From assembly GCA_042217545.1 (NCBI GenBank), contig JBDGSM010000017.1:4755-62487 (forward strand): a stretch of DNA of 57,733 bases. The letters are read 5' to 3'. Shown here piece after piece: positions 1-57,733 of this stretch. Numbering within the stretch: position 1 is the first letter of the stretch; each line of letters begins with the position of its first letter. Source of the stretch: Candidatus Nanohalobium sp. (GTDB lineage: Archaea > Nanohalarchaeota > Nanosalinia > Nanosalinales > Nanosalinaceae). Under the pieces are notes generated by a model. That model did not search any database, had not been told where the DNA came from, and was given only the letters and a program-made list of their open reading frames with translations. A program made the translations under genes and the position numbers.

Positions 1-1
1 T

Positions 2-1918
2 GATTGGAGATCTGGAAGCAAAAAGATTATCTTTCCTATGAGCGATGAATGCCCACAAAACGGAGGAAACAGCTGTGACCAGGCAGATAGAAACTCTGTT
101 GATTCAGCAAAAGCTATAGCCTCCAGCAACAACATAGAGGTCTACCCTGTATGGGGAGAAGGAACAAACAGCCAAGAAAGAGGACTTATGAAAGAACTCG
201 CTCAAGGAACAGGAGGTGAGGCCTCCTCCAAAGGAAGTGCCTCAAACCTTGCAGACTTTATCGTCGAGGCTGCAGGAGCAGGCGGAAAGAACTACGTTGG
301 AGGAGAGAGCACATGTACTATGCCTCCTGTAAAAACCTATGAAGGTTCTGCACAGATCGTTTTCGCTGCAGATGCTTCAGCGAGCTTCCCAGATGAATGG
401 AACTCTATATGCAGCAGGGTGCAGACAACTATAGATGAACTGGAGGCCAAAGGCCTTAAGACGAACGTCAGCATCTATGTCCCAGGTCAGCCAGGAGGCA
501 AGAATAATGGAGAGGGCGGCGCTATGAGCGGTTACGATTTCACAAGCGGAAATGTTCCTTCCTGTGTTGCCTCTGCTGAAAATAATGCGGTTTCAAGCAA
601 GTACGGTAAAGGAATTACAGAGTGGAACGGTACAGGCCTTGTTAATTATAAGCCCTCCAAGGATTTCGGGCTTGAGGCCTGGGGGGTCTTCTCTAAGTGG
701 ATCTTGGAGAATCATCAGTGGAATCAGAGCGCTGACAAGAGGATGATGTTCGTTATAGGAGATTACGATCCTACAGGTGGCGGAAGCACTAGCGACTTCA
801 GAACGATTGACGGTACAGATGTCCTTGATAATGAAACAGAAATTGTGAGAAACGTTACAAACCTGTCAGATAACAAACATGTCAATATCTATACTGTTGC
901 AGGCGACATGGAATACACAGGGACTGACATGTACGGAGATCCCAGTAAAAACGACGCAGTGGAACTTATGGAAAGAACAGCTTCGAAGACAGGCGGCGAG
1001 TTCATGAGATACAGTAATTCTGATCAGATTCCTAGCATGATAAAGAAGATGTTTGTAAGCTTCGAGAGCAGCGACAGCCAGGGCTCAAGAACATGCAGGA
1101 ACGCCACATATAATTTCGGGGAAATGCACGGCTCGAAAGCCACTAACACAGGAGGAATCCTGAGAAGTACATTCCCTGCCTCTATCAGGCAATCCGGAAA
1201 CCTTACAACCCCTGCTACCGTAAAAATCACGTTGAGACAGGGTTCAATTGAAAAACTGGCAGGCGGGATAAATAAGGCGATCAAAACAGGTAAGAGACTC
1301 AACGAGAACACGACAGTATACGTAAGTCTCAGTAACAGCAAGGCCTTAACTGTAGGAAGTCATCAAATCCAGAGGCAGGAAACGACAGATTATATACTTC
1401 AGAATCCAGGCGGGGACAAGGTGATCTCAGTCGATGATGACCTCATAATAGGTGTAAACGGTGAAAAAGTGTTCAGTGAGAGAAGCGGTGCTCCTTCAAA
1501 TATAGACTTTTCAAATCCTGCGAACCAGTTCAAGGCCTATAAAGGAGCTAGTTTACAGTTGATAGCGATCAACAGCAAGAATCCGAGCTTAAGACTGGAT
1601 AAGTTAGAACTAGCATGTGCTCCAGGAGAGCAATGCTCTGGCACTCAAACCCTTAATAACGCAACTATACAGGCCTCAAAGAACTCTAATCCTACTGAAT
1701 ATACAGAACTTGGAGGAATCGGCTCATTCTTCCACAACTTCACAACAGTCAAAATAGGGGAAACGAATACATTGACCAGAAAATCTGTTTGTTATGAAGG
1801 CTCAAATCAGTGCATAGCATTAAGGTCTAACAGCGTTCCAAGCCTGGAGATCAGGCCTGGAAGCCACAACATAAGAATAAAATACAGCCCAAGTAACGGA
1901 GTGACTATAGACAAATGA
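2..1918 (+). CDS. Adhesin-like protein with two von Willebrand factor A (vWA) domains, 5'-truncated by the window edge
   Basis: The frame is open from nt 2, with no stop before the ATG at 38. The first residues (KKIIFPMSDECPQNGG) read like the interior of a vWA fold. The second vWA has a MIDAS DxSxS motif (DASAS, nt 371-385) and downstream MMFVIGDYDPTGGG and VAGDMEY motifs. The stop overlaps the next ATG (ATGA at 1915-1918). Confidence 0.7.
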   Translation, partial: DWRSGSKKIIFPMSDECPQNGGNSCDQADRNSVDSAKAIASSNNIEVYPVWGEGTNSQERGLMKELAQGTGGEASSKGSASNLADFIVEAAGAGGKNYVGGESTCTMPPVKTYEGSAQIVFAADASASFPDEWNSICSRVQTTIDELEAKGLKTNVSIYVPGQPGGKNNGEGGAMSGYDFTSGNVPSCVASAENNAVSSKYGKGITEWNGTGLVNYKPSKDFGLEAWGVFSKWILENHQWNQSADKRMMFVIGDYDPTGGGSTSDFRTIDGTDVLDNETEIVRNVTNLSDNKHVNIYTVAGDMEYTGTDMYGDPSKNDAVELMERTASKTGGEFMRYSNSDQIPSMIKKMFVSFESSDSQGSRTCRNATYNFGEMHGSKATNTGGILRSTFPASIRQSGNLTTPATVKITLRQGSIEKLAGGINKAIKTGKRLNENTTVYVSLSNSKALTVGSHQIQRQETTDYILQNPGGDKVISVDDDLIIGVNGEKVFSERSGAPSNIDFSNPANQFKAYKGASLQLIAINSKNPSLRLDKLELACAPGEQCSGTQTLNNATIQASKNSNPTEYTELGGIGSFFHNFTTVKIGETNTLTRKSVCYEGSNQCIALRSNSVPSLEIRPGSHNIRIKYSPSNGVTIDK

Positions 1919-2841
1919 TAAAACACAAAGGAGAGGTCTCTCAGGCCGTCATAGTAATTGGAATACTTGCCCTGGTATTTATCACTGTTTCAACTGCTTA
2001 TTTAAGCTTGAACAAAGTAGAACTGCCGCAGGATCAGAATCAGGTAATCCAGGGAAATCATCTGCGGGTATCTGGTAAACTTGCTGCATTAGCGGATAGT
2101 TGCTGGCGGAAAGCAGGGAAAGGGACACGTTCAAAGGTGATGGACTGTTTTAAAGTCAAGGTCTACTCCAATGCGACCGTTACCGAGTCGAATATTTCCA
2201 GGGATCTTGAAGTACTATCCAGAAACAAGTTAGGCCTTACTGGAGGGCCTATACCAGACAGGGAAGTACGTTTAGAGGTGACGTACCTGCCTGTTGAGAA
2301 GAGAGTGAATATTTCTGTTATCAGTGTCTGCAGGCCTTCATCCGGAGATACATGTTTCTCGACTGCCTGCAGCTGTAAAACCGCCTGCGCGCCAGGTTTC
2401 GATCCGGACGGCGATGGAAGCCCTGAGACGAATGCCAAAGGATGTTTGAAGAGCTACAGCTTTACTCCTTCCTATAATCCATGCAGCTCATCTTCATCCT
2501 TAACCTGTTCGGACCCAAGTATATACAGATCCGGTACTAAGTCTGGCAACTACTTTACTTTCGATATAGGAAGTCACGTAGGCCTTTTGAACGTGACTCT
2601 GGTTAGTCGTTCAAGTAACTCTTTCTACGGGTTCCGTATGGCTGAAGCGGAAAATAGGATTTCTCCTAGAAAAGTAGTAGGTTACGGAAGCGTCGACAGG
2701 AAGCTGTTTACAGGCAAAGGAAACCTCAGTATCTCAGGCCTTCCTAATGGACAGTACGCGGCCTTTGTCTGGGGTTGTGATAAAGGCAGCATCCCTAGCA
2801 ACTGCAGGTGGTTAAGGCCTTTCGAGTTCGAGAAGAATTAA
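1915..2841 (+). CDS. Pilin-like secreted protein (short charged N-terminus, one hydrophobic helix, Cys-rich ectodomain)
   Basis: The N-terminus MIKHKG/EVSQAVIVIGILALVFITV resembles an archaeal class III (prepilin) signal. ATGA overlap with the upstream vWA gene. The C-terminal part is Cys/Ser-rich. Confidence 0.6.
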   Translation: MIKHKGEVSQAVIVIGILALVFITVSTAYLSLNKVELPQDQNQVIQGNHLRVSGKLAALADSCWRKAGKGTRSKVMDCFKVKVYSNATVTESNISRDLEVLSRNKLGLTGGPIPDREVRLEVTYLPVEKRVNISVISVCRPSSGDTCFSTACSCKTACAPGFDPDGDGSPETNAKGCLKSYSFTPSYNPCSSSSSLTCSDPSIYRSGTKSGNYFTFDIGSHVGLLNVTLVSRSSNSFYGFRMAEAENRISPRKVVGYGSVDRKLFTGKGNLSISGLPNGQYAAFVWGCDKGSIPSNCRWLRPFEFEKN

Positions 2842-2897
2842 TTAGGCGTTTTTTAATGATGAGTTAATTAAAGAAGCGTCGACAATGTTTTCTCCAT

Positions 2898-3452
2898 ATG
2901 AGTAAAGGCCTTGGAATCAAGATCATAGGAGGCATGACGCTCGCCCTTTTAGGAGTTTCTGTGCTGCTGGTCACTTTCTCCTCAAACTTTGGAGGGGGTT
3001 CTGGCGGTGTCTTCTGCAGTACGTATGAGAGCGTAAGTATAGTGTTCCCTGGCAAGAAATCTCCTCCGCCAGAGGGATGTGGGAAGAGCAGGACTATAGA
3101 TTACAAGGCTATCGAAGTAAGCAGCAGTGAAAGGCTTAGCCTCCGGCTTTCAAACGCAGTTCTATCGTGCTGGAACAAGTACAAAGGCTACAATACCTCA
3201 GGTGAGTTCTGCGAGGGCTGGAATATCAAAAAACTTCCAAATCCTGTAAACGAATCAAGTTTCACTCAGGAACTGAAACAGAACGGTTTATGCCCCAGCA
3301 GGATCGATAACAGCGTAGCAGAATATGGTTCAACGACATGCGGGTCCAAAAACCAGATATACTTTGGAGTAGAAAAAATTTCAGAGGGAGATTTCATCGT
3401 GATAGAGTACAACACGACATCTTCAGGAACTCAGAGGATAGAGGTGAAATAA
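2898..3452 (+). CDS. Pilin-like small secreted protein
   Basis: The N-terminus MSKG/LGIKIIGGMTLALLGVSVLLV has a KG followed by a hydrophobic helix. Same strand and operon context as its neighbours. Confidence 0.55.
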   Translation: MSKGLGIKIIGGMTLALLGVSVLLVTFSSNFGGGSGGVFCSTYESVSIVFPGKKSPPPEGCGKSRTIDYKAIEVSSSERLSLRLSNAVLSCWNKYKGYNTSGEFCEGWNIKKLPNPVNESSFTQELKQNGLCPSRIDNSVAEYGSTTCGSKNQIYFGVEKISEGDFIVIEYNTTSSGTQRIEVK

Positions 3453-3453
3453 A

Positions 3454-3876
3454 ATGTCGATGTCTCTTGACTACCTCGGAAAACTTGTCATAGTACTGGT
3501 AGTCGTAGCAGTGGCGATAGGGATGATAACCACGTTCAGAGAACAGGTAGAGGATACAAAACCTACACCCGGAGGAGATCAGGGTCCAGGCCTTGAAATA
3601 GTAAAGATTTCAGGAGGCCACTCCAACGCTGTATCGAAAGTAGCAAATTTGATAACTCTCTGCCATCAGAGATCGCTTAACAAAGGCTTCAAAGATCTTT
3701 CATGCTTCGTAGCCCGGAAACAATCAGGTTCGTTCAGCATAACACCGTCAGAATTAAAGGCAAAGCTGGAAACCAGTGTTGAAAACGCCACCACGTTCAG
3801 GGCCTCTACATACGACCGTAGCTCTATAATAATCAACTACGATGCACGTCCGAAAAAGGTGATAGTGAAGAAATGA
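3454..3876 (+). CDS. Small protein with N-terminal transmembrane helix (pilin-like)
   Basis: The ATG lies 2 nt after the previous stop. The N-terminus is MSMSLDYLGKLVIVLVVVAVAIGMITTF. Confidence 0.55.
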   Translation: MSMSLDYLGKLVIVLVVVAVAIGMITTFREQVEDTKPTPGGDQGPGLEIVKISGGHSNAVSKVANLITLCHQRSLNKGFKDLSCFVARKQSGSFSITPSELKAKLETSVENATTFRASTYDRSSIIINYDARPKKVIVKK

Positions 3877-4358
3877 AGGGCGACATCGCCATGGAAAAAC
3901 TAGGCGTGCTCGTCCTGGTAATGATAATGACCGCAATAGGCCTCCAGATAATCTCAAGCCTGAAGGAAAGCGCCGCAAAAACCGACCTACAGGTAAAAAA
4001 GGCCTACCCTGATGTAAACTATCCTTACTGCTCTGATTACAGCTCAGGGCAGGAAATCACTAAGCAGCAGTTCTACAAGATACTGTACTACCGATTGGAT
4101 AACACCTGTAACTTGACGGAGCAAAAAGTAACCTCGGGCTTCGTACTGAAAAAGCAGATGCTTGAAGAAAAAGCCAGAGAATTAGGCCTCGTCGACAGCA
4201 GTGGAGATCTTCTTGTTTTCTACAGAGGAACCTGTAGCAAAGCGGAAAACCTGGACCTTCAGGGCCTTTCAGTTGGAAAAACTGAAAAAGAGTTCCTGTA
4301 CAGGCCTGGAGATGAGATAAAGTTCGTAGGTACTGGAAAAGAGGTGGCTCTATGTTAG
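3873..4358 (+). CDS. Small protein with N-terminal transmembrane helix (pilin-like)
   Basis: ATGA overlap with the previous gene. MKG/DIAM..KLGVLVLVMIMTAIGLQII matches the K-G-hydrophobic class III pattern. An alternative ATG exists at 3891. Confidence 0.55.
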   Translation: MKGDIAMEKLGVLVLVMIMTAIGLQIISSLKESAAKTDLQVKKAYPDVNYPYCSDYSSGQEITKQQFYKILYYRLDNTCNLTEQKVTSGFVLKKQMLEEKARELGLVDSSGDLLVFYRGTCSKAENLDLQGLSVGKTEKEFLYRPGDEIKFVGTGKEVALC

Positions 4359-4876
4359 GAAACTCTAAAGGCCTTTCCACTTCTGTATGGATCTGGATAG
4401 TCGGAGGGCTTGTCGTTGCTTTGCTGACGTTTACCGTGACCTTTCAGAGCCTTGTGAACGTCGGTAACACAAGTGCCAGGAACAATGTTGTTGATCAGTT
4501 CGGAGATATCAGGAATACCGCAAGGCTTTACTGCATGAGAGGAGAAGGTTCTCTTACAACCAAGACAGTTTCTCTCAGCGGAGTGAGGGCGGTTTACGCA
4601 GCTGATTCGAAAGGTAACCCTGATCCCCGAGTTCCTAACTACATCTCCGAGGGCCAGACAAATACCGGCAAGTACATGTGCCTGAAGTTTGAGAACAGCG
4701 CTAACCCGTACAACTGTGTGAAGATGCGGTGCCAGGTCAATATGACCTACATCGGTAAGCCTCTGAAAGGCTCCGACATGTACATCCTTGGAAGAAAAGA
4801 CGGCAGCTTCGAATTCAAGCTCACGATCAAGAAGCTCGAAAACCAGCTAAGAATCAATGCCTCACACGTACCTTAA
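4352..4876 (+). CDS. Pilin-like small secreted protein
   Basis: MLGNSKG/LSTSVWIWIVGGLVVALLTF is the best class III signal-like match in the cluster (KG then LSTS then a hydrophobic helix). It overlaps the previous gene by 7 nt. Confidence 0.6.
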   Translation: MLGNSKGLSTSVWIWIVGGLVVALLTFTVTFQSLVNVGNTSARNNVVDQFGDIRNTARLYCMRGEGSLTTKTVSLSGVRAVYAADSKGNPDPRVPNYISEGQTNTGKYMCLKFENSANPYNCVKMRCQVNMTYIGKPLKGSDMYILGRKDGSFEFKLTIKKLENQLRINASHVP

Positions 4877-5679
4877 CTCCCAGTACTCGAGTAACGCGAA
4901 AGACCGTAACTCCAGAAACCATAGGCAAGCAAATAGAAAAACGGACCTACTACAAGCGTAAGGCCTTGAAAGACTGCAGGAGCTTCTTTTCCAAGCAGAA
5001 ATGTAGCCGGATAGAATGAGGCAAACGCTATCGGGAAAGCAGCCGTGAAAAAGGCCTTTAGAGTAGCTGAGTATATGGTGAGAGGGTACTTTCTGAAGCT
5101 TGCAAGGTCGTAGAAAATCCTGAAAATCGATTTTGTTCTACCTGTCCAGAAACCTGTAGTCGCAAATACGAGGAAGACAGATCCCACTGTCAGTACACCG
5201 CTGATCATCGCAAGTAGAAGGTAAACAACCTTGAAAGGAGTAAAAACAGCAACTTCAAGGTGAGGTAAAGTATAAGCTATTAATGCCAGGCTCGCAATGA
5301 TATCGGAAACTGCAAATGTCTGGATATAACTTCCGTATACCTGGAAAAGAACATTTAGAGGCCTTACTTTGTAACGGTCCAGCCTGCCTCGTACAATATA
5401 GTGTTCTCCAAGTGAGAAAGGCCCGAATCCGAAAAATCCGTGGATGTTCAGTATCAGCCGGCCTACACCTGTTAAAAACAGCAGTTCATATATACTCCAT
5501 CCCTGGAGGCTTTCGATCTGTGTAAAGATAAGGCCTATGAAAGCTACCGATGCTGCCAGGCTTACAAGCTGGTTCACGCTGCCCAGAAGGAAATCAGTCT
5601 TGTAGACCAGCTTGGTCTTTATGAACGTGATAAAGAACTTCCTGTAGGTCCTCCAGTGCCTCTTAACTTCTTCAAACAT
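4873..5679 (-). CDS. ABC-2 family transporter permease (COG3694-like), copy 2
   Basis: 268-aa polytopic membrane protein. It is a paralogue of 6506-7345, with the same N-terminal KxxL(V)YK(T/A)DF motif and the same C-terminal YSSTGS. Confidence 0.8.
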   Translation of the reverse strand: MFEEVKRHWRTYRKFFITFIKTKLVYKTDFLLGSVNQLVSLAASVAFIGLIFTQIESLQGWSIYELLFLTGVGRLILNIHGFFGFGPFSLGEHYIVRGRLDRYKVRPLNVLFQVYGSYIQTFAVSDIIASLALIAYTLPHLEVAVFTPFKVVYLLLAMISGVLTVGSVFLVFATTGFWTGRTKSIFRIFYDLASFRKYPLTIYSATLKAFFTAAFPIAFASFYPATFLLGKEAPAVFQGLTLVVGPFFYLLAYGFWSYGLSRYSSTGS

Positions 5680-5685
5680 CTTTTT

Positions 5686-6474
5686 TCAACCTCCCTGTAC
5701 AGTTAGTTTTGTCCTAGCTTTTTTCCACGCAAGATGCGCTACAATGAGCAGTACAAGAACCCAGGCGAACTGTAGGCCTAGAATTTTCACTGCTTCAAAA
5801 CCTGTTTTCTGCATCAGAAATATCTGTATCGGGCCGTCCACCATGTACTTGAAAGGAAGCAAATTGAAAACCAGTGAAAGATCAGGTGGAAGGAGATAGA
5901 GAGGAAACATGACTCCAGAAAACAGCTTCTGCACAGTACTCCTGACACCTCTGATGCTCCAGTCCACTTTGGTCCAGAAGATAAGCATGGATGTAGTATA
6001 AGAAAGCAGCATAACCAGGTTAAGGCCTAGAAACAGGCTCAAACCGAAGTAAAAAACGTTAAGGCCTTTCGGCAGCTTTACCTGCAGGTAAAATATACCG
6101 AGTAAAAGTACAGGTAGTGCCCTGGTGAAGACCCGGAAAATCGCTACTCCCAGTTTCTTGAAGTAGGCCTGGGAGAACAGTGAAATCGGCCTCTTCAGCT
6201 CATTGACTATAGTGCCTTTTCTTACCCTCTCGCCTATCAATCCCTCTATACTTATGAACAAAGCTCCAGATACGACCTGCCCTACCACGATGTAAGTCAT
6301 TACCTGTGTCAGGCTCGAACTTAGGGTTCCAGAGGCTGCTATGGCCTGCCAGATGTAATAGTAGAGAACAATATAAAGCACCGAGGATACAAGGCCTGTA
6401 GCTGCATCTAGCCGGTATGCGGAGGCCTCTTTGAATCCTATCTTGGTTAGCTCCCAGTACTTGGCAGTATTCAC
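5686..6474 (-). CDS. ABC-2 family transporter permease (COG4587-like), copy 2
   Basis: 262-aa polytopic membrane protein. It is a paralogue of 7349-8131; both end in LAW(K/R)KA(R/K)TKLTVQGG. Confidence 0.8.
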   Translation of the reverse strand: MNTAKYWELTKIGFKEASAYRLDAATGLVSSVLYIVLYYYIWQAIAASGTLSSSLTQVMTYIVVGQVVSGALFISIEGLIGERVRKGTIVNELKRPISLFSQAYFKKLGVAIFRVFTRALPVLLLGIFYLQVKLPKGLNVFYFGLSLFLGLNLVMLLSYTTSMLIFWTKVDWSIRGVRSTVQKLFSGVMFPLYLLPPDLSLVFNLLPFKYMVDGPIQIFLMQKTGFEAVKILGLQFAWVLVLLIVAHLAWKKARTKLTVQGG

Positions 6475-6505
6475 AGTTACAGAAGAATTTTCCGGCAGGA
6501 AGGTT

Positions 6506-7345
6506 TTAACTTCCTGTGCTCGAGTAATTCGAGAGGCCTACCTTCCAGAAACTGTAGGATAAAGCGAAAAGAATCGGTCCTGCTGCTATCGAGGCTAACT
6601 GCCAACTTCTCCAGCCTTCTCTTCCGAGGAAGTAAGTCGCCGGGAAGAACGAGGCAAAGGCTATCGGTATCACCGAGACCAAAATGATCTGGATAGTTGT
6701 GGAATAGATACTATAGGGATACCGTCTGTACTCGCTGAGCCGGAAGATCAGCCAGATAGCGCTGCGGGATTTACCTGTCCAGAAACTTGTCGTCGCAAAT
6801 GCCATGTAAGCTGCTGCGAAGACTAGTACTCCGGATGCTAGGAAAGCTACCCCAAACAAGAGGTTCGAAAGTGTCAGTAACTGGAGGCCTAACTGGTTCG
6901 CCGAATAAATTATAAGAGCCGTGTTGGCTATCAGTTTGGAAAGATTGTTATCAGAGACCTCATCCGCATAGACCTGGAAAAGCGGGCTGAGAGGCCTTAC
7001 AAGGAACCTATCCATCTTTCCCTCTACCACATAATCCTCCAGGCTGAACATGTTGAACAGGAAGATATGATGGAAGTTCATTATGAAACCTCCTATGCCT
7101 GCGAGGAAGAGCATTTCGTTGAACGTCCAGCCGTTGATAGTCTCAACCTGTGTGAATATCAAGGTTAAGAAGGCCAGCGAAGCTCCAAGGTTCACTAACT
7201 GGGCTACAAAACCTACTGCAAAGTCCGCCTTGTAAACCAGCCGAGTTTTCCAGTACTGCTTGAAGTAGTACCAGTAAATCGATAGATACTTCTTCAAAGC
7301 TCCAAACTTGGATTCTTCAACCGTAGGTGTCTTTGTCTCCGGCAT
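6506..7345 (-). CDS. ABC-2 family transporter permease (COG3694-like), copy 1
   Basis: 279-aa membrane protein, paralogous to 4873-5679. It lies 3 nt downstream of the preceding permease gene. Confidence 0.8.
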   Translation of the reverse strand: MPETKTPTVEESKFGALKKYLSIYWYYFKQYWKTRLVYKADFAVGFVAQLVNLGASLAFLTLIFTQVETINGWTFNEMLFLAGIGGFIMNFHHIFLFNMFSLEDYVVEGKMDRFLVRPLSPLFQVYADEVSDNNLSKLIANTALIIYSANQLGLQLLTLSNLLFGVAFLASGVLVFAAAYMAFATTSFWTGKSRSAIWLIFRLSEYRRYPYSIYSTTIQIILVSVIPIAFASFFPATYFLGREGWRSWQLASIAAGPILFALSYSFWKVGLSNYSSTGS

Positions 7346-7348
7346 CTT

Positions 7349-8131
7349 TTATCCCCCCTGTACCGTTAATTTTGTTTTAGCTTTTCTCCACGCAAGCTCT
7401 CCAAGTACCGCGATAACTATTATCCAGAATACCTGTAGGCCAAAAATATTCAGTATCTCTCGACCGGTAGCCTCCATAGTAAAGATCCTGATAGGTGCAT
7501 CAGCCATAGCCTGGAACGGAAGTAAATCAAATACCGAGGCAAGACCTCCAGGCAGGAGATATAGCGGGAACAGGACCCCTGAGAAGACGTCCTGGATGTT
7601 TGATCTCATAGCTCTGATCCCCCAGCCGATCTCCGTCCAGAAAACAAGCATCGAAGTCAGGAAAGAGAAAGCAAACACTAAATTGAAGCTCAGGATTAAA
7701 GCTACGATAAATCCTGCAGCATTCAGTGGTGTAGGAGTCTGCATATCCAGGAATAGAAGGCCTATCACAAGTACTGGAAGGCCTTTTGTTAAAGTGTTGA
7801 AAAGCATTTTTCCGATCAGATAACAGTAGATCTGAAGTCTAAGCGATACAGGCCTCTTTAATTCGTTGACTATGGTTCCTTCTCGTACTCTTTCTGATAG
7901 ATAGCCTTCTACTTCTGTAAACACCGAGTTCGATATTACCTGTCCCAGGAGAATGTATGTGAGGACTCCTGAAAGCGGTACTGCGAGCTGTCCGGATGCA
8001 TCTATCGCCGTCCAGATAGCATAGACCATGATCAGATAGAGAATTGATGCGACCAGCGACATGACTGCATTGAACCGGTAGGCCGTCATCTCCCGGAATC
8101 CCATCCGGACGAACTCCAGATACTTCCCCAT
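7349..8131 (-). CDS. ABC-2 family transporter permease (COG4587-like), copy 1
   Basis: 260-aa membrane protein directly downstream (2-nt gap) of the ATPase gene. Paralogous to 5686-6474. Confidence 0.8.
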   Translation of the reverse strand: MGKYLEFVRMGFREMTAYRFNAVMSLVASILYLIMVYAIWTAIDASGQLAVPLSGVLTYILLGQVISNSVFTEVEGYLSERVREGTIVNELKRPVSLRLQIYCYLIGKMLFNTLTKGLPVLVIGLLFLDMQTPTPLNAAGFIVALILSFNLVFAFSFLTSMLVFWTEIGWGIRAMRSNIQDVFSGVLFPLYLLPGGLASVFDLLPFQAMADAPIRIFTMEATGREILNIFGLQVFWIIVIAVLGELAWRKAKTKLTVQGG

Positions 8132-8133
8132 AA

Positions 8134-9117
8134 TTACTCCTCGGCTAATCCTTCGTTGTAGATTTTCTTGACTACTGCTTCGATATCCGGTTCCTTGACA
8201 TGGAAATCGCTGATCTCGTAGTTGTTCAGGACTTCCTGCATGAGATCGCTTGCTGAAATTATCTCTCTGTCGAAGACTACTTCTACACCCTGTTCTGTAT
8301 CTATAATATCTTTTATGCCTTCAGTCTCCAGTTCTATAACTTCATCTGTCTCTAAAACAAGTCTTCTGGATGAGAAGCGGTCAACTAGATCATCTAACTG
8401 GCCGTCATAAATTTTCTTGCCTTCATCGAGAACGACGATTCTATCACATAAATCCTCTATATCGTCGATGTCGTGTGTGGTCAGCATGACCGTGATATTC
8501 TTTTCCTCGTTCATTTTCCGGATGAAGTCTCTGATCCTTTCCTTTACTGCTACGTCAAGGCCTATGGTCGGCTCATCTAAGTATACAATTTTTGGGTGAT
8601 GCAGGAACGCCGCTGCAAGTTCACACCGCATTTTCTGGCCCAGGCTCAGTTTTCTGACAGGTTGATCCCAGAAATCACTCAACTGAAGGACTTCATCAAA
8701 CTCCTCGATCCTTTGATCATAGTCTTCATCACTTACCTCATAAATTTCTTTGAGAAGTTTAAACGATTCTTTGACAGGTAAGTCCCACCATAACTGGGTT
8801 TTCTGGCCGAATACAACCCCTATGTTCATGGCGTTCTTCTTCCTGTGCCTGTGAGGGTCGAGGCCATTGACCTCTATTCTTCCCGAGGAAGGTTCTAGGA
8901 TCCCTGTCAGCATCTTTACTGTAGTGGATTTTCCTGCTCCGTTCGCACCGATATAGCCGATCATCTCGCCTTCATCTATCTCAAGGTTCAGGCCTTCCAC
9001 CGCGCGGATCTCCTCGTACTCACGGCTTATGAAGGATTTGAGGTATCCTCTGAGGCCTTCTCCCTGGTTGTAGATCCTGAAGGTCTTGTTCAGGTTTTCA
9101 GCTTCTATAAGACTCAT
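8134..9117 (-). CDS. ABC transporter ATP-binding protein (COG4586-like)
   Basis: Walker A GANGAGKST, ABC signature LSLGQKMR, Walker B IVYLDEPT and H-loop TTHD. It is the first gene of a five-gene minus-strand operon. Confidence 0.9.
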   Translation of the reverse strand: MSLIEAENLNKTFRIYNQGEGLRGYLKSFISREYEEIRAVEGLNLEIDEGEMIGYIGANGAGKSTTVKMLTGILEPSSGRIEVNGLDPHRHRKKNAMNIGVVFGQKTQLWWDLPVKESFKLLKEIYEVSDEDYDQRIEEFDEVLQLSDFWDQPVRKLSLGQKMRCELAAAFLHHPKIVYLDEPTIGLDVAVKERIRDFIRKMNEEKNITVMLTTHDIDDIEDLCDRIVVLDEGKKIYDGQLDDLVDRFSSRRLVLETDEVIELETEGIKDIIDTEQGVEVVFDREIISASDLMQEVLNNYEISDFHVKEPDIEAVVKKIYNEGLAEE

Positions 9118-9180
9118 GAATAGAACTTTCTAGAGAAGTTTTAAGAAAACAGACATTGCCGGGAAGTGACTCATCATTTT

Positions 9181-9465
9181 TCAGGAGACAGGAAGCTCCA
9201 TGGCTTCATCCAGTTCCTGTTCTACAGCCTCCTCAATATCATCATAACTTCCGAAAACGTAGTCGCCATCCCCGAATTTCAGGTGGTAGAGCTCGTCTCC
9301 TTCACTGTTTACGTAGAGTTCGTCCTCAAACCATTCGTCTTCTCCGTCACGGAAGCCTGTGAGGAAATCAACGACGAACTGGTAGCCTCCAGAGATCTCT
9401 GAGTAGTCTTCAAGATCGATATCTACTGTATCCTCGAAGTAGAAGCCGACTTCGATGTCCCTCAT
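9181..9465 (-). CDS. Small hyper-acidic hypothetical protein co-transcribed with XPB
   Basis: 94 aa and very D/E-rich. The ATG lies 3 nt after the XPB stop. I recognise no family. Confidence 0.5.
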   Translation of the reverse strand: MRDIEVGFYFEDTVDIDLEDYSEISGGYQFVVDFLTGFRDGEDEWFEDELYVNSEGDELYHLKFGDGDYVFGSYDDIEEAVEQELDEAMELPVS

Positions 9466-9468
9466 GGC

Positions 9469-11103
9469 TTACTCCTTTACAGAGACCGAGACTCCTTTCT
9501 CCTTCAGGAGTTCGACCTGCTGCTTCACGAAGTCCTCCTCGTTGCTACCCTTCGTGGCGACCATGTAGACCTCTGCGTCGCCGAAAGGCCTCATGACTCT
9601 TCCAGCCCTCTGAGTTGCCTGTCTTCTGCTACCGCCCTGTCCTGACATTATGATCCCGATCTCCGCATCAGGAAGGTCAAGGCCTTCATCTCCGATCCTT
9701 GAAACTATTATTGTGGTAAGTTCGTCGTTTCTGAACATATGGAAGTAGTCCTCGCGATCCTCGAACTCTGTCTCGCCTGAGATGAATGGTACATCGTACT
9801 CCTTTGAGAGGTCTTCACCCTGGTCAAGCCAGTCACAGAAGATAATGGTCTTCCTGTCATCATGCTCGTCAAGCAGGTCTTCCAGTACCTGTTTCTTGGC
9901 CGGGTTCTTCGAGGCAACTATCGCCTTCTTGATGCCCGAGGCCTGCTCGTACTTATGCCTGTAGAAATCAGAGGCCCACTCCACCAGCTGAATATCCACT
10001 TCAGGCTTTTTCACGTATCCCTGGTTGAAGAAACGAGCCCAATCGCCTCCGATCTCCTGTCCAATCAAAGCAAAGATGTCCTTTTCCTTGGAGTCCTCTC
10101 TCACAGGCGATGCGGAAAGGCCTACACGCCGGGTCGACTGAAGTGAAGCTGTCTTCCTGAACAACTGGCTTGGAATGTGGTGTACCTCGTCGAAGATGAT
10201 CAGGCCCCACTCCTTTCTGAACAGGTTCGTTTTCTCACCTGCCATATGATATGTCGCGATCGTGACGTCGTTCATCTCCTTCTCGTCTCCGTGGTACTCT
10301 CCGATCTGATCCTCCGTAATCGTTGTCTTATCCAGCAGTTCACGTTTCCACTGCCCCACAAGATTCCTCTGAGGAACAAGAACAAGCGTAGGAGAGTCAA
10401 CCTTCGCCATAAGGCCTATACTTGTAACAGTCTTACCCGAACCCGCAGGATTTGCCAGAACTGCTGCCTTCTTGCTGTAGGCCTTCTCCACGTACTCTTC
10501 CTGGTAATCGCGGAGCTCTACATCTTCTTTCAGATCTGCTCCGATCTTTGTATCGCTTTCACGGAACTTGGAGTTGTCCTCCACCGGGTAACCTTTCTTC
10601 AGCAGGGCCTGCTTGATCTGTGCCCTAGATTTGCTTCCCATAGCGATCCTGGACTGTGTATCGGAAAGATCTACGGCCAGATTATCTCTTACATCGTCTA
10701 TGCCTCGCGCCCACTCCATCCTTTCCTTATTGGAAGCTACAAGGGCATGGTAACGGCCTTTATGTTCGATCGAGAAGATTTCCTGCTTCTCGTAAGTTCT
10801 CTCCACCCATTCGATGAACCGAGGCCTTGAACCGACTAGTTCAGTGTAGATCTCCTTCATCTCCTCAAGTGAGAGGTCGGAGTTCCAGATGTCCATCTCT
10901 TTGACCTGGAACTTGTAGTGGTCGCCCGAAGAAGTCTCCATATGCGCTATGCTGGAGATCCTGTTCAGTGTTTCATCCGCCGGATTCGTTAAGATTATCT
11001 CGCGCTGAGGCTCGAAGAAAACCACTTCTTCCTCGTTCTCCATCTCAAGAATTTTCTCTTCAAGTTCTTCGCGCGACATCTCAGAAAGTTTTTCTTCCAT
11101 CAT
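9469..11103 (-). CDS. xpb: XPB/Rad25-type SF2 DNA helicase
   Basis: Walker A ANPAGSGKT, motif II DEVHH, the XPB-typical RED motif (SPVREDSKE) and motif VI QRAGRVMR. The open frame extends to 11223. I prefer the MMEEK start at 11103, because the longer form would overlap the divergent gene at 11203 and remove its promoter space. Confidence 0.85.
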   Translation of the reverse strand: MMEEKLSEMSREELEEKILEMENEEEVVFFEPQREIILTNPADETLNRISSIAHMETSSGDHYKFQVKEMDIWNSDLSLEEMKEIYTELVGSRPRFIEWVERTYEKQEIFSIEHKGRYHALVASNKERMEWARGIDDVRDNLAVDLSDTQSRIAMGSKSRAQIKQALLKKGYPVEDNSKFRESDTKIGADLKEDVELRDYQEEYVEKAYSKKAAVLANPAGSGKTVTSIGLMAKVDSPTLVLVPQRNLVGQWKRELLDKTTITEDQIGEYHGDEKEMNDVTIATYHMAGEKTNLFRKEWGLIIFDEVHHIPSQLFRKTASLQSTRRVGLSASPVREDSKEKDIFALIGQEIGGDWARFFNQGYVKKPEVDIQLVEWASDFYRHKYEQASGIKKAIVASKNPAKKQVLEDLLDEHDDRKTIIFCDWLDQGEDLSKEYDVPFISGETEFEDREDYFHMFRNDELTTIIVSRIGDEGLDLPDAEIGIIMSGQGGSRRQATQRAGRVMRPFGDAEVYMVATKGSNEEDFVKQQVELLKEKGVSVSVKE

Positions 11104-11202
11104 GCCACTATCCTTTGAAGCGGAAACTTTAAATCTGTAAAAACTTCCAGCACGGCAGACTCCGAGGCCTCTTTTTAACCTTTCAAAACCCAAAAAATCG
11201 AC
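11104..11202. promoter_or_regulatory. Divergent promoter region (XPB operon / methyltransferase-rpoL operon)
   Basis: 99-nt spacer if XPB starts at 11103. It contains CTTTAAATCTGTAAAAAC A/T boxes. Confidence 0.35.
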
Positions 11203-11808
11203 GTGAAAACCCAGCTCCAGCAAAAGCTTTCAAAGGTCAAGGACTTCCAGAATCCAAGGATCTCCCTTGAACAGTACATCACGCCGGCAGCTCTCGCCGC
11301 GGACACAGTCTACACCGCACACATGCAGAACGACATCGAAGGCCTGACAGTCGCCGACCTCGGAACAGGCACAGGGATCCTTGCGATCGGAGCAGCGCTC
11401 GCCGGAGCGGAGAAAGTAAAGGCCTTTGATACAGATGATGAGGCCCTGAGACAGGCAAAGGAAAACGCCGAGAAGCTCGGCGTGAAAGAGTTCATCGATT
11501 TCAAGGCCTGTGATATAGAAGAAGTTGAAGAGGAGGTAGATACAGTCTTGATGAACCCTCCTTTTTCCGTTCACTCGGATGTAGGCCTCAGTTTCTGGGG
11601 AAAGGCCTGCGAGATCTCCGGGAATGTTTACGGTATCTCTCCTCGCGGCGCTCGGGAACCTATAAAAGATTTTGTCGGGAACTCCAGTCATGAAGTTTTG
11701 GGGGTAGAGGCCTTTTCGATAGGCCTGCCTCCAAGCTACGGCTTTCATACTGAGGAGAGCCGTGAAACCCCTGTAGATTTGATCATCACGGGAAAGGTGA
11801 ACCAATAA
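11203..11808 (+). CDS. SAM-dependent N6-adenine RNA methyltransferase (COG2263/METTL5-like)
   Basis: N-terminal LEQYITP, SAM motif I DLGTGTGILAIGAALAGA and catalytic NPPF. 201 aa, the typical archaeal length. Confidence 0.75.
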   Translation: MKTQLQQKLSKVKDFQNPRISLEQYITPAALAADTVYTAHMQNDIEGLTVADLGTGTGILAIGAALAGAEKVKAFDTDDEALRQAKENAEKLGVKEFIDFKACDIEEVEEEVDTVLMNPPFSVHSDVGLSFWGKACEISGNVYGISPRGAREPIKDFVGNSSHEVLGVEAFSIGLPPSYGFHTEESRETPVDLIITGKVNQ

Positions 11809-12054
11809 ATGGATCTTGACATTACAGAAAAGGACGACAGATGGATTGTAGATTTCAAACAGAACCACACTCTGGCAAATCTTGTCAGGAAAGCTGTCTG
11901 GGAGAACGGCGGAGAAGCCGGATACGATAAAGGACATCCTCTGGGTGGGGAAAGCCACCTGATCGTGAAGTCGGACAGTCCTGGAGATGACCTGGAAGAC
12001 GCTACCGAGACAGCCAGGGAATGGATGGAAGACCTGCAGGGACAGGTCAGCTGA
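11809..12054 (+). CDS. rpoL: DNA-directed RNA polymerase subunit L (Rpo11)
   Basis: 81 aa. The QNHTLANLVRKAV...GYDKGHPL...HLIVKS pattern matches the RpoL/Rpb11 family. The ATG directly follows the upstream stop. Confidence 0.8.
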   Translation: MDLDITEKDDRWIVDFKQNHTLANLVRKAVWENGGEAGYDKGHPLGGESHLIVKSDSPGDDLEDATETAREWMEDLQGQVS

Positions 12055-12106
12055 ACCCGGAATCTTTCTTTAACTCCGGTTTCGTACAGAAATCCTGTTA
12101 GGACCT

Positions 12107-12643
12107 ATGAAAGATGGGGCGCGTATCCTGGGTGTCGACGACGCATCCTTCTCCTTCGAAGATAAGGAAACTTTTCTCACAGGCGTGGTCTACCGGGGAA
12201 CCGAGTTCATAGAAGATATCAAAACTGTTTCTATAGGCGTAGACGCAGAAAATGCCACTGAAAAACTCGTTGAACTCCATGAAAAATGTAACAACACCCG
12301 TCAGATCAAAGCAGTTCTCATCGACGGCATCAGCTTCGCAGGCTTCAACATTATAGACCTGGAAAAAGCTTCAGAGAAACTTAGAAAGCCTGTCATCGCA
12401 GTGACCAAGAACAGGCCTGACCGGGAGGACTTCCGGGAAACCATGGAGCGGACCGGCAACTACGACAGAAAGTTCGAAGAGCTAAGGGATCCTGTGGAAC
12501 TGGATCTTGAGGACGGAACTGCCTACATACAGTTCTCCGGTTGTTCTGAGGAAGAGGCCTGTAAAATCGTAGAGAACTCGATCATCCACGGCCAGGTGCC
12601 TGAGGCCATCCGCGTAGCGCATATGGTAGGCCGGGCGTTTTAG
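12107..12643 (+). CDS. DUF99/UPF0215 family protein (endonuclease V-like fold)
   Basis: The N-terminus RILGVDDASFSF and the 178-aa length fit the archaeal UPF0215 family. Confidence 0.65.
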   Translation: MKDGARILGVDDASFSFEDKETFLTGVVYRGTEFIEDIKTVSIGVDAENATEKLVELHEKCNNTRQIKAVLIDGISFAGFNIIDLEKASEKLRKPVIAVTKNRPDREDFRETMERTGNYDRKFEELRDPVELDLEDGTAYIQFSGCSEEEACKIVENSIIHGQVPEAIRVAHMVGRAF

Positions 12644-12680
12644 GTTTTGATTAAAAACGATAAGGCCTCAAACTAGGTTT

Positions 12681-13430
12681 ATGGAAATCAGGGAGTTCTG
12701 GGAAAACCTTCAGGAAAGAGAGCTGTTCCGTGAGTTCTACTTCCTTGGCATCGCCTTGATACTTGCTTTCGGAACGTTACAGACCGCAGGAACAGTTCTA
12801 CATACTCAAAAGCCTGTCGTCTCCGTTGTTTCATGTTCAATGTATCCCGAGCCTGGAGAACACGGCCTTCACAAGGGCGACATCCTTCTCGTGCAGGGAA
12901 CTAACTGGAACGACATCAAGGTAGGCGATACAGTAGTCTACAAGGTTCCGGATCATATAGAGTTCAATGTAGGCGGAAAGAAGTACACGCTGGAGGCCAG
13001 CGACTCCAATCCACATCCTTCTGTCGATACAGCAGCCGGAAGAGTAGTACTGGAGAAAGTAGCCAGAGGCCCTGGAGTCAAGGACAAGGCCCTGATCTCT
13101 ATAGATGGCAGGAAAAAGGTTGTAGACGAGGGAGAGAGCTACCAGATCAACGGGAAAGAGTTCAATGTAGGCAGTATCTCGACGATGCCGATACCCGTGG
13201 TCCATAGAGTGGTGAGCAAGAGCAAGTCACACCTGGAGACCAAAGGCATCAACAATCCCGGACAGCTGGATTTCGAGCAGCATGTGAAGCCCGACCAGAT
13301 CTATGGAACGGTAGCTACAATCATTCCGCGTGTAGGCCTGATCAAGATCCTGGCCATGGATTTCCTCGGCTTCAACGGCGACAAGCCTTTCGTACTGGAC
13401 GTCTACCACCCATGCAAGCTGGAGGCCTGA
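12681..13430 (+). CDS. Signal peptidase I, archaeal/Sec11 type (S26B), with a long insertion
   Basis: N-terminal TM helix, Ser box SCSMYP, GDILLV, His box PVVHRVV and TKGINNPGQLD (a GDNN-like box). Confidence 0.75.
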   Translation: MEIREFWENLQERELFREFYFLGIALILAFGTLQTAGTVLHTQKPVVSVVSCSMYPEPGEHGLHKGDILLVQGTNWNDIKVGDTVVYKVPDHIEFNVGGKKYTLEASDSNPHPSVDTAAGRVVLEKVARGPGVKDKALISIDGRKKVVDEGESYQINGKEFNVGSISTMPIPVVHRVVSKSKSHLETKGINNPGQLDFEQHVKPDQIYGTVATIIPRVGLIKILAMDFLGFNGDKPFVLDVYHPCKLEA

Positions 13431-13450
13431 AACCCTGGTTCACCGAACCG

Positions 13451-13458
13451 ATTTAAAG
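13451..13458 (+). promoter_or_regulatory. TATA-like box of the tfs gene (leaderless spacing)
   Basis: ATTTAAAG is centred about 29 nt upstream of the ATG at 13483. Confidence 0.4.
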
Positions 13459-13482
13459 GTTTATCGGGTAATACGTGGAAAC

Positions 13483-13818
13483 ATGGAGTTCTGTGACGAC
13501 TGCGGAGGAATACTTGTCTCGGAGAAGAAGGACGGAGAAACAGTTATGCAGTGTAGAAACTGCGGTAACATCCAGGACGTGGACTCCGAAGACGTGAAAG
13601 TAACTGAAAAGAAAGAAGAAGACCCAATGGACCGTCTCAACGTCAACGAAGAAGGAGACGACGAGAGCACAAGGCCCACTACGGATAGAGAATGCAAGAA
13701 ATGCGGCGAGGAAACCACACAGGAATGGTGGCTTGAGCAGACAAGAGCATCAGATGAGCCACCTACACGGTTCTACAGATGCAAACAGTGCGGCAACGTA
13801 GAGAAAGAATACGATTAA
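13483..13818 (+). CDS. tfs: Transcription factor S (TFS / RpoM-like)
   Basis: N-terminal Zn ribbon CDDC..CRNC. C-terminal Zn ribbon CKKC...QTRASDEPPTRFYRCKQCG carrying the acidic DE loop. Confidence 0.85.
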   Translation: MEFCDDCGGILVSEKKDGETVMQCRNCGNIQDVDSEDVKVTEKKEEDPMDRLNVNEEGDDESTRPTTDRECKKCGEETTQEWWLEQTRASDEPPTRFYRCKQCGNVEKEYD

Positions 13819-14384
13819 GGCCTTTCTACCCTTATCTCCTCACTGTCAAACTCGTCGGCAAGATAGTTGATCGAGGATCTTAACTTGGATATTTCTCTCT
13901 GAACGTGCTTCTTCTGCGCGTTGAAATCAGCTTCATCCAGTTTATCCTCCTGAATATCTTCAAGTCTACCAAGCCTCTGCTCAAGGTTCAAAAGATCATC
14001 CTGGAGCTCTTGGCGTTCATTCCCCGCTTTCTCAAGCTCTTCCTCTAACTGGGATACGCGCTGCTCCAGCTTGGAGGTCTTGGAACCGACAGTGGAAAGC
14101 TTGGACATGTTCTCATTGATATCGTCGATGTTCTGCTGCTGGACGCCGAGAATCTGATCCATCACCCCCATCGCCTTATCAAGCTTATCGGAGAGATTGT
14201 TCTGAAGGTTATCCACCTGCTGCTTCAGCCTGGAATCCGTGGACTGGCTCTGCTGGACCTTTGACTCGTAGTCCTGAAGCGCATCATCCAGAGCATTAAC
14301 CCGGGACTCCAGATTTTCCAGCCGCTGCGACATGTTCTGCACCGCTTCCGAGGCCTGCTCTCCGTCCTTGCCGAGAATATCCAT
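13815..14384 (-). CDS. Coiled-coil hypothetical protein
   Basis: 189 aa with heptad-rich Q/E/L/D composition. Its stop overlaps the TFS stop in a convergent TTAA. Confidence 0.6.
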   Translation of the reverse strand: MDILGKDGEQASEAVQNMSQRLENLESRVNALDDALQDYESKVQQSQSTDSRLKQQVDNLQNNLSDKLDKAMGVMDQILGVQQQNIDDINENMSKLSTVGSKTSKLEQRVSQLEEELEKAGNERQELQDDLLNLEQRLGRLEDIQEDKLDEADFNAQKKHVQREISKLRSSINYLADEFDSEEIRVERP

Positions 14385-14476
14385 ACAAAGAACTTTACAG
14401 AAACCAGTATTTGAAACCTTCCCCCTCCGGCTCTAACCCAATCAGAGTTATAACAGTTAGAACCTCGGAAAAAGTT

Positions 14477-14812
14477 ATGCCACCAGAGCAACAGCAGAGG
14501 AGGGCGCCAGCAAGGCCTAAAAAAATCGAAGACATCGACCCGCAGAACGATATCAGAGTAAGGATAATCGGAACAGTGCTCTCAAAAGATCAGGATGCAG
14601 TAACGATCGACGACGGAACCGGCTCAGTGGAAGCTTTCCTCGATGAGGACGCCCTGGAAGATATAGAGGAAAATCAGCGCGTAAGAGTATTCGGAAGAGT
14701 TCTTCCAACACCAGACAGCTTTGAGATACAGGGAGAGATCGTTCAAAGCCTTGAAGGCCTTGATCCGGAGCTCTACGACAGAGTTAAAAAAGTTGTTAGC
14801 ACATCTGAGTAA
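14477..14812 (+). CDS. OB-fold nucleic-acid-binding protein (RPA-like small subunit)
   Basis: VRIIGTVLSKDQDAVTIDDGTGSVEAFL...VRVFGRV is an OB-fold (tRNA_anti-codon/RPA) pattern. I prefer the ATG at 14477 over the TTG at 14411. It lies immediately upstream of PCNA. Confidence 0.6.
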   Translation: MPPEQQQRRAPARPKKIEDIDPQNDIRVRIIGTVLSKDQDAVTIDDGTGSVEAFLDEDALEDIEENQRVRVFGRVLPTPDSFEIQGEIVQSLEGLDPELYDRVKKVVSTSE

Positions 14813-14830
14813 CATAAGAGGTAATTTGAA

Positions 14831-15583
14831 ATGTTCAAAGCTGAACTCGAGGACGTAGGACTTCTAAAGGACTCAATGAAAACCATCTCAGACCTGATAA
14901 GTGAAGGCCTCTTCCAGCTACAGGAAGACGGAATAAAGCTTGTCGCTGCGGACCCTGCGATGGTAGGCCTTGTCGACTACATGCTTGAGGAAGACGTTTT
15001 CGAAAGCTACGACCTTGACGAGGAGACAAAGGTAGGCCTCAACCTGGAGAACCTTTACTCGATCCTCAGAAGAGCAAACAGCGACGATACTATCACGCTT
15101 GAACTGAAGGAGGACGACTCCAAGTTCCACATTAAAATGGAGAACTCCTCGACCAGGAACTTCTCCCTTCCAATTTTGAACCTTTCCGAGGACGACATCC
15201 CAAGTACTGACCAGCTTGACTTCACTTTCGAAGCAGAGCTGGATACCAACGTCCTTGAAGGTGCCATCAAGGATGCGATGGTCGTATCCGACGCGGTAAC
15301 GATCTCTGCTGACGGCGAAAGCCTGGAGATCGCGGCCGACGGAGACCAGTCCAACGTCAACTTCAAGATCACGGATGGTTCAGAAGGAGTCCTGGAGATG
15401 GACGGTTCCGACGCAAAATCCATGTTCTCACTGGACTACCTATCCAAGATGATCGGAGCAAAGAAGCTCAACGACACAGTAACAGTCAAGCTCGGCGAAG
15501 ACTTCCCGATGAGACTTGAATTCGTCAGGCCTGACGAAGTAGACCTGAGCTTCGTACTCGCGCCTCGTATCGAGGAAGAATAA
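14831..15583 (+). CDS. pcn: DNA polymerase sliding clamp PCNA
   Basis: 250 aa with a typical archaeal PCNA N-terminus (MFKAELEDVGLLKDSMKTISDLISEG). A GAGGT Shine-Dalgarno at 14818-14822 lies 8 nt upstream. Confidence 0.9.
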   Translation: MFKAELEDVGLLKDSMKTISDLISEGLFQLQEDGIKLVAADPAMVGLVDYMLEEDVFESYDLDEETKVGLNLENLYSILRRANSDDTITLELKEDDSKFHIKMENSSTRNFSLPILNLSEDDIPSTDQLDFTFEAELDTNVLEGAIKDAMVVSDAVTISADGESLEIAADGDQSNVNFKITDGSEGVLEMDGSDAKSMFSLDYLSKMIGAKKLNDTVTVKLGEDFPMRLEFVRPDEVDLSFVLAPRIEEE

Positions 15584-15636
15584 CCTTCCCACATATCATT
15601 CTTTATATTTCTCTTTCTATCAGAGAGTGGTCGAAG

Positions 15637-16032
15637 ATGAAGCTAGACGAAGACTATACGCTGCAGGAACTGGAGAACGGCGTCGAAGACCTGAAAAATC
15701 CTCTGAGCTCTGCGGTGAAAAATCCTGAGGTTTACAGAGACGCGACAGAGGCCTTTTCAGGTAAGATCGGCTCCTATACTTCAGGCGACCTGTACCGGAT
15801 GCTTGAAGATCCCGAGGCCTCCCAGCAGCAACTTGGCTTTTTCTCCTCGGCTATGCAGGAGTTAGGCCTTGTATTTGACAGCGATGGGTCGCTGCTTGAC
15901 CGTGAGTACGGGCGCCGCAGAACGTCTGGAGAAATTACCGGGATGAGGAGCTCTGGGAAGGCCTTAGAGAAGATCTTGAACTTCTGTATAGTGAAGAAGT
16001 TGTCCCTGTTCGGCAGAGTTAAAGATTTTTAG
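15637..16032 (+). CDS. Hypothetical protein
   Basis: 131-aa ORF. An A/T box (CTTTATATTT, 15601-15610) lies about 30 nt upstream. No family recognised. Confidence 0.5.
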   Translation: MKLDEDYTLQELENGVEDLKNPLSSAVKNPEVYRDATEAFSGKIGSYTSGDLYRMLEDPEASQQQLGFFSSAMQELGLVFDSDGSLLDREYGRRRTSGEITGMRSSGKALEKILNFCIVKKLSLFGRVKDF

Positions 16033-16048
16033 CCGTAATTTTGTGTTC

Positions 16049-16774
16049 ATGGAGGTAAGTTTCGAGGGCGAGGCCTATCCTTCTGAAGACGAACGGATAG
16101 AATTTGGCTACGAGCCTAACCGGGTCTATATCCTGAGCGGCAGCGAAAAAGTACAGGATAAACAGCATTTCAGAGGTTTCTCCACGGAAGAGATACTTGA
16201 AGAACTTGATGAGGCCTTTCTAGGGTTCGAGTACGTCAACGGCGACATGCTGGTGGACGAAGATGAGAATCCTTCGGGAGGGCCTGGAGACGTCCCGCTT
16301 TACCAGAGAGAAGCTGTTCCCGCGGAGCTGAGGCCTGGAGACGAGTGGGAGGAAGCGCTCCGCGAGATCGAAAGTATGAACAGTTCTGTTGCAGATTCCT
16401 CTTTCTCGGTAGTTTTCTACAACGATAACAGAGTCCATGACGTGGATCGACTGGGAGATGAGATCCAGAACACCTCTGTCAGCGCGTTCCCAGATATCAG
16501 AGGCCTCCAGCTCGTGGCTTACTGGCCCCAGACAAAGCAGGCGAACCTGATCCAGTACAGCGACGAAGTTCACGTACCGGAAGAACCTCTCGGAGACGAG
16601 AGAGGAGCACTCATAGATCACGAAGGAGACTTCAGGACAGTGGAGTATCCGAGAGACGAGGAAGGCATAAGAAGACTTTTACAGCAACACGAAGACTGGA
16701 ACATCACGAAGAACACGCTCGGAAGCCACGAGCTTCCGCCCGAGATCTTCATGGAGGAGTTCCAGCAGGAATAA
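16049..16774 (+). CDS. Acidic hypothetical protein
   Basis: ORF with halophile-type acidic composition. An ATG is at 16049 and an in-frame GTG at 16043. No family recognised. Confidence 0.55.
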   Translation: MEVSFEGEAYPSEDERIEFGYEPNRVYILSGSEKVQDKQHFRGFSTEEILEELDEAFLGFEYVNGDMLVDEDENPSGGPGDVPLYQREAVPAELRPGDEWEEALREIESMNSSVADSSFSVVFYNDNRVHDVDRLGDEIQNTSVSAFPDIRGLQLVAYWPQTKQANLIQYSDEVHVPEEPLGDERGALIDHEGDFRTVEYPRDEEGIRRLLQQHEDWNITKNTLGSHELPPEIFMEEFQQE

Positions 16775-16780
16775 AGGCCT

Positions 16781-17575
16781 TCACCCTGTCTCGGCGGCCA
16801 CGTACCCGACAGTGTCCTCGAAAGGAGATATCTCTGTACTTGCGAACTCCTGGGCTTTCTCGGCAGCCTCAGCCATGACTTCACTGTTCCAGGGGATCTC
16901 GAACGCGTACGGAAGGCCAAAATCCGTCTCAAGAGAGGCCTCGCTTCCGTTGATACCTTTCAGCTTCTCCAGGATTTCCTCGTCTCTGTGTACGTTGCTG
17001 TCCATGGCGTCCATGAACTCCACCTGGTAGTCTTTCAGGCTTCCATCCCTGAAGTAGTCGAAGACAAGGCCTTCGCTCGCCACGCGGTCCATCTCCTCCA
17101 GCATCTCCTCATCGTCCACCAGGTGGTAGACGCGTGGCGCGACAATGTACTCCACGGCGTCGTCCTCGAAAGGAAGCTCCGTTCCGTCTCCGAGAACCTG
17201 TTGATCGCTTCTATCCAGTTCCGAGGCCAGTTCCTGGGCCTCACGGCTGACGTCGACCGAGACTGTCTCGTAGCCCTGTCTGGAGAGCCGTTCGGAGAAC
17301 CTGCTCGTGCCTCCGCCCAGCTCCATCACAGTGTCTCCGGGAGAAGCGCCGAGGCCTTCCAGCGCCTCTTCATAGTTCGAGGCCTGTCTCTCGAAGACGT
17401 TCATGCCTCCTCTGCTTCCGTAACGGATGAGGTCGTAAAGCTCGACGTCCTCCTGGTACGGATCGATGCTGTCGTCCCTGAAGTATGCTACCCTGCCCCA
17501 GAATCCGGGGTCGAGTCCTTCTCCTTTCTGTATCCTTTCCAGCCTCTCACGGCCTTTCTCCATGGGGTCGAGCAT
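16781..17575 (-). CDS. Class I SAM-dependent methyltransferase
   Basis: Motif I VMELGGGTSRF, then an acidic residue after beta-2 (TVSVDVS), then LPFEDDAVEYIV (Methyltransf_11-like). Confidence 0.75.
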   Translation of the reverse strand: MLDPMEKGRERLERIQKGEGLDPGFWGRVAYFRDDSIDPYQEDVELYDLIRYGSRGGMNVFERQASNYEEALEGLGASPGDTVMELGGGTSRFSERLSRQGYETVSVDVSREAQELASELDRSDQQVLGDGTELPFEDDAVEYIVAPRVYHLVDDEEMLEEMDRVASEGLVFDYFRDGSLKDYQVEFMDAMDSNVHRDEEILEKLKGINGSEASLETDFGLPYAFEIPWNSEVMAEAAEKAQEFASTEISPFEDTVGYVAAETG

Positions 17576-17647
17576 ACCCCGATGTTGCTTTCAAATCTTA
17601 AAAGAAGAATCCGTGGATTTAACCCTCTCCAGCACCAAAAATGGTCC

Positions 17648-18037
17648 ATGGCGAAGGAAGAACCTGATGAGGAAGAACTGAAGGAAAGGCTGAGCGAGGA
17701 GGAATACAGAATCTTGAGGGAGGCGGACACGGAGAGGCCTGGAACCGGCGAATATCTGAAGAAGGACGATGAAGGCGTCTACCGGTGCAAGGCCTGTGGT
17801 CAGAAGCTGTTTGACTCAGACACGAAGTTCGAGTCCGATCAATGGCCCAGTTTCTATGACGCGATTGAAGGAAGCGTCGAGTTCAAGGAGGATCGGAAAC
17901 TTGTTACGAAGAGGACCGAGGTGGTCTGCTCGAACTGTGGCTCACATCTCGGCCATGTCTTCGACGACGGACCGGAGCCGACAGGGAAGCGCTTCTGCAT
18001 AAATTCGAAGGCCTTAGACTTTGAAGACCGGGAATAA
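17648..18037 (+). CDS. msrB: Peptide-methionine (R)-S-oxide reductase MsrB
   Basis: Zn-site CxxC pairs (CKACG, CSNCG), HLGHVFDDGP and the catalytic RFCINS. Only the last 130 codons of the 16988-18037 ORF are used; the rest is antisense to the methyltransferase gene. Confidence 0.9.
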   Translation: MAKEEPDEEELKERLSEEEYRILREADTERPGTGEYLKKDDEGVYRCKACGQKLFDSDTKFESDQWPSFYDAIEGSVEFKEDRKLVTKRTEVVCSNCGSHLGHVFDDGPEPTGKRFCINSKALDFEDRE

Positions 18038-18097
18038 ACATCTGGAAACGGGAAGACTTTCGGACGGTTTTTTACAGTTTGCCGAGAAAAATTCAGT

Positions 18098-19489
18098 ATG
18101 GGGGACGAGGAGGGGGAAAGGCCTCAGGACTGGAAGATAAGACAGTACTACGAACAGGACGAGCTGGCCGACAAGTTTCTTGAACTAGCGGAGTACCGCG
18201 AGATCGCACCGACCTATCCAAACGGCTACGGGAAGAGGCCTGACGCCATAAACTTCCGTGGAGACTTTGAAGACCTCGTGAAAAACGGGGCCGTAGCCTT
18301 TCATGCATCTGTAGAGCGGTGGAGAAACCCTCTTCTGATTGACAACGTATCGAACCTGGACGACCTCAGAACTACCTGGGATCTGGTCATGGATATAGAC
18401 TGCGACTACAGCTTTGAGCTCGCGAAGGAGACTGCAGAGCTCCTGATAGAAGAGCTCCGCCAGCACGGCATAGACAACATCAGCATAAAGTTCTCAGGCA
18501 ACAGAGGCTTCCATATCGGAGTGAGAGGCGAAGCGTTTCCTCAGAACATAAATGACGAAGGTTTCAAAGATCTCTACCCAGACCTGGCACGTGGAATAGT
18601 CGACTACCTCAGAGAACAGTTGAAAGAACAGATGATTGAAAAAGTAGAGGAGTACGGTTACAGGGGGGAGATGGAGACGGATGAAGGCCTTGATCCATAC
18701 CAGGTGTCGGATATAGAGAACGACTGGGGTCAGCGCCACCTCTTCCGCATGCCCTATAGCTTACATGACGGGAGCTGGCTTGTATCACTGCCTATAAGGC
18801 CTGAAGAGATCGAGGGCTTCGAGAAGGAACAGGCCAGGATGGAAAACGTAGACTTCGAGGTAGACTTCCTGAAAACTTTCGAGGAAGGTGAGGCGAAGAA
18901 CCTGGCGATCCAGGCGATGGATTTCATACAGGAACGAAGGAAAAAGAAACAGGAGGAGCGTTTCAGTGAGGACAGGGAGTTTTCCAGGCCTGAAGATGCT
19001 ATTCCGGAGAAGTACTTCCCTCCTACGATCAAGAATATTCTGGAAGGCCTTGAGGACGGCAGGAAACGTGGCCTGTTTATCTTGATTAATTTTTACCGGA
19101 CTGTGGGTTATTCCTGGGAGGAGATCGAGTCGAAGATCTGGCAGTGGAACGAGAGGAACAAGGAGGAGCTGCGTGAGGCCTACGTGAAAGGACAGTTGAA
19201 CTGGCACAGGGACCGTGACGAGGATGTTCCTCCGCCGAACTACGATGCCAACGGATACTATAGAGATATGCAGGTGTACGAAGGCGATAACCTTGAGGAG
19301 CAGGTGCCGAATCCCGTGAGCTACGCGTTCAGGCAGGCGAAGAAGCGTAACAGCGATAGCGGAGAAGGTGAGGACGATGGAGAAGATCTTGTTTGCCCTT
19401 ACTGTGGTAAGGAGTACGAGATGGAGAGTTACTACAAGAAACATGTGCGCCAGTGTGATGGCGACGGCGAGGTCAGGAAGATCTCGTGA
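18098..19489 (+). CDS. priS: DNA primase: PriS catalytic (AEP) domain fused to a PriL C-terminal-like helical domain and a terminal Zn finger
   Basis: AEP motifs DLVMDIDCD (DxD), SGNRGFHIGV and FRMPYSLH. Residues encoded around 19009-19150 (YFPPTIKNILEGLEDGRKRGLFILINFYRTVGYSWEEI) resemble the PriL-CTD FPPC(I/M) region. CPYCG...HVRQC lies at the C-terminus. Confidence 0.85.
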   Translation: MGDEEGERPQDWKIRQYYEQDELADKFLELAEYREIAPTYPNGYGKRPDAINFRGDFEDLVKNGAVAFHASVERWRNPLLIDNVSNLDDLRTTWDLVMDIDCDYSFELAKETAELLIEELRQHGIDNISIKFSGNRGFHIGVRGEAFPQNINDEGFKDLYPDLARGIVDYLREQLKEQMIEKVEEYGYRGEMETDEGLDPYQVSDIENDWGQRHLFRMPYSLHDGSWLVSLPIRPEEIEGFEKEQARMENVDFEVDFLKTFEEGEAKNLAIQAMDFIQERRKKKQEERFSEDREFSRPEDAIPEKYFPPTIKNILEGLEDGRKRGLFILINFYRTVGYSWEEIESKIWQWNERNKEELREAYVKGQLNWHRDRDEDVPPPNYDANGYYRDMQVYEGDNLEEQVPNPVSYAFRQAKKRNSDSGEGEDDGEDLVCPYCGKEYEMESYYKKHVRQCDGDGEVRKIS

Positions 19490-19530
19490 ACATAGAACGT
19501 AAAAAACTTGCAAGAGTCGGGTAATGTAGG

Positions 19531-20178
19531 ATGGGGGAAGACGATGCGATCACGTTCAGCGAACTCAGAAAGATTCAGAAGCAGGAGAGACGGCAGGACG
19601 ACCTGTCAGAACTAGATGAAGACTTCGTAGCAGACGTCGTCGAGTATTTGAGCAGGAAGAAAGATGTCTCCGGCGAATCCCGCGAATACAAGAACGCGAG
19701 AAGAGTTTTCAGGAAGATAATTTCACTAAGAGAAGACAAGATCGTTAAAAATGCGCAGCTAGCAGTTTCATCAAACGTCAGCATAGAGGAGATGAACGTT
19801 CTCCCAAGAGAAAAACAGTTGTTCAGGGAGCTCAGAGATAACTTCTCGGACCACAGGGACAGGATCAGCGACTTCCTCGAAAGCGAGGAAGAAAATGTGA
19901 ATCCACAGAACCCTGAGATGGCGCCGAAGGCCTCGGAACAGGATGAACCCGAAGAAGAAACCAGTGAAGAGGATCATGAGGATGAAGACGAGAAACAGGA
20001 CGATCTTCCAGACCCTGAGGACGGATACAAGATAGTTGAGATAAACTCGGACGTACCCGAGTTCATGGGGACCGACCTGGAGGCCTACGGGCCTTTCGAG
20101 GAAGGAGATACTGCAGAAGTCCCCGATGATAACGCAGAGATACTTGAGAACCGTGGAAACGCCGAGGTGATAAAGTGA
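19531..20178 (+). CDS. GINS subunit (Gins51/Gins15-like; A domain, acidic linker, B domain)
   Basis: The N-terminus ITFSELRKIQKQERR...DFVADVVEYL...REDKIVKNA matches the GINS A-domain pattern. The C-terminal part VEINSDVPEFMGTDLEAYGPFEEGDTAEVPDDNAEIL matches the B-domain pattern. It is adjacent to the primase gene. Confidence 0.6.
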   Translation: MGEDDAITFSELRKIQKQERRQDDLSELDEDFVADVVEYLSRKKDVSGESREYKNARRVFRKIISLREDKIVKNAQLAVSSNVSIEEMNVLPREKQLFRELRDNFSDHRDRISDFLESEEENVNPQNPEMAPKASEQDEPEEETSEEDHEDEDEKQDDLPDPEDGYKIVEINSDVPEFMGTDLEAYGPFEEGDTAEVPDDNAEILENRGNAEVIK

Positions 20179-20816
20179 ACGTCGACAAAGTCTACGCAGT
20201 CAGCGGAGCACTGATAACAGAAAAACTGGACGAGATAGGAGACCTGGCAGAGGCCCTTCAGCAGGGAGAAGAACAGGTTCTTGTAGTCACCGGTGCAGGA
20301 GGCCTGAAGGAGTACATCCATGCCGCGGGAGAGTTCGGAAACCAGGGAGAACAGGATCTGGTCGGTATCGCCGCAACGCGGTTGAATGCGAAGACTTTGA
20401 TGACCGCGATGGAGGCCTATCCCGACACGCCGAAGACGGCCGAGGAGATCAGGAAAGCCGCTTCTACAGGTCAGAACGTTGTAATGGGAGGCCTTACACC
20501 AGGTCATTCCACGGACGCTGTGGCGGCTATCGCTGCTGAGATACTTGAAGCGGATCTGTATATCGCTACTACTGTTGACGGTGTCTATGACAGGCCTCCG
20601 GAGGAGGAAAATGCCAAGAGGTTTGATGAGATCTCTACTGGGCGTCTGCGTGAGGTGGTTTCCGGGAACAATGAGGCGGGAGGCCACGAATTGATTGATT
20701 TGACTGCGATCGATATAATCGAGCGTTCCAGTACTTCCACGAAGATCTTCGAAGGTTCTCTGGAGAACATTGAGAGGCCTGAGGAGGCCCTGGGCACGCG
20801 GATAGTTCCCAGGTGA
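20175..20816 (+). CDS. pyrH: UMP kinase, archaeal type
   Basis: VVTGAGGLKEY, GIAATRLNA, VMGGLTPGHSTDAVAA and ATTVDGVYD motifs. The GTG start overlaps the upstream stop (GTGA). Confidence 0.85.
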   Translation: MNVDKVYAVSGALITEKLDEIGDLAEALQQGEEQVLVVTGAGGLKEYIHAAGEFGNQGEQDLVGIAATRLNAKTLMTAMEAYPDTPKTAEEIRKAASTGQNVVMGGLTPGHSTDAVAAIAAEILEADLYIATTVDGVYDRPPEEENAKRFDEISTGRLREVVSGNNEAGGHELIDLTAIDIIERSSTSTKIFEGSLENIERPEEALGTRIVPR

Positions 20817-20854
20817 AAGGAGGTCTTTTAAAGTTTAACATCGGGTTTCTGGTT

Positions 20855-21157
20855 ATGGTCAAGATTCCAAAGGAGCAGCGCAGGTACTGTCCGAGCTGTG
20901 ATGAACATACGGAGCAAACTGTAAAGGAAGCGACTAACAGATCTGCCAGTCCCTGGAGCAAGAAGCACAGGAAGAGGCAGAGAAAGATCGATAAAGGATA
21001 CGGTTCCTTCCCGTTCGAAGATCCTTCACATCTCGCGAGAGGAAAAAGTAATCCTACTTCCAGCAAGCACGATCTGCAGTTCTCATGCAAAGAATGCGGT
21101 AAGTCCTGGAAGCCTAGAAACCAGCCAAGAGCAGCAAAGTTCGAGATCGAGAGGTAG
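20855..21157 (+). CDS. rpl44e: 50S ribosomal protein L44e (eL42)
   Basis: MVKIPKEQRRYCPSCDEHTEQ...CKECGK is the four-Cys zinc-ribbon family pattern. I prefer the ATG at 20855 over the GTG at 20813. An A/T box TTTTAAAGTTT lies about 25 nt upstream. Confidence 0.85.
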   Translation: MVKIPKEQRRYCPSCDEHTEQTVKEATNRSASPWSKKHRKRQRKIDKGYGSFPFEDPSHLARGKSNPTSSKHDLQFSCKECGKSWKPRNQPRAAKFEIER

Positions 21158-21208
21158 AAATATAATATGACCAAAAATCAAAGATTTTCTGGGCACGCAA
21201 AAAATCAC

Positions 21209-21217
21209 GGGGGTGAT
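21209..21217 (+). promoter_or_regulatory. Shine-Dalgarno sequence of rps27e
   Basis: GGGGGTGAT ends 6 nt upstream of the GTG start at 21224. Confidence 0.5.
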
Positions 21218-21223
21218 TTTTGA

Positions 21224-21397
21224 GTGGCACGTAATTTTTACAGAGCGAAATGCGATGAATGTGGAAACGAGCAGATACTCTTTTCCAGAGCTTCAAGCAA
21301 AGTAGAATGCCTTGTCTGCGGTACAGTTATCGCAAGGCCTACAGGCGGAAAGGCAGAGCTCAACGCAGAAGTCGTAGAAAACCTTGAAGTAGAGTAA
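21224..21397 (+). CDS. rps27e: 30S ribosomal protein S27e
   Basis: Absent from the ORF track because it is under 60 aa. GTG start, translation MARNFYRAKCDECGNEQILFSRASSKVECLVCGTVIARPTGGKAELNAEVVENLEVE. It shows the C4 zinc ribbon and haloarchaeal-type length. A GGGGGTGAT Shine-Dalgarno lies at 21209-21217. Confidence 0.8.
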   Translation: MARNFYRAKCDECGNEQILFSRASSKVECLVCGTVIARPTGGKAELNAEVVENLEVE

Positions 21398-21455
21398 ACC
21401 GCTTCAAGGCCTTTTTCACGTATATTTTTATTCTACTTTACCACATACTTTCTCC

Positions 21456-21890
21456 ATGAGTTTTCTTGAACCTGTAGAGGATAAGCTTTCCGCATCTTAC
21501 CCATTCGGAGGCGATGATTTACTCCAGCAGGTGGTCGGCAGCATAATCCTGATCTCGCCTTTCGTCTTCACACAGGAGGTCTGGCAGACCGCCGGGAATA
21601 TGTCCAGATACAACGCAATGATAGCGCTTTTCTTCACATTTCTCATAGGACACGGAGTTCTTTACATCGCGAAAAGAGATCGTGACTGGGAGAAGGAGAG
21701 AAAGATTTTCGGCGTCACGTGGAGATACATCTCCCTGATGCTGGTAGCCTTCGGGACTGTACTGCTGATGATCTTTATCTCCTCGGCACGGGAAACATTC
21801 TCAGCAGGCCTCTGGCAGACATTCAAGGTAGTTTCAATCATATCGATCTTCTCCGTCATAGGAGCGGCAGTGACCGACAGTCTGATCTGA
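21456..21890 (+). CDS. Integral membrane protein (about 4 TM helices)
   Basis: 144-aa hydrophobic ORF. An A/T box TATATTTTTATT lies about 30 nt upstream. Confidence 0.6.
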   Translation: MSFLEPVEDKLSASYPFGGDDLLQQVVGSIILISPFVFTQEVWQTAGNMSRYNAMIALFFTFLIGHGVLYIAKRDRDWEKERKIFGVTWRYISLMLVAFGTVLLMIFISSARETFSAGLWQTFKVVSIISIFSVIGAAVTDSLI

Positions 21891-21931
21891 ACCTCGACGT
21901 ATTTTTAAGAATCACATCCTATTTCCCCAGT

Positions 21932-22687
21932 ATGCGCTGGTACAAAGACAAACCTGACGAAGGCGATTTCGTCGTAATAACACTTACAGACGTCGACAAG
22001 AACTCGGCGTACGCAGACCTTGAAGAATACAAAGACGTCCATGGCCTTCTCCACATATCCGAAGTCTCCCGCTCATGGGTTCAGGACATCAGAAAAGAAC
22101 TGGAGGAAGGCGAAAAAACTGTCGCACAGGTAATAGAAGTCGACGACGACAGTATCAACCTATCCATCAAGAGAGTAAACGAGAACCAGAAGAGAGATGC
22201 CATGGAGCGCTGGAACAAGGAGAAAAAAGCAGAGGCCTTCATAGAAGATCTTGCAGAGAGTCTGGGAAGAGACAAAGATGAAGTATACGAGGAAATCGGC
22301 TTCAAGATGCAGGAAGAGTTCGGATCAAGCTTCCACGGTTTCGAAGTATCCGTAGCCCGTGAAGACCGGTTGAGAGAAATGTTCGAAGACGAAGTAGTCG
22401 ACGCAATCCAGGATGTAGCCAGCAAAAACATCGACCTGAAGCAGGAAAAATTTGAAGGCGAAATCGATCTTGAGTTCAACCAGGGCAACGGAGCAGATCT
22501 CATAAAACAGGCCTTCAAAGATCAGGAAGAAGGGGTAAAAGTAAAGTACATTTCAGCACCTAAATACTCAATAAAGGCCTGGGGCAGGACACAGGAACTT
22601 GCAAAGAAAAGAATAGACAACGCTGTAGATCAGATAAGGGAAAAGGCCGACGAACTGGACGGCGAATTCGAATTCTCCCGCGCTTAA
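21932..22687 (+). CDS. eif2a: Translation initiation factor aIF2 alpha subunit
   Basis: S1 domain GDFVVITLTDV...HGLLHISEVSRSWVQDIRKEL..G followed by the helical and alpha-beta domains. I chose the ATG at 21932 rather than the 21719 ORF start, which overlaps the membrane-protein gene. Confidence 0.9.
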   Translation: MRWYKDKPDEGDFVVITLTDVDKNSAYADLEEYKDVHGLLHISEVSRSWVQDIRKELEEGEKTVAQVIEVDDDSINLSIKRVNENQKRDAMERWNKEKKAEAFIEDLAESLGRDKDEVYEEIGFKMQEEFGSSFHGFEVSVAREDRLREMFEDEVVDAIQDVASKNIDLKQEKFEGEIDLEFNQGNGADLIKQAFKDQEEGVKVKYISAPKYSIKAWGRTQELAKKRIDNAVDQIREKADELDGEFEFSRA

Positions 22688-22706
22688 AGTTCCCCGGTGA
22701 ACTCCA

Positions 22707-22853
22707 ATGATTAAAAAGTGTCCGGAATGCAGTAACTACACGTTGAAAGAGGAGCACTGCGGCGTGGAGACCAGGCAGGCAAGGCCTCCAAAGTTCTCTT
22801 TCCCCGACAAGTACGGGAAGTACCGCCGCAGAACCAAACGCAAAGGTGAATAA
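22707..22853 (+). CDS. nop10: H/ACA RNP component Nop10
   Basis: Absent from the ORF track (48 aa). Translation MIKKCPECSNYTLKEEHCGVETRQARPPKFSFPDKYGKYRRRTKRKGE shows the Nop10 Zn ribbon and the PPKFSPxDKY motif. It has the conserved position after aIF2-alpha. Confidence 0.8.
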   Translation: MIKKCPECSNYTLKEEHCGVETRQARPPKFSFPDKYGKYRRRTKRKGE

Positions 22854-22859
22854 CACAGC

Positions 22860-23624
22860 ATGTCCAAGACTGAACTGAAGCTGGAGAAAGAACCGGAAGT
22901 AGAAAACCCTATCTTCATAGAAGGCCTGGCAGGAATAGGCCACATAGGAAGGAACTGCGTCAGCTACATTGCTGACAACTTAGGTGCAGAAAAGATAGGT
23001 GAGATACACAGCCACCACTTCCCACCGTACACCATAGTAACTGATGAAAAAGAAGTGGAGATGATCAAGAACAATATCTACCAGCTTCAGAGAGACGACG
23101 CCGAAGACATAATACTTCTGGAAGGAAACGCACAGGCCTCCAATCCCGAAGGCCATTACGACATCGCAGAACAGATACTTAGCTTTATAGAGGACGCAGA
23201 CGCAAGCGAAATCGTAACGATCGGCGGATACGGCACCGGAGATGTAGTGGAAGATCCTGAAGTATTCGGAGCTGTCACAGACGGCGATCAACGTGAAAAA
23301 TACCGGGAACACCTGGAGTTCGATCACGATGTGGGACAGATCGTAGGAGTCTCAGGCCTACTGGTGTCAATGGGTGAGAAAAGAGGATTCGACGGAGTAT
23401 GCATCCTTGGAGAGACACCAGGCTTCCTGCTCAGCGATCCAAAGTCAACAGAGGCAGTCCTCCAGGCCCTGGAGGAAATTCTTGAAGTAGACCTTGACTA
23501 CTCGGATCTCGACGACAAGGTCCAGGAATCACAGGAAGTGCTTAAAAAACTTCAGAACCTCAAAGATTCACAGAGCCCGGACCAGGACCAGCAGAAAGGC
23601 TCCGACCTGGGCTACATAGGATGA
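22860..23624 (+). CDS. PAC2-family proteasome assembly chaperone-like protein (COG1938)
   Basis: PIFIEGLAGIGHIGRNCVSYI...HSHHFPP matches the family N-terminus. Acidic C-terminal tail. Confidence 0.7.
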   Translation: MSKTELKLEKEPEVENPIFIEGLAGIGHIGRNCVSYIADNLGAEKIGEIHSHHFPPYTIVTDEKEVEMIKNNIYQLQRDDAEDIILLEGNAQASNPEGHYDIAEQILSFIEDADASEIVTIGGYGTGDVVEDPEVFGAVTDGDQREKYREHLEFDHDVGQIVGVSGLLVSMGEKRGFDGVCILGETPGFLLSDPKSTEAVLQALEEILEVDLDYSDLDDKVQESQEVLKKLQNLKDSQSPDQDQQKGSDLGYIG

Positions 23625-23794
23625 TAAACATGACAGAATACACAAGATACGAGAAAGCAAGAATCCTCGGCGCAAGAAGCCTCCAGATCGCAATGGGAGC
23701 ACCAGCCTTCGTCGACACAGAAGACTCAGAAGAACCAATAAAGATCGCCGAGAAAGAAATGAGAGAAGGAAAACTCCCGATCACAGTAGCCTGA
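23621..23794 (+). CDS. rpoK: DNA-directed RNA polymerase subunit K (Rpo6)
   Basis: Absent from the ORF track (57 aa). Translation MINMTEYTRYEKARILGARSLQIAMGAPAFV...KIAEKEMREGKLPITVA. ATGA overlap with the upstream stop. An alternative ATG exists at 23630. Confidence 0.8.
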   Translation: MINMTEYTRYEKARILGARSLQIAMGAPAFVDTEDSEEPIKIAEKEMREGKLPITVA

Positions 23795-23816
23795 AACCTT
23801 TCCCTCTCTATCTTCT

Positions 23817-26800
23817 CTACTTTTCCTCCATAACCTCTATATACTTCTCCTCAACAAGCCTGGCGGCCTTACCGTCCGAACCATCCAGATAACGGTTCAC
23901 CAGCTCGTCGAGATCGTCCGACACGTCGAACTCCACGTCATCCTCCTTGCCCTCCTCCACAAGATCAAGCAGAAGATACAGAAGGAGGCCCTCCATCAGA
24001 TCCATATCGGATTCGATCAACTGTTCCGATACATCCCTACTCATCGACTGGAAGGCCTTGATCGCCGAAGCAGTATCACCTCGATCAACAGCATCCTGGA
24101 ACCGGGAGAACCTGTGCTCAAACAGCTTCATCTCCAGCTCGTCCCTTATCCAGTGCCTGAAATGGAACAACAGAATGATCAGGCCGGCGAAAACCGCAGC
24201 CACAAACACAGTAACTGCCACACCACTGACTTGAGACCTCTCATTATTCCTGTCCTCAGGCCTCTGAAGCGTAAAAGTCCTCTTAACCGTTCTGTTTCCG
24301 CATTTGACACGGTAACTTGTATTTCCGTACCTTAACTGTTCAGAATAGCTTATCCAAGATGTGGAGAAGTTTTTCAGGAGCTCTCCATCTCTCCGGATCA
24401 TGCATGGAGCTTTCCTGTTCAAAGTAGCATTTATGTGAACTCTTGAATCATTCACAGTAAACACCGCTACCTCTCTAAACCTGATAGGCGGTTCAGTCCT
24501 GTTCACCGCAAGAACAAGAGGTTCAGAGTAACTTGAAGCATTTCCGCGCTCCGAATAGTCAACTGTGATCGAAGAAACATTTCTTGTCCCTCTTTCCTCC
24601 TTGACAGTGTAATTATTGCTTGTACGGGCGTTCTGGACGGAGATACTCTGATCATTCCGATCTATAACAAGCAAGGAGTCAGCCGAACAGGCCTGATCAA
24701 CCACAAGCTCCGAACTGCCCTGATACAGCTTTCTGGTCGCGTTAACACATGAATCCGCACCGTAAAACTTTCTCAAACTTGTGTTGACCCCTATACTATT
24801 GAGGAAGCTTCTGTTCCACTCCATACTGGAAGTATTGTTGTATTCAATCGTAATATTCTCAGGCTCCTTCTCAGGCTCGCCACCAGGAGGATTAAAGAAC
24901 GATCCGGAAGAACTGGCTCCAGAACCCCCTGTAGAGTTCTGCTTCTTTTTCTTCGCCTTCACTTCTATACTCCTGACAAGAGCATCCCTGTAAGCGCTAT
25001 TGGACGAAGTTATGCAGGAAGCATTCCTGGAACCAGCTGAGACGGCTTTCAGATCCCAGCTCTCAGTAGATGAATTACCGTAGTCCAGGTCGCCTATACT
25101 GTAGTAAGACTGGTTCGACTCCAGCGAAAGGCCTTTACTCAGAGAGATATTCATCGAAAGATCCTTGATAACCGTATTGTTAAGCTCGTTCCCGACCGAA
25201 CAGGTGGCCTTGAACGTATCACCAACTTTTAGAGAACTTTTGGAGACGCTGAACGTGTCGTTTACCTTCAGCTTCACGGGCATAGTATACGAGGCCTTCC
25301 AGAACAGATCCATGAAGTTGCCCTGGACAAGAGGCGAGTCACAGGCAGTATCCTTCTTGAAAGGTCCGCAGTACCCCTTGGCAGTAGTATTAAGCAGCGA
25401 ATCCCTGTAAGGAGAGGAGTAATCAGAGTTACTGTTGAGATAAGCGCTCTGGAACAGGCTCAAAACCTCTGTATGCTGGTCCGGAGTGCAGTTACCAACA
25501 CAGTAACCAGTGTAGTTGCTGGAGATATTTGAGGCATTCCCTGTAACGCTCAAGTTCCTGAACGATTCATTGAACATAGAACTTGACTTCCATAGAGCAC
25601 TTCCGAGCTCAGCAGAACCGTTCATCGAAAGAGCTTTTTCTGTAAGGTTCAATGCCTTTTCACGGTAAGTTCTGTTACCTGTAACTGTGTAGGCCTCCAG
25701 GTAGCCTTTAATCATAGATGCCTGGCCCAGAGAGCTGTTACATCGGAAAGAGTAATCATAGGTCTGATTCCAGACATCACAGTCCTGTGCAGATCCTCTT
25801 GTATAGTTGAGAGCTTTCTGATAATAGGAATTTTTCCCAGTCTCCCTGTACGCGGAGAAGAGTGAAGATATCATCTTTCCCTGTTTCGTGCTTCCCTCAA
25901 CAACCTCATCAGCACCATTCGCCCCCTCACTGCAACTCATATATCCATCCTTCACCGTACAGAGCGGCGTATATGCTATGGACGTTACGTAAGGCCTTGA
26001 AACCAGGTTTTTCAGAATAAAGCTGTTGAGCTGGCTGAAATTAAAGCCGAGCAGTGATGCGACGCCCTGGATCATCGAGGCCTGTAATGCAAAGTTTTCA
26101 CATGAGTAGTCTCCACTGCGGGGCTGGCACCCTGTGTTAGGATTGTTGGTGGAGAAAGCTGTCGCCTCATCGATGAAGTTCTGCTTGATAAGAGATGGAG
26201 CAAACCTGAAAGTCCCGTTAGCCGGGAAGATCGTGTTCCGGGATTTATACCGGTACTCGTACGGTGCCTGTCTCGTAAGATTCTTTCCCGGTATTGTGCA
26301 GTTTTCAAAGAACGATAGCTTGCATTCTCTCCATGTCGAGGCGTTTTTCCTTCTGTACTGAACCCTGGGTTCTTGCAAAGGGCCTTGCATCTTGACATTG
26401 ACCGACATATTCCGTCCTAAGACCGTTTTATCGGGTATTCTCGGACTGTAGAAGCCAGGCCTGAGATCTTTCTGAAGACGGTAGGCCCTCCAGTAGTTCA
26501 GAGAGTTCATGCCCTGAATATTGGGATATTTACACGCTGTCTGGTTCCACGAGCATATGTCTGCGACTCTGGAGGATGTCAGGTTGACGGCATTCCTGTA
26601 GTAGCCGTAGTCACCAGTATACAGGTAGCCTCGCCAGAGAGCATTCTTGAGATCGGCAAACCTTCTGGTAGAGCAGTTAGTACATCTGTCCAGCCATTTC
26701 TTCGTCCTGTTCTCCGCCGCATCCGGGTAGCTGCTGTTCGAAGTATACAGATATCCTCTGAGGTAAGCCGAGATAGTTCTCGGCCCGGTATAATTGGTTT

Positions 26801-27728
26801 CGGTCAGGTTCTCTGCTATGTCCTTAAACGTGCTGTTGCCGGTCATGCTGTAGGCAGACCAGTAACCCAGAGCCATAGAGGCCTGAGCCCTGCTGTTCTC
26901 ACACCTGAAAGTGTCATTCCATACATCACACGTGTTGGCAGATCCTCCAGTATAATTAACGGCGAGCTCTCTAACAGTTTCGTTGCCTGCCAGCCTGTAG
27001 GCCTCCCACATGGCGTATATCATCGTTCCCTGTCTCGTCCCGGCGTTAGCGTCCTCCTCTACCGATCCTCCGTACTGCTCACAGTTGAAGTCCTTATCAG
27101 GATCACACGTGGCTGTAGCACCTCCGTAAGATCCCAGAGTGAAGTTGTAGAATCTTTCCCTGTTCTCCTTGGTGCGGTTAAGACTGTAGCGAGCTGCAGA
27201 GGAGAGGATCATGTATGCCTGAAACTGTTCGTATTCACATGTGAAGTCGTTGGACTTAAACTGGCAGTAAGTACCTCCAGCACTCTCAGTATCTGAAGAG
27301 TTCATAAACTTCCGCTTCAAAGTTTTATTAAGCGATGAAATGCCTAAAGCACGGTAACTATCCGGAAACTTCTCCTGACCGGAGAGAAACCGGTAACGAT
27401 ATCTATCCCTGCTATCAAACAGTTTTCCAGGCACCTGAACCCTGTAACTCCCGTTAGAATAAGTCATAGAGAACTTACTTGTCCGCTCCATCGGCGGAGC
27501 GATTTCAAGACTGACGTTCTGATCCTGCTGGCCCTGTACCGAAAAGTTTACCGGTTCGCCGGTTGAAGCATAGAGACTCGAGTTCTGCATCTTAAGGCCT
27601 GCAGCAGTACAGGTGAGACCTATCACGAGAAACGCTGCTAGAGCCGCTTTACCTCCTGTTGTGATCTCGGATTCAGGCCTCATATTATATACATGATTTT
27701 TTTGTGAATCGCTCTTACTTATAATCAT
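23817..27728 (-). CDS. Large type I membrane surface protein with an internally duplicated beta-domain plus Cys-bracketed alpha-hairpin repeat region
   Basis: 1,303 aa. It has an N-terminal signal/anchor (KAALAAFLVIGLTCTAAG) and a C-terminal TM helix (VAVTVFVAAVFAGLIILLF, around nt 24170-24240) followed by a roughly 115-aa acidic cytoplasmic tail. Very many N-x-S/T sequons. Confidence 0.8.
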   Translation of the reverse strand: MIISKSDSQKNHVYNMRPESEITTGGKAALAAFLVIGLTCTAAGLKMQNSSLYASTGEPVNFSVQGQQDQNVSLEIAPPMERTSKFSMTYSNGSYRVQVPGKLFDSRDRYRYRFLSGQEKFPDSYRALGISSLNKTLKRKFMNSSDTESAGGTYCQFKSNDFTCEYEQFQAYMILSSAARYSLNRTKENRERFYNFTLGSYGGATATCDPDKDFNCEQYGGSVEEDANAGTRQGTMIYAMWEAYRLAGNETVRELAVNYTGGSANTCDVWNDTFRCENSRAQASMALGYWSAYSMTGNSTFKDIAENLTETNYTGPRTISAYLRGYLYTSNSSYPDAAENRTKKWLDRCTNCSTRRFADLKNALWRGYLYTGDYGYYRNAVNLTSSRVADICSWNQTACKYPNIQGMNSLNYWRAYRLQKDLRPGFYSPRIPDKTVLGRNMSVNVKMQGPLQEPRVQYRRKNASTWRECKLSFFENCTIPGKNLTRQAPYEYRYKSRNTIFPANGTFRFAPSLIKQNFIDEATAFSTNNPNTGCQPRSGDYSCENFALQASMIQGVASLLGFNFSQLNSFILKNLVSRPYVTSIAYTPLCTVKDGYMSCSEGANGADEVVEGSTKQGKMISSLFSAYRETGKNSYYQKALNYTRGSAQDCDVWNQTYDYSFRCNSSLGQASMIKGYLEAYTVTGNRTYREKALNLTEKALSMNGSAELGSALWKSSSMFNESFRNLSVTGNASNISSNYTGYCVGNCTPDQHTEVLSLFQSAYLNSNSDYSSPYRDSLLNTTAKGYCGPFKKDTACDSPLVQGNFMDLFWKASYTMPVKLKVNDTFSVSKSSLKVGDTFKATCSVGNELNNTVIKDLSMNISLSKGLSLESNQSYYSIGDLDYGNSSTESWDLKAVSAGSRNASCITSSNSAYRDALVRSIEVKAKKKKQNSTGGSGASSSGSFFNPPGGEPEKEPENITIEYNNTSSMEWNRSFLNSIGVNTSLRKFYGADSCVNATRKLYQGSSELVVDQACSADSLLVIDRNDQSISVQNARTSNNYTVKEERGTRNVSSITVDYSERGNASSYSEPLVLAVNRTEPPIRFREVAVFTVNDSRVHINATLNRKAPCMIRRDGELLKNFSTSWISYSEQLRYGNTSYRVKCGNRTVKRTFTLQRPEDRNNERSQVSGVAVTVFVAAVFAGLIILLFHFRHWIRDELEMKLFEHRFSRFQDAVDRGDTASAIKAFQSMSRDVSEQLIESDMDLMEGLLLYLLLDLVEEGKEDDVEFDVSDDLDELVNRYLDGSDGKAARLVEEKYIEVMEEK

Positions 27729-27832
27729 GTACGGCCCGATCTCTCGGAGCAGGGACTCTTAATCGATTGTTTTAAATACGAGCGCCAGTTCATGTTCTTT
27801 AGAGGCGAGGGATTCTTCTTATCAGCAGAAAA
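27729..27832. promoter_or_regulatory. Divergent promoter region between the 1,303-aa and 8,305-aa surface-protein genes
   Basis: 104-nt spacer with a near-palindromic A/T box GTTTTAAATAC (about 27768-27778) usable in both directions. Confidence 0.4.
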
Positions 27833-30800
27833 ATGGGATTAAAGTCCTCGGGAAAAAGAGCGGTAGCAATACTGTTAGTGATTCTCTTAATCGGTACGGT
27901 CGCCGGTCACTCGCTGAAGATTCTTGACACGTCTAACTCTTTCAGGACTTCACAGGGGAAAAGTAACTGGACTGTCAGCTTCAACTCCTCGCAGACAGGA
28001 AAACTGAAAATTGAGATACTTCAGGGCTCCTCGAAGATAGATTTCGATAAACTTCAGTACAAACTCTCAGGCAAATGGAATGACCGGTCATACAACGTAA
28101 GCGGGAACACACTCACCACCAACTGGGATGGCAATCACCCCGAAGGCAGGATTGCCTTCTCAGTCCAGAAATACGGGCGGTACAGGGCAAACATCTCGAT
28201 AGGCGGGAGAGAAGTCTCTGTTGGAAACCCTAGTAAAGCAGAGCAACAGAACTTCGGTTTCGACGTCAGCGATCCTACAAACTCCTTTAATCTCTGCGCT
28301 CTAACCAATAACTTCTGGAAATGCAATCCCGGACCCGAAGAACCCGGAGCATCAGGGAAAGTAGTCAACTTAAACCCTGAAGTCCAGAAAAAGTTCAAAG
28401 TACCCCGAAACTCGAAAATCAACCACTTCTCAATCAAACTCAGCACAGTCGAAGGAAGGCCTGTCCTGAACCTCACCGGACAAGGCACCCTCTTCACAGA
28501 TATCGCCTCGAATAACCTGAAGGAGATCCTCACATACCAGGGACAGAACATAAATGCGTACAACTCATCAGGCAACAAGATCTGGACATACAATGCGAAC
28601 AACACAATTAATAACATCAAAAGTGGGAACGAGATTATCCAGGGCAACAAGAAAGAAGTTCTCGCCGCCACAAAAAACTCAACCCTCATGATAGACCACC
28701 AGGGCAACCTAACCTGGGCTGACAGAGGAAACGAATACTACCACATCGCAGCAGGAGAGCTTTCCTCCGAAAGAAAAACTTACAGGAACGATGACGGAAA
28801 GGCAGAAGGCCTGGCATGCATAGGATGTACGAACGAAACAGTAATCCAGCTCCCGTACAACATAACAACAGGAAACGGCACTTACTACATAAAAACAGCT
28901 TTAAACAAGTACAAGAACTCTGGAGATCTGAAACTGAAGGCAAACGGAACCACATACGATATAGACGAATCCCGAATTGAAGAAAAAGCAGTAAGAGAGT
29001 TCAAGAACGATTCAGGAAAAATAGAGGACATGGCAGAGATCGGACCAGGCAATATAACCTTCCAGGCCTTCAAACCCAATCTGAAGGCGAAGGATTTCTA
29101 CCTGAAACTTCCTCTTGCAAGGGCCTCTTCAACTACCTCAGACCTGAAGCTTGAGATCAGTGGAAGCAAGTACAGCATTCCTTCAGGAGAAGTGAGCAGC
29201 GTGGTCGACCCCAACTTCACTTATTCGACACAGAGCAGTGCAGAGGCCCTGAGAAATATAGGGAACGGCGAGGCAGTTTACAAAACAGGTTTTGATCCGG
29301 GCTCCAACACCTCCATCTATGTTGGAGGACGGTTCAATAGTATAGGAAGCAATGCAGACATCAAGGTCAAGCTCAACGGGACCAGCTACACTATCGATGG
29401 AAGCGACATCTCTGTCAACAACATCAAAGAGTTCAAAGCTGACGACGGAAAAGCAGACGGATCTTCAAGGCTGAAGGCCTCAACTAACTCTACCTTCAAC
29501 CTGCATTACTCGATGCCATCAGATATCAACTCAGAGAAAGTATACGTGAAAGCTGGATTCACGTACAGCGGCGACAAGAGCGGCAACCCATTCGTGAAAG
29601 CAGGCGGCTCAAAGTACTACTTCCCTAAATCACAGATTACCGAAACCAGCGACGTAACGAGATACGTCAATGATAATCAGCGAGACAATTACAGCTGTAT
29701 CGGCTGTAACTCCAGTAATCAACGGGCGCCTGTCTTCGATCTCTCTGCACTGAACGTCTCGACCTTGAAAGCCGAGAACGCCAGGATCAGCGCCCGGATG
29801 TGTAGCGTAGGTAACAGAGTAGACGATCTGAAGCTAAGCGGAGTCGGACTAGGATCCAATGTCTACAATGTCAACGTTTCCAAGATCCATGCCTGTAGCA
29901 AGGGATTCCAGGACGTCAAGATACCTGTTCAGCCAGGAGACCTGGCCGAGGACAACTTTATCTTCAGATGCAGCAACTGTAACAAGACCAGCTACTACAG
30001 GCTGGCATCAGATAACTCGACAGGAGGAAAATACAGCCAGTACCTTGTAGGAGGCGCACCTACAGGAATCTCCAGCGACTACATGATAAACGTCACTACA
30101 GATACCTCGCTCAACTACAGCTGGGCCGAGGCAGCCGTACCGGACACCGCAGTAAACCAGGGCGACAACGTAACGATAGGATGCGACGGCTGCTCCGGTT
30201 CAAGCAGTTACAGGCTGATGACCGATGGAAGCAACTCAGGAAACTCCTACTACTTCAACAACTCGCTCAAAAAAATATCCAGCGACTACATGACAAGAAT
30301 CTGGACCAACACATCCCTCAACTACGACACAGCATACACCAGAGTCAACAGCAGCGACATAGGACCAAATACAAACATTTCATTCAGTTCAACAGGAAAC
30401 TACAACATCCTGGTCGACAAAAACAACTCAGGAAACTCCTACTACGCAGGAAACCCTCTTAACGGAGAGTACAAAACAAGAATAGAGGAAAGGCCTGTAA
30501 ACTACAGTTACACAAAGATAAAAATCAACGAATCCGAACTCAACGCAGACAACGCCACCTTATCCTGCCAGAACTGCGGCAGCTCCTACTATATCGGCCT
30601 CGAGCCATCCTCAGGCCTCAAAATATCAGGAACAGCAGACTTCATAGGGAAAAAGGACTTCGGCGCCGATGCCAGAGTATGGACCAACACAAGCCTGGAA
30701 TACGATACTATAAGGACGCCTGTAAACTGGAAAGATCTTGGAAAAGATGTAAACGTTTCCTACTTCTGCCAGGGATGCAGCGGCAAGGCCTTCAACGTCC

Positions 30801-33800
30801 TAATCGACAATAATTCAAACTCTTCCTCCTGGAAGTACAGCAACGGATACAGAGGCCTTAATGGAGGCCTTATGTCGAGCGTGGAGTTCTACGGCTCGAA
30901 TCCTGGAGATGAGATCGTGGGTTCAAGGCTCTTCCCTTCAGCTATAGTTGCAATGGATAGCTCGGGGAACCAGCTCTGGAACTACAGTACAAGTGAGATG
31001 ACTTACTCCGTGAATATAGGCCCGGTAGTTCCAAACAGTATCGGTAACGAGGTCGTGATCGCGACCAAGAAGAAGATCAGGATCCTGGACTCCTCAGGCA
31101 ACGTCCTGAAGACATATCCCTCGGGAAGCTCCAAATGGTTCCGTGCCACCACACTTGAGGACCTGAACTCGGACTCAAAGGACGAGATAGTTACAGGCAC
31201 GGACTCCGGCCACGTGATTGCCCTGGACCAGAATTTGAGCGTGATCTGGAACCAGGGCGTGGGAAGCAAGGTGAATGGCCTTACATCAGGAAACCTTTCG
31301 AAAAGCCCAGGACCGGAGATCCTTGCAGGCCTCCAGGACAGCTCACTCGTACTTTTCAATTCCTCAGGCCAGCAGATACAGAGCTACTCAAGGCCTGAAG
31401 CAGTAACGAATCTCGAAAGTGGCAACGTGCTTACACGTCCAGGACAGGAGATCGGGGTATCCACCTCTCAGAGCCGGCTTTTCAACTTCTACAATCTTCC
31501 GGAGGACCTCTACCTCAGTTCCGGAGGCAACCAGCTCTGGAACGGCTCAGGCCTTTTCACCGGCACAAAAACAGTCTCGAACTCCTCTATAGTACAGGGG
31601 ATGAACAACCAGCTCTCAGGCTGCGGGACAAAGAGTTGCAACCTCTCCTTCACCCTGGGATCAAGTACAGGAGGAAAAGTCCTTCTCTCAGATCCAGAAC
31701 TCGACTTCACGTACAACCTGTCGGACACCTACGACTATACGACAAACGTGACCAAATGGGCAAAGACATCAGGATTCAGCTCAGACAAGAAACTGATGTA
31801 CAAGGCCTCCCGAATCAAATACACACAGACACCCGCAATACCCATCAGGGTAAACAGAATCTTCCTGCCAGGAGGAGTCGGAACAACAAAAGTCGTCTTC
31901 AACAACAACTCATTCCAGAACAACGCATACTCCCTGGACCTGCCGAGAAGCCTCAGATACTGGAGATTCAACTTCCTGGGAACAAGACCTACCGACTACA
32001 TCTGGTACAACTCCTCGAAAAAGGCCTCACCGATCTCAGTAACCAAAGGCAACCTGACAGGTAGTTCACCAGCTTCAAGGAACGTCACGGTCGCCAGAGC
32101 AACGGAGAAGACCGACGTTACCTTCAGGAACGTCACCGTGAATATACCAGTAAACACTTCAGAAGTAGTAAAAGACGCATTCCTGAAAGCCGACTGGAAC
32201 GGAGACGGAAACTACGTAAACATTACCCCTTCAGAGACAGGATGCAGCAGCTTCAGAAACGTTACAGGAGATACAAGAACCTGGAAAGTCTGCAAAACAG
32301 TGAACGGGAACGGAAAAGTGGACGAATTCCGGATCGTTCAGCCAGAGATCGGAAACAGCTCCAGCACACACAATGAAACAGTTTACAAACTCGCCGGCAT
32401 AACAAACATCGCTCCAACCCTGAACAGGCTGGACGTCTCACCTTCCTCCACCTACTGGGGACAGGACTTCAACTTCACCTCCGACTTCAGCGACGCCGAG
32501 GGTAACAGCCTGAACGCCTCGCTCTGGCTGAAAAAGGATTCAAACTGGACGAAAAAAGCCTCATCTCAGTTCACCGGCTCCCATAATTTCACCCTGACAT
32601 CGGACAGGAACTGGACAGGAGCCGTCGACTACAAGGTAAGCTACTACGACGTCAAGAACGGATCACGGCTTCACGACGCCGTGAACTCCAGCACCGAGTC
32701 GTTCGTGGTCGAGGCCCACGACACGAACGTCAGCTACAGGTACGGCGCAGGCCTCGAGCTTGACAGGACAGGAGAGACAGGCAAACTCGGTGGCGTGGTA
32801 TACGACGAGGATGACGGAGGCAAGCTGAACTCGTACACCAGTGATCTCTACTGCTTCCTCTACATGAACGGTACGGCACAGTCCGTCACAAAGATCAATG
32901 GAACAGGATACTGCAGCTTCAGCCTGGCAGACCTGAAGAGAGACTTAGGCCTCTACAACTGGCATATACAGACCTACAGCAGCAAAGGATACTTCAAGAA
33001 AAGCAACAGCGCAACAAAGAACCTGACCCTTCTCGGCAACTTCACTGTAGACACCAACTTCTCAAAGAGGACTGCTTTCAGAGGTAACGGAACAGTAAAG
33101 TACAGTTACGAAAACATCCAGGACGCACTCGGGAACTCTGTCTCACCGACTTACAACGTGACCTGGGGCTCTGCAAATAACCTGACAGTAGAAGGCACAC
33201 AGCAACTCTCCGGCTCCTCAGTCTCAGGAACATTCACAGGCATCACAGACACAACTCCATTAGGCCTGACACCGATGAAACTAAACCCGAGACAGGAAAA
33301 CTTCAACAACGAGTCCTTCGTGAAGCAGGTAAGAGTGCTGGGCCTTATCACCCCGAACCTCTACCCAAGCAAAAACACGGTATTCCCGAAGAACGACCTG
33401 GTCAACCTCACAGCAAGACTGAGAGACAGGCAAAGCAACCAGATAACACAGGCCTCAGTGGACTTCAACACGCCACCAGGTTTCTGTACAGCGACCTACC
33501 AGAACAGAAATGTCTACAAATGCCAGTACAACCCTGACAACTCCCTCGCAGCAGGAACCTACAACTGGAGCATCGACGCCACAAGACAGAACTACAGATT
33601 GAACGATACGAAAAGCCAGATCAACGTCGGAACCGGTATCAGAGCAGACTCAAACGTCACAACCGGAACCGTTTACAGATATTCAAAGGCCTCAGGCAGC
33701 AACACAGTCTACTACAACGTCACAGACATCAGAGACGACACAGGACAGCTTGACAACGTCTCATGGAAAGCCCTGTGGGAAGGAAGCATAATACAGAGCG

Positions 33801-36800
33801 GAAAAACCAACTCAACCGGATTCAACTTCTCCTACACAGTACCAGAGAACCAAAACCCAGGTTCCAAAACTGCAAAACTAAAACTGGAGAAAACCGGGTA
33901 CAGAAAATACACCGACACCTCCACAGTTGACGTAGACGGAAGCATCAACGCATCCCTGGAGACAAGGCCTAACGAAAACCTCACAGCAACCCTGCGCGAC
34001 ATGAAGGACAACCCCATCTCGGGATCCTCAGTAACTTTCCACACGCCTCCCGGACAGTGCCTTAAGAAGTACAGCATCGGCAACAAGTACTACTGCGAGT
34101 ACAACGCAGATCAAGGCCTCTCAAAAGGCCAGTACAGATGGAATATCTCAGTAAACGATCCTGACTACAGCTACCAGCAGAACAAATCAGCCAATATATC
34201 CATCCAATCACAGATATCCGCAAACCTGACGCTTCAATCAGGGCCTTACTACAGGGCGAACAGCTCCACAAGCAATCCTACAAATCCTTCGCTGCAGATA
34301 GCTAACTCAAATCCAAGCTCCGTTAACTACACCATCTCTCTCGGAGGGAAGACTGTCGCATCAGGCCAGGTCAGTGGAGGCAGCAAATACCTAACATTTA
34401 ACGTACCTGACACTGCCTCACTGGGCACTCAGACAGTTACGATCAACCTGAAGAAGAATGGTTACGAGGACCTGACGAAGACATTTGGAAGGGAGATCCG
34501 GGGAACTCTGACAGCAGATCTCTACCAGGCGGAAGACGTCTTCAGGAACAACTCGGTCACGAGAAACAACTACAATCTGACAACCAACCTGAAGGCAAAC
34601 ATCACCAACGCCCTTGGACAACAGGTAGGAGGCCTCTCCACCAGCTTCAACATCCCCGGAGGAGAATGCATCACCTCATACAGCAACAGTTACAACTATT
34701 CATGCACCTATGATCCAAACATCCTGGCCAGCGTCGGCAACCAGACCTGGAGTGTCACCGCCTCCGCAGCAGGATACGAACCAGTTACTTCCAACCAGGG
34801 AAGCTTCTACCTGAAAAACGTTATCAGGCCTGACTTCCTATCCTCAGGAGAAGGATACAGAAGGGACAGAACCAAGAGCCTGAAAGTCCAGGCCCTCAAC
34901 CCTTCAGACAACTCAGTAGATGCATCATACACCTCATCATATTACATAGGACCGGACTACCTCGGCGGCAACTCGGGAACAGGCACGGTCTCATTCTCAT
35001 GGAGCCCTTCATGCACCAGAAGCGTCGGAGGATACACGATCGATGCAAATATCACAAGCAACGATCCCCGGTACGAAGTCTACCAGGGACAGGACTCAGG
35101 AAACATAAGCGTAAGAGCAGACCTGAACCTCAATATCTCCAGCCCTCTCAACAGCTCAGTTTCAGGAAAGAACTACCAGCAGGGCAGCAACGTCAACCTG
35201 GCAACAGACCTGGCCACACAGTGCGGAGACCCCGTCAACATGTCAGGCACAGACATAATCTGGAAGGCCTCAGACAGAGACACAACGAAGATCATCAGCT
35301 CAGGTAAAACAGCTTCATGGAACATACCAGAAAGCTTCACTGGAGAGACAAACATCACCGCATACGGAGACAACTACTACTACGTAGGCGGATCGGACAC
35401 CAACAAGATCCTGATAGAACGAGTACTCAACATAAACACCACAGGAGGATTCACAGACAAACTCAGGACATTCGGAGGAAGCTACGACTATCCATTCTCC
35501 GCAGAAATAATAACCGGAGACGGAAAAAAGGCCTACAACTCCTCACTCAACGAAAACTGGAACAAATTCAACATCAGCTTCTACGTAGACGGCAACAAAG
35601 TCAAAGAACTACGCACGGACAGCCAGGGAAGCGTCAACACCACGATCAACCTTGGATCACAATACAACCCCGGAACCCACACACTGAAGGCCTACCTAGA
35701 AAACACGACGGCCATAAACACCACGATACTCAACGACAAGTACACCAAGGACATCAAACTAACAGACCAGGCCTCAGTCGACATGAGCAGACCCAAGAGC
35801 GGGCAAAAATCCTACGGCCAGGAAGTAAACCTTATCTCCTCTATCAACACCGCTACAGGAAACGAGAACGCTCTCAACATAGACTACAACTGGATATTCA
35901 AGGACAACGACACCCAGAGATACATCAGCTCCTCAAAGGTCAGCTCATGGATAATACCATCATATGCCTACGGACCAGGAAACATCTCAGTAGTAGCGCA
36001 GAACGACTACCTGACAACAGCCACGAACACTACAGACGTCACAGTAAATAGGAAGACAAACATCGAAAAATACGACCCCTACAAGTACGTAGAGCCGGAT
36101 ACGGTCAACAAACTAAACGCCACGATAGATATTCCAGGCCTTCAGAACAAATCAGGCTACAAAGTAACCTTCTGGACAGGCAGCTACAGCAACCAGCACA
36201 CCGTAAAAACAGGGCCCAACGGAACAGCAACCTACAAATGGAACACCTCAGGCCTATCAAAAGGAGCTTACAACACAGGAGTCTTCATAAAAGACGCCCC
36301 ACCCTCATACTTCAAAGCAGTAGACCCTAAATCAGTGAACAGGACGCTTGTAATCCCTGACAAGTTGAACATCTCAGCCTACTACAGAGACAACAACGAG
36401 GAGAACGCCAACGGCAACAACTTCCCTAACCTCCCCGACAAAGTTGTCTACAGGAACCCAGGTCCCTGGAAGAACCCGGACAAGATCTTCCTGGCTGCCA
36501 ACGTCACCACTCCTTTCGCCAACTCAGGCGACAAGTACGATGTAGAAAACGCAACAGTAGACTTCTGGATAAATGGAACAAGCGACAACGGCCAGCAGAT
36601 AACCGAAAAAATCGGCCAGGACAACGTAAACCTGACAGCGTTCCAGCAAGGCCTCAATGACAACAAAGACCAGTGGTGGGACGAATACACCGCACACACC
36701 AGCTGGAACCCGAGAGGAAACTTGCCCGTCGGCGCCTACAACCTGAAGATCAACGCAACGCATCCAGTACCAGGCTTCAACCCCGATCCGATAAGAAGGC

Positions 36801-39800
36801 CTCTCGAGATCAGAGGAGTCCTCAATATCACAATAACTGATCCTCCAGCCTGGGAGGACACCTACCAGATGGACAACCTTACGTTCTCCGCACAGGTGGA
36901 GGACATGAACGGGAACGACATCCCGGTTAGTTCTCTTGACCAGGCAATCTGGACACTCCAGGAGGACGGATGCGCTAACAGCGGCGATGCCGGAGCTTCG
37001 GGCTGGAGTGCAGGGACCTTTGACTGGAGCAGCGCAATAGCTCACGGACCGAAGACAGGCTCCCTGAGTTCCTGGATCGTCATGGGCAACACAGGATACT
37101 ACAATATCGGTGGAGGGGAGCTTGTATGGTTGAACGCCGAGAAACAGTACTTCAACGTGACAAGAAACGAGTACAGAAGAGGTTTCACAGATTGCTCCGC
37201 AGTACACCACCAGGAAGATGGACCTAAGGGCCAGATCAACAGCCAGTTCGAGGGAGACAGAGAGGACAGAGTCGGCATCCAGCACGACATGAGAGCGAGG
37301 ACAGAGTCAGTCGTAAGCGAGCCATCACAGACCGAGGTCGCAACAAACAACAGGGATATGCTGAACATCACCGCCAGGTACTACGAGTTCAACACGACCC
37401 AGGGCCTCCCCAACGACTTCGAGGGGACGTACCACGCTACCTGTAAGGAATGCACGCAGTCAAAGAACAAGAATCTAAGCCAGAGCGCCTACTCCTACAG
37501 AGATCAGGATGTCGCACAGTTCAGGTTCAACTTCTCAAACGAGAAATACAGGAAGAACTACACCTTCACGATCTGGGCAACATCCAGCGATTCAGACTTC
37601 GGAGCGGTCGATCCTTACGCAACAGATAGCAGAGAATACAGAGTATACAAAAGCCTGGGAAGCGGGACGGGAAGTGTAAACATCAACGGGAAATGTGAGA
37701 ACGGGGAGACCGCGGTCTCGGCTCCACCAGACTGTGGATTCGACAACCTGCCAGAGCATTACTGGCTGAACCAGACCGCAGACCCAGGTATAAACGCTTC
37801 AGACAAGAACCCTGCCAGCAACGATACCCAGTACAACGAGTTCAGGAACACCAGCAGCCCAGCATATGAAAACAACAAGGCCTGGTACGCAGCCCACAGC
37901 CACTACAGTAGCGAGTACGCAGGAGGATGTGACTTCGACGGGAAGGAGGACGACAAGTATGAGGAACCTGACGTATGTCCGGACTACTTCTCATCCGACA
38001 ACAAGCCGCAGATCAAGTCAACCCAGGTCAACCCACCTTACGTTAAATCAGGGAACCAGGCAAATGTCACGGCAAAGGTCAGAGATATCGATGGAGACCT
38101 GCAGAGCGTAGACCTGATAGACAAATCCACGAATTCCAAGGTAACATCCATGAGCACAACCTCGGGCTCATGTACCACCTACTGCACATTCACCACAACC
38201 ATCACCGTGTCAAGCGTCAAGACATACTATGTGAAGGCCCAGGACTCGGCGAACAACACTGCGACAGGCAACAACGTGGACGCAAGAACCGACGACAACC
38301 CGGTCAACATAACAAACGTGACAGTACTCGGCCAGGACCCCAGGAAGAAAAATGCAAACCTCGACGTAGATATGAACGTTTCAAACGTCGATATACCAGG
38401 AGGCGCCACACCGGACTCGATAAAAGAAGCAAATATAGAAGGAAAAACGCCTTACGTCCTGAAACACGGTTCAAACTGGGCGGTACTGGAACAGACCATC
38501 ACGGCAGATCCAAACGATGAAACTGTCAACGTAAACGTCACAGAGTACCCCGGATACCAGGACTCAGCAACAGCCACATACAACGTCGACAATACCATCC
38601 CAAACGTCACGAACGAACAGGTCACTCCAAGCCTGGTGAAGAACGGCGACAAAGTCAACTTCACAGCAACCATAACAGACAACGCCCTCGACAGAGAATA
38701 CATCAAAAGAACAGACAACGGAAACAAGGTCTGCACAAACAGCAGTTTCACCAATACAGGAGGAGACACCTACAAATGCAGTATCAACGCGCCTTACAAG
38801 ACAGGAAGCTTCACATACCGATTCTACGCAATGGACAAAGCCGACAACACAAACGACAGCGAAACAGTTACACTCTCAGTCGACAGCCATCCTCCAGAGA
38901 TCACAGGCCTCTCCAGCGACAAATACATCAGGCCTAACCAGACAGTCACGATCTCGGCGAACGTCAACGATGTGGAAGGCCATCTTGACTCTGCAATGCT
39001 GGTCACGATGAACCAGTTCTACAACGACAGCATGAATGTCGTATGTGACGACCAGGAGTTCCAGGGAAGCTGCCAAGTGTCGCCGAACAAGTCAACGGAC
39101 TACATGATCTACGCCAACGACACGCTCGGCAACGAAAACCTGAACTTCTCACAGGACTACGTAGAAGTCAAGGTAGACGAGTTCAAACCTAACGTAGAAC
39201 TTCAAAACCAGGAAACCAACTTCTCCGGCACAGTAAACATCAAGGCAAGAGTGAACGACACACCGCCAGAAGTAGCAAACGGAGGATTCGAACAAGGAAA
39301 CACAGGACAGTGGAAATTCACACAGAGTAGCACAAACATCACGAACGGAACAGGCTACTGTACTGACGACAACGGAGACGGAACAAGCTACTGCGCATTC
39401 TTTGACGGAAGCGTATATCCAAAAACGACAGCACAGAACAACATAACAGGACAAAAGGCCGACAGAATTGCAGGAAAAAGCGTAGAATTCTCAGGAAGCC
39501 TCTGGGGAGAAAGAAACAACTTTGGACTAGAAACGGACTCCAGCAAGGCCTCATACAAAGAATACGGTGGAGAAGACGATGCAAGGTTCCACATCAAGGC
39601 CTGGGATGGATCGAACAACCTGATCAAAGACAAGAAAGGGGTATGGGCCTCACACTACACATCAAACCGCACCTCAGGGGAAATGACAAACGTATCAAAC
39701 GGTTTCAAAGTACCTTCCTCAGCTAAGACAATCTCCGTGCAGCTGGACGGAGGAGACCTGCAAGGCAGCGCGGCAAACGCCTACGACTCCTTCTTCGACA

Positions 39801-42800
39801 GCATAAAACTCGGGCCTTCCAACCTGGACACCAGCTCTGTCAAGTACGCGTTCAGCAATAGCAGCGGTAACTACACCAGCAGCGGAGCCGGCTTCGGAAG
39901 CCTTCCTCACGACACAGGAAACAACTTCTCGACAAGCGTGGACACCACAGGACTTGAAGACGGATACTACATGCTGACAGTAAAGGCCTCGGACGCCGTA
40001 AACAACCAGGCCATCTACAGGAAAGAAGTGAAAGTTGACAACGAGCCACCGGAGATCGACTTCAGAGAAAACATAAGCAGGAAAGCAAAGATCACGGTCT
40101 CCGACGGAAGCAACCAGAAGAAAATAACTCTAAGGCCTGGAATCGAGAAATACCCGGTTTCCTTCTCAGGCACTTCTGGCAGCGCCACCTTGGATATCCT
40201 GATGAACTCCAGCACTCCGCTCGAGACAGGCCTGATTAACTCCCTGGTCCTCAAGGCCTCAGACGGATCAGTAATCAGAAATATCAGCACAGAAAGCCAG
40301 TGGGACCAGGGCAGCTACAGCGGGCTTTCAACTGACGGCAGAACCAGTTCCGCCCTGGGCCTTGGCAGCCAGAACGGAAGCTCCGGAGATAGTTTAGTAG
40401 GATACTGGAGATTCAACAGAAAAGTTTCAGGTAAAGGCGGAACCATTCCGGACAGCTCAGGCAACTCCAATAAAGCCACGCTACTGAACGGATCGGACAT
40501 AACAGGCGATGGAATCTACAGTACCAACTCAGTTGATCTTAACGGCATCAACCAGTCAGTCAGGGCCGATAAAAGTGCGGACCTGAACTCGAGCTCCCTG
40601 ACATTCTCGACATGGTTCAAGATGGACAGAAACCTTACATGCAGCAGCAATAACAACTGGAGAAGCTTTGCACACAAAGGCAGTAGCACCTCAGGAAGCA
40701 ACCGTGGATGGGACATAGTGCTTGAAGAGGGCGGAGCAACAGCATTCGACGTGAACGGAACACGGTGGTGGCCTGACAGTTTCCACGACGAGAAAGTCGG
40801 TTATCCTCTCGACGAATGGCATCACTACACTTACACCTACAAAGCAAGCACAGGAAGAATGGCGTTCTACAAAGACGGAAAGCTCATCGATTACTACTAC
40901 AAAGAACCAGGACCTATCCGGCCAGCAGCATCACAGCTCAAAATAGGTGGCGGCACAGACACAGGCTGCCCATCAGGCTCTGGATACGTACCAGGTTCCT
41001 ACGACGAAGTCCAGGTCTACGACCAGGCACTCGCAAAAAGCCAGATCCAGGACCTCTACAGCAAAACAAGCAACGCCTACAAAGGAACCTACACAGACAG
41101 CTTCAGCACTTCAAAAGCTGTAAAAAGCATCGAAGTAAATACAGACAACCTCTGGAACAGCAGAGTACAGAACACAGAGACCTTCAATATCAGCATCTTC
41201 GACGAACTGCTGAACGACGACCCATCCACCTACAAGTACAGGATCAACGGCGGAAGCTACCAGAGCATTCAGAACCTCGGAAACAGCAGCTTCTCCGCAA
41301 CAAAGGACACCACAGGCCTCTCAAACGGCTGGAACAGTATCGAGGCAAAGGCCTCAGATACGGAAGGCAACACCGGTACGAAGAGATTCAGATTCTTCGT
41401 GGACAACCAGAACCCATCTATCTCAGCCATCTCAGCAAACACTTCGATCACCAACGGCGATACAGTAGGCCTCTCGGCAGACATATCCGACAGCAGTCTC
41501 AACGCATCATCCGTCAACTTCACACTGATCAACGCCACAGACCAGGCCTTTGAGAAAGATCCCAGCGAGAGCTGCGATTACACCAGTTCAAAGTTGAGCT
41601 GTAGCTCTGCCTGGACTCCCTCAGGCCTAAAAGACGGCAGCTACAACTTCAAGGTCCACGCATCGGACTTAATGGGTCACAAAGCCTCGAACCAGGATCC
41701 TGGAGAGAGCTTCTACCTCGATACCAAGAAGCCTAACATCACCTCTTCAGGCATCAACGACTCATTCGTCCAGTCAAGTCAGAACCTGCTTGTATGGGCC
41801 TTGGCGAACGACGACCACAATGTTTCAACTGTTAAAGCAGAGGGATACAGCCTCAGCGAACAGCCAGCAGGCAACTGGAGCAGCGTGATACCGGTAACGG
41901 ACGGCGTAGTTAATCTGACAGTTAAGGACGTCGCAGGTAACAAGAAGAGCTACGGAAATCTGAACTACACGATCGACGATAAAAGACCTCAGATCTCAGG
42001 CCTAACCTCAAACGCCAGTGCAGACTTTGCACAGGGCGACCAGGTCGTAAGATTCGAACTAAACGCTTCCGACAGCCACATGAGAAGTGTAGGCCTGAAG
42101 AACAGGAGCTCAGGAAAATACGTGGGCATGGTGAACGGTTCCAAGCAGACATGGTACCTCAAAATAAGGCCTAAACAGCTAGGCCTTGTGGAACAGGAAT
42201 ACAATCTAACAGCCAGAGCTATCGACAAGGCAGACAACCTGAGAAAGGATTACTACAATATTACAATCGACAACAGTCCTCCAAGGATCAAAAAAGTCGT
42301 CCTGAACGATACAGTCATCCGTTCCAACACAGAAATCGCCGTGAACGCCACTGTAAACGATAGAGCTCCCGACTGGGTGAACGCGAACGGGGTCAACCTT
42401 TCACAGAACGGAAACCTCTGGAAAGGAACGATAAACGTCAATCTTTCGACGGAGAACCCTGTAAACGTCACCGCGGAGGACCTGGCAGGTAACTTCAACT
42501 CAAACGCTTCAGTAGGCTACACAATAGACAATACCGCACCAACGATCTCCGCCTTTGTTTCAAACGCATCTTCGGGAGTCACAAGATCCGATGCAGAACT
42601 CAGGTTCAACGTCTCGACGAGCGACGCAAACATGAGAAACGTCACGGTGCAGGGAGAAGGCCTAACCCAGGGCAGCCCGTGGTTCCTCAAAGCCACGCCA
42701 GGAAGCCTCGGCTGCGCAACAGGAGTCGCAGACCAGAACTGTACCTTGACCGCCAAATCCACAGACAAAGCGGACAACACCCAGAGCAGGGATCTAAACA

Positions 42801-45800
42801 TCACAGTAGACGATGTAAGGCCTGACGTCGGCAACTTCACCAGCAACGTATCCATAATAAGGCCTGGATCAGCAGTCTACTTCACTGCAGACATCGACGA
42901 CGCGAATGTAAGGAACGTAACAGTCAGGAACTCTACCGACACCGTCTGTGAGATGACACGGGTCTCGGGTACAAACTACAGCTGCTCGACCCAGTTATAC
43001 AACTCTTCAGATTACTTCGTCGACGCCTTAGACCTGGCAGGTAACGTGAACGATACACAGAGCGTGAACATCGAGACAGATACCACGCCACCACGGTTCC
43101 TGAGCTTCGGATCGAACGCCACTTACAACGCAAGCAGAAGCGGCGCCAATCTCAACTTCACTGCTGTAGCAGAGGACCTAAGACTGGAAAAGGTCAGTAT
43201 CGGCGGAATAAAAGCCAGTAACCTGAGTTCAACTTACTCCCTGGTCAGGACGCCTGGAGAGCTAGGATGTCCAACCACAGGAGAAAGCGTCTGCGGAATA
43301 AGCTTCTACGCAGAGGACGTCCCGGGCAACTCAAAGAACAGGACGTACAACCTGACAGTCGACAACATCGATCCAGATATCAACCTGGTGAAAATCGACG
43401 ACCAGATAATCCAGTCAAACTCCACAGTCAAGGCCACGGTGAACGTGAGCTCGGAGACAGATACAGACCTTGAATACGTGAAAGCTGAAGGTCAAGGCCT
43501 TACCTGGAACGGCTCCCTATGGACCGGGAACATCAAGGTGGACAACGACGGCTACGTCAACGCATCCACAAAGGACAAAGCCGGGAACACCGACCTCAAT
43601 GAATCAGTACAGTACATAATAGACGATCAGGCTCCAAACGCCTACAGCTTCAACTCAAACACATCTCAGGACGTCAGCAGAAGCGACAAAGTCCTTAACT
43701 TCAACCTTAACGCGAACGACAACTACCAGCTCAGAGATGTCAAGATATGGAACAAGACATCAGGCAAAAAGCTGGACATGACCAACACCGGAGGAACCAG
43801 ATACGCAGTAAACACCACGCCAGCATCCCTGGGCTGTCCTGAAGGAGTAAACAGAAAGAGCTGCGACCTCACAGTCACCGCAACCGACAGGGCAGACAAC
43901 AAGGCCAACACGAGCTACACCCTTACAACGGATGATATAGCACCAGACATCCAGGACATCAATTTCAACGACACGGACACCGTTGTCAAACCTAACAAGA
44001 CCCTGAAAACAAACCTTACACTTGTAGACGACAAACAGAGCACTATCTCAGAGCTCAAGGTCGAAAACCAGTCAATCAGCCAGAAAAGCAAGAACAGTAC
44101 AGGAGGCCTGAAAAGCATATGGGAAGGATCTATCACGATCGACAACGACGGCTTCCTCAATATCACCGCCAGAGATCAGGCAGGAAACACCAACACAGAC
44201 AACTCCACAGAATACATAGTCGATGATACAAGTCCTACAATCCAGAACCTGAATACAAACTCCAGCAACGGGGTAATCAGAAGCGACCAGACACTAAACA
44301 TAACCGTGAACGCCAGTGACCGATACAACCTCTCCTCAGTGACAGTGAACGGCCTGAATATGCACAAGACCGGCAAATGGATATGGAACAGGGCAGACAC
44401 CGCCGGAGACCTCGGATGTACCACGGACGGCAACTGTGAACTCCAAGCAAAAGCCTTTGACCAGGCAGGATGGAACAGCAGCACAAGAAAGTACCTGAAA
44501 ATCGACAACACGAATCCAAACGTAGGAACACTGACAGCACTGAACGCCAGCGACGGAAGCCCTGACGCAGCACTCGGTAAATGGAACCTGGACTGGAGAC
44601 TTTTCAACACGACAGATGCAACCAACCTGACAGTAAAGCTATACGCCATAAACGGTACGACAGGAAAAAGCACCGGCGGCAACACGACAGTCCTGAAGCA
44701 GTTCAACCAGACGTCCTACAGAACAGTCAAGAGGCCTGTATACTTCAACGCCACCAACGGGACCTACACGCTGGTCGCAAACGTAACAGACGAAGCAGGA
44801 AACCGTGTCAACACGACTTACAGGCTTGCGATCACGGCCCAGCCTCCGGAGATACCTGATGCCTGGGCTTCAAACAAGAGGCCTGAAGAGGACCGGGAAA
44901 AGGCCACGATCAAGGCTAACATAACCGATACCAACGAGATCGATACGACAAAGATGACCATCCTGAACACAGGCAAGACATTCACCAACCTGACACTGCT
45001 CCAGCCAGCTACAGGAAATAGAACAGGAGGCATATACGGTGTAGACTACACACCGCCGGATAATGGATACTACAACATCAGTGTAACCGGTATAGACGGG
45101 ACAGACGAGAGGAGAACAGAGGAATTCGACAGAGTCTTCAAGGCCATAGGCAAGACCTCTGGAAACCTGTCGATGAACGCCCAGAGAACGGTATTCGACA
45201 ACATAACCCAGAACTACACCGGAAGAACACCTGTAGATGTAAACTTCACGAACACAGGTCTCGCAGGCAGCTACCAGACCTCGATCCAGCCTGCACTGGT
45301 ACAGGCAGGAGTGACCACAAACAGCACAGGGAAGAACTGTGGCAGAGTTGACAACGGTTCCAGCTGCCAGGCAACCATCCTGATAAACGTATCTCCACAG
45401 GCTTCACCCGGCACCAAACGTGTCGCGGAGTTCGCTGACTGGGTGAACCCTGACGGCACGAACGCCAGCATCTCCGACACCCTGGGCCTTACAGTCAAGA
45501 AGAACCCCGTACTGAAGCTCCGGAAAGACAAGATCTCAAAGGATGTATGGTGGAACCAGAAGGTTAACGTGACAAACCTAAGCGCATACAGCTTTGGTAA
45601 CTACAAGCTGAAGAACGTTACTGCAACCGTCTCGCAGAGCTACCTGAACAACAGCGCAACCAACAACCTGCTTGGCAGCTATTACAGGTTCTTCGGCGAA
45701 GGAAATAACGTCTCAAAGGACGAGACCGGGAATAGCTCCTTCCAGGTCCAGATACCCGACAAAGGAAGATATATCTTCGAACTGAAATCAAAGGCCTCAA

Positions 45801-48800
45801 ACAACCAGAACTGCGGAGGAAACCAGTGCAGCGACACCAAAGTCGTCGACCTGGATGTCTTCAGGAAGACAGATGTCAACTTCCTGACCTCGCCTGGCGA
45901 AAAATACCGGGGCAGCAACTACCTCCAGGCCAGAGTGGTCAACGGAGAAGGGAACAACGTAAACGGCTACACTGTAGGCTTCTACGACAACGGAAGCCTG
46001 ATACAGAACGTCTCAATGTCCGGAGGCCTGGCAGACTTCAACTGGAACACCGAGCAGAAACAGCTCGGCTTCCACAACCTTACAGCCAGGATATGGGACG
46101 ACGAATCCAACCACTTCAGAACTATCGACAGCACGGAGAGTGTCGGAGTCACATTGAACGACAGCCTCCAGATCTCCCGGGACATCAACGACAGGGACAT
46201 GTACTGGTACGACAACCAGACCGACCACAACGTAACCCTTAACTATACTGTAAGGAACAGAAACGGCTACTCGGTCGAAAACGCAACAGTCTCCCTCATA
46301 TCCAATTCATCCGACAAGTTCAAACATGTAGGAAGCTGCAGGACAGATCCAAACGGTAAATGCAACATCACATGGAACACAAACGTCTCGACACCAGTCA
46401 ACGCCACAATAAGATCAAAGGCCTACAAGAACAGGTACTACGATAACTCAACAACCAACGACAGTATTGTAGAGATCAAAGGAGGATTCTCAGTGGAGAT
46501 AGGCGTCCCAGACACAGGCCTCAACTGGAAGAACGACACTGACCTTATAGTAGGCAGAAACCAGTATCTCAAAGCCCTGATCACTGATGAAAACGGTACA
46601 TCGGTAACGCCTAACAATATCAACTGGACTATCAACACCTCCTCAGGCTACAAGCAGATTGGAAACAGCAAGAACCTGACCTGGACAGTCTCAGGAGTTT
46701 CAACAGGGCCTCATGAGTTGAACGTAAGTACAGAGACCCAGCAAGGTGTGAAAACAAGCGATACGGTCAACGTGGGCGTCTACGAACCAGTCGATATCTC
46801 AGTGAACAGCGTATCCCCGGGCAACACAGAAAGAAAGAACTCGACAGTCCAGATAAACGCGAACGTAACAAATACGAGGACAGGAAATCCTCTGGACGGA
46901 TACAGATGCAAGCTTTCGGACCAGAGCGAAGGAGAGTTCATAAACTCCACACAGTCCCTGTCCTCAGGCCTCTGCACCATGACCTGGAACACAGAATACA
47001 CGGACTTCGTGGGCACACACAACCTCAGGATAGATATACCTGAAAACAGGACGGGAACATGGTACCTGCCAGTCAAGAACTCGGCCGAGACAAGATCAGT
47101 TACACTTACAGAGAAACTGAACCTCTCAGTCCAGAAGCCCAGGGGCATAATCCACAGATACACATCACAGGATCTCCAGGCAGAGGCCAGGAACGCATAC
47201 AACAAGACCTCAGCCACGATAGAATGGAGACACGGAGGCAGCAACGTACAGCCAAACGGAACAGGCAAACAGGGCGACTGGAACACGTCAGGCCTAAGCC
47301 TGGGAGCTTACCGGCTGAACACAACCGCCTCAAAGCCCCAGTACACCTCGGACCTCGTGAGAAACAACCTCACAGTCTACGGGTACAGCAAGGTTAATTT
47401 CAACGAGTCAGGCCTCTACACCTCCGGAGATCGGATCAACCTATCCTTCAGAGCGGAAGATGTCAACACCACAACAGGAATAGCAGATTACCCGGTCCAG
47501 GTGTACCGGAAGTACGAGAACGGAAGCTACAAGGCCTGGAGAAACGGTACCACCGGAAGCTCTGGCTGGTACAACACGACCTGGAACACAACAAACGACA
47601 GCATAGGAGACTACAAGCTGAAAGCAGACATCAGCGACAACTCGACTCTTTACTACAACAACACTAACAGCAACGTGACCAGAAGCTTCTTTGTCGGAGG
47701 CACTCTCAACCTCAACATAACCGGCCTCAGCAAGGAAACAGTCTACCGGGACCAGCTCACGGAGCCTTCGGAAACGGTGATAGAGGCGAACGTCACTAAT
47801 GGAGGTATCCCGGTCAGTAATGCCGCCAAGGTAGAGTTCGACTTCTCCGGGAAAAAAATCGGTGAATGCCTCACAAACTCGACAGCAACCACCGGATTAT
47901 GTAACATCACATGGAACCCGGGCAGCGACAGGAAAGTCGGAGTCCAGAACATAACCGCACAGGCCTCCGCAGATAACTACTTCAACTCCAGTAAAGCCAG
48001 GAGGCAGATCGAGATCAGGACAGGAATCAGGCCTTACTTCAGAGACAAGAAGGAGACAGCAAGCTTCAACTTCTCCAGCAAACAGGGCCTCAACATCACC
48101 CCACAGGTTATCGAAACATTCACCGGCGACGGAGTCGGAAACTACAACTTCAACCTGGGATACGGGGACAGGAAAGACGATATCGAAGTGGAGACCTCAA
48201 AGAAGGCCTGGAGCAACGACTCGGCAACCCTGGCCGATATGAACAGCAGCCTGGCGATCAGCGGAACATCAACAGTCAACGTCTCAGCAGAGGACAGGGA
48301 GATAATAACTCTAAACGTCTCGAAAGCAACAGAGAACTTCAGCCTGGGCTTCAGGAGAAACAGTTCCTGGAAACAGGCCTTCAAAGGAAGCTTCAACGGA
48401 ACCAGAAACCTGGAGATACCTGACGGCAAGATAAAAGCCCTGAACATCTCCACCTCAGGCAACATCACCCTGGAAAGCCTGAAGCTGGTTGACACGGACC
48501 TGGCGAACAGGAAGGAGCTGATGAGACGGCGCATACTGGGACAGTTCGGAAACTCCAGGATGAACTTCGAGAACTCCAAACCACACAACGATTACAGCAG
48601 ATGCATGAACTCGGGAAGCTGCGTTCTCAACGGCACATACGTCGGAACAGAACCCGGCTTCAACGACAGCGTGGAAGGTAGCAGGACTCCCGGAGTGTTC
48701 AGCGGAAAAGCCCTGCTCGCCAACATCACCAACATGTCCGCAAACGATTCAGTCAGCATCCGAAGGCCTTACCTGGAGTACTACCCCGGGGAGAAGAACT

Positions 48801-51800
48801 TCAGCTCGTCGGATCTGCTTAGCTTCTGGATCCAGAGCGATATTCCATTCAACATGACTGTTGAGGACGGACCTGACGGTTCAGGAGTATGCAGCTACAG
48901 GGAGAGCTACAACAGCACGGATCTCTGGGAACTCAAACAGTACAACCTCTCGGAGTACAGAGAGCAGTGTGGGGTCGGAGTAGCCCAGATCTCCTGGAAC
49001 TTCCACCACCGAGGGACTGGAAACGTCTCCACGCTGGTAGGCCTCGACCAGGTAAGCAAGCTCACACCCGCAAAGACCAACGTCAACGGGACCAGGAACC
49101 TGGAACTGCTGCCCGGAAAGACAGGTCAGTACGACTTCAAGCTGGGGATCAAACAGTCCGGATTCTACAACCTCTCACAGAGCACGGCTTTCAAGACGAT
49201 CAACATCAACACTGGAAGAGGAAGAAAGAGCGTCGCAGGCAAGAAAATCGGCGGAGAAACCCAGAGAAAGGAAATAGCGCCTACAGGACAGGTCAACACA
49301 ACAGACTTCTGGGTAGAACCCGACTACATCAACGCCACGGTAGCAGCAGAAACCTACGGAACGTTCGGAAAAGCAACGATCTACAACAACAAGACCAAAG
49401 ACCTGTTCCTCCAGCTCTACGAAGGAAACAGAGCAGACCTGCTCGACGTACAGGACAACGTCACCGTAAAGGCCAGCACCCCCAGAACACAGGAACTGCA
49501 CGATGTAGGCCTCGGCTTCAACAGTTCACAGCCCGGAACCTACAACGGAACAGTTACGTTCTTCGATCCAGCAACAAGGAACTACGACACAGTAAACGTA
49601 ACACTCAACGTCAGAAACATTATAATGAATATCGTGAACACCTCTGCGGAACACGGCAGGGACAACATCACTTCAGGAGACACGATAACGGCCTACGCCA
49701 ACGTCACATACAATAATACAAAACAGATCAGCGACGCAGGATGGAAGGCCTCAATACAGGGAGATAAATGCTCGAACGTTAACTCCAAATACATAAACAG
49801 CACAGGCCTCTGGAAGATCAGCTGCAGCGCCCCCGGCATCAAGAAGAATCCGGTAAACGTCAGCTACGAACTCACAGCGCTGAAGGACAACCTGGAGATA
49901 AAGGCGAGGAAAGGCCTGAAGTACAGAGATGTCACACCTCCTTTCGTGGTCTCGAAGACCGGGGACAACGTAAGACAGGGAGAAAACGCCACAGTCCGTC
50001 TTGAGGCAGTCGACAACGTTGGAATAGACAACGTCACCGGTACGGGAATCTATCTCGGGAACAGTACCAAGGTCGGAAACGTCTCTTTCAGCAAGGTCAA
50101 CGGCAGATACGTCGGAAACCTGACACATACAGGCAGTAAAGGAGACTACGATGTGAAGGCCAGACTTGAAGACGTGAACGGCCACACAAGAACGGTAAGA
50201 ATACCTGTATCCGTCTTCCCATTCGTCAACTTCACAGGATCCATGAAGGATATGAAAGCGGACTTCAGATTCCAGAGGCCTTCCTCGAACACCACCCTGA
50301 TAGATGCATCCACGGACGAGAGCTACAACCTGAAGGTCCAGAACAGGAGCTATGACGTCAACATAGATGTACAGCCTGACAGGCCTGAAAAAGTAGGTGA
50401 ACCAGTACACAACATAGAGTTCATAAACACGTCGGTTAAAGGGAACATGACAGATCCTGTGTCTGTGTCGCCTGTGGAGAACGGAAACCCGGTCAACTTC
50501 CAACACCCATCAGGAACGACGAACAACACCTTCACAGGAGTATCCATTAACAGCAGCTTCAACTTCAGCAAGGCAACCATCACCTTGAACTACTCGAACA
50601 ACGAGGACTTTGACGAAGCAGACGAGAACAACCTCCGTGTCTTCAAATGTGAGTACGGAGCCGCAGGAAAATGTAATACCTCGGACTGGAGGCAGCTGAA
50701 CACCACCATCAACATAACAGAGAACACTGTGAAAAGCTCCACCAACAGCACATCATCCTACATCGTTGAGAGGCTTTACACACCTAACAACAACCAGGGC
50801 GGAAACCAGGGACAGCAGAACAAAAACAAGAAGAAAAACAAGAACGGCGGCTTCCCAGGAGGCCTTACAGGAAACGGAAAGAACAGCAACCAGTCCAAAC
50901 AAGATAACAAGTCCGATATCGCCAAAGAACCGTTCATCCTGTCGCCACATATCTTCCAGCCTATCATGTTCCGTGGAGACGAGAGAACATTCCTCCTGAA
51001 GATCGAAAACAACAGGGAAAAGACGATCAACCTGAACATGAGTATTGAAGGCGAGCTCAGGAAACTGCTGGGGCCTAAACACAGCTCCATGAACATCTCA
51101 GCGAACTCCACCGCCGTAACAGAGCTGAGAGCCTCTATCCCTGAGGACGCAAAGATCAAGACATACACCGGGCAGATAATCGCCCAGTACGGAAACGTGA
51201 CAGTTAACAGCTCCCAGTCGATCCTGGTATCAAGGAAAGGTTCCGAAGGCTTCCATCTGAACGTTAAGGCCTTGACCAAGAACGTGGAGCCAGGTTCGAA
51301 CTTCAGCTTCCAGACAAAGATAAACAAGATCACCCTAGAGACTCCGCTCCAGGTAAATATGACGCATTACTTCAGGGAGAGTGATACGGACAAAGTTATA
51401 CTGAAACTGAACAATTCATTCAAAGTAAGCGACAGTAAAACCATTAAGAGAAAGATATCGACCAAAGATATTCCTTCAGGAAGTTACTATGTCCAGACCG
51501 TTGCAAAGGCCGGTAACACGACAGTTGTTGACTCAGCGACTGTTGTTATCAAGGAAAGCTTCTGGACGCCGTTGAAGACCCGGGCCTTGATACTGATAAT
51601 CGCAGTCATCCTGATCAGTGTCCTTGGATGGAAAGGTTACCAGTACTACTGGACGAAGAAGGAGGAAGAAGCACGTTACGTCTTCCCAGTAGATTACAAC
51701 AGACTACCAGATGAAATAGAGGACAATTACTGGGTCGGAAAGATCGCAGAGACAGAGAAAGATGCGTACATCGATCCAAGCGACCTCACAACCCACGCGA

Positions 51801-52750
51801 TCGTATCAGGATCGACAGGATCCGGTAAATCCGTCACCGCAAACGTGATCGCGGAAGAAGCACTTGAAAACGACGTACCGGTAATCGTGTTCGATCCTAC
51901 AGCGCAGTGGACAGGATTCGTAAAGGAACTCAAAGACGATGACCTCGAGGAACACTACGACAGATTTGAAATGGATCCTCAGGAGGATTCAAAGCCTTAC
52001 AGGGGAGTCATCAAGGAGGTAAGCTCGGCAGAACCGGATATCAACTTCGAGGACCTGCAGAACGAGGGAGAGATCACAGTATTCACACTCAACCAATTGA
52101 CAACTGAGCAGTTCGATGAAGCAGTCAGGAATATAATCGACCAGATATTCGACAAGGATTGGGAGGAGAGCCCAGACCTGGAGATGCTTGTAGTCTTTGA
52201 CGAAGTGCACAGACTGCTGGAGGAATACGGTGGAGAAGGAGGTTACGAAGCACTGGAGAGAGGAGCCAGAGAATTCAGAAAATGGGGAATAGGCCTCATG
52301 ATGTGCAGCCAAGTCACAGCAGACTTCAAACAAGCCATCAGCGGAAACATAATGACAGAAATACAAATGCAAACCAAATCCATGGAAGACATAAACAGTG
52401 TAGAGAAAAAATACGGCGAGGAGTTCGCCAAGAGAATCTCCTCGGAAGACGTGGGTACGGGAATGATACAGAACTCGAATTACAATGATGGAGAACCATG
52501 GTTCGTCGACTTCAGGCCTACCTACCACAACCCACACAAAATCCCAGACAGCGAAATGAAAAAATACCACAACCTCTCCGAGAAACTTGACAGTATCAGG
52601 AAAGAGCTGGACAGACGGGAGGAAGAAGGAAAGGACCTGAGAGACAAGGGGCTGGAACTCCAGCTGGCCGAAAACAAACTCAAGGAAGGCAGATTCAAAA
52701 TGGCAAACATGTACATAGACAGCCTCAAAGACGAGATGGATCTAGGATGA
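27833..52750 (+). CDS. Giant (8,305 aa) multi-domain surface adhesin-like protein ending in a TM helix and a cytoplasmic HerA/FtsK-type ATPase domain
   Basis: A single stop-free frame of 24,918 nt. The N-terminal signal peptide is KRAVAILLVILLIGTVAG/HS. Domain grammar is consistent along the whole length; see the domain features and findings. Confidence 0.85.
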   Translation: MGLKSSGKRAVAILLVILLIGTVAGHSLKILDTSNSFRTSQGKSNWTVSFNSSQTGKLKIEILQGSSKIDFDKLQYKLSGKWNDRSYNVSGNTLTTNWDGNHPEGRIAFSVQKYGRYRANISIGGREVSVGNPSKAEQQNFGFDVSDPTNSFNLCALTNNFWKCNPGPEEPGASGKVVNLNPEVQKKFKVPRNSKINHFSIKLSTVEGRPVLNLTGQGTLFTDIASNNLKEILTYQGQNINAYNSSGNKIWTYNANNTINNIKSGNEIIQGNKKEVLAATKNSTLMIDHQGNLTWADRGNEYYHIAAGELSSERKTYRNDDGKAEGLACIGCTNETVIQLPYNITTGNGTYYIKTALNKYKNSGDLKLKANGTTYDIDESRIEEKAVREFKNDSGKIEDMAEIGPGNITFQAFKPNLKAKDFYLKLPLARASSTTSDLKLEISGSKYSIPSGEVSSVVDPNFTYSTQSSAEALRNIGNGEAVYKTGFDPGSNTSIYVGGRFNSIGSNADIKVKLNGTSYTIDGSDISVNNIKEFKADDGKADGSSRLKASTNSTFNLHYSMPSDINSEKVYVKAGFTYSGDKSGNPFVKAGGSKYYFPKSQITETSDVTRYVNDNQRDNYSCIGCNSSNQRAPVFDLSALNVSTLKAENARISARMCSVGNRVDDLKLSGVGLGSNVYNVNVSKIHACSKGFQDVKIPVQPGDLAEDNFIFRCSNCNKTSYYRLASDNSTGGKYSQYLVGGAPTGISSDYMINVTTDTSLNYSWAEAAVPDTAVNQGDNVTIGCDGCSGSSSYRLMTDGSNSGNSYYFNNSLKKISSDYMTRIWTNTSLNYDTAYTRVNSSDIGPNTNISFSSTGNYNILVDKNNSGNSYYAGNPLNGEYKTRIEERPVNYSYTKIKINESELNADNATLSCQNCGSSYYIGLEPSSGLKISGTADFIGKKDFGADARVWTNTSLEYDTIRTPVNWKDLGKDVNVSYFCQGCSGKAFNVLIDNNSNSSSWKYSNGYRGLNGGLMSSVEFYGSNPGDEIVGSRLFPSAIVAMDSSGNQLWNYSTSEMTYSVNIGPVVPNSIGNEVVIATKKKIRILDSSGNVLKTYPSGSSKWFRATTLEDLNSDSKDEIVTGTDSGHVIALDQNLSVIWNQGVGSKVNGLTSGNLSKSPGPEILAGLQDSSLVLFNSSGQQIQSYSRPEAVTNLESGNVLTRPGQEIGVSTSQSRLFNFYNLPEDLYLSSGGNQLWNGSGLFTGTKTVSNSSIVQGMNNQLSGCGTKSCNLSFTLGSSTGGKVLLSDPELDFTYNLSDTYDYTTNVTKWAKTSGFSSDKKLMYKASRIKYTQTPAIPIRVNRIFLPGGVGTTKVVFNNNSFQNNAYSLDLPRSLRYWRFNFLGTRPTDYIWYNSSKKASPISVTKGNLTGSSPASRNVTVARATEKTDVTFRNVTVNIPVNTSEVVKDAFLKADWNGDGNYVNITPSETGCSSFRNVTGDTRTWKVCKTVNGNGKVDEFRIVQPEIGNSSSTHNETVYKLAGITNIAPTLNRLDVSPSSTYWGQDFNFTSDFSDAEGNSLNASLWLKKDSNWTKKASSQFTGSHNFTLTSDRNWTGAVDYKVSYYDVKNGSRLHDAVNSSTESFVVEAHDTNVSYRYGAGLELDRTGETGKLGGVVYDEDDGGKLNSYTSDLYCFLYMNGTAQSVTKINGTGYCSFSLADLKRDLGLYNWHIQTYSSKGYFKKSNSATKNLTLLGNFTVDTNFSKRTAFRGNGTVKYSYENIQDALGNSVSPTYNVTWGSANNLTVEGTQQLSGSSVSGTFTGITDTTPLGLTPMKLNPRQENFNNESFVKQVRVLGLITPNLYPSKNTVFPKNDLVNLTARLRDRQSNQITQASVDFNTPPGFCTATYQNRNVYKCQYNPDNSLAAGTYNWSIDATRQNYRLNDTKSQINVGTGIRADSNVTTGTVYRYSKASGSNTVYYNVTDIRDDTGQLDNVSWKALWEGSIIQSGKTNSTGFNFSYTVPENQNPGSKTAKLKLEKTGYRKYTDTSTVDVDGSINASLETRPNENLTATLRDMKDNPISGSSVTFHTPPGQCLKKYSIGNKYYCEYNADQGLSKGQYRWNISVNDPDYSYQQNKSANISIQSQISANLTLQSGPYYRANSSTSNPTNPSLQIANSNPSSVNYTISLGGKTVASGQVSGGSKYLTFNVPDTASLGTQTVTINLKKNGYEDLTKTFGREIRGTLTADLYQAEDVFRNNSVTRNNYNLTTNLKANITNALGQQVGGLSTSFNIPGGECITSYSNSYNYSCTYDPNILASVGNQTWSVTASAAGYEPVTSNQGSFYLKNVIRPDFLSSGEGYRRDRTKSLKVQALNPSDNSVDASYTSSYYIGPDYLGGNSGTGTVSFSWSPSCTRSVGGYTIDANITSNDPRYEVYQGQDSGNISVRADLNLNISSPLNSSVSGKNYQQGSNVNLATDLATQCGDPVNMSGTDIIWKASDRDTTKIISSGKTASWNIPESFTGETNITAYGDNYYYVGGSDTNKILIERVLNINTTGGFTDKLRTFGGSYDYPFSAEIITGDGKKAYNSSLNENWNKFNISFYVDGNKVKELRTDSQGSVNTTINLGSQYNPGTHTLKAYLENTTAINTTILNDKYTKDIKLTDQASVDMSRPKSGQKSYGQEVNLISSINTATGNENALNIDYNWIFKDNDTQRYISSSKVSSWIIPSYAYGPGNISVVAQNDYLTTATNTTDVTVNRKTNIEKYDPYKYVEPDTVNKLNATIDIPGLQNKSGYKVTFWTGSYSNQHTVKTGPNGTATYKWNTSGLSKGAYNTGVFIKDAPPSYFKAVDPKSVNRTLVIPDKLNISAYYRDNNEENANGNNFPNLPDKVVYRNPGPWKNPDKIFLAANVTTPFANSGDKYDVENATVDFWINGTSDNGQQITEKIGQDNVNLTAFQQGLNDNKDQWWDEYTAHTSWNPRGNLPVGAYNLKINATHPVPGFNPDPIRRPLEIRGVLNITITDPPAWEDTYQMDNLTFSAQVEDMNGNDIPVSSLDQAIWTLQEDGCANSGDAGASGWSAGTFDWSSAIAHGPKTGSLSSWIVMGNTGYYNIGGGELVWLNAEKQYFNVTRNEYRRGFTDCSAVHHQEDGPKGQINSQFEGDREDRVGIQHDMRARTESVVSEPSQTEVATNNRDMLNITARYYEFNTTQGLPNDFEGTYHATCKECTQSKNKNLSQSAYSYRDQDVAQFRFNFSNEKYRKNYTFTIWATSSDSDFGAVDPYATDSREYRVYKSLGSGTGSVNINGKCENGETAVSAPPDCGFDNLPEHYWLNQTADPGINASDKNPASNDTQYNEFRNTSSPAYENNKAWYAAHSHYSSEYAGGCDFDGKEDDKYEEPDVCPDYFSSDNKPQIKSTQVNPPYVKSGNQANVTAKVRDIDGDLQSVDLIDKSTNSKVTSMSTTSGSCTTYCTFTTTITVSSVKTYYVKAQDSANNTATGNNVDARTDDNPVNITNVTVLGQDPRKKNANLDVDMNVSNVDIPGGATPDSIKEANIEGKTPYVLKHGSNWAVLEQTITADPNDETVNVNVTEYPGYQDSATATYNVDNTIPNVTNEQVTPSLVKNGDKVNFTATITDNALDREYIKRTDNGNKVCTNSSFTNTGGDTYKCSINAPYKTGSFTYRFYAMDKADNTNDSETVTLSVDSHPPEITGLSSDKYIRPNQTVTISANVNDVEGHLDSAMLVTMNQFYNDSMNVVCDDQEFQGSCQVSPNKSTDYMIYANDTLGNENLNFSQDYVEVKVDEFKPNVELQNQETNFSGTVNIKARVNDTPPEVANGGFEQGNTGQWKFTQSSTNITNGTGYCTDDNGDGTSYCAFFDGSVYPKTTAQNNITGQKADRIAGKSVEFSGSLWGERNNFGLETDSSKASYKEYGGEDDARFHIKAWDGSNNLIKDKKGVWASHYTSNRTSGEMTNVSNGFKVPSSAKTISVQLDGGDLQGSAANAYDSFFDSIKLGPSNLDTSSVKYAFSNSSGNYTSSGAGFGSLPHDTGNNFSTSVDTTGLEDGYYMLTVKASDAVNNQAIYRKEVKVDNEPPEIDFRENISRKAKITVSDGSNQKKITLRPGIEKYPVSFSGTSGSATLDILMNSSTPLETGLINSLVLKASDGSVIRNISTESQWDQGSYSGLSTDGRTSSALGLGSQNGSSGDSLVGYWRFNRKVSGKGGTIPDSSGNSNKATLLNGSDITGDGIYSTNSVDLNGINQSVRADKSADLNSSSLTFSTWFKMDRNLTCSSNNNWRSFAHKGSSTSGSNRGWDIVLEEGGATAFDVNGTRWWPDSFHDEKVGYPLDEWHHYTYTYKASTGRMAFYKDGKLIDYYYKEPGPIRPAASQLKIGGGTDTGCPSGSGYVPGSYDEVQVYDQALAKSQIQDLYSKTSNAYKGTYTDSFSTSKAVKSIEVNTDNLWNSRVQNTETFNISIFDELLNDDPSTYKYRINGGSYQSIQNLGNSSFSATKDTTGLSNGWNSIEAKASDTEGNTGTKRFRFFVDNQNPSISAISANTSITNGDTVGLSADISDSSLNASSVNFTLINATDQAFEKDPSESCDYTSSKLSCSSAWTPSGLKDGSYNFKVHASDLMGHKASNQDPGESFYLDTKKPNITSSGINDSFVQSSQNLLVWALANDDHNVSTVKAEGYSLSEQPAGNWSSVIPVTDGVVNLTVKDVAGNKKSYGNLNYTIDDKRPQISGLTSNASADFAQGDQVVRFELNASDSHMRSVGLKNRSSGKYVGMVNGSKQTWYLKIRPKQLGLVEQEYNLTARAIDKADNLRKDYYNITIDNSPPRIKKVVLNDTVIRSNTEIAVNATVNDRAPDWVNANGVNLSQNGNLWKGTINVNLSTENPVNVTAEDLAGNFNSNASVGYTIDNTAPTISAFVSNASSGVTRSDAELRFNVSTSDANMRNVTVQGEGLTQGSPWFLKATPGSLGCATGVADQNCTLTAKSTDKADNTQSRDLNITVDDVRPDVGNFTSNVSIIRPGSAVYFTADIDDANVRNVTVRNSTDTVCEMTRVSGTNYSCSTQLYNSSDYFVDALDLAGNVNDTQSVNIETDTTPPRFLSFGSNATYNASRSGANLNFTAVAEDLRLEKVSIGGIKASNLSSTYSLVRTPGELGCPTTGESVCGISFYAEDVPGNSKNRTYNLTVDNIDPDINLVKIDDQIIQSNSTVKATVNVSSETDTDLEYVKAEGQGLTWNGSLWTGNIKVDNDGYVNASTKDKAGNTDLNESVQYIIDDQAPNAYSFNSNTSQDVSRSDKVLNFNLNANDNYQLRDVKIWNKTSGKKLDMTNTGGTRYAVNTTPASLGCPEGVNRKSCDLTVTATDRADNKANTSYTLTTDDIAPDIQDINFNDTDTVVKPNKTLKTNLTLVDDKQSTISELKVENQSISQKSKNSTGGLKSIWEGSITIDNDGFLNITARDQAGNTNTDNSTEYIVDDTSPTIQNLNTNSSNGVIRSDQTLNITVNASDRYNLSSVTVNGLNMHKTGKWIWNRADTAGDLGCTTDGNCELQAKAFDQAGWNSSTRKYLKIDNTNPNVGTLTALNASDGSPDAALGKWNLDWRLFNTTDATNLTVKLYAINGTTGKSTGGNTTVLKQFNQTSYRTVKRPVYFNATNGTYTLVANVTDEAGNRVNTTYRLAITAQPPEIPDAWASNKRPEEDREKATIKANITDTNEIDTTKMTILNTGKTFTNLTLLQPATGNRTGGIYGVDYTPPDNGYYNISVTGIDGTDERRTEEFDRVFKAIGKTSGNLSMNAQRTVFDNITQNYTGRTPVDVNFTNTGLAGSYQTSIQPALVQAGVTTNSTGKNCGRVDNGSSCQATILINVSPQASPGTKRVAEFADWVNPDGTNASISDTLGLTVKKNPVLKLRKDKISKDVWWNQKVNVTNLSAYSFGNYKLKNVTATVSQSYLNNSATNNLLGSYYRFFGEGNNVSKDETGNSSFQVQIPDKGRYIFELKSKASNNQNCGGNQCSDTKVVDLDVFRKTDVNFLTSPGEKYRGSNYLQARVVNGEGNNVNGYTVGFYDNGSLIQNVSMSGGLADFNWNTEQKQLGFHNLTARIWDDESNHFRTIDSTESVGVTLNDSLQISRDINDRDMYWYDNQTDHNVTLNYTVRNRNGYSVENATVSLISNSSDKFKHVGSCRTDPNGKCNITWNTNVSTPVNATIRSKAYKNRYYDNSTTNDSIVEIKGGFSVEIGVPDTGLNWKNDTDLIVGRNQYLKALITDENGTSVTPNNINWTINTSSGYKQIGNSKNLTWTVSGVSTGPHELNVSTETQQGVKTSDTVNVGVYEPVDISVNSVSPGNTERKNSTVQINANVTNTRTGNPLDGYRCKLSDQSEGEFINSTQSLSSGLCTMTWNTEYTDFVGTHNLRIDIPENRTGTWYLPVKNSAETRSVTLTEKLNLSVQKPRGIIHRYTSQDLQAEARNAYNKTSATIEWRHGGSNVQPNGTGKQGDWNTSGLSLGAYRLNTTASKPQYTSDLVRNNLTVYGYSKVNFNESGLYTSGDRINLSFRAEDVNTTTGIADYPVQVYRKYENGSYKAWRNGTTGSSGWYNTTWNTTNDSIGDYKLKADISDNSTLYYNNTNSNVTRSFFVGGTLNLNITGLSKETVYRDQLTEPSETVIEANVTNGGIPVSNAAKVEFDFSGKKIGECLTNSTATTGLCNITWNPGSDRKVGVQNITAQASADNYFNSSKARRQIEIRTGIRPYFRDKKETASFNFSSKQGLNITPQVIETFTGDGVGNYNFNLGYGDRKDDIEVETSKKAWSNDSATLADMNSSLAISGTSTVNVSAEDREIITLNVSKATENFSLGFRRNSSWKQAFKGSFNGTRNLEIPDGKIKALNISTSGNITLESLKLVDTDLANRKELMRRRILGQFGNSRMNFENSKPHNDYSRCMNSGSCVLNGTYVGTEPGFNDSVEGSRTPGVFSGKALLANITNMSANDSVSIRRPYLEYYPGEKNFSSSDLLSFWIQSDIPFNMTVEDGPDGSGVCSYRESYNSTDLWELKQYNLSEYREQCGVGVAQISWNFHHRGTGNVSTLVGLDQVSKLTPAKTNVNGTRNLELLPGKTGQYDFKLGIKQSGFYNLSQSTAFKTININTGRGRKSVAGKKIGGETQRKEIAPTGQVNTTDFWVEPDYINATVAAETYGTFGKATIYNNKTKDLFLQLYEGNRADLLDVQDNVTVKASTPRTQELHDVGLGFNSSQPGTYNGTVTFFDPATRNYDTVNVTLNVRNIIMNIVNTSAEHGRDNITSGDTITAYANVTYNNTKQISDAGWKASIQGDKCSNVNSKYINSTGLWKISCSAPGIKKNPVNVSYELTALKDNLEIKARKGLKYRDVTPPFVVSKTGDNVRQGENATVRLEAVDNVGIDNVTGTGIYLGNSTKVGNVSFSKVNGRYVGNLTHTGSKGDYDVKARLEDVNGHTRTVRIPVSVFPFVNFTGSMKDMKADFRFQRPSSNTTLIDASTDESYNLKVQNRSYDVNIDVQPDRPEKVGEPVHNIEFINTSVKGNMTDPVSVSPVENGNPVNFQHPSGTTNNTFTGVSINSSFNFSKATITLNYSNNEDFDEADENNLRVFKCEYGAAGKCNTSDWRQLNTTINITENTVKSSTNSTSSYIVERLYTPNNNQGGNQGQQNKNKKKNKNGGFPGGLTGNGKNSNQSKQDNKSDIAKEPFILSPHIFQPIMFRGDERTFLLKIENNREKTINLNMSIEGELRKLLGPKHSSMNISANSTAVTELRASIPEDAKIKTYTGQIIAQYGNVTVNSSQSILVSRKGSEGFHLNVKALTKNVEPGSNFSFQTKINKITLETPLQVNMTHYFRESDTDKVILKLNNSFKVSDSKTIKRKISTKDIPSGSYYVQTVAKAGNTTVVDSATVVIKESFWTPLKTRALILIIAVILISVLGWKGYQYYWTKKEEEARYVFPVDYNRLPDEIEDNYWVGKIAETEKDAYIDPSDLTTHAIVSGSTGSGKSVTANVIAEEALENDVPVIVFDPTAQWTGFVKELKDDDLEEHYDRFEMDPQEDSKPYRGVIKEVSSAEPDINFEDLQNEGEITVFTLNQLTTEQFDEAVRNIIDQIFDKDWEESPDLEMLVVFDEVHRLLEEYGGEGGYEALERGAREFRKWGIGLMMCSQVTADFKQAISGNIMTEIQMQTKSMEDINSVEKKYGEEFAKRISSEDVGTGMIQNSNYNDGEPWFVDFRPTYHNPHKIPDSEMKKYHNLSEKLDSIRKELDRREEEGKDLRDKGLELQLAENKLKEGRFKMANMYIDSLKDEMDLG
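30890..31500 (+). other. Beta-propeller-like repeat region (FG-GAP/PQQ-like blades) inside the giant protein
   Basis: Repeated blade-like units: GDEIVGS..VAMDSSGNQLWNY, GNEVVIAT..ILDSSGNVLKTY, KDEIVTGTDSGHVIALDQNLSVIWN and GPEILAG..LVLFNSSGQQIQ. Confidence 0.55.
39262..39825 (+). other. CBM4_9-like carbohydrate-binding (jelly-roll) domain inside the giant protein
   Basis: It starts with the hallmark ANGGFEQGNTGQW, ends with ...FFDSIKLGP, and is about 185 aa long. Confidence 0.5.
40386..41060 (+). other. LamG / concanavalin-A-like lectin domain inside the giant protein
   Basis: LVGYWRFN...IPDSSGNSNKATLLNG...LTFSTWFK...WHHYTYTY...MAFYKDGKL...YDEVQVYDQAL is the Laminin_G_3 pattern. Confidence 0.6.
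41716..44503 (+). repeat. Tandem array of about 85-105-aa Ig-like domains in an alternating A/B di-domain super-repeat (about 5 copies)
   Basis: Domain boundaries carry [VIT]D[ND]xxPx[IV] motifs at nt 41716, 41971, 42265, 42524, 42806, 43075, 43358, 43618, 43927, 44219 and 44503. Confidence 0.7.
51584..51640 (+). other. Single C-terminal transmembrane helix of the giant protein
   Basis: ALILIIAVILISVLGW is followed by the positively charged KGYQYYWTKKEEEAR, consistent with positive-inside topology and a cytoplasmic downstream domain. Confidence 0.7.
51670..52747 (+). other. HerA/FtsK-superfamily (DUF87-like) P-loop ATPase domain of the giant protein
   Basis: Walker A GSTGSGKS (nt 51809-51832), Walker B LVVFDEVH (around 52188-52211) and the REFRKWGIGLMMCSQ segment typical of HerA-like ATPases. 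Confidence 0.7.
52232..52722 (+). repeat. 491-bp perfect direct repeat, copy 1 (3' end of the giant gene)
   Basis: Identical base for base to 54106-54596 (offset 1,874 nt). A further 17 identical nt follow a single C/T mismatch at 52723/54597. Confidence 0.9.
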
Positions 52751-54624
52751 AGAAAAAAATAGCACTTATAGGTCTCGCACTGTTGCTTACAGGAACAGCA
52801 GCAGGTATGTCCGTTCACAGCGAGATACCAGCCCTGAGCACGATCTTCAAGCAGAAACAGGAGATATACACCGTGAGGATAACAAACACCAAGAACTTCT
52901 CGCAGACCTACAGCTTAAGGCCTGAGAAAGACCTGGAGAAGCTAGTAAACGTGAGAAGAAAGATCTCTATCGGCGCAGGCGAGTCAAAGGAAGTCAAGAT
53001 TGAAATCAACGGGAAAGGCCTTAGCGACGGACTCTACGCAGGCAATATACTTGTGAAGAGCAATACAGGCGAGGAGAAAGGAATACCTGTCGGTTTCAGA
53101 GTTGTAAGGAAGAAGAACTCCGATCTCCGGCTTGACGTGCAGACAACATCTGGCTCTATGAGGCCTAAAGGAAGCATCAATGTCCTGACCGTACTCTCAT
53201 CGAACGAGGGGAAGAACGTGAGCGGTACAATCACTTACGGCATAAGAGACGCCACTTCCGGAGTCAGGATCTACAAGACGACCCGGAACGTCTCCATAAC
53301 CAGGTTCGGATCCTTCACGCATGAGATAGACCCTTTAACAGAGGTCTCTCTGGGCGAGTACTACATACAGGCCAGGCTGGACACGGGGAACAGGACAGTA
53401 ACTGCGACCGATACCTTCCGGTCAACTAACCCGTTCTGGTCAGCTACAAGGATAAAGATCGCACTCTTCCTCGCAGTCGGAGCGATCATCATAGGCGGAG
53501 GATTCTACACACAGAGATGGTACCAGCAGCACAAGGACGAGGACGCACGGTACGTCTTCCCGGTTGACTACGAGAAGCTACCGGACGAGGGAGAAGACCA
53601 GTACTGGGTCGGAAAAGTGGCAGAGACGGAGAAAGACGCATTCATCAATCCGAAAGACCTGACAACACACGCCATAGTCGCAGGAAGCACAGGATCAGGC
53701 AAATCCGTCACCGCAAACGTCGTAACAGAGGAAGCACTTGAAAACGACGTGCCAGTAGTAGTATTCGATCCTACAGCACAGTGGACAGGATTCGTAAAAG
53801 AACTCAAGGACGACAACGTCGAGGAACACTACGACAGATTCGATCTCAACCCTGAAGACGACACAAAACCCTACCCGGGCATAATCAAAGAAGTGACCAC
53901 AGGAGATCCGGATATCGATTTCCAGCAGCTCAAACAGCCCGGAGAAATAACCGTCTTCACCCTCAATGAACTTACAACAGAACAGTTCGACGACGCAGTT
54001 AGAAGCATCATCGACCAGATATTCGAGATCGAATGGGAGGAAAGCTCAACACTGGAAATGCTGGTCATATTCGACGAAGTCCACCGCCTACTCGAAAAAT
54101 ACGGGGGAGAAGGAGGTTACGAAGCACTGGAGAGAGGAGCCAGAGAATTCAGAAAATGGGGAATAGGCCTCATGATGTGCAGCCAAGTCACAGCAGACTT
54201 CAAACAAGCCATCAGCGGAAACATAATGACAGAAATACAAATGCAAACCAAATCCATGGAAGACATAAACAGTGTAGAGAAAAAATACGGCGAGGAGTTC
54301 GCCAAGAGAATCTCCTCGGAAGACGTGGGTACGGGAATGATACAGAACTCGAATTACAATGATGGAGAACCATGGTTCGTCGACTTCAGGCCTACCTACC
54401 ACAACCCACACAAAATCCCAGACAGCGAAATGAAAAAATACCACAACCTCTCCGAGAAACTTGACAGTATCAGGAAAGAGCTGGACAGACGGGAGGAAGA
54501 AGGAAAGGACCTGAGAGACAAGGGGCTGGAACTCCAGCTGGCCGAAAACAAACTCAAGGAAGGCAGATTCAAAATGGCAAACATGTACATAGACAGTCTC
54601 AAAGACGAGATGGACATGTCTTAA
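52747..54624 (+). CDS. Membrane-anchored HerA/FtsK-type ATPase with two Ig/CARDB-like ectodomains; paralogue of the giant protein's C-terminal module
   Basis: Signal peptide MKKKIALIGLALLLTGTAAG, TM helix IALFLAVGAIIIGGGFY (around 53452-53505), Walker A GSTGSGKS (53683-53706) and Walker B LVIFDEVH. ATGA overlap with the giant ORF stop. Confidence 0.85.
   Translation: MKKKIALIGLALLLTGTAAGMSVHSEIPALSTIFKQKQEIYTVRITNTKNFSQTYSLRPEKDLEKLVNVRRKISIGAGESKEVKIEINGKGLSDGLYAGNILVKSNTGEEKGIPVGFRVVRKKNSDLRLDVQTTSGSMRPKGSINVLTVLSSNEGKNVSGTITYGIRDATSGVRIYKTTRNVSITRFGSFTHEIDPLTEVSLGEYYIQARLDTGNRTVTATDTFRSTNPFWSATRIKIALFLAVGAIIIGGGFYTQRWYQQHKDEDARYVFPVDYEKLPDEGEDQYWVGKVAETEKDAFINPKDLTTHAIVAGSTGSGKSVTANVVTEEALENDVPVVVFDPTAQWTGFVKELKDDNVEEHYDRFDLNPEDDTKPYPGIIKEVTTGDPDIDFQQLKQPGEITVFTLNELTTEQFDDAVRSIIDQIFEIEWEESSTLEMLVIFDEVHRLLEKYGGEGGYEALERGAREFRKWGIGLMMCSQVTADFKQAISGNIMTEIQMQTKSMEDINSVEKKYGEEFAKRISSEDVGTGMIQNSNYNDGEPWFVDFRPTYHNPHKIPDSEMKKYHNLSEKLDSIRKELDRREEEGKDLRDKGLELQLAENKLKEGRFKMANMYIDSLKDEMDMS
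54106..54596 (+). repeat. 491-bp perfect direct repeat, copy 2 (3' end of the 625-aa ATPase gene)
   Basis: Identical to 52232-52722. The upstream parts of the two ATPase domains are only about 80% identical by eye. Confidence 0.9.
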
Positions 54625-54659
54625 ATACAGGCGAAAGCAAATAAACAGTGTAAAATACT

Positions 54660-56930
54660 ATGGGAGTCCTGGACAAGATCAAAGGCAGCAGCACCGACAA
54701 GGACCAAGTAAAGGAAGAAGTGAATGAACAGGTCAAAGAACTCAAGGAACAGGCCTCCAACCAGAAAAAAGAAGAAAACTCACAGGAAGAAATACAGGAG
54801 AAGGACGAGACAACCGAAGAACGTCCAGAACCTGAAGAAATAGAGGAAAAAGAAGAGCAGGAAAGAGAGGAGGAAGAAGCGGAAGAGACCTCACAGGAAG
54901 AAGATTCTGAACAGGTTGAAGAAGAAAGCAGTTCCGAAGATTCTGAGGCCTCAGAAAAAGATGATGAAGCAGACGATGAGCCGGAGACTGTCGGAGCTAT
55001 CGCAAGAGAGGACCAGGACATAGACTACGATCCCGAGGAGCATCAGGACCAGGAAGAGGAAGAAGACGAGATAGAGCTCCAGGACCTTATGCAGAAGACC
55101 GAGAAGCTGGAAGGCCGGTTCGAATCATTCGAGAGCTTCCAGGATCAGGTAAACCAGCGTCTCAGCAATCTTTCCGAGAAGATCGGCGAAGTCCGCTCCA
55201 TGGTCCTGGAACAGGAGAAAGAAGTTGACGACATCAAACAGGGCTACAAGAAGATAGAAGACATCTACGAGGACATGGAGCCCGAAAAGATCAATAAACG
55301 ATTTGAAAAGATCAAGGGCAACGTCGACAAGATCCAAGGCCAATCAGAACAGAACAAAGAACTTCTGGACAACTTACAGAACACCGTAGATGACATAGAA
55401 GACGCACTTGACCAGGTAGACGACTTCGACAACCTGGCGGAGATGCATGAATCACTGCAGAAGAAAGTGGACAAGGTAGAGCAACTCAAACGTGAAGTAA
55501 ACGAGAAAGAATCCAAAGTCGAGTCAATGTTCGGCGAACTGGAGGAAAGACTGCCAGAACTCGACTCAGTAAAACAGAAGACCGAACAGCACGAAGAAAT
55601 GCTACAGAACCAGGTAAAAGACATAGACCAGGTCAAACTCGATTTAGACGACAAACTGGACGAAGAAAGCATCACAGACAAGCTCGAAGAAGTCCTGGAC
55701 GACGAAGAAAAGGATATAGAAGGCCTTGTAACCAGGAAAGACCTCGAAGAGGAAATGCAGGAAGAAAGAGAAAGCCTAAAAGACCTGGAAACAGACGTGC
55801 AAGGCCTGAAGGAGGATATAAAATCCCGACAGGAAGACATAGATGCCGTAGGCGAAAACGAGGAGAAGATACAGGACCTCAAAGACAGGATTCGGGGCCT
55901 GGAGGACACGGCCGAGGAGGAGGACGAAAAAATACAGGAGGAAACCGAAAAGCTCCGCGGAAGACTTGAAGAACTGGAAGGTCATGTAAAGGACAGGGAG
56001 AACATCAAATCAATAGTAAAGACCTACCAGGAGGCAAAGAACAGCAAACTCCAGAGCAGATTTGAAGACATCGAGGAAAGACTTGAGGAAGCGGAGAGCA
56101 ATGATGAAGAGGAAGAACTCCAGGAAGAAGTTCAGGACCTGGAAGAAGAAGTTGAAGGCCTTAAGGACAACCTCAAGACACTTAGAGAGAGCTCCGGCGA
56201 CAAAGAAAAGATCGAAGAGCTTGAAGAACAGTTCAGAGGCCTCGAAGAAGAGCTGGACGAGGAAATGGATGATCTCAAGCAGAACCTGGATAGCGGCGAG
56301 GAGCTCTCGGAACTCGAGGAAAGAATCGGAGAACTCGAGAAACGTGAGAGAGGTCTCGAAGAGAAGATAGACGAAAGAGTTGATGAAAAAGTCTCCGGCG
56401 TACGTGAGAAAGCTGAAAAAGCGGAGAAGAACGGCGACAAGATCGAGATCCTGCGCAAGGACTTCAAAGAAGCAAAGGAGAAGAGAAGCAGCGATGTCGA
56501 AGACCTTGAGGAAGAGGTATCAAACGTACAGGAACGTCTGAACTCCAAGGAAGACCAGGAAGATTTCAACAAGCTTGAGAACCGTGTCGAAGAAGTTGAA
56601 GGCCTGAAAGACGACATTGATAAGATCGAGGAGAACCGTGAACGCCTAGAAAGCCTTAAGAAAGGTGTTAAAGAGCTTCAGGAAGACGAGAACTCGGGCC
56701 AGGAGGACCTGAGGGAGAAGGCCTCAGACCTGGATAAGAAGGTTAGAGAACTTGAGGAGAAAGTCGACGGCGGAAGCAGTCTCGAGGAACGTGTTGAAGA
56801 AATCGAGAAGGAGCTTAAGAACGGCAGGGACCTTGAACAGGAGGTTCAGGAGCTCTCTGAACTTGTGCTAAAACTGGCAAGACAGCAGCAAGGATTCGGC
56901 GATGAAGGAGTACAAGAACGTAGAATGTAG
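54660..56930 (+). CDS. Hyper-acidic coiled-coil protein (756 aa)
   Basis: A roughly 150-aa E/D/S-rich disordered N-terminus is followed by about 600 aa of heptad-like E/K/L/D repeats. It starts 35 nt after the ATPase gene on the same strand. Confidence 0.75.
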   Translation: MGVLDKIKGSSTDKDQVKEEVNEQVKELKEQASNQKKEENSQEEIQEKDETTEERPEPEEIEEKEEQEREEEEAEETSQEEDSEQVEEESSSEDSEASEKDDEADDEPETVGAIAREDQDIDYDPEEHQDQEEEEDEIELQDLMQKTEKLEGRFESFESFQDQVNQRLSNLSEKIGEVRSMVLEQEKEVDDIKQGYKKIEDIYEDMEPEKINKRFEKIKGNVDKIQGQSEQNKELLDNLQNTVDDIEDALDQVDDFDNLAEMHESLQKKVDKVEQLKREVNEKESKVESMFGELEERLPELDSVKQKTEQHEEMLQNQVKDIDQVKLDLDDKLDEESITDKLEEVLDDEEKDIEGLVTRKDLEEEMQEERESLKDLETDVQGLKEDIKSRQEDIDAVGENEEKIQDLKDRIRGLEDTAEEEDEKIQEETEKLRGRLEELEGHVKDRENIKSIVKTYQEAKNSKLQSRFEDIEERLEEAESNDEEEELQEEVQDLEEEVEGLKDNLKTLRESSGDKEKIEELEEQFRGLEEELDEEMDDLKQNLDSGEELSELEERIGELEKRERGLEEKIDERVDEKVSGVREKAEKAEKNGDKIEILRKDFKEAKEKRSSDVEDLEEEVSNVQERLNSKEDQEDFNKLENRVEEVEGLKDDIDKIEENRERLESLKKGVKELQEDENSGQEDLREKASDLDKKVRELEEKVDGGSSLEERVEEIEKELKNGRDLEQEVQELSELVLKLARQQQGFGDEGVQERRM

Positions 56931-57231
56931 ACGCTGCGGCTACCAGTGGTATTCTGAACAGTTTGAAGAGGAAGGTGATGTTCCCAGTCAGTGTCCACGG
57001 TGTTATCAGGAGGCGGTACGTGAGATACCGGAGCCACCTACCAGATTTGATATCTGGAGGGAGGAAACAGCGAAGAAGTGGAACGAGCTGCCCGGAAAGA
57101 TCAAGAAGACAAAGCATAGGGCCGTGGTCTGGAAGGAAAACAACAAACTCCTGATCTCGCTGATCAATACAGGCCTTATCATCACTTTACTGGTTGCCGG
57201 CTTAATTTACCTGCTTTTCGTCCGGGGGTAG
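56902..57231 (+). CDS. Zn-ribbon protein with C-terminal transmembrane anchor
   Basis: CRRCG...CPRC four-Cys ribbon and a C-terminal helix LLISLINTGLIITLLVAGLIYLLF. It overlaps the upstream gene by 29 nt. The start is uncertain. Confidence 0.5.
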   Translation: MKEYKNVECRRCGYQWYSEQFEEEGDVPSQCPRCYQEAVREIPEPPTRFDIWREETAKKWNELPGKIKKTKHRAVVWKENNKLLISLINTGLIITLLVAGLIYLLFVRG

Positions 57232-57233
57232 GA

Positions 57234-57258
57234 GAAAGACTTTAATCCACGCAGATAG
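57234..57258 (+). repeat. 25-nt direct repeat copy 1 (GAAAGACTTTAATCCACGCAGATAG), promoter-like
   Basis: Perfect match to 57600-57624. It contains a TTTAAT box. Confidence 0.8.
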
Positions 57259-57336
57259 TATATCTTCTATCTATTGCTCTGTTACAAATCCAAAGCCTAG
57301 AACACATTTTTAAGCTCCAGACATATAAGTTCGAAT

Positions 57337-57576
57337 ATGAAATCTTTAGTAGAGCTTTTTGTAACCTCCATCGGTATATTCATCGTCGCTGTAGGGATAG
57401 CAGTGTTGGATTCTAGTCTTATTCCCGGGTTATCAGCTTACCGAACTCCTCTGGCTATTCTTATTATCTTACTTGGAGGATCGATTGGAATTTACGGCCT
57501 CGGACTCAACTCCGATGAATCAAAGAAAGATAGGCTCCTTGACTTTTTGGAAGCCCTTCTACAAGGAGCGCCTTGA
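57337..57576 (+). CDS. Small two-helix membrane protein
   Basis: 79-aa hydrophobic ORF flanked by a 25-nt direct repeat. Confidence 0.45.
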   Translation: MKSLVELFVTSIGIFIVAVGIAVLDSSLIPGLSAYRTPLAILIILLGGSIGIYGLGLNSDESKKDRLLDFLEALLQGAP

Positions 57577-57599
57577 TAGGACCTCTAGAAAACCTAAAG

Positions 57600-57624
57600 G
57601 AAAGACTTTAATCCACGCAGATAG
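57600..57624 (+). promoter_or_regulatory. 25-nt direct repeat copy 2; probable enolase promoter (TTTAAT box about 28 nt upstream of the ATG)
   Basis: Perfect match to 57234-57258. The spacing to the ATG at 57638 fits a leaderless archaeal transcript. Confidence 0.45.
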
Positions 57625-57637
57625 AAAGTTTTCTACA

Positions 57638-57733
57638 TGAAAATAGATTCTCTCAAATTAAGAGAAATCATTGATTCAAGGACCAAAACCACTGTAGAAG
57701 CCGAAATAAACGGAAGCTACGGTAAAGCACCTT
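57638..57733 (+). CDS. eno: Enolase, 5' fragment (continues beyond the window)
   Basis: MKIDSLKLREIIDSRTKTTVEAEINGSYGKAP matches the enolase N-terminus pattern (REILDSRGNPTVE). Confidence 0.7.

Follow-up and report, generated by a model that had tools for sequence, protein, structure and literature searches.

Two neighboring genes in a 57,733-nt stretch of Candidatus Nanohalobium DNA (here called the window) share a long tract without a single difference, and the question is how this identity arose. Direct comparison within the window confirmed that positions 52232 to 52722 and 54106 to 54596 match at 491/491 nt, at an offset of 1874. The 3' edges (52723 to 52740 and 54597 to 54614) begin with the sole mismatch, C at 52723 versus T at 54597, followed by 17 matching nt (52724 to 52740 and 54598 to 54614), past which the closing codons of the two genes diverge (DLG-stop versus DMS-stop). 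The identity of the tract and the one C/T mismatch with 17 matching nt after it had been claimed in a preliminary description of the DNA. The 5' boundary also is sharp: positions 51660 to 52231 and 53534 to 54105 align ungapped, in the same register as the tract, at 434/572 nt (75.9%). The drop first reported was thus real, at a figure slightly lower than the estimate of about 80% over roughly 570 nt. Upstream of about position 51640, no similarity between the genes was visible. The tract pair was the only long repeat found in the 57.7-kb window, which contains no Ns.

All features described here lie on the + strand. The first gene, which we label G (27833 to 52750; ORF, Pfam, and synteny), encodes a giant surface protein, SPEARE, of 8305 aa, laid out as a huge ectodomain, a TM helix, a cytoplasmic HerA-like ATPase, and a coiled-coil tail. 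Its only Pfam matches (DUF87/HerA_C/ResIII) are all at the C terminus. G is syntenic with SPEARE 1 of SG9 (8553 aa) and with the giants of Nanohalovita and Nanohalococcus (8880 and 9409 aa, respectively) (PMC6642349, PMC10266531). The second gene, S (52747 to 54624; ORF, Pfam, and NCBIfam), is a small tandem paralogue of 625 aa comprising a signal/TM helix, two Ig-like beta-sandwich domains, a TM helix, a HerA-like ATPase, and a three-helix coiled coil. Its AF2 model has a pLDDT of 89, and the top Foldseek match is HerA (4d2i; E = 1e-12). Common to both proteins are the C-terminal TM helix, ATPase, and coiled coil; the module of G that is paralogous to S, the cytoplasmic ATPase and coiled coil, spans 51641 to 52750 (tblastn and BLASTP alignment). 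S is a conserved paralogue of the giant gene among nanohaloarchaeal loci. Its start codon overlaps the stop codon of G (ATGA), an arrangement found in 12/13 loci; in Nanohalovita, the G stop codon directly abuts the S ATG. Outside the repeat, the four-gene cluster continues with a gene for an acidic coiled-coil protein of 756 aa (54660 to 56930), which lies directly 3' of S in all related loci, and a conserved fourth gene (56902 to 57231; synteny) encoding a zinc-ribbon protein of 109 aa that has a hydrophobic helix at its C terminus.

Within the ATPases, the 5' halves that differ (51660 to 52231 in G and 53534 to 54105 in S) carry the Walker A and B motifs (residues 7993 and 8120 of the giant protein and 313 and 440 of the small one). 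The tract starts seven codons past Walker B (DEVH), in the context EVHRLLE[E/K]YG followed directly by GEGGYEALERGAREF. In both copies the start is in codon phase 0; the first residue encoded is 8134 in the giant protein and 454 in the small protein. As initially described, the tract encodes the C-terminal half of the ATPase and the coiled-coil tail (residues 454 to 617 of the small protein).

Orthologues are 81 to 85% identical in this stretch at the nucleotide level, and they differ from the window tract at 42 to 82 synonymous and 16 to 37 nonsynonymous codons out of 163. Synonymous sites here are free to vary, and their 100% identity is a mark of DNA copying rather than of protein-level selection. 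The identity is far beyond chance, since at the orthologue level its probability would be 0.85^491, or about 1e-35, and since none of 5000 shuffles in a permutation test on 549 polymorphic alignment sites attained the observed run of 242 consecutive matches (P ≤ 0.0002). Neighbor-joining (NJ) trees revealed a phylogenetic switch. In the 5' half, the G of the window groups with the G genes of its closest relatives (SG9, DAL, and J88), and its S groups with the S genes of the same genomes; within the tract, both copies fall together inside the G-type group. Because both group with giant-gene orthologues, these comparisons point to G as the donor (copy 52232 to 52722) and to S as the acceptor (copy 54106 to 54596), overwritten by G sequence. 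The p-distance of the tract is 0.163 to the G type versus 0.200 to the other type (bootstrap of 0.999 for closer to the G type). Among the diagnostic sites within the tract, nine match the G type, four match the S type, and one matches neither, so that the donor call is not clear-cut over the second half (bootstrap of 0.77).

The pair in the window is not an isolated case. Significant matching runs also were obtained by permutation in ERZ, SG9, DAL, J88, J90, Nanohalovita, and Nanohalococcus, and smaller genome-specific identity patches occur at the G/S pair in most of the nanohaloarchaeal genomes compared and in one other DPANN lineage. In the hotspot alignment, variants differ among genomes yet are common to G and S inside each genome, and mean G-S identity is higher within than across genomes in almost every 45-nt window. 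The pairs of B1, Nanohalovita, Nanohalococcus, and J90 cluster by genome rather than by paralogue type (NJ), although synteny is conserved. This indicates recurrent concerted evolution, with a hotspot over the most conserved motif, and supports the recent conversion or concerted evolution first proposed.

An assembly artefact could produce the same identity, and the preliminary caution on this point was justified. The two identical copies are known here from assembled sequence alone, and our search turned up no other assembly of this species. Just one further long tract emerged (434 nt, on the short-read scaffold L084), and it fits such an error: a 55-nt contig overlap suggests k = 55. In contig L003, which is otherwise identical, just two shared runs reach 55 nt (83 and 56 nt), and the L084 tract spans exactly between them; a de Bruijn graph error would yield this pattern. 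Two closed genomes, both obtained from cultures by 2x300 MiSeq sequencing, carry exact runs of 133, 152, 92, and 74 nt at the G/S pair, and these are not assembly products because they are shorter than a read. We regard an artefact in the window as unlikely. A single unequal crossover is rejected: neither copy has been lost, the spacing between them is intact, and S keeps its own 3' end. For the same reason, a patch (two exchanges) is needed.

Interlocus gene conversion, a well-known and ordinary DNA copy process, is the best explanation of the tract, to which we assign a probability of about 0.75. Recent nonreciprocal homologous recombination, probably by the organism's own machinery in vivo, would have pasted a segment of about 0.5 kb, taken from the 3' end of G, onto the matching part of S, 1874 bp downstream, leaving untouched the 5' ATPase half, the last nine codons, and the downstream flank of S. 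In this tiny salt-loving archaeon, the terminal motor domain of the giant surface protein appears to have recently overwritten the matching half of its small neighbor; the process is ordinary, yet it recurs at the same pair in related genomes. We found no literature report of gene conversion for the SPEARE giant/small paralogue pair. The event in the window would be the newest and longest among many exchanges, the two ATPase modules evolving in concert across Nanohaloarchaeota. Conversion would be commonest at REFRKWGIGLMMCSQVTADFKQAISGNIMTEIQ, the most conserved motif, where long stretches of identity favor strand exchange. Homogenization may be tolerated or favored since both proteins are predicted to use the same HerA-like hexamer-forming motor. 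The further proposal, that the two proteins are bound to display the same surface, finds no support. G-S protein identity is not required, because the paralogues of relatives differ in the tract stretch, at 24 to 28 of the 163 residues in SG9, ERZ, DAL, J88, J90, and Nanohalovita, at 18 in Nanohalococcus, and at 8 in B1.

Direct comparison of the two adjacent ATPase genes revealed that positions 52232-52722, in the giant SPEARE gene (G), and 54106-54596, in its small tandem paralogue (S), are the same at 491 of 491 nt, at an offset of 1874. The 5' flank (51660-52231 versus 53534-54105) aligns without gaps and in the same register over 572 nt, but at 75.9% identity. The boundary between the two levels is abrupt: 21 to 24 of 30 positions match in the 30-nt bins before it and 30 of 30 after it. 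No similarity between G and S was visible by this comparison 5' of about position 51640. On the other side of the tract the first mismatch is a C/T difference (52723/54597), which is followed by 17 further matching nt. The gene ends beyond the edge diverge (DLG* versus DMS*), and the last codons and the downstream gene after the S copy still are S specific. The modules are spaced 1874 bp apart, and in relatives 1868 to 1886 bp apart. Apart from the tract pair the window has no long repeat, and it contains no Ns; the repeat scan lists the family solely as a 300-nt reference at 81%, and the extent of the tract was set by direct comparison. A perfect 491-nt tract with a sharp edge, as reported in the preliminary description of this DNA, is thus borne out.

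G (27833-52750, plus strand) is an ORF of 8305 aa and S (52747-54624, plus strand) is an ORF of 625 aa, and each carries its copy of the tract (copies 1 and 2, respectively) at its 3' end. The stop codon of G and the start codon of S overlap as ATGA. The same overlap was found in 12 of 13 loci, and in the remaining one, that of Nanohalovita, the S ATG follows the G stop codon without a gap. Pfam analysis identified DUF87/HerA_C P-loop ATPase signatures in both proteins (DUF87 E values of 4e-11 and 1e-13), with the G ATPase located at the extreme C terminus, and a Walker A motif (GSTGSGKS) and a Walker B motif (DEVH) are present. S is collinear with the last ~600 residues of G; similarity between the two is faint in the ectodomain, and amino acid identity is 77% in the first half of the ATPase and 100% in the tract. 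S orthologues of ~625 aa occur throughout the Nanohaloarchaeota (SG9, Nanohalobium, Nanohalovita, and Nanohalococcus), and more distant relatives occur across DPANN.

An AlphaFold2 monomer model of S (pLDDT of 89) begins with an N-terminal helix, followed by two beta-sandwich domains (residues 21 to 226), a long TM helix (residues 233 to 266), the ATPase core (residues 286 to 547), and a three-helix coiled coil (residues 559 to 621). Foldseek returned hexameric HerA translocases as the best structural matches of the core (4d2i, E of 1e-12, and SIR2-HerA), with which a PDB sequence profile search agrees, and the ectodomain resembles Ig-like adhesins. NCBIfam matches to CedD, HerA, TraC, VirB4, and TraD models were partial and below threshold, with scores far under the equivalog cutoffs for HerA, CedD, and VirB4. 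The Walker motifs, the Pfam hits, and the Foldseek match identify a HerA-type RecA-like core fold in the G/S motor, and a hexameric ring state is predicted from the likeness to HerA.

Codon alignments of the ATPase modules of G and S covered ten genomes. In an NJ tree of the 5' part, the modules of the window's own genome and of the compared genomes SG9, DAL, and J88 sort by paralogue type, which indicates that the G/S duplication is older than these species. In the tree of the tract region, the two modules of the window instead fall together within the G-type group. Because G-type orthologues lie nearer to the tract than S-type ones do (p-distances of 0.163 and 0.200, respectively; bootstrap for closer to G, 0.999), S appears to have been overwritten by G, possibly atop older exchanges. 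The G-type signal is strongest in the first half of the tract, and the diagnostic sites in it comprise 9 that are G-like, 4 that are S-like, and 1 that is neither. Synonymous differences between the orthologues and the window tract affect 42 to 82 of its 163 codons; since synonymous sites are free to vary, selection at the protein level cannot explain the nucleotide identity. In a permutation test, the window pair had 242 matching sites in a row among 549 polymorphic sites (p ≤ 0.0002). Gene conversion from G to S, to which we assign a probability of roughly 0.75, is the best explanation of the tract. The preliminary description had proposed gene conversion or concerted evolution, and the tree incongruence, the distance bootstrap, and the permutation test all uphold that proposal. 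The 5' ATPase half of S (53534-54105) also is slightly nearer to G-type than to S-type orthologues (0.255 versus 0.274; bootstrap, 0.90) and has G-diagnostic states at 15 of 42 sites, which hints at older G-to-S exchanges in the lineage of the window.

The permutation test also was significant for the pairs of ERZ, SG9, DAL, J88, J90, Nanohalovita, and Nanohalococcus. The first five share a common hotspot at alignment columns ~645 to 767, encoding REFRKWGIGLMMCSQVTADFKQAISGNIMTEIQMQTKS. The significant run lies elsewhere in Nanohalovita (columns 827 to 914) and in Nanohalococcus (columns 185 to 314, around Walker A). Invariant residues of the family are packed most densely in the hotspot, and this most conserved protein segment would provide the longest identical DNA stretches and, with them, the most efficient strand exchange. 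Extreme conservation by itself was ruled out as the source of the hotspot runs: their variants differ between genomes and are common to G and S inside each genome, and the permutation test took polymorphic sites only. Identity between G and S is higher within a genome than across genomes in nearly every 45-nt window, while G-G and S-S orthologue identity is barely above cross-paralogue identity, and the pairs of B1, Nanohalovita, Nanohalococcus, and J90 cluster by genome. The Nanohalococcus and Nanohalovita genomes are closed and circular, and were obtained from cultures with 2x300 MiSeq reads. The exact G-S runs in these two genomes measure 133, 152, 92, and 74 nt; being shorter than the reads, they are not assembly artefacts.

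In Nanohaloarchaea archaeon B1-Br10_U2g21 (L006 4895-6004 versus 6766-7875), the two proteins are 98% identical in the 5' half and 95% identical in the 3' half, with 80 and 60 synonymous codon differences, respectively, and a clustered identity tract is absent (permutation p = 0.71). This pattern suggests an old homogenization followed by very strong purifying selection that would keep both proteins alike. The non-halophilic DPANN MAG CSMAG_1486 (L016 4207-5298 versus 8848-9942) has a tandem pair of the same ATPase family that is 77% identical overall and matches exactly over 104 nt of the same central region, and concerted evolution of such tandem pairs may be general in DPANN.

Interlocus conversion of prokaryotic paralogues is known from tufA/tufB in Salmonella and E. 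coli and from the thermosome/chaperonin subunit paralogues of archaea. Such pairs exchange patches by homologous recombination, which leaves mosaic identity with sharp edges, clustering by genome, and identity at synonymous sites. The G/S pair resembles them in each of these features. Unlike those pairs, G and S stand in direct tandem and measure 25 kb (the giant gene) and 1.9 kb, and the homogenized part is confined to the shared C-terminal motor module, the ectodomains having diverged almost beyond recognition. The direction appears to be from the giant to the small gene in the window, and likewise in a related JGI scaffold (L084) if its tract is real.

The alternative that survives best, although we consider it unlikely, is that the tract is an artefact: the true S would have its own 3' half, ~85% identical to that of G, and a short-read assembler would have merged the paralogues and threaded one path twice. 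The exact shared runs of 80 to 150 nt in the tract region of relatives could serve as graph junctions for such an error, and the contig edge of L091 falls exactly on a 55-nt run common to G and S, which indicates that such runs do disturb assemblies. A comparison of L084 (JGI 3300021446 scaffold) with L003 (ENA ERZ27300266 contig) bears on the same point. L084 has a second long tract, of 434 nt, in which its S copy carries G sequence. The two contigs have no differences in ~9 kb otherwise, and their 57 substitutions all lie in the S tract, which is bounded exactly by the 83-nt and 56-nt runs that are the only shared G/S runs of at least 55 nt in L003; the overlap at the L084 assembly gap is 55 nt. 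Since a k=55 graph error would yield the same tract, that of L084 is ambiguous between a real exchange and such an error, and L084 was downgraded as a clean before-and-after example of conversion on account of the gap overlap and the bounding runs.

Several points argue against an artefact. The contig runs through both copies with correct spacing, intact reading frames, an S-specific end, and no Ns. The 3' tract edge is one mismatch, and homology stops just 18 nt beyond it; in SG9-type relatives the last shared run ahead of that position would be ~38 nt, less than the usual final k. Moreover, concerted evolution of G and S is independently real in the closed genomes, where the runs are shorter than the reads. 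Metagenome contigs scanned for the same species yielded only two loci, both from a species at 72% amino acid identity.

The two scaffolds L084 and L091 have further peculiarities. L084 has a 100-N scaffold gap at 357-456, flanked by a 55-nt duplicated overlap (equal to L003 6457-6511), which suggests a k=55 short-read assembly. The gap makes the giant gene look truncated to 1048 aa in gene calls. A rearrangement in the first 500 nt of L084 was considered and rejected, as the difference there is the 100-N gap. In L091 (ENA ERZ23491536 scaffold), positions 1-55 equal 1878-1932, so that the contig begins on a run common to G and S; the break in this assembly fell at the paralogue hotspot, where the true shared run may be longer.

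It is very improbable that the tract is explained by selection for an identical surface on G and S, through which they would interact with one another or with a common partner. The fold of the ATPase is that of hexameric HerA, the tract contains the motifs best conserved in the family, the two genes are translationally coupled (ATGA in 12 of 13 loci and an abutting stop and ATG in the other), and the B1 proteins remain 98% and 95% identical in their two halves despite 80 and 60 synonymous codon differences. Co-assembly of G and S, with selection for similarity, is plausible on these grounds. Such selection nevertheless cannot yield identity at every synonymous site, and the paralogues differ at 24 to 28 of the 163 tract residues in six related genomes, at 18 in Nanohalococcus, and at 8 in B1. 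The preliminary description had held that both proteins must present an identical surface; the differences in relatives do not support this, and such identity is not needed. The most that selection does is to make conversions tolerable or to favor their fixation.

Still less credence was given to the view that the tract arose by one unequal crossover or a new partial duplication in place of a conversion patch. Tandem direct repeats are the classical substrate of unequal crossover, but a single G-S crossover would leave either one fused gene, with 1874 bp lost, or three ATPase modules. The locus has exactly two modules at the ancestral spacing (1868 to 1886 bp in relatives), with S-specific last codons and downstream flank, and unequal crossover was rejected on this retained architecture. 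A hidden nucleotide element (a structured RNA, an antisense gene, or a regulatory site) that holds the copies identical has next to no probability: antisense ORFs do occur mechanically in both copies but are a trivial consequence of duplication, Rfam found no hits in the window, and the stretch varies by 15 to 20% among the orthologues of the closest relatives and by ~30% from B1, mostly at synonymous sites, a divergence between genomes that effectively refutes the element and on which, with the lack of an Rfam hit, a hidden RNA or antisense gene was rejected.

The process by which gene conversion accounts for the tract is already known, as classical interlocus gene conversion with concerted evolution, and the locus is the published SPEARE locus. 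SPEARE was described as a giant surface protein of nanohaloarchaea by Hamm 2019 (PMC6642349). In the reannotation by Reva et al. 2023 (PMC10266531), the giant C terminus consists of a VirB4/TraG-like ATPase and a coiled coil, and a second ATPase gene is recorded downstream of the giant gene. Both papers (PMC6642349 and PMC10266531) set out which domains are present and suggest a function in host attachment or secretion. The window locus matches in having a protein of >8000 aa with an ectodomain, a TM helix, a cytoplasmic P-loop ATPase, and a coiled coil, next to a second ATPase gene, and it is syntenic with SG9 SPEARE 1, SVXNc_0300/0299, and BNXNv_0298/0297. A text search of Reva 2023 (PMC10266531) found no occurrence of the phrase "gene conversion." Among papers combining "gene conversion" with Nanohaloarchaeota, none was on the G/S pair by title or abstract, and Hamm 2019 (PMC6642349) was not one of them.

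The VirB4 N-terminal domain PF03135 (CagE_TrbE_VirB) has been reported for the Nanohalococcus S orthologue (Reva et al. 2023; PMC10266531). At E ≤ 0.01 the S protein of the window, including its first 250 aa (52747-53500), gave no PF03135 hit, and the domain is not in the precomputed Pfam lists of S orthologues. For this N-terminal region the model shows, with high confidence, two extracellular beta-sandwich domains of Ig-like type. The structural matches and the PDB profile point to a HerA-like rather than a specifically VirB4-like fold for the G/S ATPase. The resemblance to HerA/FtsK-superfamily hexameric translocases (Sulfolobus HerA 4d2i and the SIR2-HerA defence complexes) extends to Pfam, the PDB profile, Foldseek, and the Walker motifs. 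Unlike HerA, the proteins here are membrane anchored, with an extracellular Ig-like or giant ectodomain and, in the S model, a C-terminal three-helix coiled coil.

The HerA-type motor, which normally is hexameric, together with the coupling and the B1 similarity, is compatible with the co-assembly of G and S in one ring, which by analogy is plausible. A fuller proposal is speculative, and we offer it tentatively: the G motor and S would form a mixed HerA-like hexameric ring at the base of an attachment or secretion apparatus, with S supplying the ring subunits that G could not, since six ectodomains of 900 kDa would not fit sterically. Recurrent conversion, which in the one or two long tracts appears to run from G to S, would together with a universal hotspot over the conserved core maintain the compatibility of the ring components across Nanohaloarchaeota and other DPANN. 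The SPEARE giants are the hallmark genes of host interaction in nanohaloarchaea, and how they work is disputed (an invasion tool, a restriction enzyme, or a secretion "straw"). If concerted evolution, a common hotspot, and translational coupling link the G motor to S, the two probably are parts of one machine, from which mixed rings follow as a testable prediction. Conversion between tandem paralogues is textbook knowledge, and the general significance therefore is modest; the finding carries moderate weight, mainly for DPANN specialists, and is a warning for assembly and phylogeny at the G/S locus. Phylogenies of these ATPases are unusable as orthologue trees, and at precisely this locus short-read MAG assemblies will fragment or become distorted because of identical tracts of 0.1 to 0.5 kb. 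As a direct repeat, the 491-bp tract pair also is a substrate for loss of the small gene by deletion.

The gene order giant, small ATPase, acidic coiled-coil protein, and ~108-aa Zn-ribbon protein is kept in those loci where the contig covers the whole set of four, including those of SG9, Nanohalovita, and Nanohalococcus; the contig of one related locus (L088) stops inside the third gene. The flanks are ordinary chromosomal genes (eIF2-alpha, primase, XPB-like helicase, PAC2, and enolase), and the genes examined, which cover part of the flanks, yielded neither NurA nor SIR2 nor another known partner of HerA. A 1303-aa ORF lies divergently upstream of G (23817-27728, minus strand) and has no Pfam hits at E ≤ 1e-4. 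The conserved gene downstream of S (54660-56930) encodes a very acidic 756-aa coiled-coil protein with weak similarity to SMC/Rad50 coiled coils and without ATPase heads. It contains degenerate 41-nt internal repeats, and the product ranges from 512 to 832 aa across genomes. This acidic protein might interact with the coiled-coil tails of G and S. Further downstream, a 36-nt direct repeat (57234-57269 and 57600-57635) is 89% identical between copies, with the first 25 nt, GAAAGACTTTAATCCACGCAGATAG, the same in both. The copies immediately precede two successive genes, an ORF for a 79-aa membrane protein (57337-57576) and enolase (start at 57638). Because the Zn-ribbon gene of SG9 is directly followed by enolase, the 79-aa ORF looks like an insertion carrying a duplicated promoter-like segment.
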